Assembly: GCF_009914755.1 (NCBI RefSeq)
Contig: NC_060930.1
Direction: 5' to 3' (one strand)
Source of the DNA: the human T2T-CHM13v2.0 reference genome, Homo sapiens
DNA: 64,000 nt
Numbering within the stretch: position 1 is the first letter of the stretch; every line of letters begins with the position of its first letter. Below the pieces are notes generated by a model. The model was given only the letters and a program-made list of their open reading frames with translations, was not told the DNA's origin and did not search any database. Positions 1 to 64,000 of this stretch are shown here, piece after piece. Made by a program: the position numbers and the translations under genes.

Positions 1-228
1 TCCATCAGGTAGCACCAAGAGAAAATTGCATAATATGTTAGGAATAATCACTGGTTAAATTGTTGGCAAAAGGAATCAAGGCAGTGAATGAGCTATTGGG
101 TCCATGGTGTCATCATCATCTGCTGGAGGCTGCTGGACATACACCGTAGGTGGTGGGCAGCTGGCCAGACAGAAGGGCGAGGTTGATCAAGACCGTGCTC
201 ACAGGGGCTTTTTGGTATCATCTTTAAC
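1..228 (-). other. RAET1L: RAET1L non-coding 3'UTR exon (exon 5), runs off the window edge
   Basis: Acceptor tttctgaag|GTTAAAGATGATACC at 229/228 pairs with the exon-4 donor gtgacag|gtactg at 1501/1500; resembles the recalled ULBP2 terminal exon and the ULBP3 counterpart starting at 44720. Confidence 0.7.
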
Positions 229-1522
229 CTTCAGAAAGGACCCAAATGTTGGTTTAAGAGGCAGAGAACCCGGATCACTTTTCCACGGTAATCTTTCCCT
301 AGTCACTCTATGTCTCAGAGCCCCCTGCACTAAGGGACCTATTTTTCCCTTGAGCCCCAACCCTGGCGACTGCAGCTTGGACCTACCTCTTTCCTCCTTT
401 GTCACATCACAGAGTCAGCCCAGGCCCTGCACCTGACCAGGGGATGGAGTGGAGGGGCCCACAGGTCTGAAGCTGGTAGTGATGGGTCCGCTCCCTCACT
501 CAAGGCCCTCTTTATCATCTGATGACAGGGTCTAAAACATGGCAAGGGGTGGGACAGACTTCCAAAGAGAGGGCTCTGTATTCCTGTGCCCTTGGCCTTT
601 GGTGGGCCTGCAGGCAAACATCCTTCTTTCCCCTTCTTCTTGAGCATCACCTCACACTGGGAGCAGCACCCATAGTTCTGAAGGTGACTGTCCCTGTTCC
701 ACCTTTTCCATTCCTTATCCAGCCCAGTGGTGCCCGTGGAACCCCAGCAGCAGCTCAGATGCCCCTTCCTCTGAGTCCACTCTGCTCCTGGCAGGGCTAT
801 GACTGGGCTCAGGATCTGGGGTGTGCAGGAGTGTGATGGCAGGGGAGCTGCCTCAGGGCCCAGACTCAAACCCCACGGGTACATGGGACTGACTTTTTAA
901 AAATCCTTCTCTTGAGCAGCCTCTACTCTTCACCTTCCACCTTAATTCCTGGAACCTAAGCCACTTTCTGTGGGAAGGCAGCCCTGCACTCCCTCCTTTT
1001 CAATTAGGTGTACCAAGGCTCTCCCAGCCCCCTCCTCCTGGGATTACACCCAGATCTCTCTTAGCCTCAGAGATGGAATCCCCCTTCCCCTGTCACACCT
1101 CATGTAAAGCTACCATGATGCACCTAACCCAATTAAGAGGACTGCCCATGTCTGAATTCCTGCTGCCTGCAGGCCACACACCCTTCCTGAATAGGAACCT
1201 GCTCTGAATCAGGCCTGAACTTGCTAAACCTTCTCAAGCTCAACAGACCCTGAGCCTTGGTATGGGCCCCTCCCTTTCCCTCTGGACTCTGAAGGTGAGA
1301 ATCCATCAGAACTCAGGGCTGAGCTGCCCAGGTCATTGCCAACATTGCCAACAGGCAACACAAGGTCTCATTCACCTGTCTCATGTTAGGATGAGAAGGT
1401 CCCAGCCACGGGGAGGGGCGGGACTCCGGGAATTCTCTTTCCCCATCCTGCCTCCTCACCCACCTGCTCCTTGCTCCACTTCCAATTCTGCCCACAGTAC
1501 CTGTCACTCTAAAGGATTCTCC

Positions 1523-1632
1523 TCAGATGCCAGGGAGGATGAAGCAGGGGAGGATGATGAGGAGGCAGCAAAGGATGAGGGTGGTGGCTGTGGCCCTGAG
1601 TTGGGTTGTGCCTGAGGACATGGCGAGTGGTG
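1523..1632 (-). CDS. RAET1L: RAET1L/ULBP6 exon 4 (GPI-anchor signal, stop codon)
   Basis: tttcag|CA CCA CTC GCC ATG...; encodes APLAMSSGTTQLRATATTLILCCLLIILPCFILPGI*; 110 nt. Confidence 0.96.
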
Positions 1633-2297
1633 CTGAAATGGAAACACAAAAGTGACAACCCTTGTCCAGGCCCCAAATCTGAGGAGACACCTCCTCAGTT
1701 CCTGCCACCCTAGGTCATCCTGGAAGGCAAAAGTTTTGTCCCCTCCCCCCTGGTGTGGGGCAGCCAGTATGACAGGTCCTGGCTTAGGAAGGGAGATGGG
1801 GTGTGTCTTGTCCTCAGGGAGCTCACACAGCTGCTGAGGGAAGCAAGGTGACAACACACCCCACCCTCCTGCTGTGGGGGAAGAGGAGGTGATGCCCCAG
1901 AGTTGGGGAGGGGAGGATCTCTGGCTGGTGTTGGAAGTGGTTTTGATGGATTTCCAGAACCAGACCAGGGAAAGGAAAGGAAAAGTGATTCTCAAAAGAG
2001 GAAACACTAAGGAAAAAGTTCTGAAAACAGTGACACCTGCAGTTTCAAGGCTGGTGAGAAATCCACAGTGTGGGGAGCAGAAGCAAGTGCAGTGAGGAAT
2101 AGGAGTCAGGAGGGAGAAGGAAGAGGAGGGTGGGAGGGCACAGGCATGCCAGCAACCCCAGGAGGAGCGCCCCACGAGGAGGTCATTTTAACATAAACGT
2201 GTACACTGGGATGATTGAAGCTGAACTCAAGAACTAACTTCTTGAGGTCACCATTTCTGATCTCATTTAAGATCCCCGTTTCTTTTTCTCCTGTTAC

Positions 2298-2579
2298 CTC
2301 CTGCACTTGGCTCCAGGGTGCTGTCCATGCCCATCAAGAAGTCCTCAAGCCATCCTATGCAGTCTCCCATTGAGATGTAATGGAAGGACATGGCCACATC
2401 CTTGTCATTCTCCCACTTTTCTTTCATCTTTCTGGCTCCAGGATGAACCGTTGTCCACATTCTCTTCTCTGAGTCAAAGAGTAGGAAGATCTGTCCATCG
2501 ATACTGAACTGCCAAGATCCACTGCTGTGTCCTTCAGCTTTCTGCTCACAAGACATCCTTGCCTGCAGGGTGAGGGGTT
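2298..2579 (-). CDS. RAET1L: RAET1L/ULBP6 exon 3 (MHC-I-like alpha2 domain)
   Basis: ggcag|AA CCC CTC...GCA GGA G|gtaac; [35 protein letters not shown]...[34 protein letters not shown]; 282 nt, phase 1/1. Confidence 0.97.
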
Positions 2580-2726
2580 CTGCCCCCATCAGAGAGAGAT
2601 CAGCTCTGATCTTGACAAATTTTGCACCCCCATCCTGTTCCCCTTACAATTTGCTGGCCTTACTCTCTCTGCTACATCTTGGCCTTGCCTCTAGACTCTT
2701 GAGGGGTAAGATGACCTTCCCATTTG

Positions 2727-3283
<557 letters not shown>

Positions 3284-3374
3284 GGACCCTTTTGTATTTT
3301 TACATGAAAACTATAAATGCCTCTAACCTACCACTGTATCTGCTCCCTGCTGTCCTGGGCCATCTGAAACTTAC

Positions 3375-3638
3375 CCTTGGGTGTGTAATTCTCCAGCTGA
3401 ATGTCACGCAGTTGCTCTGTAAGTATGTCCACCACCTCTCTCAGTACTGGGTTCTGTGCTTTCCAGGCCGTTGTGACATTTAGTTTCTTCCCCAGGGGAC
3501 TGACGGGTGTGACTGTCTTGTTGCCACAGTCATAGTGAAGAAAAGTCTTTTCATCCACCTGGCCTTGAACCGCACACCACCGTGGTCCAGGTCTGAACTT
3601 AGGGATGACGGTGATGTCATAGCAAAGAGAGTGAGGGT
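3375..3638 (-). CDS. RAET1L: RAET1L/ULBP6 exon 2 (alpha1 domain)
   Basis: ccacag|AC CCT CAC...AAG G|gtaag; DPHSLCYDITVIPKFRPGPRWCAVQGQVDEKTFLHYDCGNKTV...LTEQLRDIQLENYTPK; 264 nt. Confidence 0.97.
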
Positions 3639-3949
3639 CTGTGGAGAAAGGCAGGTGAGGGGTGGGTGGGGAGGAAAAGACCCCTAGTTAGCCCCCCTCC
3701 ACGCTGTGTCAATAAGAGGATGCCTCTGGCAGGCTGGGCTGGCCCAGGAAGGAGTGCCCCCTCCAGAACTGTGGTGTCTACAAGTTTAAGGCGAGTGCTC
3801 GCCCCTTGCATGAGGACAAGGAGGAGGAGGAGGAGGAAGTCTCTGTCTGCTGAGAAACCACATGTCCCCAGACATGTCCCACTGCCCCTCTGCCCACATC
3901 AGTCAACACGTGACCTTGCTAGAAAGGTGCCAGGCCTCTCTAGCAAGAG

Positions 3950-4880
3950 AGGAGGAAGGGCCTGGATGGCAGAGGATCTTCAGCAGTAGCCCACGTGGAC
4001 TGCGGGAGGTGGGAGAGGGTGTGGGTCCACCCCTGTGGATGCTGGTGCTGGTTGAACAGAGTGAGGATGGAACCCCGTTGGATAAAGAAGAGTTAATTAT
4101 CATGGTCACAGGATTTAACATGTTGGCAAAGCCCCTGGTGATGGCATGCATCTGCTATGAGGAGGCCTTCCTGAAACCTTGGACAAAGAGATGGTCCACA
4201 CAGCAAGAAATGGAAAATCTGAAAGTCTAAGGCAGGTAGTGGAGGGAGAGATCACAGGCTCAGAGAAGTGCCCATGCCAGAGGGGTCTAAGTGTGAAAAT
4301 CCAGAACAATGTCCATCCACTGTGCTTATGGGAAACCTGGAGGACTCCTGTTTACCCAGCATATAAAGAAGGCCCCATGAGAAGGCACCAGAATGGAATG
4401 AAGCTTAGGGATGCCTATTGCTGAAGGCCAGGGTTGGGGGTAGGAGATGCTGTTCCTGAAATCTGCTCCCAGAGTAATGGGATGAACAATTCTGAAATTC
4501 CAAATTCCAGGTGGAGGCTGTCAACTGTCAGGAGCAAGGAGGGTGCAATGATGGAAATGATTAGAGAAGTCACAATGCCAGCTGGGGACCGCAGTTATAC
4601 AAAGTTATGCCCATGGCTCATAGAACAAAGGGATCCAAAGTCCAAAAGAGATGGAAACCCACCCCGGATACTGCTGGATTTAAATAATTACAAGAAACAG
4701 AGATAAACCAAATCAGGAGGCTGAAAGTAGCCAGTCCATCAAGAACGAGGCTGCTTTGCCTAATTTGCAGAATGAAGCCACTTCTCAGACCCTGAACCCA
4801 TGACTATAAGAAGACACCAGTTTCTAGTGAGGAAGGACCCTTTAACCCTGCAGCCAGGACAGTGAGTCCTTGTGGCCTTC
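3950..4880 (+). mobile_element. Decayed ERVL-class internal (gag-like) remnant in RAET1L intron 1
   Basis: Degenerate ERVL gag-like motifs (e.g. ttggataaagaagagttaattatcatgg); homologous segments at ~12.6-13.5 kb (inverted) and ~47.8-49.0 kb. Confidence 0.5.
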
Positions 4881-6781
4881 TCCAGAGATATTTATGGCCA
4901 ATAGAGTTTGCTGTGAAGGGCAATTTTGTAAACATGTAAAGGTGTTCAGGGAATATATTCTCCATTGTAACTACTCAACTCTGCTGTTGAAGCTCAAAAG
5001 CAGCCATAGACAATCCATGAATGATGAGCGAGGCTGGACCTACCTTAAGTGCCCAATGACCCAAGACCCCCTAAGATCCTAGAGGTACATGTGGTCACAA
5101 TGTCTAATTGGAGAATCACAACAGAGATTCCATGTGAATATTCAGAGACAAGGCAATGCCACTCACAGCAAGGAAATCGCAACATTAAGCAGTGGCTCCT
5201 GTAGAGTACTGCACCTTGGCAGAGATGGGGCCTTTTGCCATGCATATAAAGAAGGCCCCATGACAAGGCACCAGAATGGAATGAAGCTTAGGGATGCCTA
5301 TTCCTGAAGGCCTCAGAGCTGCCCATTACTGGTGGGCTCCTCACCCTCTAGGTCATTAGGAAGTTAGGCCCAGCAGTGAGAAGATGCAGGTGGTTCTTCT
5401 GGGATGGGCAGGAGCAGGGCCACCGGGAACCAAGAAGTTGCACAAGCAGTTGGACCTGATCCCCAGGACACCACGTGGCTGCACCCACTCACCCTCAGCT
5501 CACACCTGAGGCTTCAGGGAGGGTACCTGATGGTCCCCATGGATGCCACTCAGCACAAAGGAGGGGAGAATAAGCCCCCAACTATGGGACCCCCACTCCC
5601 ATCACATCCACACCACCCAGAAGCCACAGGCAAGGTAGGGCCACCTTCTACTTTCCAACTGACATCAGAGACATCACTTGGAGATGACACCCTAGGGGAT
5701 GGGGCACTGGGACACTGTAATCCCCTGATCTGGGATCAGCAACCTAGGACAGGGTCCAAATCTGGTCCCCCCTCTTTGAAGGTTGCCATTGCCTGCTGTT
5801 GCTCTACAAAGGGACAGGACTGGACACAGAGACGGAGAACCCATGGCCTGCAAAGATCACAGGGCATCCTTCCTCCCTTTCTAGAAAGGGTTTGCTGACC
5901 CCTGTCTACACACTGACTATTCTCTATGACGCTGACACCCCCGTAGGAAGAACAGGCGGTCTGGGCCCCAAGGGCAGAAGTGGGTGCCTCTACTCACCAG
6001 AGTTCCCAGGGTCATCCTGGAGGAAATGGTGCTTCCCATCCCCCCTGCACAGGTTCTGAGGGGAGCTTGGGGTGTGTTTGTTGGGGTGTGTCCTCAGGCA
6101 AGAGGCAGAAGGTGCGACGTGGTGTAGGAGGTGGTGAGGTACCCTTCATGGATGGGGAGACCTCAGGGGTGACCAGCTGGGCTGAGGTGGGCAGTAAGAG
6201 GATGTGACCTGGGTGGTGGCAGTGGATGGTGAGGGGAGGGGTGGCGGGTATCTGCTGAGCCCCTGGGTGCAGGTGAGTGTCTACAGGAAAAGTGCGGGGA
6301 AAACAAAGGCAGGGAGTCCTGGGGGTGCTGGAGGGTTTGTGTGGTAGAGAGCAGGTGAGAGCAGAGCAGGCTTGTGGCTGGTGGGGGCGTCTGTGATTGT
6401 ATCCCTGTGGTACCCCCCTTCACCCAGTCCTGACCCCAGCTCTGTTCCCGGGGGGGCTCTGGTTTCTCCTTCCGAAAGGCGGGTGGGACTGCCGGGCTGC
6501 ACTAGGAATCCGGGCCCCACCTAGCCCTCGCAGCCCTCTGGCCCCTCCACCCTCCTGCCAGCCTCGTTTTCACCCTGCTCTTTTTCGCCCCTACTGGGGC
6601 AAGAACAGCCTTGGGGAGTGGACCCGGCGGGAAGGAGCCCAGGAGGGGAACTGAGCTGGGGGCGCAGTTCGGGGAGATCTCCCTTGTCCTTCCAGAAGCC
6701 TTCCCTCCTCTGAAACCCGCTGCAGTCCACAGTCCCTCAGGTTTGGCCCCCGCCCCGCTTAGGCTCCATCCACCAGCTCAC

Positions 6782-6866
6782 CGTCTCGCCCAGCCCGGGA
6801 CCAGCCGAACAGCAGGAACAGAAGCGGGAGGCACAGAAGCAAAGCTGGGATGGCGGCTGCTGCCAT
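6782..6866 (-). CDS. RAET1L: RAET1L/ULBP6 exon 1 (signal peptide)
   Basis: ATG at 6866-6864; MAAAAIPALLLCLPLLFLLFGWSRAGRD then G|gtgagc; exons total 85+264+282+110=741 nt = 246 aa + stop; leader is RAET1L-type, not ULBP2-type (MAAAAATKILL). Confidence 0.96.
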
Positions 6867-6949
6867 TGGGGACCAGGAGGGCTGGGGACAAGAGATTTAA
6901 TCAAGGTGGATCCTGGAAGATGAAATCACCTCTGTGCTGAAAGGCTGGC

Positions 6950-6993
6950 TTATATACTGTTAGTTACTGGGGAATGTACCGGGGAATGAGTCA
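6950..6993 (-). promoter_or_regulatory. RAET1L core promoter: TATA box and AP-1 site in CpG-rich 5' region
   Basis: TATATAA at 6956-6950 (~85 nt upstream of ATG); TGAGTCA at 6987-6993; CpG-rich ~6440-7410. Confidence 0.65.
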
Positions 6994-7416
6994 CCTCGGT
7001 TCTGAAAAGCCAGATTTTAATGCTACTGGGCGTAGTCACTGGGCGCGTTCCACCTCTTCGTTTCATTGTCTGGACGAAATCCAGTTTCCATGCTAGTGTC
7101 CCTTCCCTTCTTCACCCGCTCCGGCAGCTTGGTGGCCTCGTGCCCGGGCCCCACTCCTGCCAGGACACGATTCCTTCCACGACAGACTCATTTAATCATT
7201 ATAGCATTTTTTATTAATGGTGAAGAAACGTGCAGAGGAATATTCAGCGGCCTCGGCGTCTCCTTGTCCCCGCCTGGGTCCGCGGCACTCTCCCTCCTTC
7301 CGCTTGCGCCGCGGGGTCCCTGGCTCACCCCGCCCTGGGCACAGCCATGGGCCTGTTCGCGTCCCCTCCACTACTTCCCCAGTCCCCGGTGGGCGTGGTT
7401 ACAGTCCGGGCTGGGT

Positions 7417-7735
7417 TTTATTTTTTATTTCTTTATCTATTTATGTATTTGGAGATGGGGTTTCTCTCTTATTGCACAGGCTGGAGTGCAACGGCCCGAT
7501 GTCGGCTCGCCGCAGCCTTGTCTCCTGGGTTCAAGCGATTCTCTTGCCTCAGCTTCTGGAGTAGCTGGGATTACGGGTGCCCACCACCAAGCCCGGCGAA
7601 TTGTTTGTAGTTTTGGTAGAGATGGGGTTTCACCTTGTTGGCCAGGCTGGTCTCAAACTCCTTTCCTCAGGTGATCCACCCACCTCGGCCTCCCAAAGTG
7701 CTGGGATTACAGGCATGAGTCAGCGTGCCCGGCCT
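7417..7735 (-). mobile_element. AluS
   Basis: Antisense Alu flanked by gggct(g/a)ggttttatt target-site duplication. Confidence 0.92.
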
Positions 7736-8299
7736 GGGCTAGGTTTTATTACAGAAACAGCAGGTAGGGTTTCAGAGGTTCAAAACAACATATTGTATAG
7801 TAAACAATTGGTGAAGATGGTAAATTCTATGTTCTATGTTTTTACCAAAATTAAGCAGCTTTAAAAATTATCTTAACAATTTATGTCTTGCTTCTGCTTC
7901 ACCCAGTGCAGACTGGCCAAAAGGCTGCTCATTAAAATCGAGGACAGCATTGAGGACCTCATCCCTAGAATCTCAACCTGTGACACGCTTGCTGATTTAG
8001 AAAGCTCCTCAGAGAGATTACCTCTGAGCTCCCAGTTCAGCAGCCGCCCTGGCCCAGGTCCACCGATGGCACAGGGGGCTCAGCAGAGCAGGTTCAACTG
8101 AAAGTTCCTAGTGGTTCCCAACTGTCAGCGCATTCTGCTGGCCTCTTCCCCCTGGGCAAAGAGCCAGCCATCCTTCAAAGCCGGGCACAAATACCCCCTC
8201 CCATGTGTGTCCTGCATGTTCCCACAATATAGAACACCCTCCTGCTCCCTGAGACCTGGGTTCACAGTGGGTGCATCCAGATCTCCCTGTGTGACAATT

Positions 8300-10240
8300 G
8301 CTCACACATTTCTTTGCCTCTCTGCTAGAAGCATGAGGTCTTTGAGAATATACTACATCCCTTCCTAAAAAGACCTAGTGAACAACTTGCTCAATCATGT
8401 AATCAATTGTGTTTCCACGAAGAGCAGGAGCCGAGGGAGGAGTCTACACACGTGTGGGGTTCACTTTCCAGCACACCAATCCGTGGCCAACCACACCTGA
8501 ATCCATGGCTGCACCCACACCTCTGCTCAGCCCCTAGATGGTCACTGGACTCATTATCAAAGGGGCAACCCCAAGTGCCCCCTTGTCTTAGTCACCATGA
8601 AGGCATCTAGACCTGTGGGCAGAAGGCAGAGGGAGGTGGGGGGCCCAGCGATCCCTGGCTGTTGGGATAAGGAATGGGCAGAGCCCCTGAGTCCCACACT
8701 GCCCCCAGCCACTCAGCCTTCTCCCTATTAAATGAGTAAAATAGACACAGACCTTCTTCTCCACACAGTTGTCATGTGGGGAGGATGCACACCTGGTGAC
8801 CAGCAATCCCCAGAGCCCTGAGGCTGCGGGAAAGGGGAGGAGGCCTAGACCAAGCCCAGGGACTGTCTCTGCTTCTGCACAGGGGGATGGGATAGCAGCC
8901 CCTCTGTGACTGTGCAGGGACACAGGAGCCTAGAAGTTTCTGGCCTGATGCACTAGAGCCTCTGTCCAGGAGGGGCCATGTGGAGGGTGGTCTGGAGGAC
9001 AACAGACACACGGGGGTGGGCAGTTCTCAGATCTGAGAGGGGCAGAGCTTGGCAGGTCCAGGGATCTGTGTGTGAGAAGTGCCTCCCATGCATAGGGCTG
9101 GGAACAGGAGCGTTTGAAAGGAGGGTACTGGGAAGGCCCTGGCAGCCCCCACCCCTGAGGCTGGGTGACCTGGGCCAGTGACCGGGGGACTGGGGGAACA
9201 GGAGGAAGGCAGAAGCCTGGCAGAAGAGTCCCAGGCAGCACAGCCAGGTGACAGTAGGAGGGGACTCTGTGCACACCTGGGCCCTCCTGCCTCACACCTG
9301 CTGCAGACTCTCGGCCACCAGATTCAGGCCAGCCCAGGATGGGGATAGACGTGGCTGAAAGGTGATTATAATGGCCGTGATCTAGAGAGCATGCATTCAG
9401 ACATGGAAGTCAGCTGGCATTGTGGCTGAATATTCTTGTGCAAGTTTCTTCACCTTTCTGGGCATGGATGTCCACATGTGGAAATTAATACTATGAACAC
9501 AGAGGAAATGAGCAGTTTATGCCAGGAACCCTGTCCTTGCACATGCTAAGGACTCAGGGAAGGTTTCCTATTTCACATGTGAGCCCTGCCTTCCATAACA
9601 TCAGCAAAGGCCAGACCCAACCAGATGACAGCTGGAGCCCTGCGATCATGCCATGGCCTCTTCATGGCCCTGGCGGCTCTTTGAATGGGTGTAAATGAAG
9701 GCAAAGACTGGACCCAGAGAGGACGGTGGTTTTACTCTCCATCACCAGGTAAGCCTAACATGATTTAAGGGTGGCTGGAGGCTGAGCAAATGACTGAATG
9801 AATGAGACAGTTGTGGGAGTGAATGGGGCTCAGGGGAAAACCCCAGGTGCAGAAGTGGAGCTGGAGTGGAGGTTGTAACCCCCAGAGGCCTGAAGGTGAG
9901 GATATCGTGGTTGGAGACCTCACTGCTGGCACAATTTGGAAATGTGAATGCCTGCCTGGGCGGCCACAAAGATTTTCCAAGGAAGAATAACTTTGGTTTG
10001 CAGCTGGTCTGGGCCCCAGCAGGATAAAATCTAGAAAACATTATTGAAGAAGGACAGCAAGCTGCTCTCTTTAGCCCCTTTGATTGAACCCAGAGGGTAC
10101 AATTGTGAGTGGTTGGGGCAGGAAAACCTTGCCCTTTAAACTTTGTTTAAAGGAACGAGCCTGAAATCAGGAATGGAAATGGGAAAAGGAAGGGTCAGGA
10201 GGGAAGGGAAGGAGAAAAGAAGGGGTGAGGGGCAGATACA
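8300..10240. repeat. Duplicated ULBP upstream block, paralogous to ~51000-53660
   Basis: Collinear similarity, e.g. ggacacaggagcctagaag...tggcctgatgcactagagcc at ~8917 and ~51678; parallel ORFs MWRVVWRTTDT in both copies. Confidence 0.9.
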
Positions 10241-10384
10241 AAAAAAGGGTCAGAGCGATTCCTCTGGATCTGGAGAAAGAGCAGGTGGGTGGGGCGTGGA
10301 CTGGCTCCAGCTGGTGGTTGGGAACCTGCCGAACCTAGCCCTGTAAAAGCCTGGGGGGCGTGGTCGAGACTCAGCATTGCCACT

Positions 10385-10460
10385 GTGCTTCCTCCTGGGC
10401 TGTCCTCCTCCTGGCTCCAGGTTCCCAGCAGCAGTGGCCACCATCACTGTGTTGGTCCTC
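10385..10460 (+). pseudogene. Possible degenerate 5'UTR/leader remnant of the RAET1M-like pseudogene
   Basis: ggctccaggttccca GCA GCA GTG GCC ACC ATC resembles ctcctggtcccca ATG GCA GCA GCC GCC ATC without the ATG; intron-1 homology resumes at ~10740. Confidence 0.4.
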
Positions 10461-11059
10461 GAAGGAGTAATGGCAGGAGGAGAGCAGTGAGAGGGCTGGA
10501 GAGGGCGAGATGATGGCAAAGCGCCCCCTCTCCAGCCTCACCTGCCCTTGGGAACTGGGAGCCCTGGCCAGCAGCAGGAAGCTGTAGTCTGGAGTGGTGG
10601 GGAAGAGGGAGGTGAGGAGGGATGAAATGTTTTCTGGCAGATTCTATACAGCTGGGGCCGGAGAGCATCTGTAAACCAAGGTTACTCTTCCCTGGTCATG
10701 TCTGGTGCGGGAGGCGGGGGACCTTGTGTGGCTAGGGGTATGGGAAAGTGGATGGTTCCGCAGGGAGTCAACCCCAGACCCCCGCCCTCAGCAGCCACAG
10801 GCCTGCTCTGCTCTCATCCACTCTCCACCTCAAAAACTCTCCAGCACCCCCAGGGCTCCCTGCCCTTGAACTTCCCCCTGCACTTTGCTGCAGACACTTA
10901 CCTGCATCCAGGAGATCAGCAGACACTTCCCACCCCTCCCCTCACCGTTCACTGCCACCACCCAAGTCACATCCTTTTACTCCCTCTCTACCCAACCTTG
11001 TCACCTTTCGTCACCCCATAGGCCCACCTCACCCCCAAAGCCATTGAAGGAGGCTTCAG

Positions 11060-11536
11060 TGAGGCAGGCGAATAGGGTCTGGATGTAGGGAACCTAAGGG
11101 TGATTTGCTCTGACTTCTTAGAAGTGAATCAAAAGGAGCCCCACCTCTCTGTGCCCAAGCAACAAAAGGACCAGAGGATACTCCCTTGACAATCCGCGAC
11201 CTCTCCACTTTCAACTCTCTTGCAGATGAAAAGCAGAAATTACCTCTGATTGGTCCCCTTCTGCAACCAGTCTTCAGGTGCATAGGGTGTAACTTTGTAA
11301 CTTCACTTCAGTCTCTGATTGTTCCCTTGGGCACAGGCCACTCTCTCATTTGCATAGTGTGTAACCAAGTAACCAATGGGAAACCACTAAGGGTATTCCA
11401 ACACCAGAAAATTCTGTAACCAGCTGCATTCTTGAGGGGCTTCCCCCAGCCAGCTACCACTCAGTCAGGTGTACTTTAATTTCAGTAAGTCTGTGCTTTC
11501 ATTTTTCCTTTTTATTCTTTCATTGTTTTGTTCGTG
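11060..11536 (+). mobile_element. MER51-type ERV1 LTR (3' truncated)
   Basis: Begins tgaggcaggcgaatagggtctgg...agggaacctaagg, matching the recalled MER51 start; absent from RAET1L intron 1. Confidence 0.7.
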
Positions 11537-13699
11537 ACCCTAGGAATGCTGGTGAGTAGAGGCATCCACTCTTCCCTTGGGTCCCAGCCCTGCCTGTTCT
11601 TCCTAATGGGGAGCCAGCATCATAGAAAATAGTCACTATGTAAACAGGGGTTGGCAAAACCTTTCTAGAAAGGGAAGGTGGGAGGCACTTTGATCTTTGC
11701 AGGCCATGGTTTCTCTGTCTCTGTGTCAAGTTTTGTTCCTTTATAGAGCAACAGCAGGCCAGGACAACCTGCAAATGACAGAGGGACCAGATTTGAACAC
11801 TGTCCTAGGTTGCTGACCCAAATAAATGGATTACAGTGTCCCAGCAATTGGTGCCCCTTCCCTTAAGGTGTCATCTCCAAGTGGTGTCTCAGCTGCTGGT
11901 TGAAGAATCAGAAGTGGTTCCCATCCTGCCTGTGGCTTCTGGGTGGTTGGATGTAATGGCAGTGGGGTTTCATGGTTTGAAGCCTACTCTCCCCTCCTTG
12001 GCTGCTGAGTAGCTTCTTTGCTCTATGGAGGCCATCAGGGATCCTCCCAGAAACCACAGCTGTGATCTGAGGGTGAGGGATTGCAGCCATGTGGTGTCCT
12101 GGGGAGAGGAGCCAACTGATTGTGCAGCTTCTTGTTTCCCTGTGGCCTTGCTTCTGCCCATCCCAGGATAACCACCTTCGTATTCTCACTGCGGGGCCTA
12201 TCTTCTTAATGACCTAGAGAGTGAAGAGCACACTCGGTGACAGGCAGCTCTGAGGCTGTGTGATCACTGCCCTCCCATGGCTAAAGGCCCCATCTCTGCC
12301 AGTACTCTACAGGAGCCACTTTTTAATGTTGGGATTTCCCTGCTGTCAGTGTCATTGCCTTGCCTCTGTAACACTAACCATCCATGTTGTGATTTTCCAA
12401 TTAGTAATTGCAACCACAGGTACCTCTAGGAGATTAGGGTGTCCTGGGTCCTAGGATGCTCAAAACAGGTCCAGCCTCCTTCATCATTTATGGATTGTCT
12501 GTGAGTGCTTTTGAGCTACAACAGCAGAGTTAAGTAGTTATGACAGAGAATATATTCCCTGCAAACCTTTAAGAGTTTACAAAATCACCATTCACAGCAA
12601 ACTCTAGAGGCCATAAATATCTATGCGGAAGGCCAGAAAGACTCATTGCACTTGAGGTGGGGTTGAAAGGTCCTTCCTCATTGGAACCTGGTGTCTCCTT
12701 CTAGTAATGGCTTCAGAGTCTGAGAAGTGGCTTGGTTTTGCAAGTTGGTCAGAGAAGCCCGGTTTTTAATAGACTGCCTAGTTTCAGCCTCCAGGTCATC
12801 CATCCTTGTGTTTAATGTTCACTTGTTATAATTATATCAATCCAGCTGTATCCGGGCTGGGTCTCTGTGTTGCTTGCCTCTCAGATCTCCTTGTTTTATA
12901 TGAGCCATTGGCATAGCTCTCTGTGGCTTACGTCCCGAGCAGGCATTGTGACTTCTCCAATTCTTTCCATCATTGCACCTTCCACGCTACTGATAGTTGA
13001 GCCCAGGATTTTTCATCCCATTACTCCTGGGAGCCCATTTCAAAAACAGCATCTCCTGTCTGCAACCCTGGCCTTCAGCAACAGGCATCCCTGGGCTTCT
13101 TCCCATTCTGCTTCTTTCTCTCAGGGCCTTCTTTATATGTTGGGTGAACAGGAGTCCTCCAGGCTTCCCATGACCACCGTAGATGGACATTGTTCTGGAT
13201 TTTCACACTCAGACCCCTCCAGCATGGGCACTTCTCTGACTCTTTGATCCCTTGCTCTGTTCCCTGCCTTAGAAGTTCTGGATTTTCTGTTTTTTGCTGT
13301 ATGGATCATCTCTTTGTTCAAGGTTGCCAGAATGCATCCTCTTAGCAGATGGGCACCATCACCAGGTGCTTTACCAACATGTTAAATCCTGTGACCATGA
13401 TAATTAACTCTCCATCATCCAACTTGGATTCTGTCCTCACCCCACCCTCAACATGTTCAGCATCCTCAGAGGCAGCCCCTCCCCTCTCCCACCTCCTGCT
13501 AAGGATCCTTTGCCATCCAGGCCCTTCCTCCTCTAGCAGGCCAGGCACCTCCCCGGCATGGTCATGTGTTAACAATGTGGACATAGGGGCACTGGGACAT
13601 TTCTTGGGACATGTGGTTTCTCAGCAGGCAGGGTCTTCCTCCTCCTCCTTGTCTTCAAGCAAGGGAGGAGCACTCGCCTATACCTGGTGGAGGCCATAG

Positions 13700-14907
<1,208 letters not shown>

Positions 14908-15309
14908 GTAACTGACAGCAGAACACTGGGAGCGCCCTGGAGATGCCGTTGAAGTACACCCTTGTGTGTGTGTGTGGGGGGGGGTGTAGGTTTATGTGTG
15001 AGAGTGTGTGTGAGTGTGAGTGTGTGTGCGACTGTGAACATGACCCCCTCATGGGAGGCTCCTCCTAGTCATGCTGGCATGCCTGTGCTCTCCCATCCTC
15101 CTCTCCCTTCTCCCTCCTGACTCTTCTTCCTCACTGCACTTGCTTCTGCTCCACTCACTGTGGATTTCTCACCAGCCTCGAAACTGTGGGTGTCACTGTG
15201 TTTTCAGACCTTTCTCCTTAGTGTTCCCTCTCTTGAGAATTACTTTTCCTTTCCTCTCTGTGGTCTGTTTCTAGAAATCCATCAAAGCCACCTCCAATGG
15301 CAATGAACA

Positions 15310-16290
15310 AGCTTTTCAAACACTCAGCTATTGGTTTTGTTGAGTTCTCCAATGTTTTTCTCTTCTCTACTTCATTTATTTACACTTTTAATTTCTATTC
15401 TTTGTTTATTTTGAGTAGATGGCTTCTTTTTTGAGTTTCTTCAAGTGAAATATTAGGTTCTCAATTTGAGATTACTCCTTTGTTTCTTTTATCTTTCTCA
15501 ATATATTCACACTGACAGCAATGCATTTCCCTCTAAGGACTGCTTTCGCTACTTCTCATAAGTTATAATATGCTGTGTTTTTGTTTTAATTCACCTTAAA
15601 GTATTTTCTGATTTTCCTTGTCATTTTCTTCTTGATCATTTCATTTTTAAAGAGTGTTTTGGAAAATATTTTTGTCTTAAAGACCATATTGCCTGATATT
15701 ATTAATTTCAGGCCGGGCACTGTGGCTCACACCTGTAATCCCAGCACTTTGAGAGGCCGAGATTGGAGGATTGCTTGAGCCCAGGAGCAAGGCCAGCCTG
15801 GGCAACAAATCAAGACCCTGTCTCTAGAAACACAGACAAAAAATTGTTAATAGCAATCTCAACTGTCTTTCTTTACTATTGGTGTGCTTTATCTTTTTCA
15901 TAGTTTTACTTTCAACCTACTTGTATCTTTGGATCTATATTGTATCTTTAGATCATTTATAAAATGCATTCTGTCAACCTCTGCTTTTGCTTTTGAGTAT
16001 TTAATAGTTTGAGAGTTAATGGAATTACTGCTAAGGCAGAATTTACACCTGTCACCTTGCTCTTACTTTTCCATGTGTCCTATATCTTTCCTGTTGGTCT
16101 TTTCCACCATTATTTCCTTCCTTTGTGTTAAATAGATATTTTCTACTGCATCACTTTAGTTTCCTTTTGTTTCTTTTTCCTTGATTATTTTTAAAATCTT
16201 ACTTTCTTAGTGGTTTTCCTGGGGAATAGCAATTAATATCTTAATTTATCACAACCTAGATTGGATTAAAAACAACTTTTAATCTTATTT
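15310..16290 (-). mobile_element. Old L1 (L1M) fragment with an Alu monomer at ~15711-15840 (+)
   Basis: T-rich antisense L1-like sequence that truncates the pseudogene. Confidence 0.7.
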
Positions 16291-16330
16291 TATGCTATTT
16301 TATTTTCTGAGGCAGGGTCTCACTCTGATA

Positions 16331-16565
16331 CCCAGGCTGGCATGCAGTGGCAAGATCATAGCTCATTGCAGCCTTGACCTCCTGGGCGGACCAAGGCTGG
16401 CATGCAGTGGTATGATCATAGTTCACTGTAGCCTTGACCTCCTGGGCTGACCCAGGCTGGCATGCAGTGGCATGATCATAACTCACTGCACCCTTGACCT
16501 CCTGGGCTGACCTGGGCTGGCATGCAGTGGTGTGATCATAGCTCACTGTAGCCTTGACCTCCTGG
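16331..16565 (-). repeat. Alu-derived 60-bp tandem repeat (~4 copies)
   Basis: cccaggctggcatgcagtgg...gatcatagctcactgcagccttgacctcctgggc units start at 16331, 16391, 16451, 16511. Confidence 0.95.
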
Positions 16566-16724
16566 CTCAAGCAATGTTTCCTCCTTGGCCTTACAAAGTG
16601 CTAAAAGCAGAGGGATGAGCTGCATGCTTAATTTTAATAGGATGCAAAATCTCTTCTCCAAGATTGCTCTGCTCCCTCCGCCATTTTAAGGTGGAAAAAT
16701 GATAAATATAAAAAGTATATGATA

Positions 16725-17240
16725 TGGATGCTGGGCAGAATCATTCTACCCTCACCCCTACCTCCCTGACAAGATGCGGGTCCGAGTCCCTGGAACCTCT
16801 GCATTGGGTTACATGGAAAGGGGAATGAAGGCTGCAGATGGAGCTGAGGTTGCTCATCATCTGTCCTGGAGATGGGGTAATTCTCTGGATTTCCCAGGGG
16901 TCCATTGTAACCACAGGATCTTTATATAGGAAGATGGGGACAGAAGAGGGAGAACGAGACAGAGGGCACACTGAGGACCCAGCCTGGTGGAGCTCCATTT
17001 GTAGGTGGGAAATGGGTCCTGTGCCATGGATGTGGGCAGCTGGAGAAGCTGGAAAAGGAAAGGAGGAGACAGGTTCTCTCTGAGAGCCTCCTGAAGGAAC
17101 ACAGCTCTGACAGCGCAGTGACGTTATCCCCCTGAGACCATTCGGACTTCTGAGCTCCAGAACCATAAGAAAATCAATATGTCTTGTGCTAAGCCACTAA
17201 ATTTGCAGTATTTTTTTACAACAGCTATTGAAAGCTAACA
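16725..17240 (+). mobile_element. MLT1 (MaLR) LTR
   Basis: Typical MLT1 motifs gggtaattctctggattt...agctggaaaaggaaaggag...ctccagaaccataaga...aagccactaaatttg. Confidence 0.7.
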
Positions 17241-18779
17241 CTATCTGTTTTAAAGTGGTCCTTGCTTTAGGAAGAAAAAATTCAGGTGAGGAAGGCCTAG
17301 GATTGCTCAGGCAGGTGGAAATACTGCATTTTGAAAAAGATGCCTTTACATTTAAAAATGGTTAAGATGCAAACTTTCATGTTACATGTATCATGCCACA
17401 ATTTAATTTGTGCGTGTGAGCATGTGTATGACCAGTCTGGAGTGCAGTGGCACGATCATAGTTCACTGAAACCTCAATCTCCTGGGCTCAAGGCTTTCTC
17501 CCCACTCAGTGTGGGAGAGTGGGGTGCAGGGTAGTCTGAACCCCTCGGGTTGCTGTTTCCCATGCCCTGGCAGAAGCCTCAGTAGTAGTCATACTCCTGC
17601 CTTTACCATGCCATGTGGTAGATCGGTCCAGGGTCCAAGTGGGTCTTGGCTGTGAGTGCAATCGGGGCGAGTCATTCTGTCAGGCTTGGGGACTGTGCTA
17701 CTCAGGAAAATTTTCTCATCAGCCACCCCAATCCTGTCCCAGATGGGAGGAGCAGTGAGTGCTGAGCCCAGGCTCGCTGCCTTCCCAATGCTCCCAGCAT
17801 CACACCAGCTCCTTCCCAGACACTGCAGGGTCCAGGCTCACTGTGTTCACCATGCTCTCACCATTGGCTCCCCATCATCACTGCCCTCCCAGCATCCTCC
17901 CAGCCCCTCTAGGGCACTGCCTGACCAGGTGGGGGTTGGGTGAAGAGGCAGAGGTCAGGGCAAGACTCCTGGTCCAGATTGACTTTACGTTCCTCTCTGA
18001 AACGTGACTGCATTCCACATCCTGTTCCTCTGGCAACCTCAGTTGGGATCATCTGTAGGGCAGTGTAGAATCTGGATCGGTGATGACCAATTCCTGCCAC
18101 CATGGCTTTTCAACTATATTGATTTTTCCTAAAATGGATAAACAGATTAGCAATAAGTTGTGGAAACACTGTTTTCCTTACTAACAATAGAGATGTGTAT
18201 GCATATCAATGCTGGTTTTTAAATATAAGCCCATAGGCACTCTGCTGCATGCAGATTCTATCTCAAAACAAAACACTCTGAAGATGTTCCAAGACCCACA
18301 CATACAGATTCTTTTCCTTTTTTTCTCTGCACGACATTGTATAGAATGACTGCATCACAACAAATGTAACCAGTGTCTATGTCTGAAGATCTAGATGGTC
18401 TCCAGTCAGTTATTTTTACAGAAACCAAATGCTGCAGAAAGTGTGCTTGAATGAATCTCAATTCAATTGTGTAGAATAGATTTCCAGACACAGAATTGCT
18501 GTGCAAAGTAATGCACCTTTAAAGTGTCTCATGTCACGGGATGGCAATGCTGGTAACACTCTTGTCTGTGATTGTGATGACCCAGCTTGGGCAGAGGATG
18601 GTGAAACATCCACTGCAGAGGGAGGGGAAACTGGTACAGGCTTCCTGAGGGACAAGGTGACAGGGTTCATCAAGAGTCAAAAATATCCAAGTCTGAATGA
18701 AGAATATGTATTCATATGCATTTGAAATGGAGTAAAGATTCCCTGGAAAGATGAAAAGAATCCAATAAAGTTTCGTCTG

Positions 18780-19900
18780 TGTGGCCAATGAGAGTGGACG
18801 CAGGCAGGGGCGGGGGAGCCTTTCACACATGACTTTTCATGGTTTCGATCCTGATACACGTGAATATATGGAGGTGAAGTAGTAAGGAAGGGTGGGGCCG
18901 GGAGCCCCGGCGACGGTCACCAGTTGAGCTCGCCTGATCTGTTGTGGGCTACGAGAGTCCGGGGACGGGCAATCTGGGCAGAGTCGCACGAGGCTGCTGC
19001 AGTGATGAGGCACTGGTTCTAGAAATTTACCCAACGGTGTTGTCATAGGGGGGACATTACAGGTGATTGCTGATTTCAACCACAGATGACTTTCGGGGAA
19101 AGTTCTCTCCTGGGGGTTTCTGTTTCTACCCCGCCGCGTCCTCTCCGAGTTCTGCGCGCTCCTCCCAGGGCGCCCGCTGTCCCCGAGCTCTGGACCCGGG
19201 TCCTGCCCAGTGGAGACCGCGGAGTTGGTGCCCCGCTTGCGGCCGATGCTCCCGGGCCTCCGAGTCCACAGCGTCCGGACAAAACGGCCTTTGGAAGACC
19301 TGGGAGGACTCGCCGGTAGCGGCAAGGGAAGGAGCCAGGAAATGCGGGGGTCGGTGGGGTGAGGAGCACGGGGTTCCTACTTCATCCTCGCGGAAACTTT
19401 GCCACCGGCTCAGTGTGGAGACCTCACCGTCCCGCTTGGATCCGTGGGGCTCCGGCAATGTGGCCTCCGCGAGGACCCCCATCCTCCTTGCCCTGGGGAT
19501 GCTGCGGGAGGGCGCCCGGGCCGCACTAGGTCCTGAGTGTCCAGGGTCCGGCAGGGGCTTCCCGTTGTCGCCTCCCCGACCCCGCCGCTCGCGGTCCAGG
19601 GCTCCTGGTTTCTCCACTGGGCTGGGGGCCCGGAGCATGGACGTCGTGAGGCGGAGAAAACCTTGGGATGGGTGGAAAAGAAGGATCGGAGAGAGGGCGG
19701 GAGAAAGGGAGAGGAAGGAAGCAGGTAAGGCCGGAGAACAATGAGCAACCCCCACCACGAAAGTGGGGAGAGGGGGACACGCGCACAGCCCCCACACTCC
19801 ACCGACTCTCCGTCTCCTGCTCTCTGCCCTGTAAGGAACGCAGGCCCCACCCCCTCCACCCTCACTGTGTTTGGGATCAGCCATTTCAGCGGGATGCCTC
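18780..19900. promoter_or_regulatory. Non-genic CpG-rich region with CCAAT, GC box and E-box
   Basis: ggccaatg ~18783, ggggcggggg ~18807, cacgtg ~18857; high CpG density to ~19900. Confidence 0.55.
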
Positions 19901-19983
19901 TTGTGGGTGCGATTGGCATTTCCCTGAGGGCTGTGAACACCAAACACCTTTTCCTGGGCTCACTGCAATTTGCATTCTTCTTC

Positions 19984-20565
19984 TGATGCCAGTGGGCAAG
20001 GGGAGGTCCCCAAACGCTGATGGGACCCCGACTCTAGCCGGTGTGGGGCTCTTGACACCGCATGAGGAAATGAATTCAAGGACGAGTAGGAAAATAGAGA
20101 AAGGATGGAGATTTATTGTAAAAGGAAAAGTACACACTCAAGTAAAGGGAGTGCAGGGGAACTCAAGAGAGAGGCAGGGGCAAGGGGGTTTGGGGCTGCC
20201 AACTTTCAGCGTTTCTTCAACCAAGGGGTGGAATATTCATCAAAATTCCTGGAAGAAGGTGGAGATTTCTCAGAACTGTGGTGCCACCCATTTTTACACC
20301 CAATATGGGTATTCTCAGAATTGCCAGGACACTGGTGGGTGTGTGTTTAGTATGTTAATGAGCATATAATGAGGTCCTAGGTGAAACCTAGGTCAAATCC
20401 AGGGCCATGTTTGGTCCACTCTTTCCTAGCCAGCTTGGTCCACATCCTGTCTTTTAGGGTTTTATCAGCCCAGAGCCTAACAGATATTTCAACAAATTCC
20501 TTTTGCTAGTCACCTGAAACTGCTGCCTAAAATTTTCTATTCTTTTGTGACCACTTTGTGTCTCA
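19984..20565 (-). mobile_element. ERV1-class solo LTR
   Basis: TG...CA ends with cttc/cttt target-site duplication; the paralogous site at ~40175 is empty. Confidence 0.75.
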
Positions 20566-21369
20566 CTTTGGAGAAATATCTATTCAAATCCTTTGCATAT
20601 ATTTAAATTGGGTTATTTTGCTTTATAATGTTGAGTTGCAAGAGTTCTTTATGTATTCAGCATAGCAGCCCCTTACCAGATATAGGATTTTCAAACATTT
20701 TCTAAATTTTTAAAGTGTTTTAACCTTCTAAATGGAAGTCTTTTTGAAGTACAGAGGTTTTACATTAGCATGAAATGAAATTAAGCTACCTTTTATTTTG
20801 CCATTTGCACTACTGGCATACAGTACTTAAGAAGCATTAGCCAAATCCGGGGTCACAAAAATTTACTGCTCTACTTTCTTCTGAGACTGTCATAGTTTCA
20901 TGTCTTAGGTGAACACCTGCCATTCATCTAGAGCTAGTTTTTGTGTGTGCTGTAAGGAAGGGGTCAGCCTCATTCTTCTGCATGTGGCATCCAGTTGTCC
21001 CAGCACCATTCACTGCAGTGTAGGATGCACCTGTCCCACCTCCTGTCCCTCCTCCTGCACTTGGTGTCAGAACTGCCTCCTGCTGAACGGTTCTCCCAGG
21101 GTTTCCACCAATGAAGTCCCCTTATGAATCCTGTGTAGGCGTCTGCTTCTCAGAGGACCTGGACTAAGGAGTGGATTTGCCAGAGGAAATTATATTTCAT
21201 GAGATGTAACCTTCTGAGAATAGTAACACTCAGCATACCCCTGAATACATCAAAAGTAAGAAATTGCATGATTTGGTCATTTGGGTCCCACAAGTCTTCT
21301 GTCAATTTAGCTTATTGGAGTTTAAATTTTTTTTTTGTTATTTCTGCTGTTATTGTTGCTGTTGTTGTT

Positions 21370-21660
21370 GTTTTCTTTGAGACAGGCTCTCACTCTGTCA
21401 CCCAGTCTGGAGTGCAGTGGCACCACCATGACTCACTGCTACCTCAAACTCCCAGGCTCAAGTGATCCTTCCACCTTAGCCTCCTGAGGAGCTGGGACTA
21501 CAGTGACATGCTACTATACTTGGTCTGTTTTAAAATTTTCTGTAGAGACAGGGTCTCACCACGTTGCCACGGCTCATCTCCAACTCCTAGCCCCAAGCAA
21601 TCCTCGGCATTGGCTTCCCAAAGTTCTGGGATTACAGACATGAACCACCACTCCTGGCCC
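21370..21660 (-). mobile_element. AluJ
   Basis: Diverged antisense Alu. Confidence 0.85.
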
Positions 21661-22165
21661 CAAAAGTTATTGCTTTTTAGTTTTTACTTTTCACATGGTT
21701 GTATGACATTATGTAGATTTTTAAAATTCTGTATAAGTAATTTGGGGAATGCTATATAATATAATGTTTTCTTTAGCCACAGCTTCCTAAAGATAGAAGT
21801 GGTATTAAAATGTTGTGCATTCGTCAAATCTTGAAGAAGTTTCAAATTTTTAGGTTGATTCTAACCTCTCATTTTGGTTGACACAATAATCCATAAAAAC
21901 AAGTAAAGCGCCCACTCTGATCTGGAAGGGGTAAGGAGGTGAAAGTATTGATAAGCCAAAGTGACAGCCTCTTTTGTAGACATGATCCTGCCTAAATATC
22001 TCATGCCCCTCAAAAGAGGGCCCTGAACTCCCTGCTTCTGCAGAGCTCCATGCAGTCCTTGAAGCACTCTCTGGCTGTCTCTGCAAGTGGCTGAACAGCT
22101 CCTCCTGGTCTCTGTGGGGCTGCAGAGGCTCCAGGTCCCCATGGCTCAGGGGCTGTCATGCTCAC

Positions 22166-23440
22166 CAGGTCCCATCAAGGGTGCACCCCACTGTGGGTGG
22201 TGGAGGAGACCAGGTGTAGCTGCTCCTGCCTCTACACCTCTCCTGACCGGCCAATCTTAACAGGAGGAAGGAGTAGGGATGAGTGGAGCCATGGAGGTTG
22301 GTGCTGGAAAGAACAGAAATGAAGACCTTCGTCCAATCCCCCAAATGATGGGGATCCCTTTCTGAGTTCTAGCAGCCCTGGGGTAGTCTGATGATTGGAT
22401 TCCTCCCATGTGTCTTAAACCCTATTGTATGGTAGCCACTGTGCTAGGTGCTGGGTTTACATGTGGGTGATGGATGTGTCCAGTCCTTCAGGAACTTAGA
22501 ATCCAGGGACAGAAACAAATACCCACGTGGCTGCTCCTGCTGATGTGATGTCCTCGAGGTGGTTGGGGCTATCAGAGTACAGAAGAGGGGGTGACTCATT
22601 CTGCCTGGGGAGTTGCATGGAGGCTTCTCGGGAGGTGGCATTTCAGACTCTTCTTTTGGGAATGGGAAGAATACAGCATAGCCAGGTGGGAAGAGAAAAC
22701 AGGGCACCTGGCAGAGGGACAAGGATGAGGAGGTGGCCTGGGGGTACAAATATCATAGAACGTTGGGAATCTGTGAGAAGTCTGTAGTAATGAAACCTCA
22801 GTTACTGGGGTAGACTCTTTCCACAGGGAGGAGGGAATGTCAGGAGGGAAGATAGGGAAGGAGGGGTGGGCAGGAACCCCCCTGGAGTCCCTGTCTCCAT
22901 CCACAGCAAATCAACCAGGAAATCAATTCACCATTCATACATGTATGTTAACACACACACACGCAAACACACACAGAGATATGCACGCACAGTCTCTCAC
23001 ACACTCACACCACACATACACATACACTCACACAAAGACACACACATACACAAATGTATACTGAAATACAGACACAGACACAAATGCACGTGCACACACA
23101 AAGACACATAAACACACAGAAGAAACTGGGTGTCATCTCAAGAGTTGTCATGTCTGGCCCATCCTGCCCACTCACCTGTCACCTCAGGGGCTGCCTCCTC
23201 GCTCATGAAGGATTTCTGAAGTCGTCAATCAGGATGTCACTGTGTGATCTGAAACACTCAGACAGCTCCTCACTCTGACCTTCATTCCTGGTCCCCTTGG
23301 TTCTGGGATGAAGCAGAGTCCTATTGGTTTACGTTGCAGCAGACGAGAAACCTCTCCCGTGGGGCAGAACTGCTGGGCCACCAGAGAGCACCCCTCTGCT
23401 CTTTACTCTCAGAGCATCTTTATCTGCAGGGTGGGAGGAA
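22166..23440 (-). pseudogene. Ancient RAET1/ULBP-family pseudogene fragment (alpha2 exon 23176-23440; exon-4-like 22166-22303)
   Basis: ggggcag|TT CCT CCC ACC CTG CAG ATA AAG ATG CTC TGA GAG TAA AGA GCA GAG GGG = PPTLQIKML*E*RAEG versus [16 protein letters not shown]; ends GAG GTG ACA G|gtgagt; TG-rich intron; tttccag|CA CCA ACC TCC ATG GCT CCA versus ULBP3 tttcag|CA CCA CCC ACC ATG GCC CCA. Confidence 0.72.
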
Positions 23441-23639
23441 CTGCCCCAACCCCTAAAAAGGAACTCTTTATGGACCCCTCATCCACCATGATGTCAACGT
23501 CTGTTTTGTCTTCTCTGTAGCCCTTGGCTGTGGATCCCAAGCTGTGTGCCAAGGAGCTCAGGGCACAAACGCACCTTGAGCAAACCCTCTGGGCCTATTG
23601 AAATAGTGTGCTGGACCACACTAGAAAGTACTAGTCCAA

Positions 23640-23860
23640 GATTTTTTATAATTTCAACATTAGACTATGCAACATTGCTTTAGATGACATAGTATTTTTA
23701 AAATCTGTGATTTCAACAGTTGTTGTGATAAAAAACCAAGAACCTCTGCAAAAATCGGTATGAAATAGGAAATAAGGATGGCTGTGTCCAATCTGCTTGC
23801 AAGGTTTGAGAAGTTGCTCAGTGCCCAGCAGGTACACATGTCCATTAATAAACACATGTG
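23640..23860 (+). mobile_element. hAT-Charlie transposon 3' fragment, interrupted by the PHB retrocopy
   Basis: Encodes MAVSNLLARFEKLLSAQQVHMS, resembling a Charlie transposase C-terminus; similar sequence resumes after 25730. Confidence 0.5.
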
Positions 23861-23879
23861 TCTATTTAAGAATGAAATA

Positions 23880-25720
23880 GGGGGAATTCTTGTGGAGGTC
23901 AGAGTGGAAACAGGTGTGAGAGGATCCAGCAGAAGAAAACATGGCTGCCAAAGTGTTTGAGTCCATCGGCAAGTTTGGCCTGGCCTTAGCTGTTGCAGGA
24001 GGCATGGTGAAGTCAGGCTTATATAATAAGGATGCTGGGCACAGAGCTGTCATCTTTGAATGATTCTGTGGATTACCAGACATTGTGGTAGGGAAAGGAC
24101 TCACTTTCTCATCCCATGGGTACAGAAATCAATGATCTTTGACTGCCGTTCTCGACCACATACTGTGCCAGTCATCACTGGTAGCAAATATTTACAGAAT
24201 GTCAACATCACACTGTGCATCCTCTTCCGGCCCGTCTCTAGCCAGCTTCCTCGCATCTTCGCCATCATCGGAGAGGACTATGATGAGCGTGTGCTGACGT
24301 CCATCATGACTGAGATCCTCAAGTCAGTGGTGGCTCGTTTTGATGCTGGAGAACTAATCACCCAGAGAGAGCTGGTTTCCAGGCAGATGAGTGACGACCT
24401 TACAGAGCAAGCAGCCATCTTTGGGCTCATCCTGGACAACGTGTCCTGGACACATCTGGCCTTCAAGAAGTTGTTCACAGAAGCGGTGGAAGCCAAACAG
24501 GTGGCTCAGCAGGAAGCAGAGAGGGCCAGAATTGTGGAAAAGGCTGAGCAGCAGAAAAAGGTGGCCATCATCTCTACTGAGGGCGACTCCAAGGAAGCTG
24601 AGCTGATTGCCAACGAACTGGCCACCTCAGGGGACAGCTTGATGGAGCTGAGCAAGCTGGAAGCTGCAGAGGACATCGCGCACCACCTCTCAGGCTCTCG
24701 GAACATCACCTACCTGCCGGCGGGGCGGTCCGTGCTCCTCCAGCTGCCCCAGTGAGGGCCCACCCTGCCTTCACCTCCATGGACCGACGGCCCACAGACC
24801 CGATGATTCTTAACACCGCCTTCCTTCTGCCCCCTCCCCAGAAATGACTGTGAAATTTCATGATTTGCTTAAAGTGAAGGAAAGAAAAGTAAAATCACTT
24901 CAGATCTCTAATCAGTCTATCAAATGAAACTCTTTCATTCTTCTCACACCCATCTACTTTTTTATCCACCTCCCTACCAAAAATTGCCAAGTGCCTATGC
25001 AAACTGGCTTTAGGTCCCAATTCGGGGTCTGCTGGAGCTTTGGCTTGGGAACCAGCCGCTGGCAGCACGCAGGCAGGGCAGCGTGTGATGGATTGGGGAG
25101 CACAGGTGTCCACCTGGGTCCACGTGTGGCCTCCATCCTGTCACTGATGAAAGATTTGCGGATGAGGGCACATGTGGCTGAACTTAGAAGGCAGGTCTCA
25201 ATCTTCCCAGCAGTTCCTGCACAGGTGCCGCTGAAGAGAGGTGCCGGGGAGGGGCAGTGAGGACGTGGTCTGTGTCTTACCATAAGGGTGATTCTCCTGA
25301 ACTGTGCGACCAGTGGAAGCGGGTGTGTGTGAACTGGGCACAGATGGAAGAATTTGCCCCTGTTGAGGTGGGTAGGCCTGATTGTTGCCCCTCAGGGTCC
25401 TAAAACTTGTATGGACTTGGATAGTGAGGAGGCCTGGACTGAGATGTGAGTCCTGTCGAAGACTCCCTCTCTACCCCCAACCTTGCTCCCTCTCAAATAC
25501 CCAACGGAATTCCAACTTGAAGGATTGTATACTGTTGGGGCTGGATGTGCCGCCAAGGATGTGTCCAATCTGCGTTCCTGCCTCCCTCATTCAGAGACTG
25601 CCCTTCTCAAGGGCTCTGGGCCTGCCCTGGGAAGGAAACAACCGTGGGAAGGAAACAAATGTGTATAAACTGCTGTTAATTAATGACACCTGGCCCTTTC
25701 AGCTCAAAAAAAAAAAAAAA
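23880..25720 (+). pseudogene. PHB1P1: Processed prohibitin-1 pseudogene (5'UTR, CDS 23941-24755, long 3'UTR, poly-A)
   Basis: Intronless [21 protein letters not shown]...LLQLPQ; premature TGA 24061-24063; 1-nt deletion at ~24097; poly-A 25706-25720; imperfect target-site duplication (a)atgaaata/acgaaata. Confidence 0.95.
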
Positions 25721-25844
25721 CACGAAATAAACATACTACTTTTTCAATTCATGTGAAATATTTTCTTAAATCATGATTAAATTGCTCGGTGATAAATATT
25801 GATTGTTTGGTCCTAATTACTTACAAAATACATTCTCCGGTATT

Positions 25845-26172
25845 TCTTTTTTGTTTGTTTTGTTTTTTGTTTTCTTTTGTTTTGTTTTTTTGAGACAGAG
25901 TCTCGCTCTGTCCCCAGGCCAGAGTGCAGTGGCGTGATCTCGGCCTACTGCAACCTCTATCTCCTGGATTCAAGTGATTTTCCTGCCTCAGCCTCCTGAG
26001 TGTCTGTGACTACAGGAACACCTCACCATGCCCAGCTAAGTTTTGTACTTTTAGTAAAGACAGGGTTTCACCATGTTGGCCAGGATGGTCTTGATCTCCT
26101 GACCTCGTGATCCACTGACCTTGGCCTCCCAAAGTGCTGGGATTTACAGCTGTGAGCCACCGCACCCAGCCT
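25845..26172 (-). mobile_element. AluS
   Basis: Antisense Alu with (TTTG)n-type tail. Confidence 0.9.
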
Positions 26173-27774
26173 TTGTTTTAAGGTTGTCTTGAAAATCTTA
26201 CGGAGGCACCTTCTGGATTTTCCCTGGACCACTCCAGGCCATTTCGCCGGCTCTGCCTCCTGAGGGAATGCTCACCTCCTTGAAGCCAGGACTCACAGGT
26301 CACCTTCTTGGGAGAACTTCCTGTTCAGGCTACTGAGGACCTGGGGGCTCCCCTCCCACTCTTCCTCCCCACAACCTTGTTCCCCGCCCCCGAATCATCT
26401 GTCACCTTCCTATGCCCGATGCAATGCACCTGCTCATTACGTTCACCTGCTGTCCCCACTGGAGCAGGGATTTTGTCTGTTTTCCTCAGGGAAGCATCCG
26501 CAGCACAGCCCATTGTTGGTGCTGAGGCTATACTAATCCTGTGAGTGAATAAATCAGAGGCAGTGATTGGGGCAGGGGCTTCTTTCTTGTTCATTCATTC
26601 ACTACACTTTAGATGGTAACTTAAGACATGGTGGGACCAGTGTTTTCTGGGCACAGTAAATCAGAATATATTGTGAAGACAAGAAGTAGAAATAAATAGT
26701 AGGTGGAAGAATGTGAATTTTCAAGTGGGAGTTGGGAAGAGTGAGAGAAAAACCAGTCAGGAAAGGGACAAGTGTGGCTTGGTTGCAGCTAACATGGTGG
26801 AGAAACGCAGCTATCTGCAATAGAGACTGGGCGCTGTTAGGTTTCTCTGCTTTGTCGAGACCATCTCCACAACCTTCTCTGCATCCTCTTCTCTCCTGAT
26901 GCTGAATGCAGCTCTTGTGCCTTCGGTGCCAAGGAAGCCACAGTCCCAGGCCAGAGGAAGGGCTGAGGTGGACAGTAGAAAAGGAGGGAGTGGGTGCAGA
27001 AGGGGACACCTGGAAGCAATGACTTGTGGAGAATAAACAAAAAATATCACTGGAAAATATGACAAAAAAGAAGGGTATAAAGAACAAGGTGGAAATCATC
27101 TGAAATTCTATCATGCGGTGTTTAATGTTAGGGTTTTGGTGTAATCATATGTAATTTTTATAAAATTATGATCATACACCTTAGAATTATTTTAAATGAC
27201 TAGAGTGTATATTTTTAGAGCAGGGATAGAGTTCATAGTGCAGAGCTCTCTCTTGCTCCTACCACTTAATTATTTTTTTTTGGCCTCATGTCATTTTAAT
27301 TATTTATTCATTTTTTATTTCAATTCTTATTGTAAGGGGTACACATGCAGGTTTGTTATATGGGTCAATTGTGGGAGGCTGAGGCTTGGGGTCCTAGTGA
27401 TCCCATCACTCAGCCAGTAAGCATGGTACCCAACAGGTGGTTCTTCAGCCCATGTTCCCCTCCCCGCTCCCCTGTCTAGTGATCTCCAGTGTCTCCATCT
27501 TTACATTCATGTGTATTCAATGTTTAGCTCCTATCTGTAAATGGGAACCTGCAGCATGTGGTCTTCTACTCCTGTGTTATGTTGCTTATGATAATGGCCT
27601 CCAGGTCCATCCATGTAGCTGGAAAGAACTTCATTTTGTTGTCTTTCACGGCTGCATAGATTTTCATGGTGTATGTGGGCCACATTTTCTTCATTCAATC
27701 TGATCTCACACAGCGAAATCCTCTCACCGTGGGTTCAGGACACAGGAGGGGGGAATAATTTAGCCTGGGGAGGT

Positions 27775-28072
27775 GTGATGTGATATGTCAACCTGGAAGG
27801 TGATTTGGATGAGATTGACATTTAAATTGGTGAACGCTGAGTAAAGCAGATTACCCCTGTAACAGAGGTGGGCTTGAATCTAATTAGTGGAAGTCTTGAA
27901 AACATCTAAAAGATTGGCCTCTCCAAAAAAGAAAAATTCTCCGCAGACTGCACCTGCCCCATCAGCATTCCTGGGTCTCCAGCCGGGTGGCCCACACTGC
28001 AGATTGTGGGCTTGCCAGTCACATATTGGCGATAGGCAATTTCTAATAATCTCTCTCTCTCTCTCTAGCCCG

Positions 28073-28120
<48 letters not shown>

Positions 28121-28150
28121 TTCTGTTTCTCTGGAGAATCCTAGTATAAG
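27775..28150 (+). mobile_element. MLT2 (ERVL) LTR fragment with (CT)n(CA)n microsatellite
   Basis: tgtgatg...tgtcaacctgg...gtaaagcagattacc...ttctgtttctctggagaatcc; (CA)n at 28075-28116. Confidence 0.7.
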
Positions 28151-30009
28151 AAGGTATGGCTAACCTAACGGGAGATGACATTTGTGCCCAACTTTTAAAG
28201 CATGACTGGCTCTGAGCTGGTGGGAAATATGATACCCTCTAGAAGATGCACCAGAACAGAAAGCCTGAAGGCAACTAGATAGGACCAGGAGTAGGCCAGG
28301 AGGGTTTGACTATAGAGGATCAGAAAAGAAGAGATGTCAGGAGGTGAGAAGGGACAGGGCGGATATGTGGGAAATTCCTATTATAGTCATGAGTTCCAGC
28401 CAGAAAATCCATGGAAACACACATGCACACATAAACAGACACAGACACACATACACACATACAATGCACACACATGCACACACCTAGGCAGCTAAGACAG
28501 CTGATCTAATCTCAGAATAGCTGCTGAGCCTTTTCTCTGACTCACCTCCTGCCAGCTCCTGCATTCAAGTGAGGGTCAAGGCCTGTGAACCTGAATGACC
28601 CCAGCTCCTGTTTTAGGCTGAGCTGCTTCAGGCTCTAGAAGGACCTAGGAGTTGCCTGCAGGAGAGGAGAAGGGAGGAGAAGCTGCCTTAAGCAGAGAAC
28701 AGAGGGTGAGAGGGAAACACCTGGAGGCCCTGGCTTCGGAGGAGGAGAAGAAACCATAGTGGATTTATTGAGGGATTTATATCTTTACATCAGTTTCTGA
28801 AAAGTACATTTTTCTTAAGTTCCTATTTTCAACTAGTAAACAACAACAACAACAAAATTTGAAACAAGCAAGAATTGCAAAGTATTTGCAGGCAGAATCC
28901 AGAGGACTTCTCTGCCTGCACTACTTGAGAGCGAGCTGCCACGCTGATGCCTCATCTTTAATGATGCCACCTCATGCCCCATACTTTAGTGTTCTTCCTA
29001 ACAACCATGACACTCTCCTAATAAGCACAATACAATCACCAAAACAGATTTCACATCCATACGTTACATCCATCTCATGCTCAGACACCACTCAAAGTTC
29101 ACCAGTTGTTTTGATTATCTGTTTTACAAACAAGGATCTGATGGATTTAGGCATTTTTTATCTACTTATTTTACTGAAAATACAGATCAGGGTGTTTTAT
29201 TTGCCCCATTACTTGACCTCTGTATTTCTGGAAATATGAGGAGAGATTTGGATTGATGTGGTACTTCTTCCTGTGTGTCACTCAGAGGTCCTCATTAATA
29301 TATTTGAAAGATTTAACATCTTTTTATCCAGCGTTTTGGTTGCTTAATCTTTTGCTAGTTCAGATGTTCTAGTCTGACATAGAAACAGAAATCTAACACC
29401 AACATGAGAAAACATGCTGTACTTTAGTGGAATGTTTTATTGCTAACTTTTTAATATGAAAACAACAGCAAAGTAAACAACCAAATATCTCCATGCTTTC
29501 TGGAACATGCTTGGAGCCTGAAACTGACTCGGATTGCTGGGTAGTGGGATGAGCACAGTGTCCACTGTCCTGGATATCACCTGAGTCTGTGTCAAAGGAA
29601 CGATTCAATATAGACTCTTACCCACAATGGAAGAAGTCTCTGATGTTCCACTTCCTGCCCACCACCTGGTGTAGACAGATTTAAACATCTGTCAGTAGAA
29701 TGGGTGTGAGAGGGCATTGCATTGTCCTTTCATGTGTGTTATCTTGATTATGTGGGACATGTCAAATCTTTCATGGGCTTCTTCGGAATCTCTGAACTGC
29801 TCGTGGCATTTGCCCAATCATAGGAGAATTAGATGTATTCTTATTTATTTGAAGGAGTTTTTTATACATTCCAAATCTGATCTTTTGTCCACAGAGGAAT
29901 AAAATAACTCTTAAAAATAGAGATTAATCTGATGTGGAGATTACTTCTAATAGAATTAGTTGTGGTCAGGGCTGAGGGATGACAAGGAACGTCACTGCCC
30001 AGGGTGTAG

Positions 30010-30669
<660 letters not shown>

Positions 30670-30912
30670 AGTCACGTCTTTTAAGAATAGGAACATTGGT
30701 GTCTGTCAAGTATTAGGACAATGTTCAAGACTGACAGTCAGAGGTCCTGTAATTTAGAAGTGTTGTTTAGTTACCTTCTTCCCAAAGAGTCTAGCGGAAT
30801 CCCTAGCTTATTACTCAATCACATGAAGAAAGAATGAAATCCCATTAATTCTCTACTGGATTATAACACAAAATTCAGAAGTCAATAAATATTTTAGAAA
30901 ATAGAGATTTTT

Positions 30913-31222
30913 GGCCAGGCGCGGTGGCTCACGCCTGTAATCCCAGCACTTTGGGAGGCAGAGGCAGGCGGACCACCGGTTCAAGGAGATCGAGACCATC
31001 CTGGCTAACATGGTGAAACCCCGTCTCGACTAAAAATACAAAAAAATTAGCCAGGCGTGGTGGTGGGCGCCTGTAGTCCCAGCTACTCGGGAGGCTGAGG
31101 CAGGAGAATGGCAGGAACACAGGAGGCGGAGCTTGCAGTGAGCTGAGATCGCGCGCCACTGCATTCCAGCCTGGGCCACAGAGTGAGACTCCGCCTCTCA
31201 AAAAAAAAAAAAAAAAAGAAAG
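30913..31222 (+). mobile_element. AluY
   Basis: Full Alu, poly-A, aaataga(g/t)attttt target-site duplication. Confidence 0.92.
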
Positions 31223-31309
31223 AAAATAGATATTTTTAATTAAATATCAGTAGCAGATAAATTACCAAAGGAAAGAATCATGCCTATATATTTTCTTATG
31301 AACAAATTA

Positions 31310-31892
<583 letters not shown>

Positions 31893-33604
31893 TCAGACAA
31901 CTAAAGGGAAAATGGGCAAAAGAGTTGAACCAGCCCTTCACAGAAGAGGAAATGTGAAGGAATGGCCAATAAAAACATGAAGAGGGTTTCAGCCTAACAG
32001 GATGAGGTATCACATGACACCCACTAGACTGGCAAAACCCCCACAACCCAATAAATGCAAGGGTTGGGGAGAATGGAGAGCAACAAGAACACTCAGCCCC
32101 TTCTAAGAATGGTTGTAAATTTGTTTTTTTTTTTTTAGTATACTTGTATATGAAAGGATGTGTGTTGTGGGTTATGAGAAAAATTACATGTCTTACCAGG
32201 GATGAAGTTTTAAAAATTGAAAGCTACAGACCAGAAGAAACTTGCACTTCTGTACAAAAGAAATGCTCAAGAACGTTCTAGCAACACAGCCCTAAGGGCC
32301 CCAACCTGGCCAAACACTCATCAACAGGAAAATGAAGACATTTCCCATGTTCCCCTCATACCACGGGAGATCAAGATCACGCAGCAATGAAAATGAATCA
32401 CGTCAATGTGGATGGGTCTCAGGAAGAGAATGGAGGACAAAAATAGACATCAAGCAAATGCTCAGACTCATTGCAGCCACACAAAAGAATTCCTTCACAT
32501 CAAAGTTCAAAAACTGCAGCTGAGGCAACAGAGCAAGACCCTGTCTCAAAAAGACAACAGAAAGTTCAAAAACTAAATGGCATATTGTTTAGGGATGTAC
32601 ACATACATGGTGAAAGAAATGTACTAAGAAGAAAAGCATGGGAATAATAAAGACTAAAGCAGAAAGTGACTCCCTCTGTACAAGGGAAGGGACTGGGATT
32701 CAGGAGGGGCCTCCAGGGAGCATCCAAAGTTAAGTCTCTTCAGATTCTATTTCCTAAACTTGGTGGAGGTCCTGTGTGTCCAACGTGTCGATATTCTACC
32801 CATATTGTATAAATACTTTCTTCTGTTCAATGTTTAGAAGGCAATTATAAAAAAGATCCATTAAATAGCAAGATGGCAGATACACATCAGGAAGGAACAT
32901 CAGGAACATCCATGGTGTTCCATCCATGGAACCTCACCATGGATGGATACCCTTGTGCTCATGGGCCTGGTCTCCTCTCAAGACACAGTCAGTTGTCGGG
33001 CATCAGAGGCCGCACTCATCATAGCAGAGAGGCAGGATCAGCTGGGACAGGGTCTTTCTGTGACACCAACTGCATCACCAGGCTGTGCAAAGTGACTCAG
33101 CTGCCAGAACTCACAGAATATCATTCTGCACCAAAACCTCACAGGAAAAATGGTAAATTCTCAGTTTCTCCATTAACAGCAGCTCTCAGATTAATCTCTG
33201 TCCTCCATTGCGTCTCCATGAAAGAAGATTTTATAGCTTTGCTTGGGTCTATTTTTCAATTCATTTTTTATTTTACTAACTGATTGAAAATATATATATA
33301 GTGTGTGTGTAATTTCGTCTCTGTCAGTCAGGATAATGATGGTTTAATTCCGATTATTATTATTATTATTATTACCAACATCATTAGTTTTTTTAAGCTT
33401 TTCAGTTCTTAAGGGTATTAATCATTGTCTTTCCGTCTCATGAGACAGAAAACAAATCCAAACTGTGTAAGAGGAAAAAGAATGTATTAATCACTAGAAT
33501 TGAGAAGTTCCCAAGCTTAACTTGCTTGGGGTACAGCTACATCTACAGTTTCAAGTGGCGTCCTGTGACTCTCTCTCTCTACTTCCCCAAATTTGGCTCC
33601 ATGT

Positions 33605-36600
33605 TTAGCTCCATGACCCTCAGACTTAAACAGAAGCACTGGCTCCTCCCAAGATCTCCAGCTCCCCAGCTCCCCGACCCTCAAACTTCAACTGCGGAAC
33701 CAGCTCCTCCCCGGGTCTACAGCTCCACGATCCTCAAACTACAACAGCAGCACCAGCTTCCCTCCAGCTCAATGATTCTCAGACTTGAGAGGCAGCACTG
33801 GCTCCTCCCCAAGGCTCCAGCTTCAAGACCCTCAAACTAAAACAGCAGCACCAGCTAATCCCTGGGTCTCCAGCTCCCTGACCCTCAAAACTGTAGACCC
33901 TCAACTGTAGCACTTGCTCCTCCCCAGGGCCACCAGCTCCACGACCCTCAGACTTACACAGTGGTAGCACCAGCTCCTCCCTAGGTCTCCAGCTCCACAG
34001 CCATCAAACTTGAACTGCAGCACCAGCTCCTCCCATCTCCAGCTCCACGATCCTCAAACTATGACAGCAGCACCGGCTCCTCCCTGGATCTCCAGCTCAA
34101 TGACTCTCAGACTTGAGAGGCAGCACCGGTACCTCCCCAAGGCTCCAGCTCCACGACCTTCCTTCAGATTTAAACAGCGGTAGCACCAGCTCCTGTCCGG
34201 GTCTTCAGCTCCACGATCCTTAAACTAGAACAGCAGCATCGCCTCCTCCCTGGGTTTCCAGCTCCATGACCCTAAGACATGAATGGCAGCACCGGCTCCT
34301 CCCCAGGGCTCCAGCTCCAGGACCCACAGATTTGAACGGCAGCAACAGCTCTTCCCCGGATCTCCAGCTCCATGACCCTCAAACTAGAACAGCAGCACGA
34401 GCCTCTCCCCGGGTCTCCAGCTCCACAACCCTCAGACAGGAACAGCAGCACTGACTCCTCCTTGGGTCTCTAGCTTCACCACCCTCAAACTTGAATTGCA
34501 GCAGCATCAGCACCTACCTTGGTCTCCAGCTCCACAACCCTCAGACTACAACAGCAACACTGGTTCCTCCCTGGATCTCCAGCTTAACGACTCTCAGACT
34601 TGAAAGGCAGCACCAGGTCCTCAGAAAGGCTCCAGCTCCAAGACCCTCAAACTAGAAGAGCAGCTGCAGCTGCACGTTGGGTCTCCAGCTCCACAACCCT
34701 CAAAGTAGAATAACAGCACTGGCTCCTCCCTGAGTCTCCAGCTCCTCAAGTCTGAGGGTCATAGAGCTGGAGACCCAGGGAGGAGCCAGTGCTGCTGTTC
34801 TAGTTTGAGGCTTGTGGATCTGGAGACTCGGGGAGGAGCTGCTGCTGCCGTTCTAGTTTGAGGGTGGTGGATCTGGAGACCCAAGGTGCAGCCGGTGCTG
34901 CTAGTGTGAGGGTCATGGAGCTGGAGACCCGGGGAGGAACTGCTGCTGCTGTTCTAGTGTGAAGGTCGTGGAAATGGAGACCCGAGGAGGAGCCCTTTGA
35001 AGAGCAGCACTGGCTCCTCCCCAGGTCTCAGACTCCATGACCTTCAAACTTTAAAAGCGATAGTACTGGCTTCTCCCTGGGTTTCCAGCTATACAACCCT
35101 CAAACATGAACAGCAGCAGCACCGGCTCCTACCCGGGTCTCCAGCTCCATGACCCTCAAACTACAACAGCGGCACCAGCCTCTCCCTAGGGTCTCCAGCT
35201 CCACGACCCTTAAAATAGAACAGCATCGGCTCCTTCCTGGATCTCCAGCTCCCAAACCCTCAGACTTCAACTGAAGCACTGGATCCTACCCACAGTTGAA
35301 CAGCAGCATGGACTCCTCCTCTAAACCTCCAGATCCATGACCCTCTGACTTAAATGGTGGTAGCACCAGCTCCTCCCTAGGTCTCCAGCTCCACGATCCT
35401 CAAACTACACAGCAGCACTGGCTCCTGCCTGGGTCTACAGCTCCACGATCCTCACACTAGAACACCAGAACTAGCTCCTCCCCGCCCTCCAGCTCCACGA
35501 CCCCCAGAATTGAACAACAGCACAGCTCCTCCCTAGGTCTCCAGCTCCATGACCCTCAACCTGAAACCACAGCAGCACCAGCTCCTCCTGGGTCTCAAGC
35601 TCCACAACCCTCAAACTAGAACAACAAAGTTCCTCCCTGGGTCCTCACCTCCACAACCCTCACACTAGAACAGAAGCACCGGCTCCTCCCTGAGTCTCCA
35701 GCTCCACAAGCCTCAAACTAGAAAAACACCGGCCCCTCCCTTGGTCTACAGCTCCACCACCCTTTGAATTAAACAACAGAAGCACCAGCTCCTCACCAGG
35801 TCTCCAGCTCCATGACCCTCACACTAGAACAGCAGCACCAACTCGTCCCCGGTTCTCCAGTTCCATAACACTAAAATTTAAACAGCAACACCAGCTCCTC
35901 CTTGGGTCTCCAGCTCCATGACTCTCAAACTAAAACAATAATGCTCATTTCTGGGTCTCCACTCCATGCACCTCACACTACAACAGCACCAGCTCCTCCC
36001 CAGGTCTCCAGCTCCACAATCCTCAAACTAGAACAACACCAGGTCCTCCCTGGTTCTCCAGCTCTATGATCCTCAAACTAGAACAACACTTCTCCTCCCT
36101 GGGTCTGTAGCTCCACAACCCTCAAACAAGGGCAACACAGCTCCTCCCAGGATCTCCAGCTCCACAACGTTCGAATTAGTACAACACAAGCTCCTCCTCG
36201 AGTCTTCAGCTCCACGACTCTATAACTGGAACAACACCAGCTCCTCCTTGGGTCTCCAGCTCCATGACCCTAAAACTAAAAAAACAATGGCTCCTCCTTG
36301 GGTCTCTAGCTCCATGACCTTAAAACAAGAACAATACCACTCATCCCCAGGTCTCCAGGTCCACGACCTGAAAACTAGAACAACACCGGCTCCTCCCTGA
36401 GTTTCCAGCTCCACGATCCTTAAACTAGAACAACAGCGCTCCTCCCTAGGTCTGCAGCTTCACGACCCTCAAACTAAAAAAACAGCGACTGCTCCCCGGG
36501 TCTCCAGCTCCACGACTCCCAAATTAGAACGAAACTGGCTCCTCCCCAGGTCTCCAGCTTCACGACACTCAAACCAGAACAACAGTACCAGCTCCTCCCC

Positions 36601-37245
36601 GGGTCTCCGGCTCCACGACCCTCAAACTAGAACAACACCGGCTCCTCCTCGGATCTCCAGCTCCATGACCCTCAAAGAAGATCAACACCGGCTCCTCCCC
36701 AGGTTTCCAGCTCCATGTCCCTCAAACTAGAACAACAGCACCAGCTCCTCCCCAGGCCTCCAGCTCCAGGACCCTCAGACTTGAACAGCAGCATCAGCTC
36801 CTCCCTAGATCTTCAGCTCCACAACCCTCAAACTAAAACAGCATCACCAGCTCCTCCCTGGGTCTCCAGCTCTATGACCCTCAAACTACAACGGGAGCAC
36901 AAGCTCCTCCCTGGAGCCCCAGTTCAATGACTCTCAGACCTGAAAGGCAGCAACACTCTTCCCCAAGGCTCCAGCTCCATTACCCTCAGATTTGAACAGC
37001 AGTAGCATCAGCTCCTCCCTGGGTCTCCAGCTCCTCAACCCTCAAACTAGAACAGCAGCACCAGCTCCATCCGGATCTCCAGATCTATTACCCTAATACA
37101 TGAGTGGGTTCTTTCCCGGTGCTCCAGTTCCATGATACTCAAACTAGAACAGCAGCACCAGCTCCTCCCTGAGTCTTCAGCTCCACGACCCTCAAACTAG
37201 GAGAACACCAGCTCCTCCCCAGGTCCCCAGCTCCATGACCCTCAT
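33605..37245 (+). repeat. D20S16-type satellite array (~47-53 bp units)
   Basis: Dozens of diverged copies of ctccagctccacgaccctcaaactagaacagcagcaccagctcctccctgggt; resembles the recalled Repbase/Dfam D20S16 consensus; block 34746-34994 is inverted. Confidence 0.88.
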
Positions 37246-38114
37246 GAACAATCCCTTCTTATGAAATTCAGCAGTCAAGAAAACTGCAGAGGAAGTAAAT
37301 GAATAAATGTTTTGCTTTCAGATTGATATTTCTTTTATGTTCACACAAGTCAGGAAACTTTTCTGCTTTCCCCAACCTTGCAATCTACTTGTGTTCAAAT
37401 ATAAGATAGAAATCCACCATTTGAAATGACCTTTAAAAACTTAGTAATATTTTTTAATATGATCTTATGTCACAGCTGTAGAAATGATCTTATTTCTCTC
37501 TGCCTGTGCAGAAGTCTTATGAACATTCAAACTATGAATTTAGTTTGTTGAGATTCCCAGAATACGCATTATCCCCAAATATTACTGCCCTCCTTAAAAT
37601 CTTCTAACACGTTCCCATCACTCGAGCATAAATGCCAGCTCCCATCCACAGCCCACAGTGCCCAGCACGGCCCTGCTCTCTTTCCTGCCAGAAAGGCCTC
37701 TGTCAGTTCTTCAAACCACACAGGCTCAGGCCCGACTCCGGGCCTCTGCCTCTGCTGTGCCCTCTGCGTGGGGTGCCTTTCCCCGGCTCCCCATCCTCCT
37801 CTCAACCTGCTCAGTTCCAGCCTGCAGAGCACCCCTCAGGTCGATGAACACACGACATCCTCCCCACATAGGCCTTTGCACACGCTATTCTCTCTGCCTG
37901 AAACACTTCCCTCTCTCATCGTCTGGGTTCACTTTTCTAATTACCATTTATCTTTGGAGTCTCCACTGAAATATCACTCCCTGCCTGCCCCCATCACTTG
38001 GACTTAACCTTGGTTAGGTTGCCAACCCCTGTCTCCTGACTCCAGGAAGCTAGATGCGATTCTAGCTCTTGGAACTTTCCCATTGCAGTGTTTTGCACAC
38101 TCGTAATTATTCTA

Positions 38115-38242
38115 TCAGGTTGGTGCAAAGTCATCACAGTTTTTGCCATTACTTTTAATGAACTGCAGCACCGGCTCCTCCCTGCTTTTTATTGCCATTA
38201 CTTTTAATGGCAAAAACCGAGATTACTGCTGCACCAACGTAA
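38115..38242. mobile_element. MADE1 (Hsmar1-derived MITE) with internal insertion
   Basis: ta|tcaggttggtgcaaag...gcaccaacgtaa|ta terminal inverted repeats with TA target-site duplication. Confidence 0.85.
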
Positions 38243-39487
38243 TAGAATAATTTATATTTATTCATCCATCATCTGTCTTCCCCTCTAGAAAGTAATCTCT
38301 ATGAGAATAGGGAGCAAATCTACTCAAATCACTCCACCTTTCTAGCACATTGTCAATAATTATTTACTGACTGACTGATACAGAAATATCTTCATTGTTG
38401 CTGGGATGACCCACATAACGTGACAGGCCCCTTTGAAGTTCAATGTCACAGACAGTTAGCATTTGCTTTTCTCTCCCGGACCTTTGGTTTGGCTGGGCTT
38501 AGGCTGATCTATTCTGGGCTTGACTTTAGGCTGAGGGTTGGAACCGTGCGAGCTCCACATGTCCTTTTTGCTCAGGATTGTTTTGACAGCTTGAACTTTT
38601 TTTTTCCTTTTGGTTCCAAATAAATTTTAGAATAGATTGTTTTAATTCTGTGAAAAACAATATTGGTATTTTGATAGTGATACCTTTGCATCTATACATT
38701 GTTTTGGGAAGTATGGCCATTTTAGCTATATTGATTCTTCCAACCCATGAGCATGAAATATTTTTTTCCCTTCATTTGTGTTGTGTCTGATTTTTTTTTT
38801 TTTTTAAGCAGTGTTTTGTAGTTCTCCTGTAAAGATCTTTTATCTCTTCAGGTAGATGAACTACTAGGCTGGGGTCCCCACTAGCCTGATGCCTCACAGG
38901 GGGCGCCCGGCTGCCGCGGATGTCCCACCGGGAGGGACTGGCCCCGGGCGGGTCACCGCGGGCAGAAACGCCTTTGGAAGACGTGGGAGGACTAGCCCAT
39001 CGTGGCAGGGATAAGGTTTTTTTCTTGGGGCTTGAGATGAGGGGAAATCAGAGGTGACTGCTGGTTTCCTCCCACAGCCTGGCGCGGGGGGCTGGGACGA
39101 CTTTACACCTGGCTCCTGCGGAGACGTCACCTTCCAGCTGGGGTCCTTCGGGCTCCAACAGAGCGGCTCCCACGCGGATCCCCCTCCTGCTTGCTTTGAG
39201 GGTGCTGGTGGGTGGCGCCCGTGATCCACTTGGTCCTTAGGGTCCACGGGTCGGGCCAGGAGCTTGTAGTCGTCCCCTTCCCCACCCCGTCGCCTGCAGT
39301 ACAGGGTCCCTGGTTCTTCCGCTGGGCTGAGGCCCCTTCCAGGATGGACGTCCTGAGCCCAGAACGTGTGGAAAAGTACGTTCAGAGAGAGGATGGGAAA
39401 AAGGGAAGGAGAAGCAGGTGGCAGGAGAACCAGAAGAAACCCCCGCCCCGAAAATGGGGAGAGGGTGACACAGGGACAACCCCCCAC

Positions 39488-39949
39488 CCCCAGTTAGTCA
39501 GGGTTCTCCAGAGGGACGGCCCCAATGGGATATAGGTATATATATGAACGGGAATTTATTAGGGAAAATTGGTGCACACGATTTCAAGGCAAAGTCCAAT
39601 GGTAGACCGTCTGCAAGCTGGGGAGGAGACAAGCCAGCAGAGGCCAGTGCAAGTCAGAAAGCCTCAAAACCAGAAAAGCCCACAGGGCAGCCTTCAGCCC
39701 CTGCCAAATGTCCCAGAGACCCCGAAAGTCGGAAACTGCTGGTGCAAGTCCCAGAGCCCGAAGGCCAAAGAACCCGGAGTCTGATGTCCAAGGAGGAAGG
39801 AAGCAAGAACTCTCAGGGAACGCAAAGAGAAGCCAGAGAGCTCCACCCGCAGAGTCACCTCACCCTCTCCCGCCTGCTCTCCTCTAGCCCCGCTGGCAGT
39901 CCATGGTATGGTGACCATCCACACTGGACACCTAATATTCACCATCACA
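39488..39949 (-). mobile_element. MLT2A-type ERVL LTR
   Basis: ttagtcagggttctccagagggac...ctgcaagctgggg...accatcaca; absent from the paralogous site at ~19785. Confidence 0.75.
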
Positions 39950-40441
39950 GCCCTGCAGACCACACTCTCGCCCACACTCCACCCCGACTCCATCTCTCTT
40001 CGCGCTGCCCCTGGAAGGGGTGAAGGATCCAGTCTCTCCATGTCCTCACTGTGATTATGATGACAGCCTTCCTACTCGGTGTGAGGTGGCATCTCCTTGT
40101 GGGTGTGATTTACGTTTCCCTCATGGCTGTTAATATTGAGCCTCTTTTCATGGGCTTAGTGACCAATGTATACTTCTCTGGAGAAATGTCCATTCAAATC
40201 CTTTCCACATATTTATATTGCATTATTTATCTTTATAATATTGAGTTGTAAGAGTGCTTTATAGATTCAGGATACCAGTCCCTTACCAGATATATAATTT
40301 GCACATTTTTTCTCCATGCTGTAAGCTGTCTTTTCACTTTCTAAACGGCATTCTTTTATAAGCACAGAAGTTTTACCATTGGAATAAGTCAAATTAAACT
40401 ATTTTTCTTTCGTCACTAGTGCTTTGGCATACAGTACTTAA

Positions 40442-40918
<477 letters not shown>

Positions 40919-42639
40919 CCTCCAACCCCATTCTTGAAAGCTTTTCTCTCAAAACCTAATGACCTATCAAACTTCCCCCTCCTAGTACACATTGGGGATT
41001 AGGTTTGGGGGGACACAGACATTCAGTCTCTAGCACCACATCTGTTGAGTCCTCCATGGAAATAAGGAAGCTGGACAGCCTCCTCCACACAGTCTCCCCT
41101 TGACTGCCATCGCCTCGGAGTGACATTAAGTAACTCACTAAGGCCAATGGCTGGGCTTCCTTGGGGACAGTTCCAAGGGCTGGTTCCTTGTTTGTGTCTG
41201 GGGATCCTTCCCTGCTTCTTTGCACATCTTATGTTTTTTGAGATGAAACTGAACATTTACAAGAATACAACGTGGCATCTCTGAGAATCAGATGTCCCCT
41301 CTCTTCAAGGTGTGTTGCTGCTGCTTGTTTACTGACTTTCCTGGATGGATCTTATAACATCTGTATTCCCTGTCACAGGTGGACCCTGAAGTCTCTGCTC
41401 AGTTAGGTGAGGTTGGATAGAGGTTTGCATCAATGCCTTGAGCCGGTAAGTCTCTCCTCAGTGCGGAGGGCTTTGTGTGTGTGGTGCACTCCTGCCCCTG
41501 CCGCACTCAGGCGGGCAGCTGATGTCACCACTGCAGCTCCACTTCCTGCCTGCACACAGCCTCCAGGTCAGCCAAAGGTCAGAGATGTGGCCTTCTCAGG
41601 TGCTTCCTGGGCACGTGCCGGCCCCTATGCACATCTTATTCCCCAAATCTTTCTCTCAATTTCCCCCACTAGTCTCTTGTTTGTCCCACATGCAAACGGT
41701 GAGGTTGTACAGTTGGAATGATTGCTTTTAGCCAGTGGTCTGAGGATCTGGCTTTTCCCCTAGAGAGAGACCTCAGCAGGTCAAATAATGACAAACCCAA
41801 TGAATGGGGCTTTTCCAGTGAGTCCCAGACTAGTCAAATAGAGTTCTCTGGGGCAGGGGCTTTTGAGGGGCTCCAAGCCCAGCGTGCCCCTCCAGTGAGT
41901 GGAGACTGTGGCCTTGCAGCTGTCACGGACATGGTGAGTCCACTGTTTTCTGGGCACAATAAATCAGGATATATTGTGCAGACAAGAAATACGAAGAAAT
42001 ATTAGGAGGAAGAATATAAATTTTCAAGTACGAGTTGGGAAGAATTAGAAAAAAAACAATGAGGAAAGGGGCAAGGTTGGCTTGGTTGTAGCTAACCTGG
42101 TGGAGAAACACAGCCATCTGTGATAGAGGGCCTAAGCTGTTAGGTTCCCCTCCAATGGTGAGACCACCTCCACAACCTGCCCTGTGTCCTCCTCTCTCCT
42201 GAGGCTGAATGCAGCTCTTGTGCCTTCAGTGCCAAGAATGCCACAATCCCAGACCAGAGGAAGAGCTGATGTGGACGGTGGAAAAGGAGGGGGTGGGTGT
42301 AGAAGGAGAAGGCTGACAGCAAGGATTTCCTGAGGATAAACAAAAAAAATGTCACTTGAAACTGGCAAAAAAAAAAAAAAAAAAGTAAGGGTATAAAGAA
42401 CAAGATGGAAATGGAAATCTTGTATAATTTCATTATACAGTGTTTAATTTTAGGGTTTGGCACTTTCACGTATAACTTTTATACAATTATCATCATATAC
42501 AACTTACGATTATTTTAAATGACTAGAGTTTAGTTTTTGATCTGGGTTAGCGTTCATAGTGCAAAGTTCTCTCGTTCCACTCAGTTAACCCCATTTTTTG
42601 GAGGGCTCTATGTCATTTTATTTTACTTACGAATCTTTA

Positions 42640-43725
42640 ATTTTAACCTTTATTATAGATTAAAGGGTACACATACAGGTTTGTTACATGGGTAGATTTT
42701 GGAAGGCTGAGGCTTGGTGTCCCAATGATCTCATCACTCAAACAGTAAGCATGGTACCCAACAGGTGGTTTTTCAGCCCAGGTGCCCCTCCTGTCTCACC
42801 TGTCTAGTGATCTCCAGTGCCTCTGGTTCATGTGAATTCAATGTGTAGCTGCCACTTTCCAATGGGAACATGCAGTATGTAGTTTTCTGTTCTTGCATTA
42901 GGTTGCTTAGGATAATAGCCTCTAGTTCCATCCATGTTGCTGAAAAGGACATGATTTTGCTGTGTTTGGTGGCTGCATAGATTTCCATGGTGTTTATGTA
43001 CCACATTTTTTTCATTCAATTCACTGTTGCTGGGCACTTAGGTTGATTCTGTGTCCTTGCTAGTAAGAATAGCACTGTAATGAACATATTGGTGCAGGTG
43101 TCTTTTGGATAAAATGAATTCTTTTCCTGTGGATATATCCCGAGTAGTGGGATTGCAGGCTTGAATGGTAGTTCTATTTTAAGTTCTTGGAGAAATCTCC
43201 AAACTGCTTTCCATAGCGGCTGAACAAGTTTGCTTTCCCACCAACAGTGTCTGTTTCTTTTCCTCTGCAGCCTCACCACCATCTCCAACTTTGTGACTGG
43301 TAAGAGATGGTAACTCATTGCAGTTTTGATTTGCACTTATCTGATGATTAGTGATATTGAGCATTTTTTCACGTTTGTTGGCCACTTGTATGTCTTCTTT
43401 TGAAAAGTGCCTGTTCATGTCTTTGCACATTTTTTAATTGGGTTTTTTCTTCTTGCTTGTCTAATTGTTTAAGTACTTTGTAGATTCTGGATATTGGACC
43501 TTTGTCAGATGCAGAGTTTGCAAATAGTTTCCCCATTCTACAGGCTGTCTGTTTACTGTGTTGCTAGTTTCTTTTTCTGTGCAGAAGCTCTTTAGTTTAA
43601 TGAGGTCCCATTTGTCAATTTTTGTTTTTGTTACAATTGTTTTTAGTGTCTTCTTCATGAAATCTTTGCCAGGCCCTATGTCCACATTGGTATTTCTTAG
43701 CTTATATTCCAGGATTTTCACAGTT
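42640..43725 (-). mobile_element. L1 (old L1PA/PB) 3' fragment
   Basis: ORF2 C-terminal remnants ([36 protein letters not shown]); a shorter paralogous copy lies at 27310-27700. Confidence 0.9.
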
Positions 43726-43959
43726 TTATTACCTGCGCAACATAGGAAGACCCAATCTCTACCTAAATATAAAACAATTTGCCAGGCATGGTGGCATGCG
43801 CCTGTAGTCCCAGCTACTCTAGAGGCTGAGTCTAGAGGATCACTTGAGCCCAGGAGTTGGAGATTACAGTGAGTGATGACTATGCCACTTCACTCCAATA
43901 TGGTTGACAGAATGAGAAAATGTAAAAAAACTATAATGATAAAAAGGATTAATACAATT

Positions 43960-44720
<761 letters not shown>

Positions 44721-45975
44721 CTTGAGGAAAGATGAAGCATTGGTTTAAGTGGCTGAGAAAAACCTGGGTCTGTTCTCCTGGGTGATCCTTCCCAGGCCCT
44801 CCCCATTTCAGAGCTTCTCCCCCAGATAAGGAACATGTTTTTCCCTCCAACCCTACCCCTGGCTGTGCAGCCTTTCCCAAACTCCACCCTCCTTCACCAC
44901 ACCACAGAGGCAGCCCAGGTCCTGTTACAGCCCATAGGGGCTCAGACCTGAGGCTGGTAATGAGGGGTCTGCACCCTCACTCAGGGCCTGCTCCTCCCTT
45001 TCATAGAAGGGTCTAGAGGACCTGGGGGAGCCCTGTCCAAAGAGAGGTCTCTGGATCCACGTTCCCTGGCCTTGGGTGGGTTTGTAGGCAAACCTTCTTT
45101 CTCCTTCGCTCTCAGCCTCTCCTCACCCTGGGAGCTGCACCCATAGCTCTGAATGGGACTGTCCCTGCCCCGCCCCATTCATTCCTGGCCAAGCTCAGTG
45201 GTGACCACGGACCTCTAGCAGCAGCTCAGCTGCCCTAGCTGAGTCCACTCTGCTCCAGGCAGGGCCATCAGCTGGCTCAGGATCTGGAGTGTGCACGAGG
45301 CAGAATGGCAGTGGCATCGTCCCAGGGCCCAGCCAGGAATCCCATGGGTCCAAGGGGCTCGGCCATTTCCTAAACCTCATCCTGGACACGCTCTACTCTT
45401 CACCTTCCACCTTAACTGCTGGGACTCAAGGTGCTCTCTCTGGGAATGCAGCCTTAGGAACTGGGTGGGCCAAGGCCCTCACAGCCCCCTCGTCCTGGGA
45501 TTCCCCCAGGTTTCTCTCTTCTTAGCCTCCTCCAGGGACACCCCTTCCCTTGACATCCTTGGTGAAGTGGCCATGCTACTCCTCTCCTACTGTGCAGACT
45601 GCCCATGCCTGAGTTCCTGCTGCCTGCAGGCCACACACCACTACCCTTCCCAGATAGAAACCTGCTGTGAAATAGGCCTGAACTGTCTAAACCCTCTTGA
45701 ACTCAACTGGCCCTGAGCCTTGATATGGGTCCCTCCCTTTCCCTCTGGCCCTGATGGTGAGAATCCATCAGAACTCAAGGTTGAGCTGCCCAGGTCATTG
45801 CAAACAGGCGACACCAGGTCTCATTCACCTGTCTCATGTCAGAACGAGAAGGTCCCGGCCATGGGGAGAGGTGGGACTCTGGAAATTCTCCTTTCCCTTC
45901 CTCCCACCTCACCCATCTGTCTCTCGTTCCCCTCACAGTTTTGCCCACAGTACCTGTCACTCGAAATGACTCTTC

Positions 45976-46164
<189 letters not shown>

Positions 46165-46766
46165 TCATCCGGGAAGGCAGAGGATTTGTCTCCCCTGCTG
46201 TGGGGCAGCTGCTGTGACAGGTCCTGGGGGTAGGAAGGGAGAAGGGGTGCTCCCTGTCCTCAGGGAGCTCACACAGCTGCTGAGGGAAGCAAGGTGACAG
46301 CACAGCCCACCCTCCTGCTGTGGCGGAAGAGGAGGTGATGCCCTAGGGCCGGGACAGGAGAGTCTCGGGGCTGCCATTCGAGGTGGTTTTGATGGATTTC
46401 CAGAAACAAACCAAGGGAGAGGAAAGGAAAAGTAATCCTAGGAGGAGGGAAATCTAAGGAGAAAGGTCTAGAAACACAATGACGCCCACAGTTTCGAGGC
46501 TGGTGAGAAATCCACAGTGAGTGGAGCAAAAGCAAGTGCAGTGAGGAAGAGGAGTCAGGAGGGAGAGCATAGGCACCCCAAGGAGGAGGCCCCCATGAGG
46601 GGTTCATGTTCTTACACTCACTCAAACACACACTCACACTCACACATACATAGACTCACACCCACTCACACCCATACACCCACACCCACCATACTCAGAC
46701 ACTGACAGACAAGGGTGTAACTCGATGGCATCTCCAACATGCTCCCAGTGCTCCCCTGTCAGTTAC

Positions 46767-47042
46767 CTGTGGGTTCCAGCCTCTTCTTCCTGTGCATCAG
46801 GAAGTCCCTAAGCCAGCTCTTGCAGTCTCTCATTGAGACCATCTTGAAGAAGGTGGTCAGTCCGCTATCCTTCTCCCACTTCTCTTTCATCCGCCTGGCT
46901 CCAGCGTGAACCACTGTCCACTTTCTGTTGTTTGAGTCAAAGAGGAGGAACTTCCGTCCATCGAAGCTGAACTGCCAAGATCCACGGATGTATCCATCGG
47001 CTTCACACTCACAAGACATCCTGACCTGCAGCGTGAGGGGTC
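46767..47042 (-). CDS. ULBP3: ULBP3 exon 3 (alpha2 domain)
   Basis: ggcag|GA CCC CTC...CCC ACA G|gtaac; [35 protein letters not shown]...[20 protein letters not shown]; 276 nt. Confidence 0.97.
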
Positions 47043-47262
47043 CTGCCCCAATCAGAAAGAGATCAGCCCTGGTGTTTACAAATTCTCTTCCCTGTCCCAC
47101 ATCCTCCTATGCTGAGACCATTCTCATCTGGTCCTGTTGTCTCCTCCAAGTCCTGCCCTTGCTGCTGGGCTTCATGGAGGTCCCATGTCTAATTTCTTCT
47201 CCCCACACACAGAACAGCCCCTGAGCCCACAGTCTGCTCCCTTCTGTCCTTGGTCTCTTTCA

Positions 47263-47718
<456 letters not shown>

Positions 47719-50327
47719 CTATACTCACATCCGTCAGCACAGGACCCTGCCAGGGAGGTGGCAGGCCCACTACAGGAAGAAGGACTTAGATGGCAGGATC
47801 TGCAGGAGCAGCCCAGGTGGACTGCAAGAGGCGGGAGAGTGTGGGAGGGCACCCTGAGGATGTTGGAGCGTGGTGCAGTGGGTACGATGTAGTTAACATT
47901 GGATAAGGATGAGTTCATTTATTATGGGTAACAAGACATGGTAAGTTCCCTGGAATGTGGTCAGCTGCTAGTAGGTTGCCCTTGGAACCTTGGAAAAAGG
48001 AATGACCCACACCGCATGAAACAGAAAACCCAGGTCTTACGTGGCAGGTTGTACAGGAAGGAACAAAATACTAAGAGAAGTGCCCATGCCAGAGTGACTG
48101 CAGTATGAAAATCCAGAACAATGTTCACCCTCTGTGCTCAAGGGAAGCCTGGAAGACTCCTGTTTACCTAGCATATAAAGAAGGCCCCAGGAGAAGGCAG
48201 CAGACTGTCAAGAAGCTCAGGGATGCCTGTTGCTGAAGCCCAGGGTCAGGGGTAGGAGATGCTCTTCCTGAAATGGGCTCCCGGTAGTAATGGGGATGGA
48301 AAATCCTGAAATAAGAGATCTCAAGTGGAGGCCGTCAACTGTCAGCAGGAAGGAGGGTGCAATGATGGAAATAATTAGAGAAGTCACAATGCTAGCTGGG
48401 GTCCTCAGTCTTACAAAGCTATGCCCATGGCTCATAGAACAAAAGGGTCCAAGATCCAAAAGAGATGGAGACTCCACCCGGATACTACTAGATTTAAATA
48501 ATTACCACAAAGACAAAATGCAAGGATGGATGACCAGGAGGCTGAAAGTTGTCACCCCGGGAAATAACTGAGCTCCCTCGCCCAGCTTTGAGAACTGAGC
48601 CACATCTCAGACGCAGAGTCCATTACTAGAAGGAGAGCCCAGAGCCCCTGGTGGGCTCCTTCAACCCCACAGCAATTGCAATGACTCCTTCAGCCTCCCC
48701 CACAGAGCCAGATGGGTAGTCACTCTGGTAACTGTACACCATGAAACAGCAAATACTCAGACACTCCTAGTGGACACAGTGTGTGATCCGAGCTCTTCCC
48801 AGGGATGTGAAGCATTAACTTGCTCCCCTGTTACTCATGAGGTGCATTTGGGGCAAAGTAACAGATGGACTTCTGTGTCAGGTCCAGCTTAGAGGGATGT
48901 GCTGGGTTCATAGACCCATTCAATGGTAATTTCACATTTCCTGGATTTCTACCGGGAATGGATAGTGTTTGTAGTTAATGTAGTAACTATTATAGTTTGT
49001 GCTGGTCATATGACCTCCCCTGTCACTACTCAACTCTGCTCTTATAGCTGGGATGCAGCCATACACACTCTGTGATGAGGGGTGTGGCTGGACCTGCCAC
49101 TACAGCTATTTGACCCTGGACTCCCTAAGATCCCAGAAGCATGTGTGGTTGGAAAAGGTGCTATGTGGATTTCATGGCTATTCCCAACCACAGAATCCAA
49201 CAGGGTCCCCTAGTGCTCAGAAGCAAAGCTGTGCCACTCACAGCAGTGAAATCCCCTCATTTAAAAGTGGCTCCTGCTGTGGTCCTGGGCCCCTGTGGAG
49301 ATGGGCCTCCAGCTATGGGAGGGCAGTGACCACACAGCCTCAGAGCTGCCCATCACAGGGTGGGCTCCTCACCCTTTAGGTCATTAGGAAGATAGGCCCC
49401 ACAGTGAGAAGACACAGGTGGGTCTCCTGGGATGGGCAGGAGCAGGGCCACAGGGAACCAAGAAGCTGCACAAGCAGTTGGCTCTGATCCCCAGGACACC
49501 ACATGGCTACACCCCCCCACCCTCAGGTCACACCTGAGGCTTCAGGGAGGGTCCCTGAATGGCCCCTGGGGACCGTTAATGCTACTCAGCAACAAAGGAG
49601 GGGAGCAGTAGGCCCCGAACCATGGGACTCCCCCTCACATTCATCACATCCACACCTCCCAGAAGCCGCAGGCAGGGTAGGACACACTTGTGACTCTTCA
49701 ACTTACACAACTTAGAGATGACACCCTAGGGGATGGGGCAGCAATTGCCAGGACACAGCATGTGCCCTCATCTGGAGTCTGCAACCTAGGACAGGGTCCA
49801 TTTCAGGTTTCTCTTTTACTTGCAGGTTGCCATTGCCTGCTGTTGCTCTACAAAGGGACGGGACTTGACACAGAGACAGAGAACTCACGGCCAGCAAGGA
49901 CCAAAGTGCCTTCAGCCTTTCCTTTCTAGAAAGGGTTTGCTGACTCCTGTCTGCTTAGTGACTATTCTATATGACGCTGGTGTCACCCATGTCTTGACCC
50001 CAGCTCGGGTTCCGGGGGCTCTGGTTTCTCCTTCCCGAGGACGAGTGGGGCTGCGGGGTTGCACCAGGGATCCCCTCCCCACCTCGCCCTCTGCAGCTTT
50101 TTGGCCCCTCCACCCTCCTGCGGTTCTTTTTTCGCCTTCTTTGACCCCCCTCCTGCCCTGCAGGGCAAGCAGCAGCCGCAGGAAGCGGACCTGGCGAAAA
50201 AGAGCAGCGAATCGGAACTGAGCGTGGGGGCAGTCCGGGGAGATCGCGCCGGTCCTTCTAGAAGGCTTCCCTCCTCTGAAACCCGCTGCAGTCCACAGCC
50301 CCCCAGGTTTGGCCCCCGCCCCGCTTA

Positions 50328-51000
<673 letters not shown>

Positions 51001-52699
51001 GACCTTCTTTGCCTCTCCACTAAAAGCATGAGGAATATATAGAATATATATAGAATAAAGTATATTCTATATCCCTTTATGACTTCTGGGAAAAAAAAGA
51101 AAGAAAAGAAAGCCCTAGTGGCCTACCGTGATCAGTGATCAAATGATCAATTGTGTTTCCATGGAGAGCAGAAGCCGAGGGAGGGTCTACGCATGCGTGG
51201 GGCTCACTTTGCTGTACACCCATCTGTGGCCAGCTACACGCAAATCCATGGCTGCACGCGCATCTCTGCCCTGTCCCTGGATGGTGACTGCAGCCATCCT
51301 CAAAGCGGCAACCCGAGTGTATCCTCGTCTCAGTCACCATGGAAACATCTAGATCTGTGGGCAGAAGCCAGAGGGAGGTGATGGGCCCAGTGGCCCTTGG
51401 CCGCAAGGGAGGGCTTTAGCCTGGGATGAGGAGTGGACAGAGATCTTGAGTGCCACTCAGGCCCCAGCCACTCAGCCCATTCCCTATTGAATGAGAAAAA
51501 TCGGCACAGACCTCCCACTCCGTACAGTCTTCATGTTGGGATCACCTGCACCTGGTGATCATCAATCCCGAGGGTCCTGAGGCTGTGGGAAAGAGGAGGA
51601 GGCCTGGACAAAGCCCAGGGCCTGTTTCTGCTTCAGGACAGAGTCATGGGAGGGCAGCCACCTCTGTGACTGAGCAGGGACACAGGAGCCTAGAAGATTC
51701 TGGCCTGATGCACTAGAGCCCCTGTGCAGGAGGGGCCATGTGGAGGGTAGTTTGGAGGACAACAGACACACAAGGGTGGGCAGTTCTCAGATTTGGGAGG
51801 GGCAGAGCTTGGCGGGTCCCAGGATCTGTGTGTGAGAAGAGCCTCCCATGTACAGGGCTGGGGGCAGGAGCCCAGGTTAGTCCTGGGAGGAGGCCTCTGG
51901 GAAGGCCCTGGCAGCACCACCCCGAGGCCAGGTGACCTGGGCCAGTGACTGGGGGAACAGGAGGAAGGTAGAAGGAGGCTGGCAGGAGAGCCCCAAGCAG
52001 GACAGGAGGAGGGGCTTTTGTGCACACCTGGGCCCTCCTGACTCACCCCTGCTGCAGGCATCTGGCCAACAGACTCAGGCCTGCCCAGGATGGGGATAGA
52101 AGTGGCCCAAATGTTATTGTAATGGCCGGGATCTAGAGATCATGCATTCAGATATGGAAGTCAGCTGATATTGTGGCTGAATATTCCTGTGCAAGCTTCT
52201 TCAGCTTTCTAGGAATGGATGTCTGCATGTGGAAAATGACAAATGCTATGAACACAGATGAAATGAGCAGATTCTACAAGGAACCCTGTCCTTGCACATG
52301 CTAAGGACCCAGGGCAGGTCTCCTATTTCAGTTGTGAGGCCTCCAGCTCTCCCTGAAGTCAGCAACTGCCAGGCCCACCCTGAGGAGAGCTGGATCTCTG
52401 AGCCCAGGCCATGGCCTCTTCATGGCCCTGGGGGCGCTGTGATGGGGAGGAAATGAAAACAAGACCCACCATCAAGACTCAGGCATGTTTTTCAGACCCA
52501 CAGAGGATGATTTTTCTCTCCATCACCTGGTGAGCCTGACGTGATGTAAGGGTGGTTGGAAGCTGAGTGAACCAGTGAATGAATGAGACAGTTGTGGGAG
52601 TGAATGGGACTCAGAAGAATAGCACAGGTTCAGAGGGGAGCTGGAGCGGAGGTTGTAACCCCCAGCGGCCTGAAGGTGGCAGCATCGAGGTTGGTAATT

Positions 52700-53548
<849 letters not shown>

Positions 53549-53709
53549 TGAAATACTTGCCTTTTAAGCAAAGAAAGAACGAGTCTGAAAGTGGGAATGG
53601 AAATGGGAAAAGATAACCGGGCCAGGAGGAAAGAGGAGAAAAGAAGGGTTGGGGTCTGAGAGGTAGCAAGGATTCAAGCATTTCCTGCCCCATGGCCTGG
53701 AGTTGCAAG

Positions 53710-53998
53710 TGGGCGGGGCAGGGCTACTGGAGCTGTGACAGCCTTGAGGGCCAGGGTGACTCACGCAGCGGCTCTCTGCTTCCTCTGGGTGTGTCACACC
53801 CTGGGCTCCTGGTCCCCAGTGGCACAGGTGCTGGCGCGAAGTTGGGTGTTTGCCTCCAGCCTCTGCTCCTGCTGCCAGGCTGGTCCAGGGCAGGTTGGGG
53901 CGGGGCAGTGAGTTCTGGGGCTGGACCCTAAGCAGGGGTGTGGGCAAATATGGGGGTCTTGGACTGCAGGGGGTCAGGAGAGGGGAGGCTTCTGGAAG
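53710..53998 (+). pseudogene. Orphan ULBP leader exon with promoter motifs and start of intron 1
   Basis: ctcctggtcccca GTG GCA...TGC CTC CAG CCT CTG CTC CTG CTG CCA GGC TGG TCC AGG GCA GGT TGG = CLQPLLLLPGWSRAGW; gtgagt donor at 53908; the next ~90 nt match the start of ULBP3 intron 1. Confidence 0.8.
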
Positions 53999-54369
53999 TT
54001 CCTGAAGGTTGCCCTGGGATTTAATGCGACATTGCTAGCTAGAGCCAGCTTGGCATGGGGAGAGCGATGCGAGACTGATGAAAAGCGTGCAGCCTGATTT
54101 AAAGCCAAACCCTGAGTCCTTTCCAAGAACAATAAAGCATATTGTAGTCGCTAAAAGAAACAAATACAAAAAAAATTAAAAAGTAGCCTTTCTTCGCAGA
54201 TACAGCACGTTTTATTTTTAATCTTTACATTTAACATTGTCTTTTGAAAATAGTGTATATTATTTGATATTTTAAAATCCAACCTGGGAGTTTCAGTGAT
54301 TTATGTGATAAGTTTAGTAGTTCACTTTTATTGTAATTACTACTGTTTAGGATTTAGCTCTGCCATCTT

Positions 54370-54990
54370 TTTTATTTATTATTTATTTATTTTTATTTAT
54401 TTATTTTTTCTCTGTCGCCCAGGCTGTAGTGCAGTGGCACGATCTCGGCTTGATGCAAGCTCCTCCTCCTGGGTTCATACCGTTCTCCTGCTTCAGCCTC
54501 CCGAGTAACTGGGACTATAGGCGCCCGCCACCACGCCCAGCTAGTTTTTTTTTTTTTTTTTTTTTGTATTTTTAGTAGAGACGAGGTTTCACCTTGTTAG
54601 CCAGGATGGTCTCAATCTCCTGACCTTGTGATCCACCCACCTCTGCCTCCCATAGTGCTGGGATTACAGGCATGAGCCACCGTGCCCAGCCTATCTATTT
54701 ATTTTTTTTAAGATATGGGGTCTTCCTCTGTTGCCCAGGTTGGAGTGCAGCGGCGTGGTCATAGCTCACTGCAGCCTCTAACTCCTGGGCTCAGGCCATC
54801 TTACTGCCTCAGCCTCCGAGTAGCCAGGACTACAAGCATGCGCCACCCACTGGGCTAATTTTCTATATTTGTCTGTAGAGATGGGGTCTGCCTATATTGC
54901 CCAGGCTGGTCTTGAACTCCTGAGCTCAAGCGATCCTCCTGCCTTGGCCTCCCAAAGTGCAGGGATTACAGGCGTGAGCCACTGTGCCTG
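54370..54990 (-). mobile_element. Two tandem antisense Alus
   Basis: AluY-like followed by AluJ-like. Confidence 0.9.
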
Positions 54991-55785
54991 GTGCACATGT
55001 ATTTATTGTGTTTTTTATTGCTGGCATTTCCCCTCCGTAACTGTGTTCTATTTAGTATACTGAGGGTTTTTTTTCTGTTGGTTTAAAAGTTATACATTCT
55101 AGTTTTCTTCTCAGGGTGGCTGCCCTTAACCTATGACTCATACCAATATGTGTCACATTTATTGGTATTATTGGTTTTGTTTTATTCCTAATTTTAGAAG
55201 TCTCAGCATGTTTTCCTATCCCTTTCGTGTGCCACCTCCAGCCCCATTTTCCTGATATCTTTCCTAGCTGTAATTCTCGGTTATTCTTAGCTACACTTCT
55301 TTGTTTCTGTGATCCTAACTTCACATTTCCCCTTGTTGTGAAATAACAGTAATCTGGAATAGATTCCTTAGTCACTTGTCCTCCTCGGTTCTCTTGTCGT
55401 ATCTCCTGTGTTTCTCTCGCTATTGAGGTAACTTCCTCTAAACTATTTCCAACTTGGATCTTTAGGAGGCAAATATCCTTCAAGTTTTCTACGTTTTGAA
55501 TATTTCTAATACACTGTGGTGGGCAGGATTCGGCAGCTGTCCCTTCAAGTTTCCTGTACCTTTCTAGAACAATATGTTCTAGAAAACACTGATGATAGGA
55601 CAACTAACGGCTGTCTTAGCCTGTTTGTTTGAGCCTGGTGCATACCAGCAGCAGGAAAATCCAGTATTTTAAGCAAAGAAGGAATGCATATGAAAGTGGG
55701 AATGGAAATGGGAAAGGAAAGGGGACAAGGAAGAAGGGGATGGAGATAATAAGGGGTGAGGGCCTAGAGAAACCAGCTGCTCCTC

Positions 55786-55868
55786 GTCTAGGCACCGCTA
55801 GTCTAGGTACTGTGAGTCTAGGTACCACTAGTCTGGGCACTGAGAGTCTAGGTACCGCTAGTCTAGGC
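55786..55868 (+). repeat. 15-bp minisatellite (~5.5 copies)
   Basis: gtctaggcaccgcta / gtctaggtactgtga / gtctaggtaccacta / gtctgggcactgaga / gtctaggtaccgcta / gtctaggc. Confidence 0.9.
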
Positions 55869-55879
55869 TCTGCACAGTC

Positions 55880-56400
55880 ATAATTAAAGCTACTCATCAG
55901 TTGACCTTAAAATAGAGAGATTTTACTGGATTCTCTGAGTGGGCCCAGTGCCATTACATGAGCTCTAAAAAGCAGAGAATTTTCTCAGGCTGGAGCCAAG
56001 AAATATGCGTCTAATGTCAGAGAGATTCTAAGCATGAGAAGGATTCCATGCACTGTTGCTGGCTCTGAGATGTGGGGGCCATGAGCAAGACTGGAGAGGG
56101 GCCTCTGGGAGTTAGGGAAGGGCTGCAGCTGACAGCCTGCAGGGAAGCTGAGACCTCAGTCCCACAGGTCCAAGGACTGGATTCTGCCAGCAACCTGAGT
56201 GCACTTGGAAGCAGATACTTCCTAGAACCTCCCAATCAGAGCCCAGCGGGTGGACACCTTGACCTTGACCTTGAGGAACTGGGAGCAGAGAAACAAATCA
56301 AGCCATCTCAGACTTGCAACCTAGAGGACTGTGAAATAATAAAGATGTACAGATTTAAGCAGATAAGTATGTGGCAATTTGTTATAGCTGCAACAGAAAA
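55880..56400 (+). mobile_element. MLT1 (MaLR) LTR fragment
   Basis: agttgaccttaaaatagagagatt...ggattctgccagcaacctgagt...gtggcaatttgttatagc. Confidence 0.7.
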
Positions 56401-58049
56401 GATATCTTCCTGTTTAAATGAGAATTTGACTGGATATAAAATTCTAGGCTGAAGTTCTTTTCCTTCATATTTTAGAAAGAATACTCCATTGTTATCTTGC
56501 AACCAGGGTTGCTGTTGTGTAGTCTGAGGGCCAAATGTTTCCTTCTTTCTTCCATTGTTTCTCTGGGGTAATATGGGGGAGGGAGCCAGAAGCCTGAGAT
56601 TCTTTCCTGTCTTCATCCAGTGGATTTGTACCGTTCCAGGCTGTTAGTCACAGTCTCAAAGAGGTGGAGAATGGTTTCTAGTTTAACCTACCTTTTCATA
56701 GAAGCACTTGTAGATTGGACAAGTTTATTGGTTTTCTCTTATTCGACTACTGCTAGTCTTCTCTCCTTCTATCTTTTATAAATATTAAATTTATTGAGAT
56801 GTAATTTACAGACAATACTCCTTTGTGAACATAGGAGCTTAAAGTCTCTTATCTTTGGGAGTATATTGAAACATGTAGGCATTTGGCCATATGATAAGGC
56901 ATGTTCCCAAGCTATAAACATTAAACAGATGAATGATATTACTTCAGTCATGAATCATCTTACTAACATGCCAATTCTGTAGAAAATCACATTTCTAGCA
57001 GTGCTTGCTTCAGGTTTGCAGGAGAGAAAAACAACAATGTTTTCACTGGACATTGGCTTTTAGACAAAATGAATGCTAGAACTCTATTAAATTCATTTTT
57101 ACTTCCTATCATTTCTATATTTTATAGATTTCATAAAATCGGCCCACAGTCTTAAATTTATGATAATTGTAATAGATATCTTAGTAAAATACCCAATCTC
57201 TTTCAGTTACTGGAAACACTTATAAATTCTAGGCTTTAACAACAAATAGCACATTGTAGAACAGCAGTGTCGTTTAAAAACTGAACTTAGTTGAGTTAAT
57301 CAGACGTGACAGGATATTTTATGACCCTAACAGAAGCTTAATGAACAATGTTGAATAGATTTCAATACTTTTTATAATATATCTAAACTGTGTCAATTAT
57401 GGTAACACTGCCTTTGAGAAGAAATCATCAGTTTTGGATTTAACATACAGGATGGCACCCTAGAAAATGTTAAAACGTCAGGAGAATTGTACCTTTAAGA
57501 GTGGAAATGAGTAATGAAAATACACATTACCAGAGTCACCTCCTGGGATGCCTGGACATTTACTTGGGATTTGAGCATTTTTCTGCCTAGAAACGGCAAA
57601 ACTGACTGTTTAGCTGTAACTGGCAGGCACCACGTGCCATAGCAACAACAGAGCAAGAAAACCAGGAAAAGCTTTTGCTCAAAATAAAGTTATTTCAAAT
57701 CTTGTTTTCAAAGCTTTTTTGCTGAGGTGCCTCTTCCACCCAAGAAACTAACAAAGAGCCACAGCAGCACCAATGATGACCAGCGAGAGCAGCACTGTGC
57801 ATGTAAAATCCAGTAAAGCACTCTGCCCCGAGGATTCATCACTGCAGCTTTCCTAAGGGTTAGAATGTTTTCTACCTGACTGATCCGGGAATGTGCAAGC
57901 CAAAAAATTAACAAAAATGATCCCTGGCTTGTGGAGATCCACAGGCATTGAACAGAATCAAACATAATATCTCTGCAGAACACAACCTCACGTAGGCAAC
58001 AGAGGTTTCCTGCAGTAAGAAAGCCATGCCACAAAAAGCTCAGAAACCT

Positions 58050-59190
58050 ACAGAATGTGTCGAGTCAAACCACAGTAAGTGAGTGAGCCAATCCCACAGA
58101 GTAGGTTCGGCCCTGAAGAACTACAGATATTAGAACTACAAAGAAAATAGTAAAATATGTATCCTTAAATCATTAAAGACATAATAAAACACACTGCAAA
58201 TATTGAGACATTGTCAAAAAAGACTAGTTGTATCTAAAATAGAAAAAACCAAGCAGCACTTACAGCAATGAAAAATATGTTAATTAAAATTTGAAACTCA
58301 ACACACTGATGAAGCAGCATATTAAATAGAGGATGAAGTCACTGAACTGGATGGATCTGAAGAAATCATTCAAAATTTGGTAGAGAGAGAGTTTCATGCT
58401 GAAACTGCAAGAGAGAAGTGTAAAGATATGGATGTACAATGAAAAAGGCCAACCTGCCTCTAACTGGACTTCCAAAAGGAGAGCAGAAAATGAGGGAGAG
58501 GAAATTTTCAAAGAGCTAATGGCTAAGAACTTTTCAGATTTTATGAAAGACATAGATTCTCAATTTTAGGAAACATAACAAATCTCAATTAGAATAAATA
58601 AAAATAAATTCACTCCTAGGTGCATTGTGATGAAATTGCAGAATATCTTAAAGGTCGTCTTCAAGAAGAATATCTTTGAAGAGAACAACTTAAAAGAGAA
58701 AAATTTAAAAGCAACTGTTGATAAAATACAATCAATAGGAAAGACAATTTGATAACAGCCTCCTAGCCAGTTTTTAAAATTTGCAGCCATTGTCTCTCAA
58801 AATATGCCTTCTGTGTTGTCTTTTACCTGTGCTTTTAGGATTCCAATTAAATGTGGGGTGAACCATTCCATAGTGTCTGCCACAGCAGCTGTGGCTTCTG
58901 AATTTTACTGTCTCTTCTAAATTTTTCTACCCTTCGGTCTTCCTGTACTGCATTCCAAATGGTTTCTCTTGACCCGCCTTCCAGTTTACACTTCTCTTTT
59001 CAGCTCTGTCTAATTTGCTATTAAAGCCATCTGTTGAGTTCTTCATTCCAGTTATTTAGTTTTATACTTATAGATTATTCGATAGCCCATGTATCTTACA
59101 TTTGAAGTAATGAATTTTTTTCTGTTGTTTTTTCATTTTTTTAAAGTTATTGAAACATAGTAAGCATAGTTATTTTTAAATCCCTGCCTG
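58050..59190. mobile_element. Old L1M ORF1-region fragments in opposite orientations
   Basis: A-rich sense part (~58050-58760) followed by a T-rich antisense part. Confidence 0.6.
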
Positions 59191-59199
59191 ATAATTATT

Positions 59200-60666
<1,467 letters not shown>

Positions 60667-62181
60667 TTACCTTCCTCCAGAAATGAATTTCATTTGCTTA
60701 TATCAGGCACTTGGTAGCTATAAAATTGCTTGAATTTTGCTGCAGGAATTGAGATATTTTGGGACATTCAGAAGCCTTGAACCTGGACTGCCTTCTGTTT
60801 GAAGACTGGTTGATCTTCAGTCCACCTTTACTCCGAGGGTCCAGTCCCACTCTTGGCAGACTCTGGACTCCAACATCTGTTTGCATAGCCCCATGAAGCC
60901 ATCCAAAGCCCATGTGAGCCACTAGGATCAAAAGGCTGCTGACTCTTTACCACATCACTACTGCCACAGTTAGGAAGCCACCAAGACAAGGAAGGAATCC
61001 ATCCATAATCAGAAACCTACCACCCTCAGAAGCCACATCCGCTGTTGCCTGCTCCAGACCCCACTGTGCCTGCGAAGATTTTCAGCTTCAAAGTGGATGC
61101 CACGTGCCCTGCTCTCAGCACCTCAGAGCCAGCGACCAGAGCCCAAGACCTCAGCTAATGCTGCCCAGAAACCTGAATATCTCCCCTGCTGGGCTTGGCA
61201 GCAAGAGCAGCAGATGCCTGGTCCCTGCTGCAATTCCCCCACATTAGAGTGACTGAATCTGCACCACATCCTGACTCTGGTTGTAAAGGAGTCTGGGAAA
61301 TGTAGTTTTTAGCTTTCCTGTTTCTGTAGTATAGGAAGGCACAGCAGAAAGCAGGTGAATGGATTTATCCTTCCCCCATCTGCCCTCCAAGTACATACAA
61401 TTATAATACCATTTGGTTTAAGTTTCAAAATATGCAAAATGATACCATATCTTGCTTACTGATATATCATACACGTGTAAATTCATGTACATCCATACAC
61501 CTGTATCCATGTATCTACATATGTGCATATCCATATCTAAGTATACAATTGCCACAAAGACAGTAAGATCAGTAGTGGTTTCAAGCACCGGCCCTGCAGT
61601 CAGACTGCCTGCTTCAAAACCTGTGTTTGTGTGACATGGAGCATGCACGTTTCCTCAGTCTTGATTGCAAAGCTTATGCTTCTCTGTGTGTAAAATAGGC
61701 ATCATGATAGTACCCACCTCAATATATTGCTGTGGGCCTCAAATAAGCCAATGCCTGTAATAGACTTAGCATGGTGCTTGGCTCGTGGTAATAAATACTC
61801 AGTGAATTGTAGCTCTTTCCATCATAGATAGCAGAAGGCCTAGGTGGTCAACCCAACTCACTGTATCAGCCTGACAAGCCACTTAACTCCTCCGGGTGTT
61901 CATTTCTTGTCTTTCAGATGAGGCAGTTGCCCTAAATGAGGTGAGTTCCTAAGCCAATGTCTCCAGGTCCTTAGGGGAGAGTGAGGTTATTTCCTTGGCA
62001 TTTTATGGTGGGCATTGGAGAATCTGGCTTCCAGAGTTTTTATTGTTATTTTTTTCTTACAAACTCTTGTCGTTCTAACTTATCTCTAGATGCTACCTGA
62101 GAGAAACAGAAGATAAAACTACCACCAGGACGCACCAGCAGCATGACACAGGGCCAGTGACTTCGGCTGCTAAAATCAAGA

Positions 62182-62200
62182 CGTACACCAGAGGGCGCTG
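62182..62200 (+). promoter_or_regulatory. Candidate CTCF site
   Basis: cgtACACCAGAGGGCGCTG closely matches the CTCF core CCASYAGRKGGCRS. Confidence 0.55.
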
Positions 62201-62460
62201 CAGTTAAAGAGCGAGGCAGAGGTGAGCGGGCTGCCCGGGTCCAGTCTCCTAGGGTCTAGAAAAGCTATGAGCACAGGCCTTGGGGAGGCGGTAGGAGGAC
62301 CTGAGGCTTCCATGAAAACCAAGGGCAAACATACTGTTTCATTCAGGCTTCGGCTACCTGGATGTGTGTTCCTCGGGAGAGTGGTTGTGTGTGGTTTTCG
62401 CACACCGATCTGGATTGTTCTTATAAAGCTGAAAGGGCCACGTTCATAAAACAAAAATAA

Positions 62461-63999
<1,539 letters not shown>

Positions 64000-64000
64000 A

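What the first reader, a model, noticed from the sequence alone, without database searches (positions are those of the whole stretch)
22166..23440. Cryptic, highly decayed RAET1/ULBP gene (alpha2 + exon 4) hidden beside the PHB retrocopy
Seen: on the minus strand, 23440-23176 opens after a ggggcag acceptor as PPTLQIKML*E*RAEGCSLVAQQFCPTGEVSRLL. This aligns in register with ULBP alpha2 ([34 protein letters not shown]); the conserved Cys is now TGA (23411-23409). After frameshifts it reads RTLLHPRTKG (cf. [10 protein letters not shown]) and ends EAAPEVT G|gtgagt in phase 1 (265 nt versus 276). A TG-rich intron follows, as in ULBP3 intron 3, then an exon starting CA CCA ACC TCC ATG GCT CCA (ULBP3: CA CCA CCC ACC ATG GCC CCA). 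The ORF track misses it. Inference: it is much more diverged than RAET1M, and its end resembles recalled RAET1E (EAMPEPT), so it may be an extinct NKG2D-ligand lineage. No alpha1 exon is visible where a Charlie element and the PHB retrocopy now sit. I do not recall it being annotated.
Basis: partly seen in the sequence, partly recalled or inferred. Interest (0 to 1): 0.8.

Follow-up and report, generated by a model that had tools for sequence, protein, structure and literature searches.

The report
Decayed RAET1 gene relic, five copies
This is a dead, headless remnant of an old NKG2D-ligand (RAET1/ULBP) gene, one of five copies that were carried along as passengers when the human RAET1 cluster was duplicated; it is real but almost certainly without function.

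Summary
On the minus strand, 23440-23176 is a decayed RAET1 alpha2 exon. A DNA profile built from the nine recognisable alpha2 exons of the cluster matches it over 267 of 275 positions (E 2.1e-13). It is followed by a GT donor, a (TG)n-bearing intron, and the 3' end of intron 3 plus about 30 nt of exon 4 (22497-22273, E 1.2e-14).

It is not unique. The exon-like segment occurs exactly five times in the genome, all inside the RAET1 cluster. Each copy lies in a duplicon of about 6 kb, 3' of a RAET1 gene or of a RAET1 3'-UTR relic. All five copies share the TGA at the conserved Cys, so the gene was already dead when it was amplified.

No alpha1 exon exists in any copy, including the one that lacks PHB1P1. 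The retrocopy therefore did not remove it.

Intron divergence places the lineage at least as deep as the RAET1E split: K2P 0.53 to ULBP-type genes, against 0.37 for RAET1E.

The copies diverge from one another at the duplicon's background rate, so there is no sign of constraint. Protein-level searches find nothing.

It is absent from the RefSeq table supplied. GENCODE and the 2002 cluster paper could not be checked.

The parts
23441..23447 (-). Retained splice acceptor (ggggcag) in front of the alpha2-like exon
   Evidence: Read. The same GGGGCAG ends intron 2 in 8 of the 9 RAET1 genes compared; RAET1E has a different ending.
23176..23440 (-). Decayed RAET1 alpha2 exon, 265 nt. It carries TGA at the conserved Cys codon (23411-23409), TAA at 23405-23403, and at least two frameshifts.
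   Evidence: nhmmer E 2.1e-13 over hmm 3-269 of 275. Frameshift-aware alignment z 7.4 and 5.9. Translations.
22304..23175 (-). Intron-3 equivalent, 872 nt, with GT donor at 23175-23174 and AG at 22305-22304. It contains a decayed (TG)n array (TRF 22951-23052; TG-rich to about 23120).
   Evidence: Arrays sit at the same position in ULBP3 and RAET1M.
22273..22497 (-). Stretch homologous to the 3' end of RAET1 intron 3 plus the first ~30 nt of exon 4
   Evidence: nhmmer E 1.2e-14, hmm 33-253 of 330. blastn to RAET1L gives 63% identity, E 4.5e-11. Shuffle z 16.5 and 10.9.
22258..22303 (-). Exon-4-like start. In phase 1 it reads APTSMAPLIPTPSSC and then TAA (22260-22258). No GPI or transmembrane-type hydrophobic tail follows.
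   Evidence: No RAET1 similarity downstream of about 22273.
23645..23880 (.). Old interspersed repeat just upstream of the relic, shared with the paralogue at -84.6 kb
   Evidence: 41 matches on many chromosomes at 67-79% identity.
23881..25707 (+). PHB1P1 retrocopy, inserted into the duplicon upstream of the relic
   Evidence: The paralogue is contiguous across this point: window 25852-25724 and 23879-22960 match -84706..-84579 and -84584..-83649. Span taken from the hub table.
26625..27699 (-). Relic of a RAET1 3'-UTR end. In the ancestral unit this marked the gene end that preceded the headless fragment.
   Evidence: 78% identical to ULBP3 43020-41928, which spans the ULBP3 3' end. 27336-26172 is 84% identical to the piece that abuts the -84.6 kb copy.
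17397..23879 (-). Full extent of the shared duplicon that carries the relic
   Evidence: 85-86% identity over 5.8 kb to -83739..-77991 and -68117..-62337. Partial copies lie downstream of RAET1G and RAET1L.

Best explanation
The segment is an unprocessed, 5'-truncated pseudogene fragment of the RAET1/ULBP family. It keeps the alpha2 exon, intron 3 and the first ~30 nt of exon 4. It descends from a RAET1 paralogue that split from the other human genes at least as early as RAET1E did.

That paralogue lost its leader and alpha1 exons and acquired a stop at the alpha2 disulfide Cys. It came to lie about 0.5-2.6 kb behind the 3' end of a neighbouring RAET1 gene. The unit made of the gene 3' end, the dead fragment and about 6 kb of flank was then copied several times as the primate cluster grew. 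This left five copies of the fragment.

The window copy later gained its own TAA. PHB1P1 and an Alu lie upstream of it and are absent at that site in the -84.6 kb copy; at least PHB1P1 went in before the duplication that produced the RAET1J-side copy. The fragment does nothing now and drifts at the neutral rate of its surroundings.

Shown here: the homology, the copy number, the shared lesion, the absence of alpha1, the insertion order and the neutral divergence. Inferred: the order of truncation and amplification, the age, and that the ancestor was once a working NKG2D ligand.
For: Homology:
- alpha2 profile E 2.1e-13, nearly full length.
- Intron-3 end plus exon-4 start E 1.2e-14.
- The order is collinear with ULBP3 and RAET1L genomic DNA.
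- The (TG)n array sits at the same intron position.
- Splice signals are kept.

Family of copies:
- The exon segment has 5 of 5 genome matches inside the cluster, at 83-89% identity.
- The profile also hits the other four copies at E 2.3e-21, 2.4e-18, 1e-16 and 3.8e-06.
- All five form one clade with 100/100 support.

Dead before amplification:
- TGA at the Cys codon is present in all five copies.
- The same three-frame pattern appears in the window, dnRAET1G and lnc copies.

No alpha1:
- The alpha1 profile finds only the nine known exons in 224 kb.
- The copy without PHB1P1 is contiguous across the insertion site.

Depth (K2P over 190 intron columns):
- ULBP-type genes among themselves: 0.16.
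- Cryptic copies among themselves: 0.14.
- RAET1E to ULBP-type: 0.37.
- Cryptic to ULBP-type: 0.53.
- The exon tree separates the eight ULBP-type exons from RAET1E plus the cryptic copies at 98/99.

Neutrality:
- Identity between copies in the exon is 0.87-0.89, against a duplicon mean of 0.86-0.89 with sd 0.03 for the window-lnc pair (about 0.09 for the two pairs that include the ULBP2-downstream copy).

Not a common repeat.
Against: - Protein-level evidence is weak. tblastn gives E 0.44. Pfam gives 0 of 12 translations. PDB phmmer gives 0 hits for the window copy and four chance hits at E 0.35-0.58 for the best copy.
- Outside its first 40 nt the exon is not significant in pairwise tests. 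The full-length claim therefore rests on the profile search and on collinearity.
- No outgroup was available, so the tree is unrooted. The cryptic-to-RAET1E distance (0.73) exceeds the cryptic-to-ULBP distance (0.53), and RAET1E has a long branch, so the clock assumption is shaky.
- The paralogue at -84.1 kb coincides with an annotated lncRNA. At least one copy may therefore be transcribed, and 'no function' is shown only as lack of extra conservation.
- The history proposed (two deletions from a tandem gene pair) cannot be told apart from insertion of an exon 3-4 fragment behind a gene.
Confidence: 0.85

Rival explanations
1. It is a recent ULBP-type pseudogene that decayed unusually fast, for example through relaxed selection plus local hypermutation. 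On this view it is not an old lineage.
For: Pseudogene exons evolve faster than constrained ones, so a long exon branch (0.33) alone would not prove age.
Against: - Introns are neutral in living genes too, yet the fragment's intron 3 is three times as far from ULBP-type introns (K2P 0.53) as those are from each other (0.16).
- The five copies differ by 0.14 among themselves, so the stem predates them.
- Flanks of the same duplicon are 68-78% identical to ULBP3 flanks, while the exon is only 51-59% identical.
Confidence: 0.07
2. The resemblance is chance or is driven by low-complexity sequence (the TG repeat and GC-rich stretches). On this view there is no gene relic.
For: The first blastn hit (E 4.85e-15) includes the TG-rich intron. 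Pairwise scores without the first 40 nt are not significant. No protein-level hit was found.
Against: - The profile match covers the exon only, with no TG repeat, at E 2.1e-13. The four paralogues score better still, as expected if they are less decayed.
- A second, independent profile match lies at the right distance and in the right order.
- Splice sites, reading phase and the microsatellite position all agree.
- Shuffle controls give 0 of 500 and 0 of 200 as high as the observed scores.
Confidence: 0.02
3. The fragments are kept because they work as RNA. Their intact splice sites let them serve as exons of lncRNAs, or as alternative 3' exons of read-through transcripts from the RAET1 gene in front, which would tune ligand expression.
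For: - LOC105378052 spans -84145..-82339. It starts 2 nt before the alpha2-like exon of that paralogue and ends 26 nt after an AATAAA (hub table).
- AG and GT are kept in all copies.
Against: - The AATAAA exists in only 1 of the 4 copies that were aligned there, and the window reads AAAGAAAA.
- The window copy has no annotated transcript and no intact gene in front of it.
- Conservation of the exon equals the duplicon background.
- The exons of the lncRNA model were not visible to me.
Confidence: 0.06

Closest known systems
RAET1M and RAET1K (annotated human RAET1 pseudogenes) and the unannotated RAET1J-like locus
   Same: They are unprocessed pseudogenes in the same 6q25.1 cluster, with retained introns and stops in the alpha domains. 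RAET1K has a stop in alpha2. The RAET1J-like locus is split by BTF3P10.
   Different: Those loci keep both alpha1 and alpha2, are 76-80% identical to ULBP3 in alpha2, and fall inside the ULBP-type clade. The relic has no alpha1, is 52-58% identical, lies outside that clade and exists in five copies.
RAET1E (ULBP4), the earliest-diverging living human RAET1 gene
   Same: It is the nearest living gene by exon tree path (0.72) and by identity (58-62%). The exon ends resemble each other: WEAMPEPT compared with WETAPEVT/EEAAPEVT. A passage in PMC5884875 states that ULBP4 diverged first among primate ULBPs.
   Different: RAET1E is intact and expressed. In intron 3 the relic is farther from RAET1E (K2P 0.73) than from ULBP-type genes (0.53), so a sister relation is not supported.
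Cattle ULBP clusters with many partial pseudogenes (PMC1574312, passages read)
   Same: The paper reports 30 ULBP loci, of which 21 are probable pseudogenes, many lacking an exon. They were generated by repeated duplication of cluster segments.
   Different: The cattle fragments are recent members of the expanding family. The human relic predates the expansion that copied it.
MICC-MICG fragments in the MHC (named in PMC8044845, passage read)
   Same: They are truncated relics of NKG2D-ligand genes scattered by segmental duplication.
   Different: They belong to a different family on a different chromosome arm. No sequence comparison was made here.

Membership tests
RAET1/ULBP gene family (MHC class I-like, alpha1-alpha2 only) | alpha2-domain exon homologous to family members | tested here: met
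   nhmmer profile of 9 alpha2 exons gives E 2.1e-13 over hmm 3-269 of 275. Frameshift-aware alignment gives z 7.4 and 5.9. Pfam MHC_I/MHC_I_2 is not matched by any single frame.
RAET1/ULBP gene family (MHC class I-like, alpha1-alpha2 only) | alpha1-domain exon and leader exon | tested here: not met
   The alpha1 profile finds only the nine known exons in 224 kb at E<1. tblastn finds nothing credible upstream. The PHB1P1-free paralogue also lacks alpha1. The leader exon was not searched with its own profile; tblastn with the full-length proteins matched the ULBP3 leader only at ULBP3 exon 1 and part of the RAET1L leader at RAET1L exon 1, and found no credible leader match near the relic.
RAET1/ULBP gene family (MHC class I-like, alpha1-alpha2 only) | Family exon-intron plan: phase-1 exon 3, GT-AG intron 3, exon 4 starting CACCA... 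| tested here: met
   The (TG)n array sits at the same intron-3 position as in ULBP3 and RAET1M.
RAET1/ULBP gene family (MHC class I-like, alpha1-alpha2 only) | Location in the 6q RAET1 cluster | tested here: met
   It lies between RAET1M and ULBP3 (hub table). All five copies lie inside the cluster.
RAET1/ULBP gene family (MHC class I-like, alpha1-alpha2 only) | Open reading frame with the alpha2 disulfide cysteines | tested here: not met
   TGA at the first Cys codon in all five copies. TAA in the window copy. At least two frameshifts. The second Cys codon reads TCC in the window copy.
RAET1/ULBP gene family (MHC class I-like, alpha1-alpha2 only) | Exon 4 encoding a GPI signal or a transmembrane segment | tested here: not met
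   Homology ends about 30 nt into exon 4, and a stop follows after 15 codons.
RAET1/ULBP gene family (MHC class I-like, alpha1-alpha2 only) | Protein binds NKG2D | not testable with these tools
   No protein can be made from this locus, and the ancestral function is inferred only.
Unprocessed (duplicated) pseudogene fragment | Introns retained, disabling lesions, paralogous parent family nearby, not an interspersed repeat | tested here: met

The most novel reading that the evidence does not exclude
The five fragments are the only human remains of a third RAET1 lineage, older than the split between RAET1E and the ULBP-type genes and therefore roughly as old as the placental radiation. Intact orthologues may survive in other mammals, and the lineage may correspond to one of the non-primate NKG2D-ligand groups. 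If so, the fragments would anchor the otherwise species-specific RAET1 trees to a shared ancestral gene. They would also show that the primate cluster grew by copying a two-gene unit, one member of which was already dead.
Probability: 0.3. Interest if true: 0.5.

Novelty: new member of a known kind. Interest (0 to 1): 0.35.

Why it matters
The count of human RAET1 loci is given as ten, six expressed and four pseudogenes (PMC8044845, passage read, citing the 2002 cluster paper). These five fragments are invisible to ordinary protein searches and are absent from the RefSeq rows supplied.

They add a marker for reconstructing how the NKG2D-ligand cluster expanded. They are a passenger that dates the duplicons independently of the fast-evolving, possibly gene-converted coding exons. 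They are also a hint of a lineage older than any living human member.

The practical value is modest: better pseudogene annotation, awareness of paralogous sequence when mapping reads or designing probes in this polymorphic region, and a likely origin for the lncRNA LOC105378052. No function is expected for the window copy.

Tried and rejected
- tblastn of ULBP3 and RAET1L proteins against the window: the only hit at the site is RAET1L 118-151, 41% identity, E 0.44. It is too weak on its own.
- Pfam on 12 single-frame translations of four copies, with X at stops: 0 families. The ULBP3 alpha2 control gave MHC_I at 4.4e-14 and MHC_I_2 at 0.0057.
- PDB phmmer: window frame 0 hits; best paralogue four hits at E 0.35-0.58 (CXCL10, COA7), judged chance.
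- Exon-4-only profile (110 nt): no hit at any cryptic copy at E<1. The signal appears only when the intron end is included.
- Intron-2 end profile: no hit at the cryptic copies.
- Search for an alpha1 remnant: none.
- Test for extra conservation of the exons among copies: none. An apparent rise at 22500-21900 is within about 1.5 sd of the duplicon mean for the window-lnc pair (sd 0.03), and other patches match or exceed it.
- Rfam on 21500-23900: only a sub-threshold SRP/Alu match at 21500-21658.
- Rooting the tree: no non-human RAET1 sequence is reachable with these tools, so this was left open.
- Radosavljevic 2002, Kasahara & Sutoh 2015 and Carapito & Bahram 2015 are not held.
- Full-text searches for RAET1F/RAET1J found 0 papers. 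In the RAET1M/RAET1K/pseudogene search, RAET1M had 0 occurrences in each of the 20 papers that qualified, all of them listed.
- Four further searches found no description of such fragments. A fifth returned nothing on ULBP/RAET1. For most of these papers I saw only search listings and abstracts.

Full report
**1. What is at the coordinates**

Reading the minus strand gives the following layout.
- The acceptor ggggcag lies at 23447-23441.
- An exon-like stretch runs from 23440 to 23176 (265 nt) and ends G|gtgagt.
- A TG-rich tract follows. TRF reports a decayed dinucleotide array at 22951-23052.
- A polypyrimidine-AG lies at 22305-22304.
- The next stretch starts at 22303 with CACCAACCTCCATGGCTCCA and runs to a TAA at 22260-22258.

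- PPTLQIKMLXEXRAEGCSLVAQQFCPTGEVSRLL,
- ...RTLLHPRTKG...,
- ...EEAAPEVT.

TGA sits at 23411-23409 and TAA at 23405-23403.

**2. Is it more than chance?**

Simple tests are equivocal.
- tblastn with ULBP3 and RAET1L proteins, spliced in a script from the annotated CDS parts, gives only RAET1L 118-151 at 41% identity and E 0.44.
- A global alignment of the exon to ULBP3, RAET1L and RAET1M alpha2 exons is 49-53% identical.
- Local scores against ULBP3 and RAET1L exceed 500 of 500 dinucleotide shuffles (z 7.2 and 5.6). Against RAET1M the exon is not significant even at full length (z 1.9, 32 of 500 shuffles as high). Without the first 40 nt, z falls to 2.3, 1.6 and -1.2.

Stronger tests settle it.
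- I fetched the rest of the cluster and located nine recognisable alpha2 exons: RAET1E, RAET1G, ULBP2, ULBP1, an unannotated RAET1J-like locus, RAET1K, RAET1L, RAET1M and ULBP3.
- A DNA profile of these nine, searched over 224 kb, matches 23438-23183 (minus strand) across hmm positions 3-269 of 275 at E 2.1e-13.
- A second profile covers the last 220 nt of intron 3 plus exon 4 from seven loci. It matches 22497-22273 at E 1.2e-14, reaching about 30 nt into exon 4.
- The two matches are in the right order, on the right strand and at a plausible spacing. They are collinear with ULBP3 and RAET1L genomic DNA.
- A frameshift-aware protein-to-DNA alignment that I wrote scores 57 against RAET1E (z 7.4), 52 against RAET1L (z 5.9) and 36 against ULBP3 (z 2.8). 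The number of shuffles out of 200 that scored as high was 0, 0 and 4 respectively.
- ULBP3 and RAET1M carry decayed TG arrays at the same place in intron 3.

**3. It is not an interspersed repeat, and it is not alone**

- The exon-like 276 nt has exactly five matches in the whole genome (5 candidates, 5 scored). All are in the RAET1 cluster, at 83-89% identity.
- In window coordinates the other four copies lie as follows:
  - about -104.5 kb, minus strand, 2.6 kb behind the RAET1G 3' end;
  - about -84.1 kb, plus strand;
  - about -68.1 kb, plus strand, 1.3 kb behind the ULBP2 3' end, starting inside the exon;
  - about -1.7 kb, minus strand, 1.2-1.4 kb behind the RAET1L 3' end.
- The alpha2 profile hits these four at E 2.3e-21, 2.4e-18, 3.8e-06 and 1e-16 respectively.
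- The homology does not stop at the exons. Window 23879-17397 is shared at 85-86% identity over 5.8 kb with two of the sites, and in pieces with the others.
- The fragment is therefore cargo of a duplicon.

**4. State of the gene when it was copied**

- All five copies carry TGA at the codon that is Cys in every intact alpha2 exon.
- The window's TAA is private. The other copies read CAA there.
- The window, RAET1G-side and -84 kb copies show the same succession of three reading frames.
- The gene was therefore already disabled before the duplications.
- Among the copies, identity in the alpha2-like exon is 0.87-0.89. This is the same as the mean of 200-nt windows along the duplicon (0.86-0.89; sd 0.03 for the window-lnc pair and about 0.09 for the two pairs that include the ULBP2-downstream copy), so there is no sign of constraint.

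**5. The missing alpha1**

- An alpha1 profile built from eight alpha1 exons finds only the nine known alpha1 exons in 224 kb.
- The -84 kb copy has no PHB1P1. Window 25852-25724 and 23879-22960 map to -84706..-84579 and -84584..-83649, which is contiguous with a 6-nt overlap.
- In that copy the sequence runs within about 560 nt from a RAET1 3'-UTR-like piece to the alpha2-like exon. The UTR-like piece corresponds to window 27336-26172. Window 27699-26625 is 78% identical to the ULBP3 3' end.
- Alpha1 was therefore already gone.
- PHB1P1 and an Alu (26172-25863) are absent at these sites in the -84 kb copy, so they entered the window lineage after it separated from that copy.
- Window 23880-23645 is a genome-wide interspersed repeat, with 41 matches at 67-79% identity. 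It is shared with the -84 kb copy. Its family name could not be determined here.

**6. How old is it?**

- In the alpha2 exon tree the five copies form one clade (100/100). The eight ULBP-type exons are split from RAET1E plus the cryptic clade at 98/99.
- Identity of the window copy is 58% to RAET1E and 52-56% to the other genes. RAET1E is 62-68% identical to the other genes.
- Intron 3 is neutral in living genes as well. Mean K2P over 190 columns:

| Comparison | K2P |
|---|---|
| ULBP-type genes among themselves | 0.16 |
| Cryptic copies among themselves | 0.14 |
| RAET1E to ULBP-type | 0.37 |
| Cryptic to ULBP-type | 0.53 |
| Cryptic to RAET1E | 0.73 |

- The fragment's lineage is therefore at least as deep as the RAET1E split, and probably deeper. 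The copies spread at about the time the ULBP-type genes diversified.
- With commonly assumed neutral rates of 1-2.2e-9 per site per year (my recollection, not from a call), K 0.53 corresponds to roughly 120-260 Myr. This is a rough inference only.
- No outgroup was available, so the root is not established.

**7. Function**

- None is indicated for the window copy. It has no annotation in the supplied table, no poly(A) signal where the -84 kb copy has one, no intact gene in front of it, and neutral divergence.
- The -84 kb copy coincides with the lncRNA LOC105378052 (span -84145..-82339). That span begins 2 nt before the copy's alpha2-like exon and ends 26 nt after an AATAAA found only in that copy. 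I could not see the lncRNA's exons.

**8. What is known**

- The RefSeq table supplied has no row at 22-23.5 kb.
- The literature I could read gives ten RAET1 loci, six expressed and four pseudogenes (PMC8044845, passage read).
- The original cluster paper and two comparative reviews are not held.
- Searches for RAET1F/RAET1J returned 0 papers. Four other searches found no description of such fragments. In the RAET1M/RAET1K/pseudogene search RAET1M never occurred, and one search returned nothing on ULBP/RAET1. For most of these papers I saw only listings and abstracts.
- One of the named pseudogenes, RAET1F, should lie between RAET1E and RAET1G. It may be either the RAET1G-side copy or the solo ULBP-type exon 4 at -108.5 kb. 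I cannot tell which.
- GENCODE was not available.

**9. Verdict**

The finding is a real but inert relic. The interpretation needs three changes:
- there are five copies, not one;
- the fragment was dead and headless before amplification;
- PHB1P1 is not the cause of the missing alpha1.

It is a new, or at least unlisted, member of a known kind, with modest evolutionary interest.

Noticed in passing
outside the window: window coordinates -41185..-40923 and -39837..-39567 (+), loci L020/L021: A RAET1 pseudogene with both an alpha1 and an alpha2 exon, split by BTF3P10. It lies where RAET1J should lie (position recalled), and the supplied RefSeq table has no row for it.
   Followed up: partly
outside the window: -108497..-108168 (+), locus L014: A solo ULBP-type intron-3 end plus exon 4 (83.6% identical to ULBP3 exon 4), with no alpha exons nearby. 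It is a possible RAET1F. Next to it, -109039..-108648 (minus strand) is a sixth partial copy of window 22300-21909 at 94% identity.
   Followed up: partly
outside the window: -34137..-33611 (+), locus L021: A fragment 88% identical to the 3' end of PHB1P1 (window 25720-25195). It lies inside a further duplicon copy behind the RAET1J-like locus, and that copy has lost window-equivalent 25195-18382, including the relic. PHB1P1 therefore predates that duplication.
   Followed up: partly
outside the window: -84145..-82339 (+), locus L016: The span of lncRNA LOC105378052 starts 2 nt before the alpha2-like exon of the paralogous relic. It ends 26 nt after an AATAAA that only this copy has.
   Followed up: partly
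window 18800-19800: A CpG-rich stretch inside the duplicon, with 12-19 CpG per 200 nt and GC 0.57-0.72. It is paralogous to sequence downstream of ULBP3 (39490-38959) and upstream of RAET1G. Its function is unknown.
   Followed up: no
window-equivalent 20215-19816 in the copies at -84 kb and -68 kb: These two paralogues are 98-100% identical here, against about 87% elsewhere. This suggests a gene-conversion patch.
   Followed up: no
window 33600-37250: A long self-similar array, with many overlapping self-matches at 67-75% identity. It looks like a large decayed tandem repeat or minisatellite between the relic and ULBP3.
   Followed up: no
window 21362-21660: An Alu-like element just downstream of the relic. 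It gives a sub-threshold SRP RNA match (17 bits, E 0.11) and matches to many Alu sites in the cluster.
   Followed up: no

What the first reader, a model, noticed from the sequence alone, without database searches (positions are those of the whole stretch)
53692..53998. Orphan ULBP leader exon facing away from ULBP3, with promoter motifs retained
Seen: the + strand reads ctcctggtcccca GTG GCA (ATG->GTG at 53819), encodes ...CLQPLLLLPGWSRAGW (ULBP leaders: CLPLL.LL.GWSRAG), and has a gtgagt donor at 53908. About 90 nt then match ULBP3 intron 1 (taagc...ggactgcag...gaggcttctggaag). A GC box (53711-53718) and a perfect AP-1 site TGACTCA (53757-53763) remain, at the same ~56-nt spacing as TGATTCA before the ULBP3 ATG. 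An upstream ATG at 53692 is in frame with the leader. No alpha1/alpha2 exons follow in the window. Inference: a lost ULBP gene whose promoter may survive as a ULBP3 enhancer or divergent lncRNA start.
Basis: partly seen in the sequence, partly recalled or inferred. Interest (0 to 1): 0.72.

Follow-up and report, generated by a model that had tools for sequence, protein, structure and literature searches.

The report
Triplicated dead ULBP leader-exon stub
This is a real but long-dead fragment of a ULBP/RAET1 immune-ligand gene (promoter, leader exon and start of intron 1), one of three near-identical copies that each sit back-to-back with a ULBP-type gene, and nothing in the sequence shows it still works.

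Summary
53799-53998 (+) aligns to RAET1L exon 1 plus intron 1 at 77.7%, and 53711-53998 aligns to the ULBP3 5' end at 70.9%. All motif coordinates check out.

It is not a unique orphan. The genome holds two further copies, about 87% identical over about 830 bp. One lies 3.6 kb upstream of RAET1K and one 3.2 kb upstream of ULBP1, each divergent from its gene. A degraded fourth copy forms the unannotated 5' end of the pseudogene RAET1M, head-to-head with RAET1L.

All three stubs share these features:
- the ATG>GTG change
- a 1-nt frameshift
- the GC box
- TGACTCA
- the GTGAGT donor
- the break 91 nt into intron 1

The gene was therefore dead and truncated before the roughly 20-kb module (gene, 3.3-kb spacer, stub, 6.4 kb beyond) multiplied. 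The stubs form their own clade, apart from all six gene exon 1s. No alpha1 exon accompanies any stub anywhere in the genome.

The stub's CpG island has decayed (o/e 0.18, against 0.85 in ULBP3), and its divergence among copies is ordinary. The TGAYTCA motif overlaps the RefSeq transcript start in three of the six live genes.

Most likely this is a neutral pseudogene fragment. Residual enhancer or promoter activity is untested.

The parts
53690..53762 (+). Relic core promoter, with the GC box GGGCGGGG at 53711-53718 and TGACTCA at 53757-53763.
   Evidence: It aligns to the ULBP3 promoter at 34/52 identical positions. Both motifs are identical in all three stubs. Among the three copies, 4 of 63 non-CpG columns vary.
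53763..53907 (+). Relic exon 1. Its start is predicted by homology to the RefSeq transcript starts of ULBP3 and RAET1L. It is 145 nt long, against 143 and 146 nt in those genes. It carries GTG at 53819-53821 in place of ATG, a 1-nt deletion after GTGGCA, and a 5-nt insertion near 53895 that is private to this copy.
   Evidence: The coding-equivalent part is 62% identical to ULBP3 and 70% to RAET1L.
53908..53998 (+). Stub of intron 1, beginning with the consensus donor CAG|GTGAGT.
   Evidence: It is 74/90 identical to ULBP3 and 74/89 to RAET1L. Homology to all six gene copies stops at profile positions 356-361, which corresponds to about 53998.
53999..54185 (+). Sequence just past the breakpoint. 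54018-54165 is a fragment of a dispersed repeat. It is followed by AATAAA and an A-rich tail that ends near 54185.
   Evidence: 54018-54165 matches 8 other loci on chromosomes 1, 11, 16 and 17 at 72-80%. The sequence was read. The K-side and ULBP1-side copies share this stretch at 89-91%.
50491..53689 (.). Spacer of 3.3 kb between the ULBP3 transcript start and the stub. It is colinear with the spacers upstream of RAET1L, RAET1K and ULBP1.
   Evidence: For example, 51109-52694 matches 8369-9914 at 79% over 1614 bp, and 50616-52738 matches the RAET1K side at 82.7% over 2189 bp.
54186..60374 (.). Remainder of the duplicated module beyond the stub. It is shared with the RAET1K-side and ULBP1-side modules.
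   Evidence: 54698-57670 is 93.2% and 92.2% identical to the other two modules. 59955-60374 is 87% and 85.5% identical. Within the fetched cluster, 55022-59160 has only three copies.
10216..10456 (+). Degraded fourth copy of the stub: the promoter plus the first ~45 nt of exon 1. It forms the unannotated 5' end of the pseudogene RAET1M and lies head-to-head with RAET1L.
   Evidence: The stub-specific profile hits 10216-10433 at E=6.4e-9. The colinear alignment of 53574-53824 with 10150-10433 gives 186/243 identical, z=28. The gene-type profile hits 10414-10456 at E=0.18.
10754..15302 (+). Body of RAET1M, an inverted copy of RAET1L running from intron 1 to intron 3. RefSeq annotates only 14163-14960.
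   Evidence: 11535-13719 matches RAET1L 6014-3749 (1765/2145 identical). 10754-10984 matches 6414-6190 at 81%.

Best explanation
53690-53998 is an unprocessed pseudogene fragment. It comprises the promoter, leader exon and first 91 nt of intron 1 of an old, separate RAET1/ULBP lineage that stood head-to-head, about 3.3 kb away, with the ancestor of ULBP3, ULBP1 and RAET1K.

It lost its start codon, its reading frame and everything beyond intron position +91. After that, the whole module (gene, spacer, stub and about 6.4 kb beyond) was copied. This produced three stubs, next to ULBP3, RAET1K and ULBP1.

In the older RAET1L module, the same position carries the decayed 5' end of the pseudogene RAET1M.

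The stub has since drifted neutrally. Its CpG island has decayed, which by inference points to long-term germline methylation. The GC box, TGACTCA and splice donor are leftovers that have not yet been hit by mutation.

Shown here: the homology, the copy number, the shared lesions, the absence of a gene body and the CpG decay. Inferred: the head-to-head ancestral gene, the order of events and the lack of present function.
For: Copies and their extent:
- A whole-genome DNA search with 53700-53998 gives 7 matches, all in the cluster. Two cover the full query at 85% and 83%.
- When the query is extended, homology runs through the break: 53563-54391 against the RAET1K side at 87.2% over 836 bp, and against the ULBP1 side at 86.7% over 830 bp. 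It continues to about 60374.

Shared lesions and features:
- The three-way alignment shows that all three copies share GTG, the 1-nt deletion, the GC box, GGTGACTCAC, GTGAGT and the post-break sequence.

Phylogeny:
- In an ML tree of 9 exon-1 regions, the three stubs form a 100/100 clade against the six genes, with topology (ULBP3-side,(ULBP1-side,RAET1K-side)) at 95/91.

Link to RAET1M:
- The stub profile hits the RAET1M 5' end at E=6.4e-9.
- RAET1M intron 1 is homologous to RAET1L intron 1.

No gene body:
- None of the genome's 9 alpha1 exons lies next to a stub.

Decay and neutrality:
- CpG o/e is 0.18-0.28 in the three stubs and 0.43-0.85 in the six live 5' ends.
- Non-CpG variable sites number 37/266 (0.139) in the stub and 817/7025 (0.116) module-wide.
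- According to the hub's gene table, RefSeq lists no transcript or functional element at this stub, and no gene at the other two stub positions.

Relative timing:
- Two Alus (52688-53043 and 53291-53549) are present in all three modules but absent from the RAET1L module. This orders the events.
Against: - The promoter core (53690-53762) is less diverged among the three copies (4/63) than its immediate flanks (54/256). The post-hoc Fisher test gives p=0.006.
- The CpG inside the GC box survives in all three copies.
- The donor site is intact in 3 of 3 copies.
- The ULBP3 sequence homologous to about 53940-53998 overlaps a RefSeq 'enhancer' (50235-50314; hub table and the alignment).
- No expression or chromatin data could be consulted, so lack of function is inferred only.
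- RAET1M intron 1 is closer to RAET1L (K2P 0.22) than RAET1L is to ULBP3 (0.29). The simple 'ancestral pair' history explains this only if gene conversion, or a later inverted duplication, is also assumed.
Confidence: 0.75

Rival explanations
1. The stub is an exapted cis-regulatory element. It would be an Sp1/AP-1-responsive enhancer, or a divergent start of a short unstable or lncRNA transcript, contributing to stress induction of ULBP3. Its copies would do the same for ULBP1 and RAET1K.
For: - The GC box and a perfect TGACTCA are kept in 3 of 3 copies, and so is the GTGAGT donor.
- The promoter core is less diverged than its immediate flanks (4/63 against 54/256, p=0.006).
- Sp1 and Sp3 are reported as basal regulators of ULBP1-3 (PMC3968767, passage read).
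- The homologous stretch of ULBP3 intron 1 overlaps a RefSeq enhancer (hub table).
Against: - CpG o/e is 0.18, at background level.
- 11-27% of same-size windows in the module are at least as conserved.
- The exon part is among the most diverged segments (25/122).
- RefSeq annotates no transcript or functional element at any of the 3 stubs (hub table).
- The better-conserved block of the spacer is 51880-52640 (67/728 against 142/891). It overlaps the RefSeq enhancer 51512-52379 and is the likelier upstream regulator.
- In the live genes, the TGAYTCA motif sits at the transcript start rather than upstream.
Confidence: 0.2
2. The stub is a recent local inverted partial duplication of ULBP3's own 5' end.
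For: It lies only 3.3 kb from ULBP3 exon 1, in inverted orientation, and aligns to it.
Against: - It is less similar to ULBP3 exon 1 (72%) than ULBP3 is to RAET1L (85%).
- It groups with the other two stubs at 100/100 support, outside all six gene exon 1s.
- The same arrangement recurs at ULBP1, RAET1K and RAET1L.
Confidence: 0.02
3. The open frame from ATG 53692 to 53907 (72 codons) encodes a small protein with a leader-like tail.
For: The frame is open and contains the leader-like VCLQPLLLLPGWSRAGW.
Against: - The ATG reads AGG in the RAET1K-side copy.
- The frame arises from a frameshift through a former promoter and 5'UTR.
- The 5-nt insertion is private to this copy.
- No transcript is annotated here.
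Confidence: 0.01

Closest known systems
RAET1M (retinoic acid early transcript 1M pseudogene), window 14163-14960 as annotated
   Same: Its unannotated 5' end (10216-10456) is the positional and sequence homologue of the stub's promoter and exon-1 start. It is likewise head-to-head with a RAET1 gene, at about 3.5 kb.
   Different: RAET1M keeps intron 1 and the alpha1 and alpha2 exons. It has lost the 3' part of exon 1 and the first part of the intron. The stub keeps exactly those parts and lacks the body.
Exon 1 and intron 1 start of the live genes ULBP3, RAET1L, ULBP1, ULBP2, RAET1G, and of the transcribed pseudogene RAET1K
   Same: Same architecture: a GC-rich promoter, a TGAYTCA motif about 55 nt before the start codon, a leader exon of about 145 nt, and a GTGAG donor. 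Identity is 72-79%.
   Different: The stub has no ATG, is frameshifted, has a decayed CpG island (o/e 0.18 against 0.43-0.85) and has no downstream exons. It belongs to a separate clade.
Truncated class I-type gene fragments in duplicated immune clusters, such as the MICC-G pseudogenes
   Same: These are unprocessed fragments carried along by block duplication in an MHC class I-like family. PMC8044845 (passage read) lists 5 MIC pseudogenes and 4 RAET1 pseudogenes.
   Different: The comparison rests on that passage and on recall; no MIC fragment was examined here. This stub is not among the 10 named RAET1 loci in the hub table or in that passage.
RefSeq functional element 'enhancer' 50235-50314 in ULBP3 intron 1
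   Same: It is homologous to about 53940-53998 of the stub. The intron stub as a whole is 82% identical to ULBP3.
   Different: The annotation applies to the ULBP3 copy only. Its experimental basis was not visible here, and the stub copy carries no annotation.

Membership tests
RAET1/ULBP gene family (as an unprocessed pseudogene fragment) | Leader exon homologous to the family's exon 1 | tested here: met
   150/193 identical to RAET1L, z=47. Profile E=1.7e-22. RAET1L residues 9-26 align at 67%.
RAET1/ULBP gene family (as an unprocessed pseudogene fragment) | Flanking intron 1 homology, showing a genomic rather than retroposed origin | tested here: met
   The 91-nt stub is 82-83% identical to ULBP3 and RAET1L intron 1 and has a GTGAGT donor.
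RAET1/ULBP gene family (as an unprocessed pseudogene fragment) | Alpha1 and alpha2 domain exons | tested here: not met
   None in 54000-64000. Genome-wide there are 9 alpha1 exons, none next to any stub.
RAET1/ULBP gene family (as an unprocessed pseudogene fragment) | Intact start codon and reading frame | tested here: not met
   GTG replaces ATG, and there is a 1-nt deletion. Both are shared by all three stubs.
RAET1/ULBP gene family (as an unprocessed pseudogene fragment) | Location within the chromosome 6q RAET1 cluster | tested here: met
   All 7 genome matches lie at chr6:151.12-151.27 Mb (hub table).
Active CpG-island promoter of the ULBP type | CpG-island composition (o/e of about 0.6 or more) | tested here: not met
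   o/e 0.18 with 6 CpGs in 349 bp, against 0.85 with 33 CpGs in ULBP3. The other stubs are at 0.19-0.28.
Active CpG-island promoter of the ULBP type | Sp1/Sp3 GC box | tested here: met
   GGGCGGGG at 53711-53718, identical in 3 of 3 stubs. This establishes the motif only; binding is not testable here.
Active CpG-island promoter of the ULBP type | Transcription start and transcript evidence | not testable with these tools
   No CAGE or RNA data were available. RefSeq lists no transcript here (hub table).
AP-1-bound enhancer | TGA(C/G)TCA consensus | tested here: met
   TGACTCA at 53757-53763, present in 3 of 3 stubs.
AP-1-bound enhancer | Conservation above the neutral background | tested here: inconclusive
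   4/63 against flanks 54/256 gives p=0.006 (post hoc), but 11-27% of module windows are equally conserved.
AP-1-bound enhancer | Open chromatin and FOS/JUN occupancy | not testable with these tools
   No chromatin data were available.
Bidirectional promoter pair | Divergent starts within about 1 kb (a criterion recalled from the literature) | tested here: not met
   The predicted stub start near 53763 is about 3.3 kb from the ULBP3 transcript start at 50490.

The most novel reading that the evidence does not exclude
The three stubs are not inert. Each would keep a GC-box/TGACTCA core promoter and a strong 5' splice site because it fires as a stress-responsive (AP-1/Sp1) divergent start or enhancer. 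That would give ULBP3, ULBP1 and RAET1K a shared upstream regulatory unit inherited from an ancestral head-to-head gene pair.
Probability: 0.12. Interest if true: 0.5.

Novelty: new member of a known kind. Interest (0 to 1): 0.25.

Why it matters
The stub adds an unannotated relic lineage to the RAET1/ULBP cluster of NKG2D ligands: three stubs plus the true 5' end of RAET1M.

It also shows that the cluster grew by copying a module that already contained a gene and the dead 5' end of a divergent partner. That is useful for annotation, for dating the duplications, and for designing unique probes, guides or read mapping in a region with 87-99% identical copies.

For ULBP3 regulation, the sequence gives no reason to prefer the stub over the better-conserved block at 51.9-52.6 kb, which overlaps an annotated RefSeq enhancer.

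Tried and rejected
- **Continuation of intron-1 homology past 53998.** Local alignments of 53990-58000 against RAET1L, ULBP3 and RAET1M intron 1 gave only chance scores (z 0.6-2.3) or an Alu.
- **Matching the stub's exon-3' part and intron to RAET1M 10425-11000.** Not significant (z=2.2).
- **Stub-like copies upstream of RAET1G and ULBP2.** None found with the stub profile at E<=1 over window -150000..64000. Only their own exon 1s were hit.
- **Literature.** Searches for RAET1M, RAET1K, RAET1J and RAET1F; for RAET1 cluster, pseudogenes and duplication; for ULBP3 promoter AP-1/Sp1; and for gene fragment, head-to-head and segmental duplication found no open-access description of these stubs.
  - The clone-name search 'RP11-350J20' used a recalled name. 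It returned only listings of no use for locating a lncRNA.
  - The cattle ULBP paper (PMC1574312, term search only) says nothing on head-to-head fragments.
  - The original cluster paper (Radosavljevic 2002) and the Carapito & Bahram 2015 review are not held. I cannot exclude that they mention the fragments.
- **Dating in years.** Not attempted beyond relative order, because gene conversion is evident: the RAET1K-side and ULBP1-side modules are 97-99% identical in parts.

Full report

Yes. Reading 53400-54400 and scanning it by script confirms each feature at the stated place:
- the GC box GGGCGGGG at 53711-53718
- TGACTCA at 53757-53763
- GTG at 53819-53821, in the context ctcctggtcccca|GTG GCA. 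ULBP3 has ...ctggtctaca|ATG GCA.
- the leader-like translation VCLQPLLLLPGWSRAGW
- the donor GTGAGT at 53908-53913
- an ATG at 53692 in the same frame as the leader, with that frame open from 53680 to 53907

The leader is out of frame with the GTG because one base is missing after GTGGCA. TGACTCA ends 55 nt before the GTG. ULBP3's TGATTCA (50496-50490) ends 54 nt before its ATG.

The homology is far beyond chance:
- 53799-53998 against RAET1L 6886-6689: 150/193 identical, z=47 against 200 shuffles.
- 53711-53998 against ULBP3 50545-50255: 197/278 identical, z=33.
- A profile built from ULBP3 and RAET1L alone finds 53803-53998 at E=1.7e-22.

Similarity to both genes stops sharply after ...ggcttctggaag at 53998, although ULBP3 and RAET1L continue to match each other past that point.

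No alpha1 or alpha2 exon follows the stub in the window.

**2. It is not a lone orphan.**

The DNA upstream of ULBP3 (50300-53662) is colinear, in the same orientation, with the DNA upstream of RAET1L (6734-10230). For example, 51109-52694 matches 8369-9914 at 79% over 1614 bp.

The colinear alignment runs on through the relic promoter: 53574-53824 against 10150-10433, 186/243 identical, z=28.

Beyond that point in the RAET1L copy lies DNA homologous, in inverted orientation, to RAET1L intron 1 through intron 3. 10754-15302 matches RAET1L 6414-1931, and the core stretch 11535-13719 has 1765/2145 identical positions. So the pseudogene RAET1M, which RefSeq annotates only at 14163-14960, has an intron 1 and a decayed stub-type 5' end at 10216-10456. 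It stands head-to-head with RAET1L.

The window's own assembly could be searched. The query 53700-53998 gave 7 matches, all in the cluster:
- the query itself
- two full-length copies at 85% and 83%
- exon 1 of ULBP1, RAET1L, RAET1G and ULBP2

I then fetched chr6:151068001-151218000. A longer query shows that the two copies match well past the break:
- 53563-54391 against window -10130..-9315 (+): 87.2% over 836 bp.
- 53563-54380 against window -57653..-58465 (-): 86.7% over 830 bp.

By coordinates, the first copy lies about 3.6 kb upstream of and divergent from RAET1K (transcript start at -13450, minus strand). The second lies about 3.2 kb upstream of and divergent from ULBP1 (transcript start at -54714, plus strand). 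The window's stub lies 3.3 kb from the ULBP3 start.

The shared module continues beyond the stub. 54698-57670 is 93.2% and 92.2% identical to the other two modules, and homology ends near 60374. On the other side, the module includes the gene bodies at 81-90%.

**3. State of the three stubs.**

A three-way alignment shows that all three copies share:
- GTGGGCGGGG
- GGTGACTCAC
- GTG in place of ATG
- the 1-nt deletion
- GTGAGT
- the same sequence after the break

Some features are private to individual copies. A 5-nt insertion near 53895 is found only in the ULBP3-side stub. The upstream ATG 53692 reads AGG in the RAET1K-side stub.

The gene was therefore already dead and truncated when the module multiplied.

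Two Alus (52688-53043 and 53291-53549) are shared by the three modules but absent from the RAET1L module. A third Alu (54436-54635) is private to the ULBP3 module. This gives the order of events:
1. The RAET1L-type and ULBP3-type modules split.
2. The two shared Alus inserted. Alus are primate-specific (established knowledge).
3. The ULBP3-type module was copied into three.

An ML tree of the nine full-length exon-1 regions puts the three stubs in a 100/100 clade apart from all six genes. Within the clade, the topology is (ULBP3-side,(ULBP1-side,RAET1K-side)) at 95/91. This fits the 97-99% identity between the RAET1K and ULBP1 modules in parts of their length.

A stub-specific profile finds no stub upstream of RAET1G or ULBP2. 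It does find the RAET1M 5' end at E=6.4e-9.

Genome-wide, the ULBP3 alpha1 exon finds 9 alpha1 exons in the cluster plus two chance-level MHC hits. None of the 9 adjoins a stub.

**4. The break.**

About 20 nt after the break, 54018-54165 matches 8 dispersed loci on four other chromosomes at 72-80%. That stretch is followed by AATAAA and an A-rich tail ending near 54185. It looks like a retroposed repeat fragment. All three modules share it, at 89-91% between copies.

Whether a retroposition-associated deletion removed the gene body cannot be decided. Nothing downstream matches any RAET1 intron or 3' flank.

**5. Is there any sign of function?**

Composition argues against a maintained CpG-island promoter:
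- CpG o/e is 0.18 (6 CpGs in 349 bp). The homologous stretch is at 0.85 in ULBP3 and 0.43 in RAET1L, and the whole window is at 0.27.
- The other two stubs are at 0.19 and 0.28. ULBP1, RAET1K, ULBP2 and RAET1G are at 0.55-0.73.
- Only 2 of 22 aligned ULBP3 CpGs survive in the stub.

Divergence among the three copies, counted at non-CpG columns, is unremarkable overall:

| Segment | Variable / total | Fraction |
|---|---|---|
| Whole stub | 37/266 | 0.139 |
| Whole module | 817/7025 | 0.116 |
| Stub exon | 25/122 | 0.205 |
| Stub intron | 8/81 | 0.099 |
| Stub promoter core | 4/63 | 0.063 |

The promoter core is lower than its immediate flanks (54/256; post-hoc Fisher p=0.006). However, 27% of all same-size windows in the module, and 11% of those in the spacer-to-stub part, are as conserved or more so. 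This is a hint, not evidence.

The high identity of the intron stub to ULBP3 and RAET1L (82-83%) can be explained without any constraint on the stub. If that stretch is conserved in the live genes, the stub's similarity to them stays high; I infer this from the four-way alignment, where ULBP3 and RAET1L look nearly identical there, though I did not compute that identity for the stretch alone. In ULBP3 it overlaps a RefSeq 'enhancer' (50235-50314, hub table).

The 'AP-1' motif overlaps the RefSeq 5' end in ULBP2, RAET1L and ULBP3, which is 3 of the 6 genes checked. By homology it marks the start region, so the predicted stub start is near 53763. That gives an exon of 145 nt, against 143 and 146 nt in ULBP3 and RAET1L.

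According to the hub table, RefSeq lists no transcript or functional element at this stub, and no gene at the other two stub positions.

The best-conserved part of the spacer is 51880-52640 (67/728 variable against 142/891 in the rest of the spacer, p=5e-5). It overlaps the RefSeq enhancer 51512-52379 and is the more plausible upstream regulator of ULBP3.

**6. History, and its loose end.**

The simplest reading is an ancestral head-to-head pair. The partner lineage survives as RAET1M in the RAET1L module and as stubs in the ULBP3-type modules.

One result does not fit this cleanly. In intron 1, RAET1M is closer to RAET1L (K2P 0.22) than RAET1L is to ULBP3 (0.29) or RAET1M is to ULBP3 (0.33). 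In the exon-1 region and the spacer, by contrast, RAET1L and ULBP3 differ by only 0.17-0.20.

Two explanations are possible. Gene conversion may have acted between the inverted neighbours RAET1L and RAET1M. Alternatively, a later inverted duplication of RAET1L may have been joined to a pre-existing stub. These data cannot separate the two. In addition, RAET1M 10456-10754 aligns to neither type.

**7. Comparison with what is known.**

The reviews I read in passages state that there are ten RAET1 loci, six expressed and four pseudogenes (PMC8044845). They also state that Sp1 and Sp3 drive basal ULBP1-3 transcription (PMC3968767).

Six literature searches found no open-access description of these stubs. 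The original cluster paper and a major review are not held, so prior description cannot be excluded.

The stub meets the tests for a RAET1-family unprocessed pseudogene fragment: exon 1 and intron 1 homology, and location in the cluster. It fails those for a gene (no ATG, no intact frame, no alpha1/alpha2 exons) and for a CpG-island promoter.

**8. Verdict.**

The feature is real and was described correctly. It is better understood as one of three copies of an anciently truncated RAET1-type 5' end, carried inside a duplicated module.

It is most likely inert (confidence about 0.75 for the whole account). A 0.2 chance remains of residual regulatory activity, which only chromatin and transcription data or perturbation can settle. 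Interest is modest: it is useful for annotating the cluster and reconstructing its evolution, but it is not surprising.

Noticed in passing
window 10216-15302 (+): RAET1M is much longer than its RefSeq span (14163-14960). It has an inverted copy of RAET1L intron 1 through intron 3 at 10754-15302, and a stub-type promoter and exon-1 start at 10216-10456. The stretch 10456-10754 aligns to neither gene-type nor stub-type sequence.
   Followed up: yes
window 51880-52640: This is the most conserved part of the ULBP3 upstream spacer among the three modules (67/728 variable non-CpG sites, against 142/891 in 50836-51879; p=5e-5). It overlaps the RefSeq enhancer 51512-52379.
   Followed up: partly
window 54698-57670 and 59955-60374: About 3 kb beyond the stub is 92-93% identical among the three modules, higher than the gene bodies (81-90%). 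Parts of the RAET1K-side and ULBP1-side copies are 97-99% identical to each other. This fits a recent large inverted duplication of ULBP2+ULBP1 against RAET1L+RAET1K, or gene conversion.
   Followed up: partly
G000:C6:151189608-151189721 (window -28392..-28279, minus strand): A further partial exon-1-like relic covering the coding part only (E=1.8e-7 with the gene profile, 1.4e-7 with the stub profile). It lies among rearranged ULBP3-like fragments between ULBP1 and RAET1K and is not in the hub's gene list.
   Followed up: no
G000:C6:151176819-151177067 (window -41181..-40933, plus strand): An alpha1-like exon with one in-frame TGA (39% identical to ULBP3 alpha1, E=2e-11), near BTF3P10. It is probably another RAET1 pseudogene and is not named in the hub's list.
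   Followed up: no
window 53147-53247 + 53562-53662, and 55574-55770: A segment of about 200 bp just upstream of the stub, split here by the Alu at 53291-53549, recurs about 2 kb downstream at 73-84% identity. It also recurs at equivalent places in the other modules. In the window, the downstream copy is followed by a short tandem repeat (ctagtctaggtacc-like) at about 55780-55900.
   Followed up: partly
window 54018-54165 and 55881-56406: Two fragments of dispersed repeats: 8 and at least 39 other genomic matches respectively, at 66-81% identity. NCBI's soft-masking list does not flag them. The first abuts the stub's breakpoint and ends in an A-rich tail.
   Followed up: partly
window 50490-50496 and 6921-6928; window -76646..-76640: The conserved TGAYT(T)CA motif overlaps the RefSeq transcript 5' end in ULBP3, RAET1L and ULBP2. 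RAET1L also has TATATAA about 29 nt upstream and a second, perfect TGACTCA at -66.
   Followed up: partly
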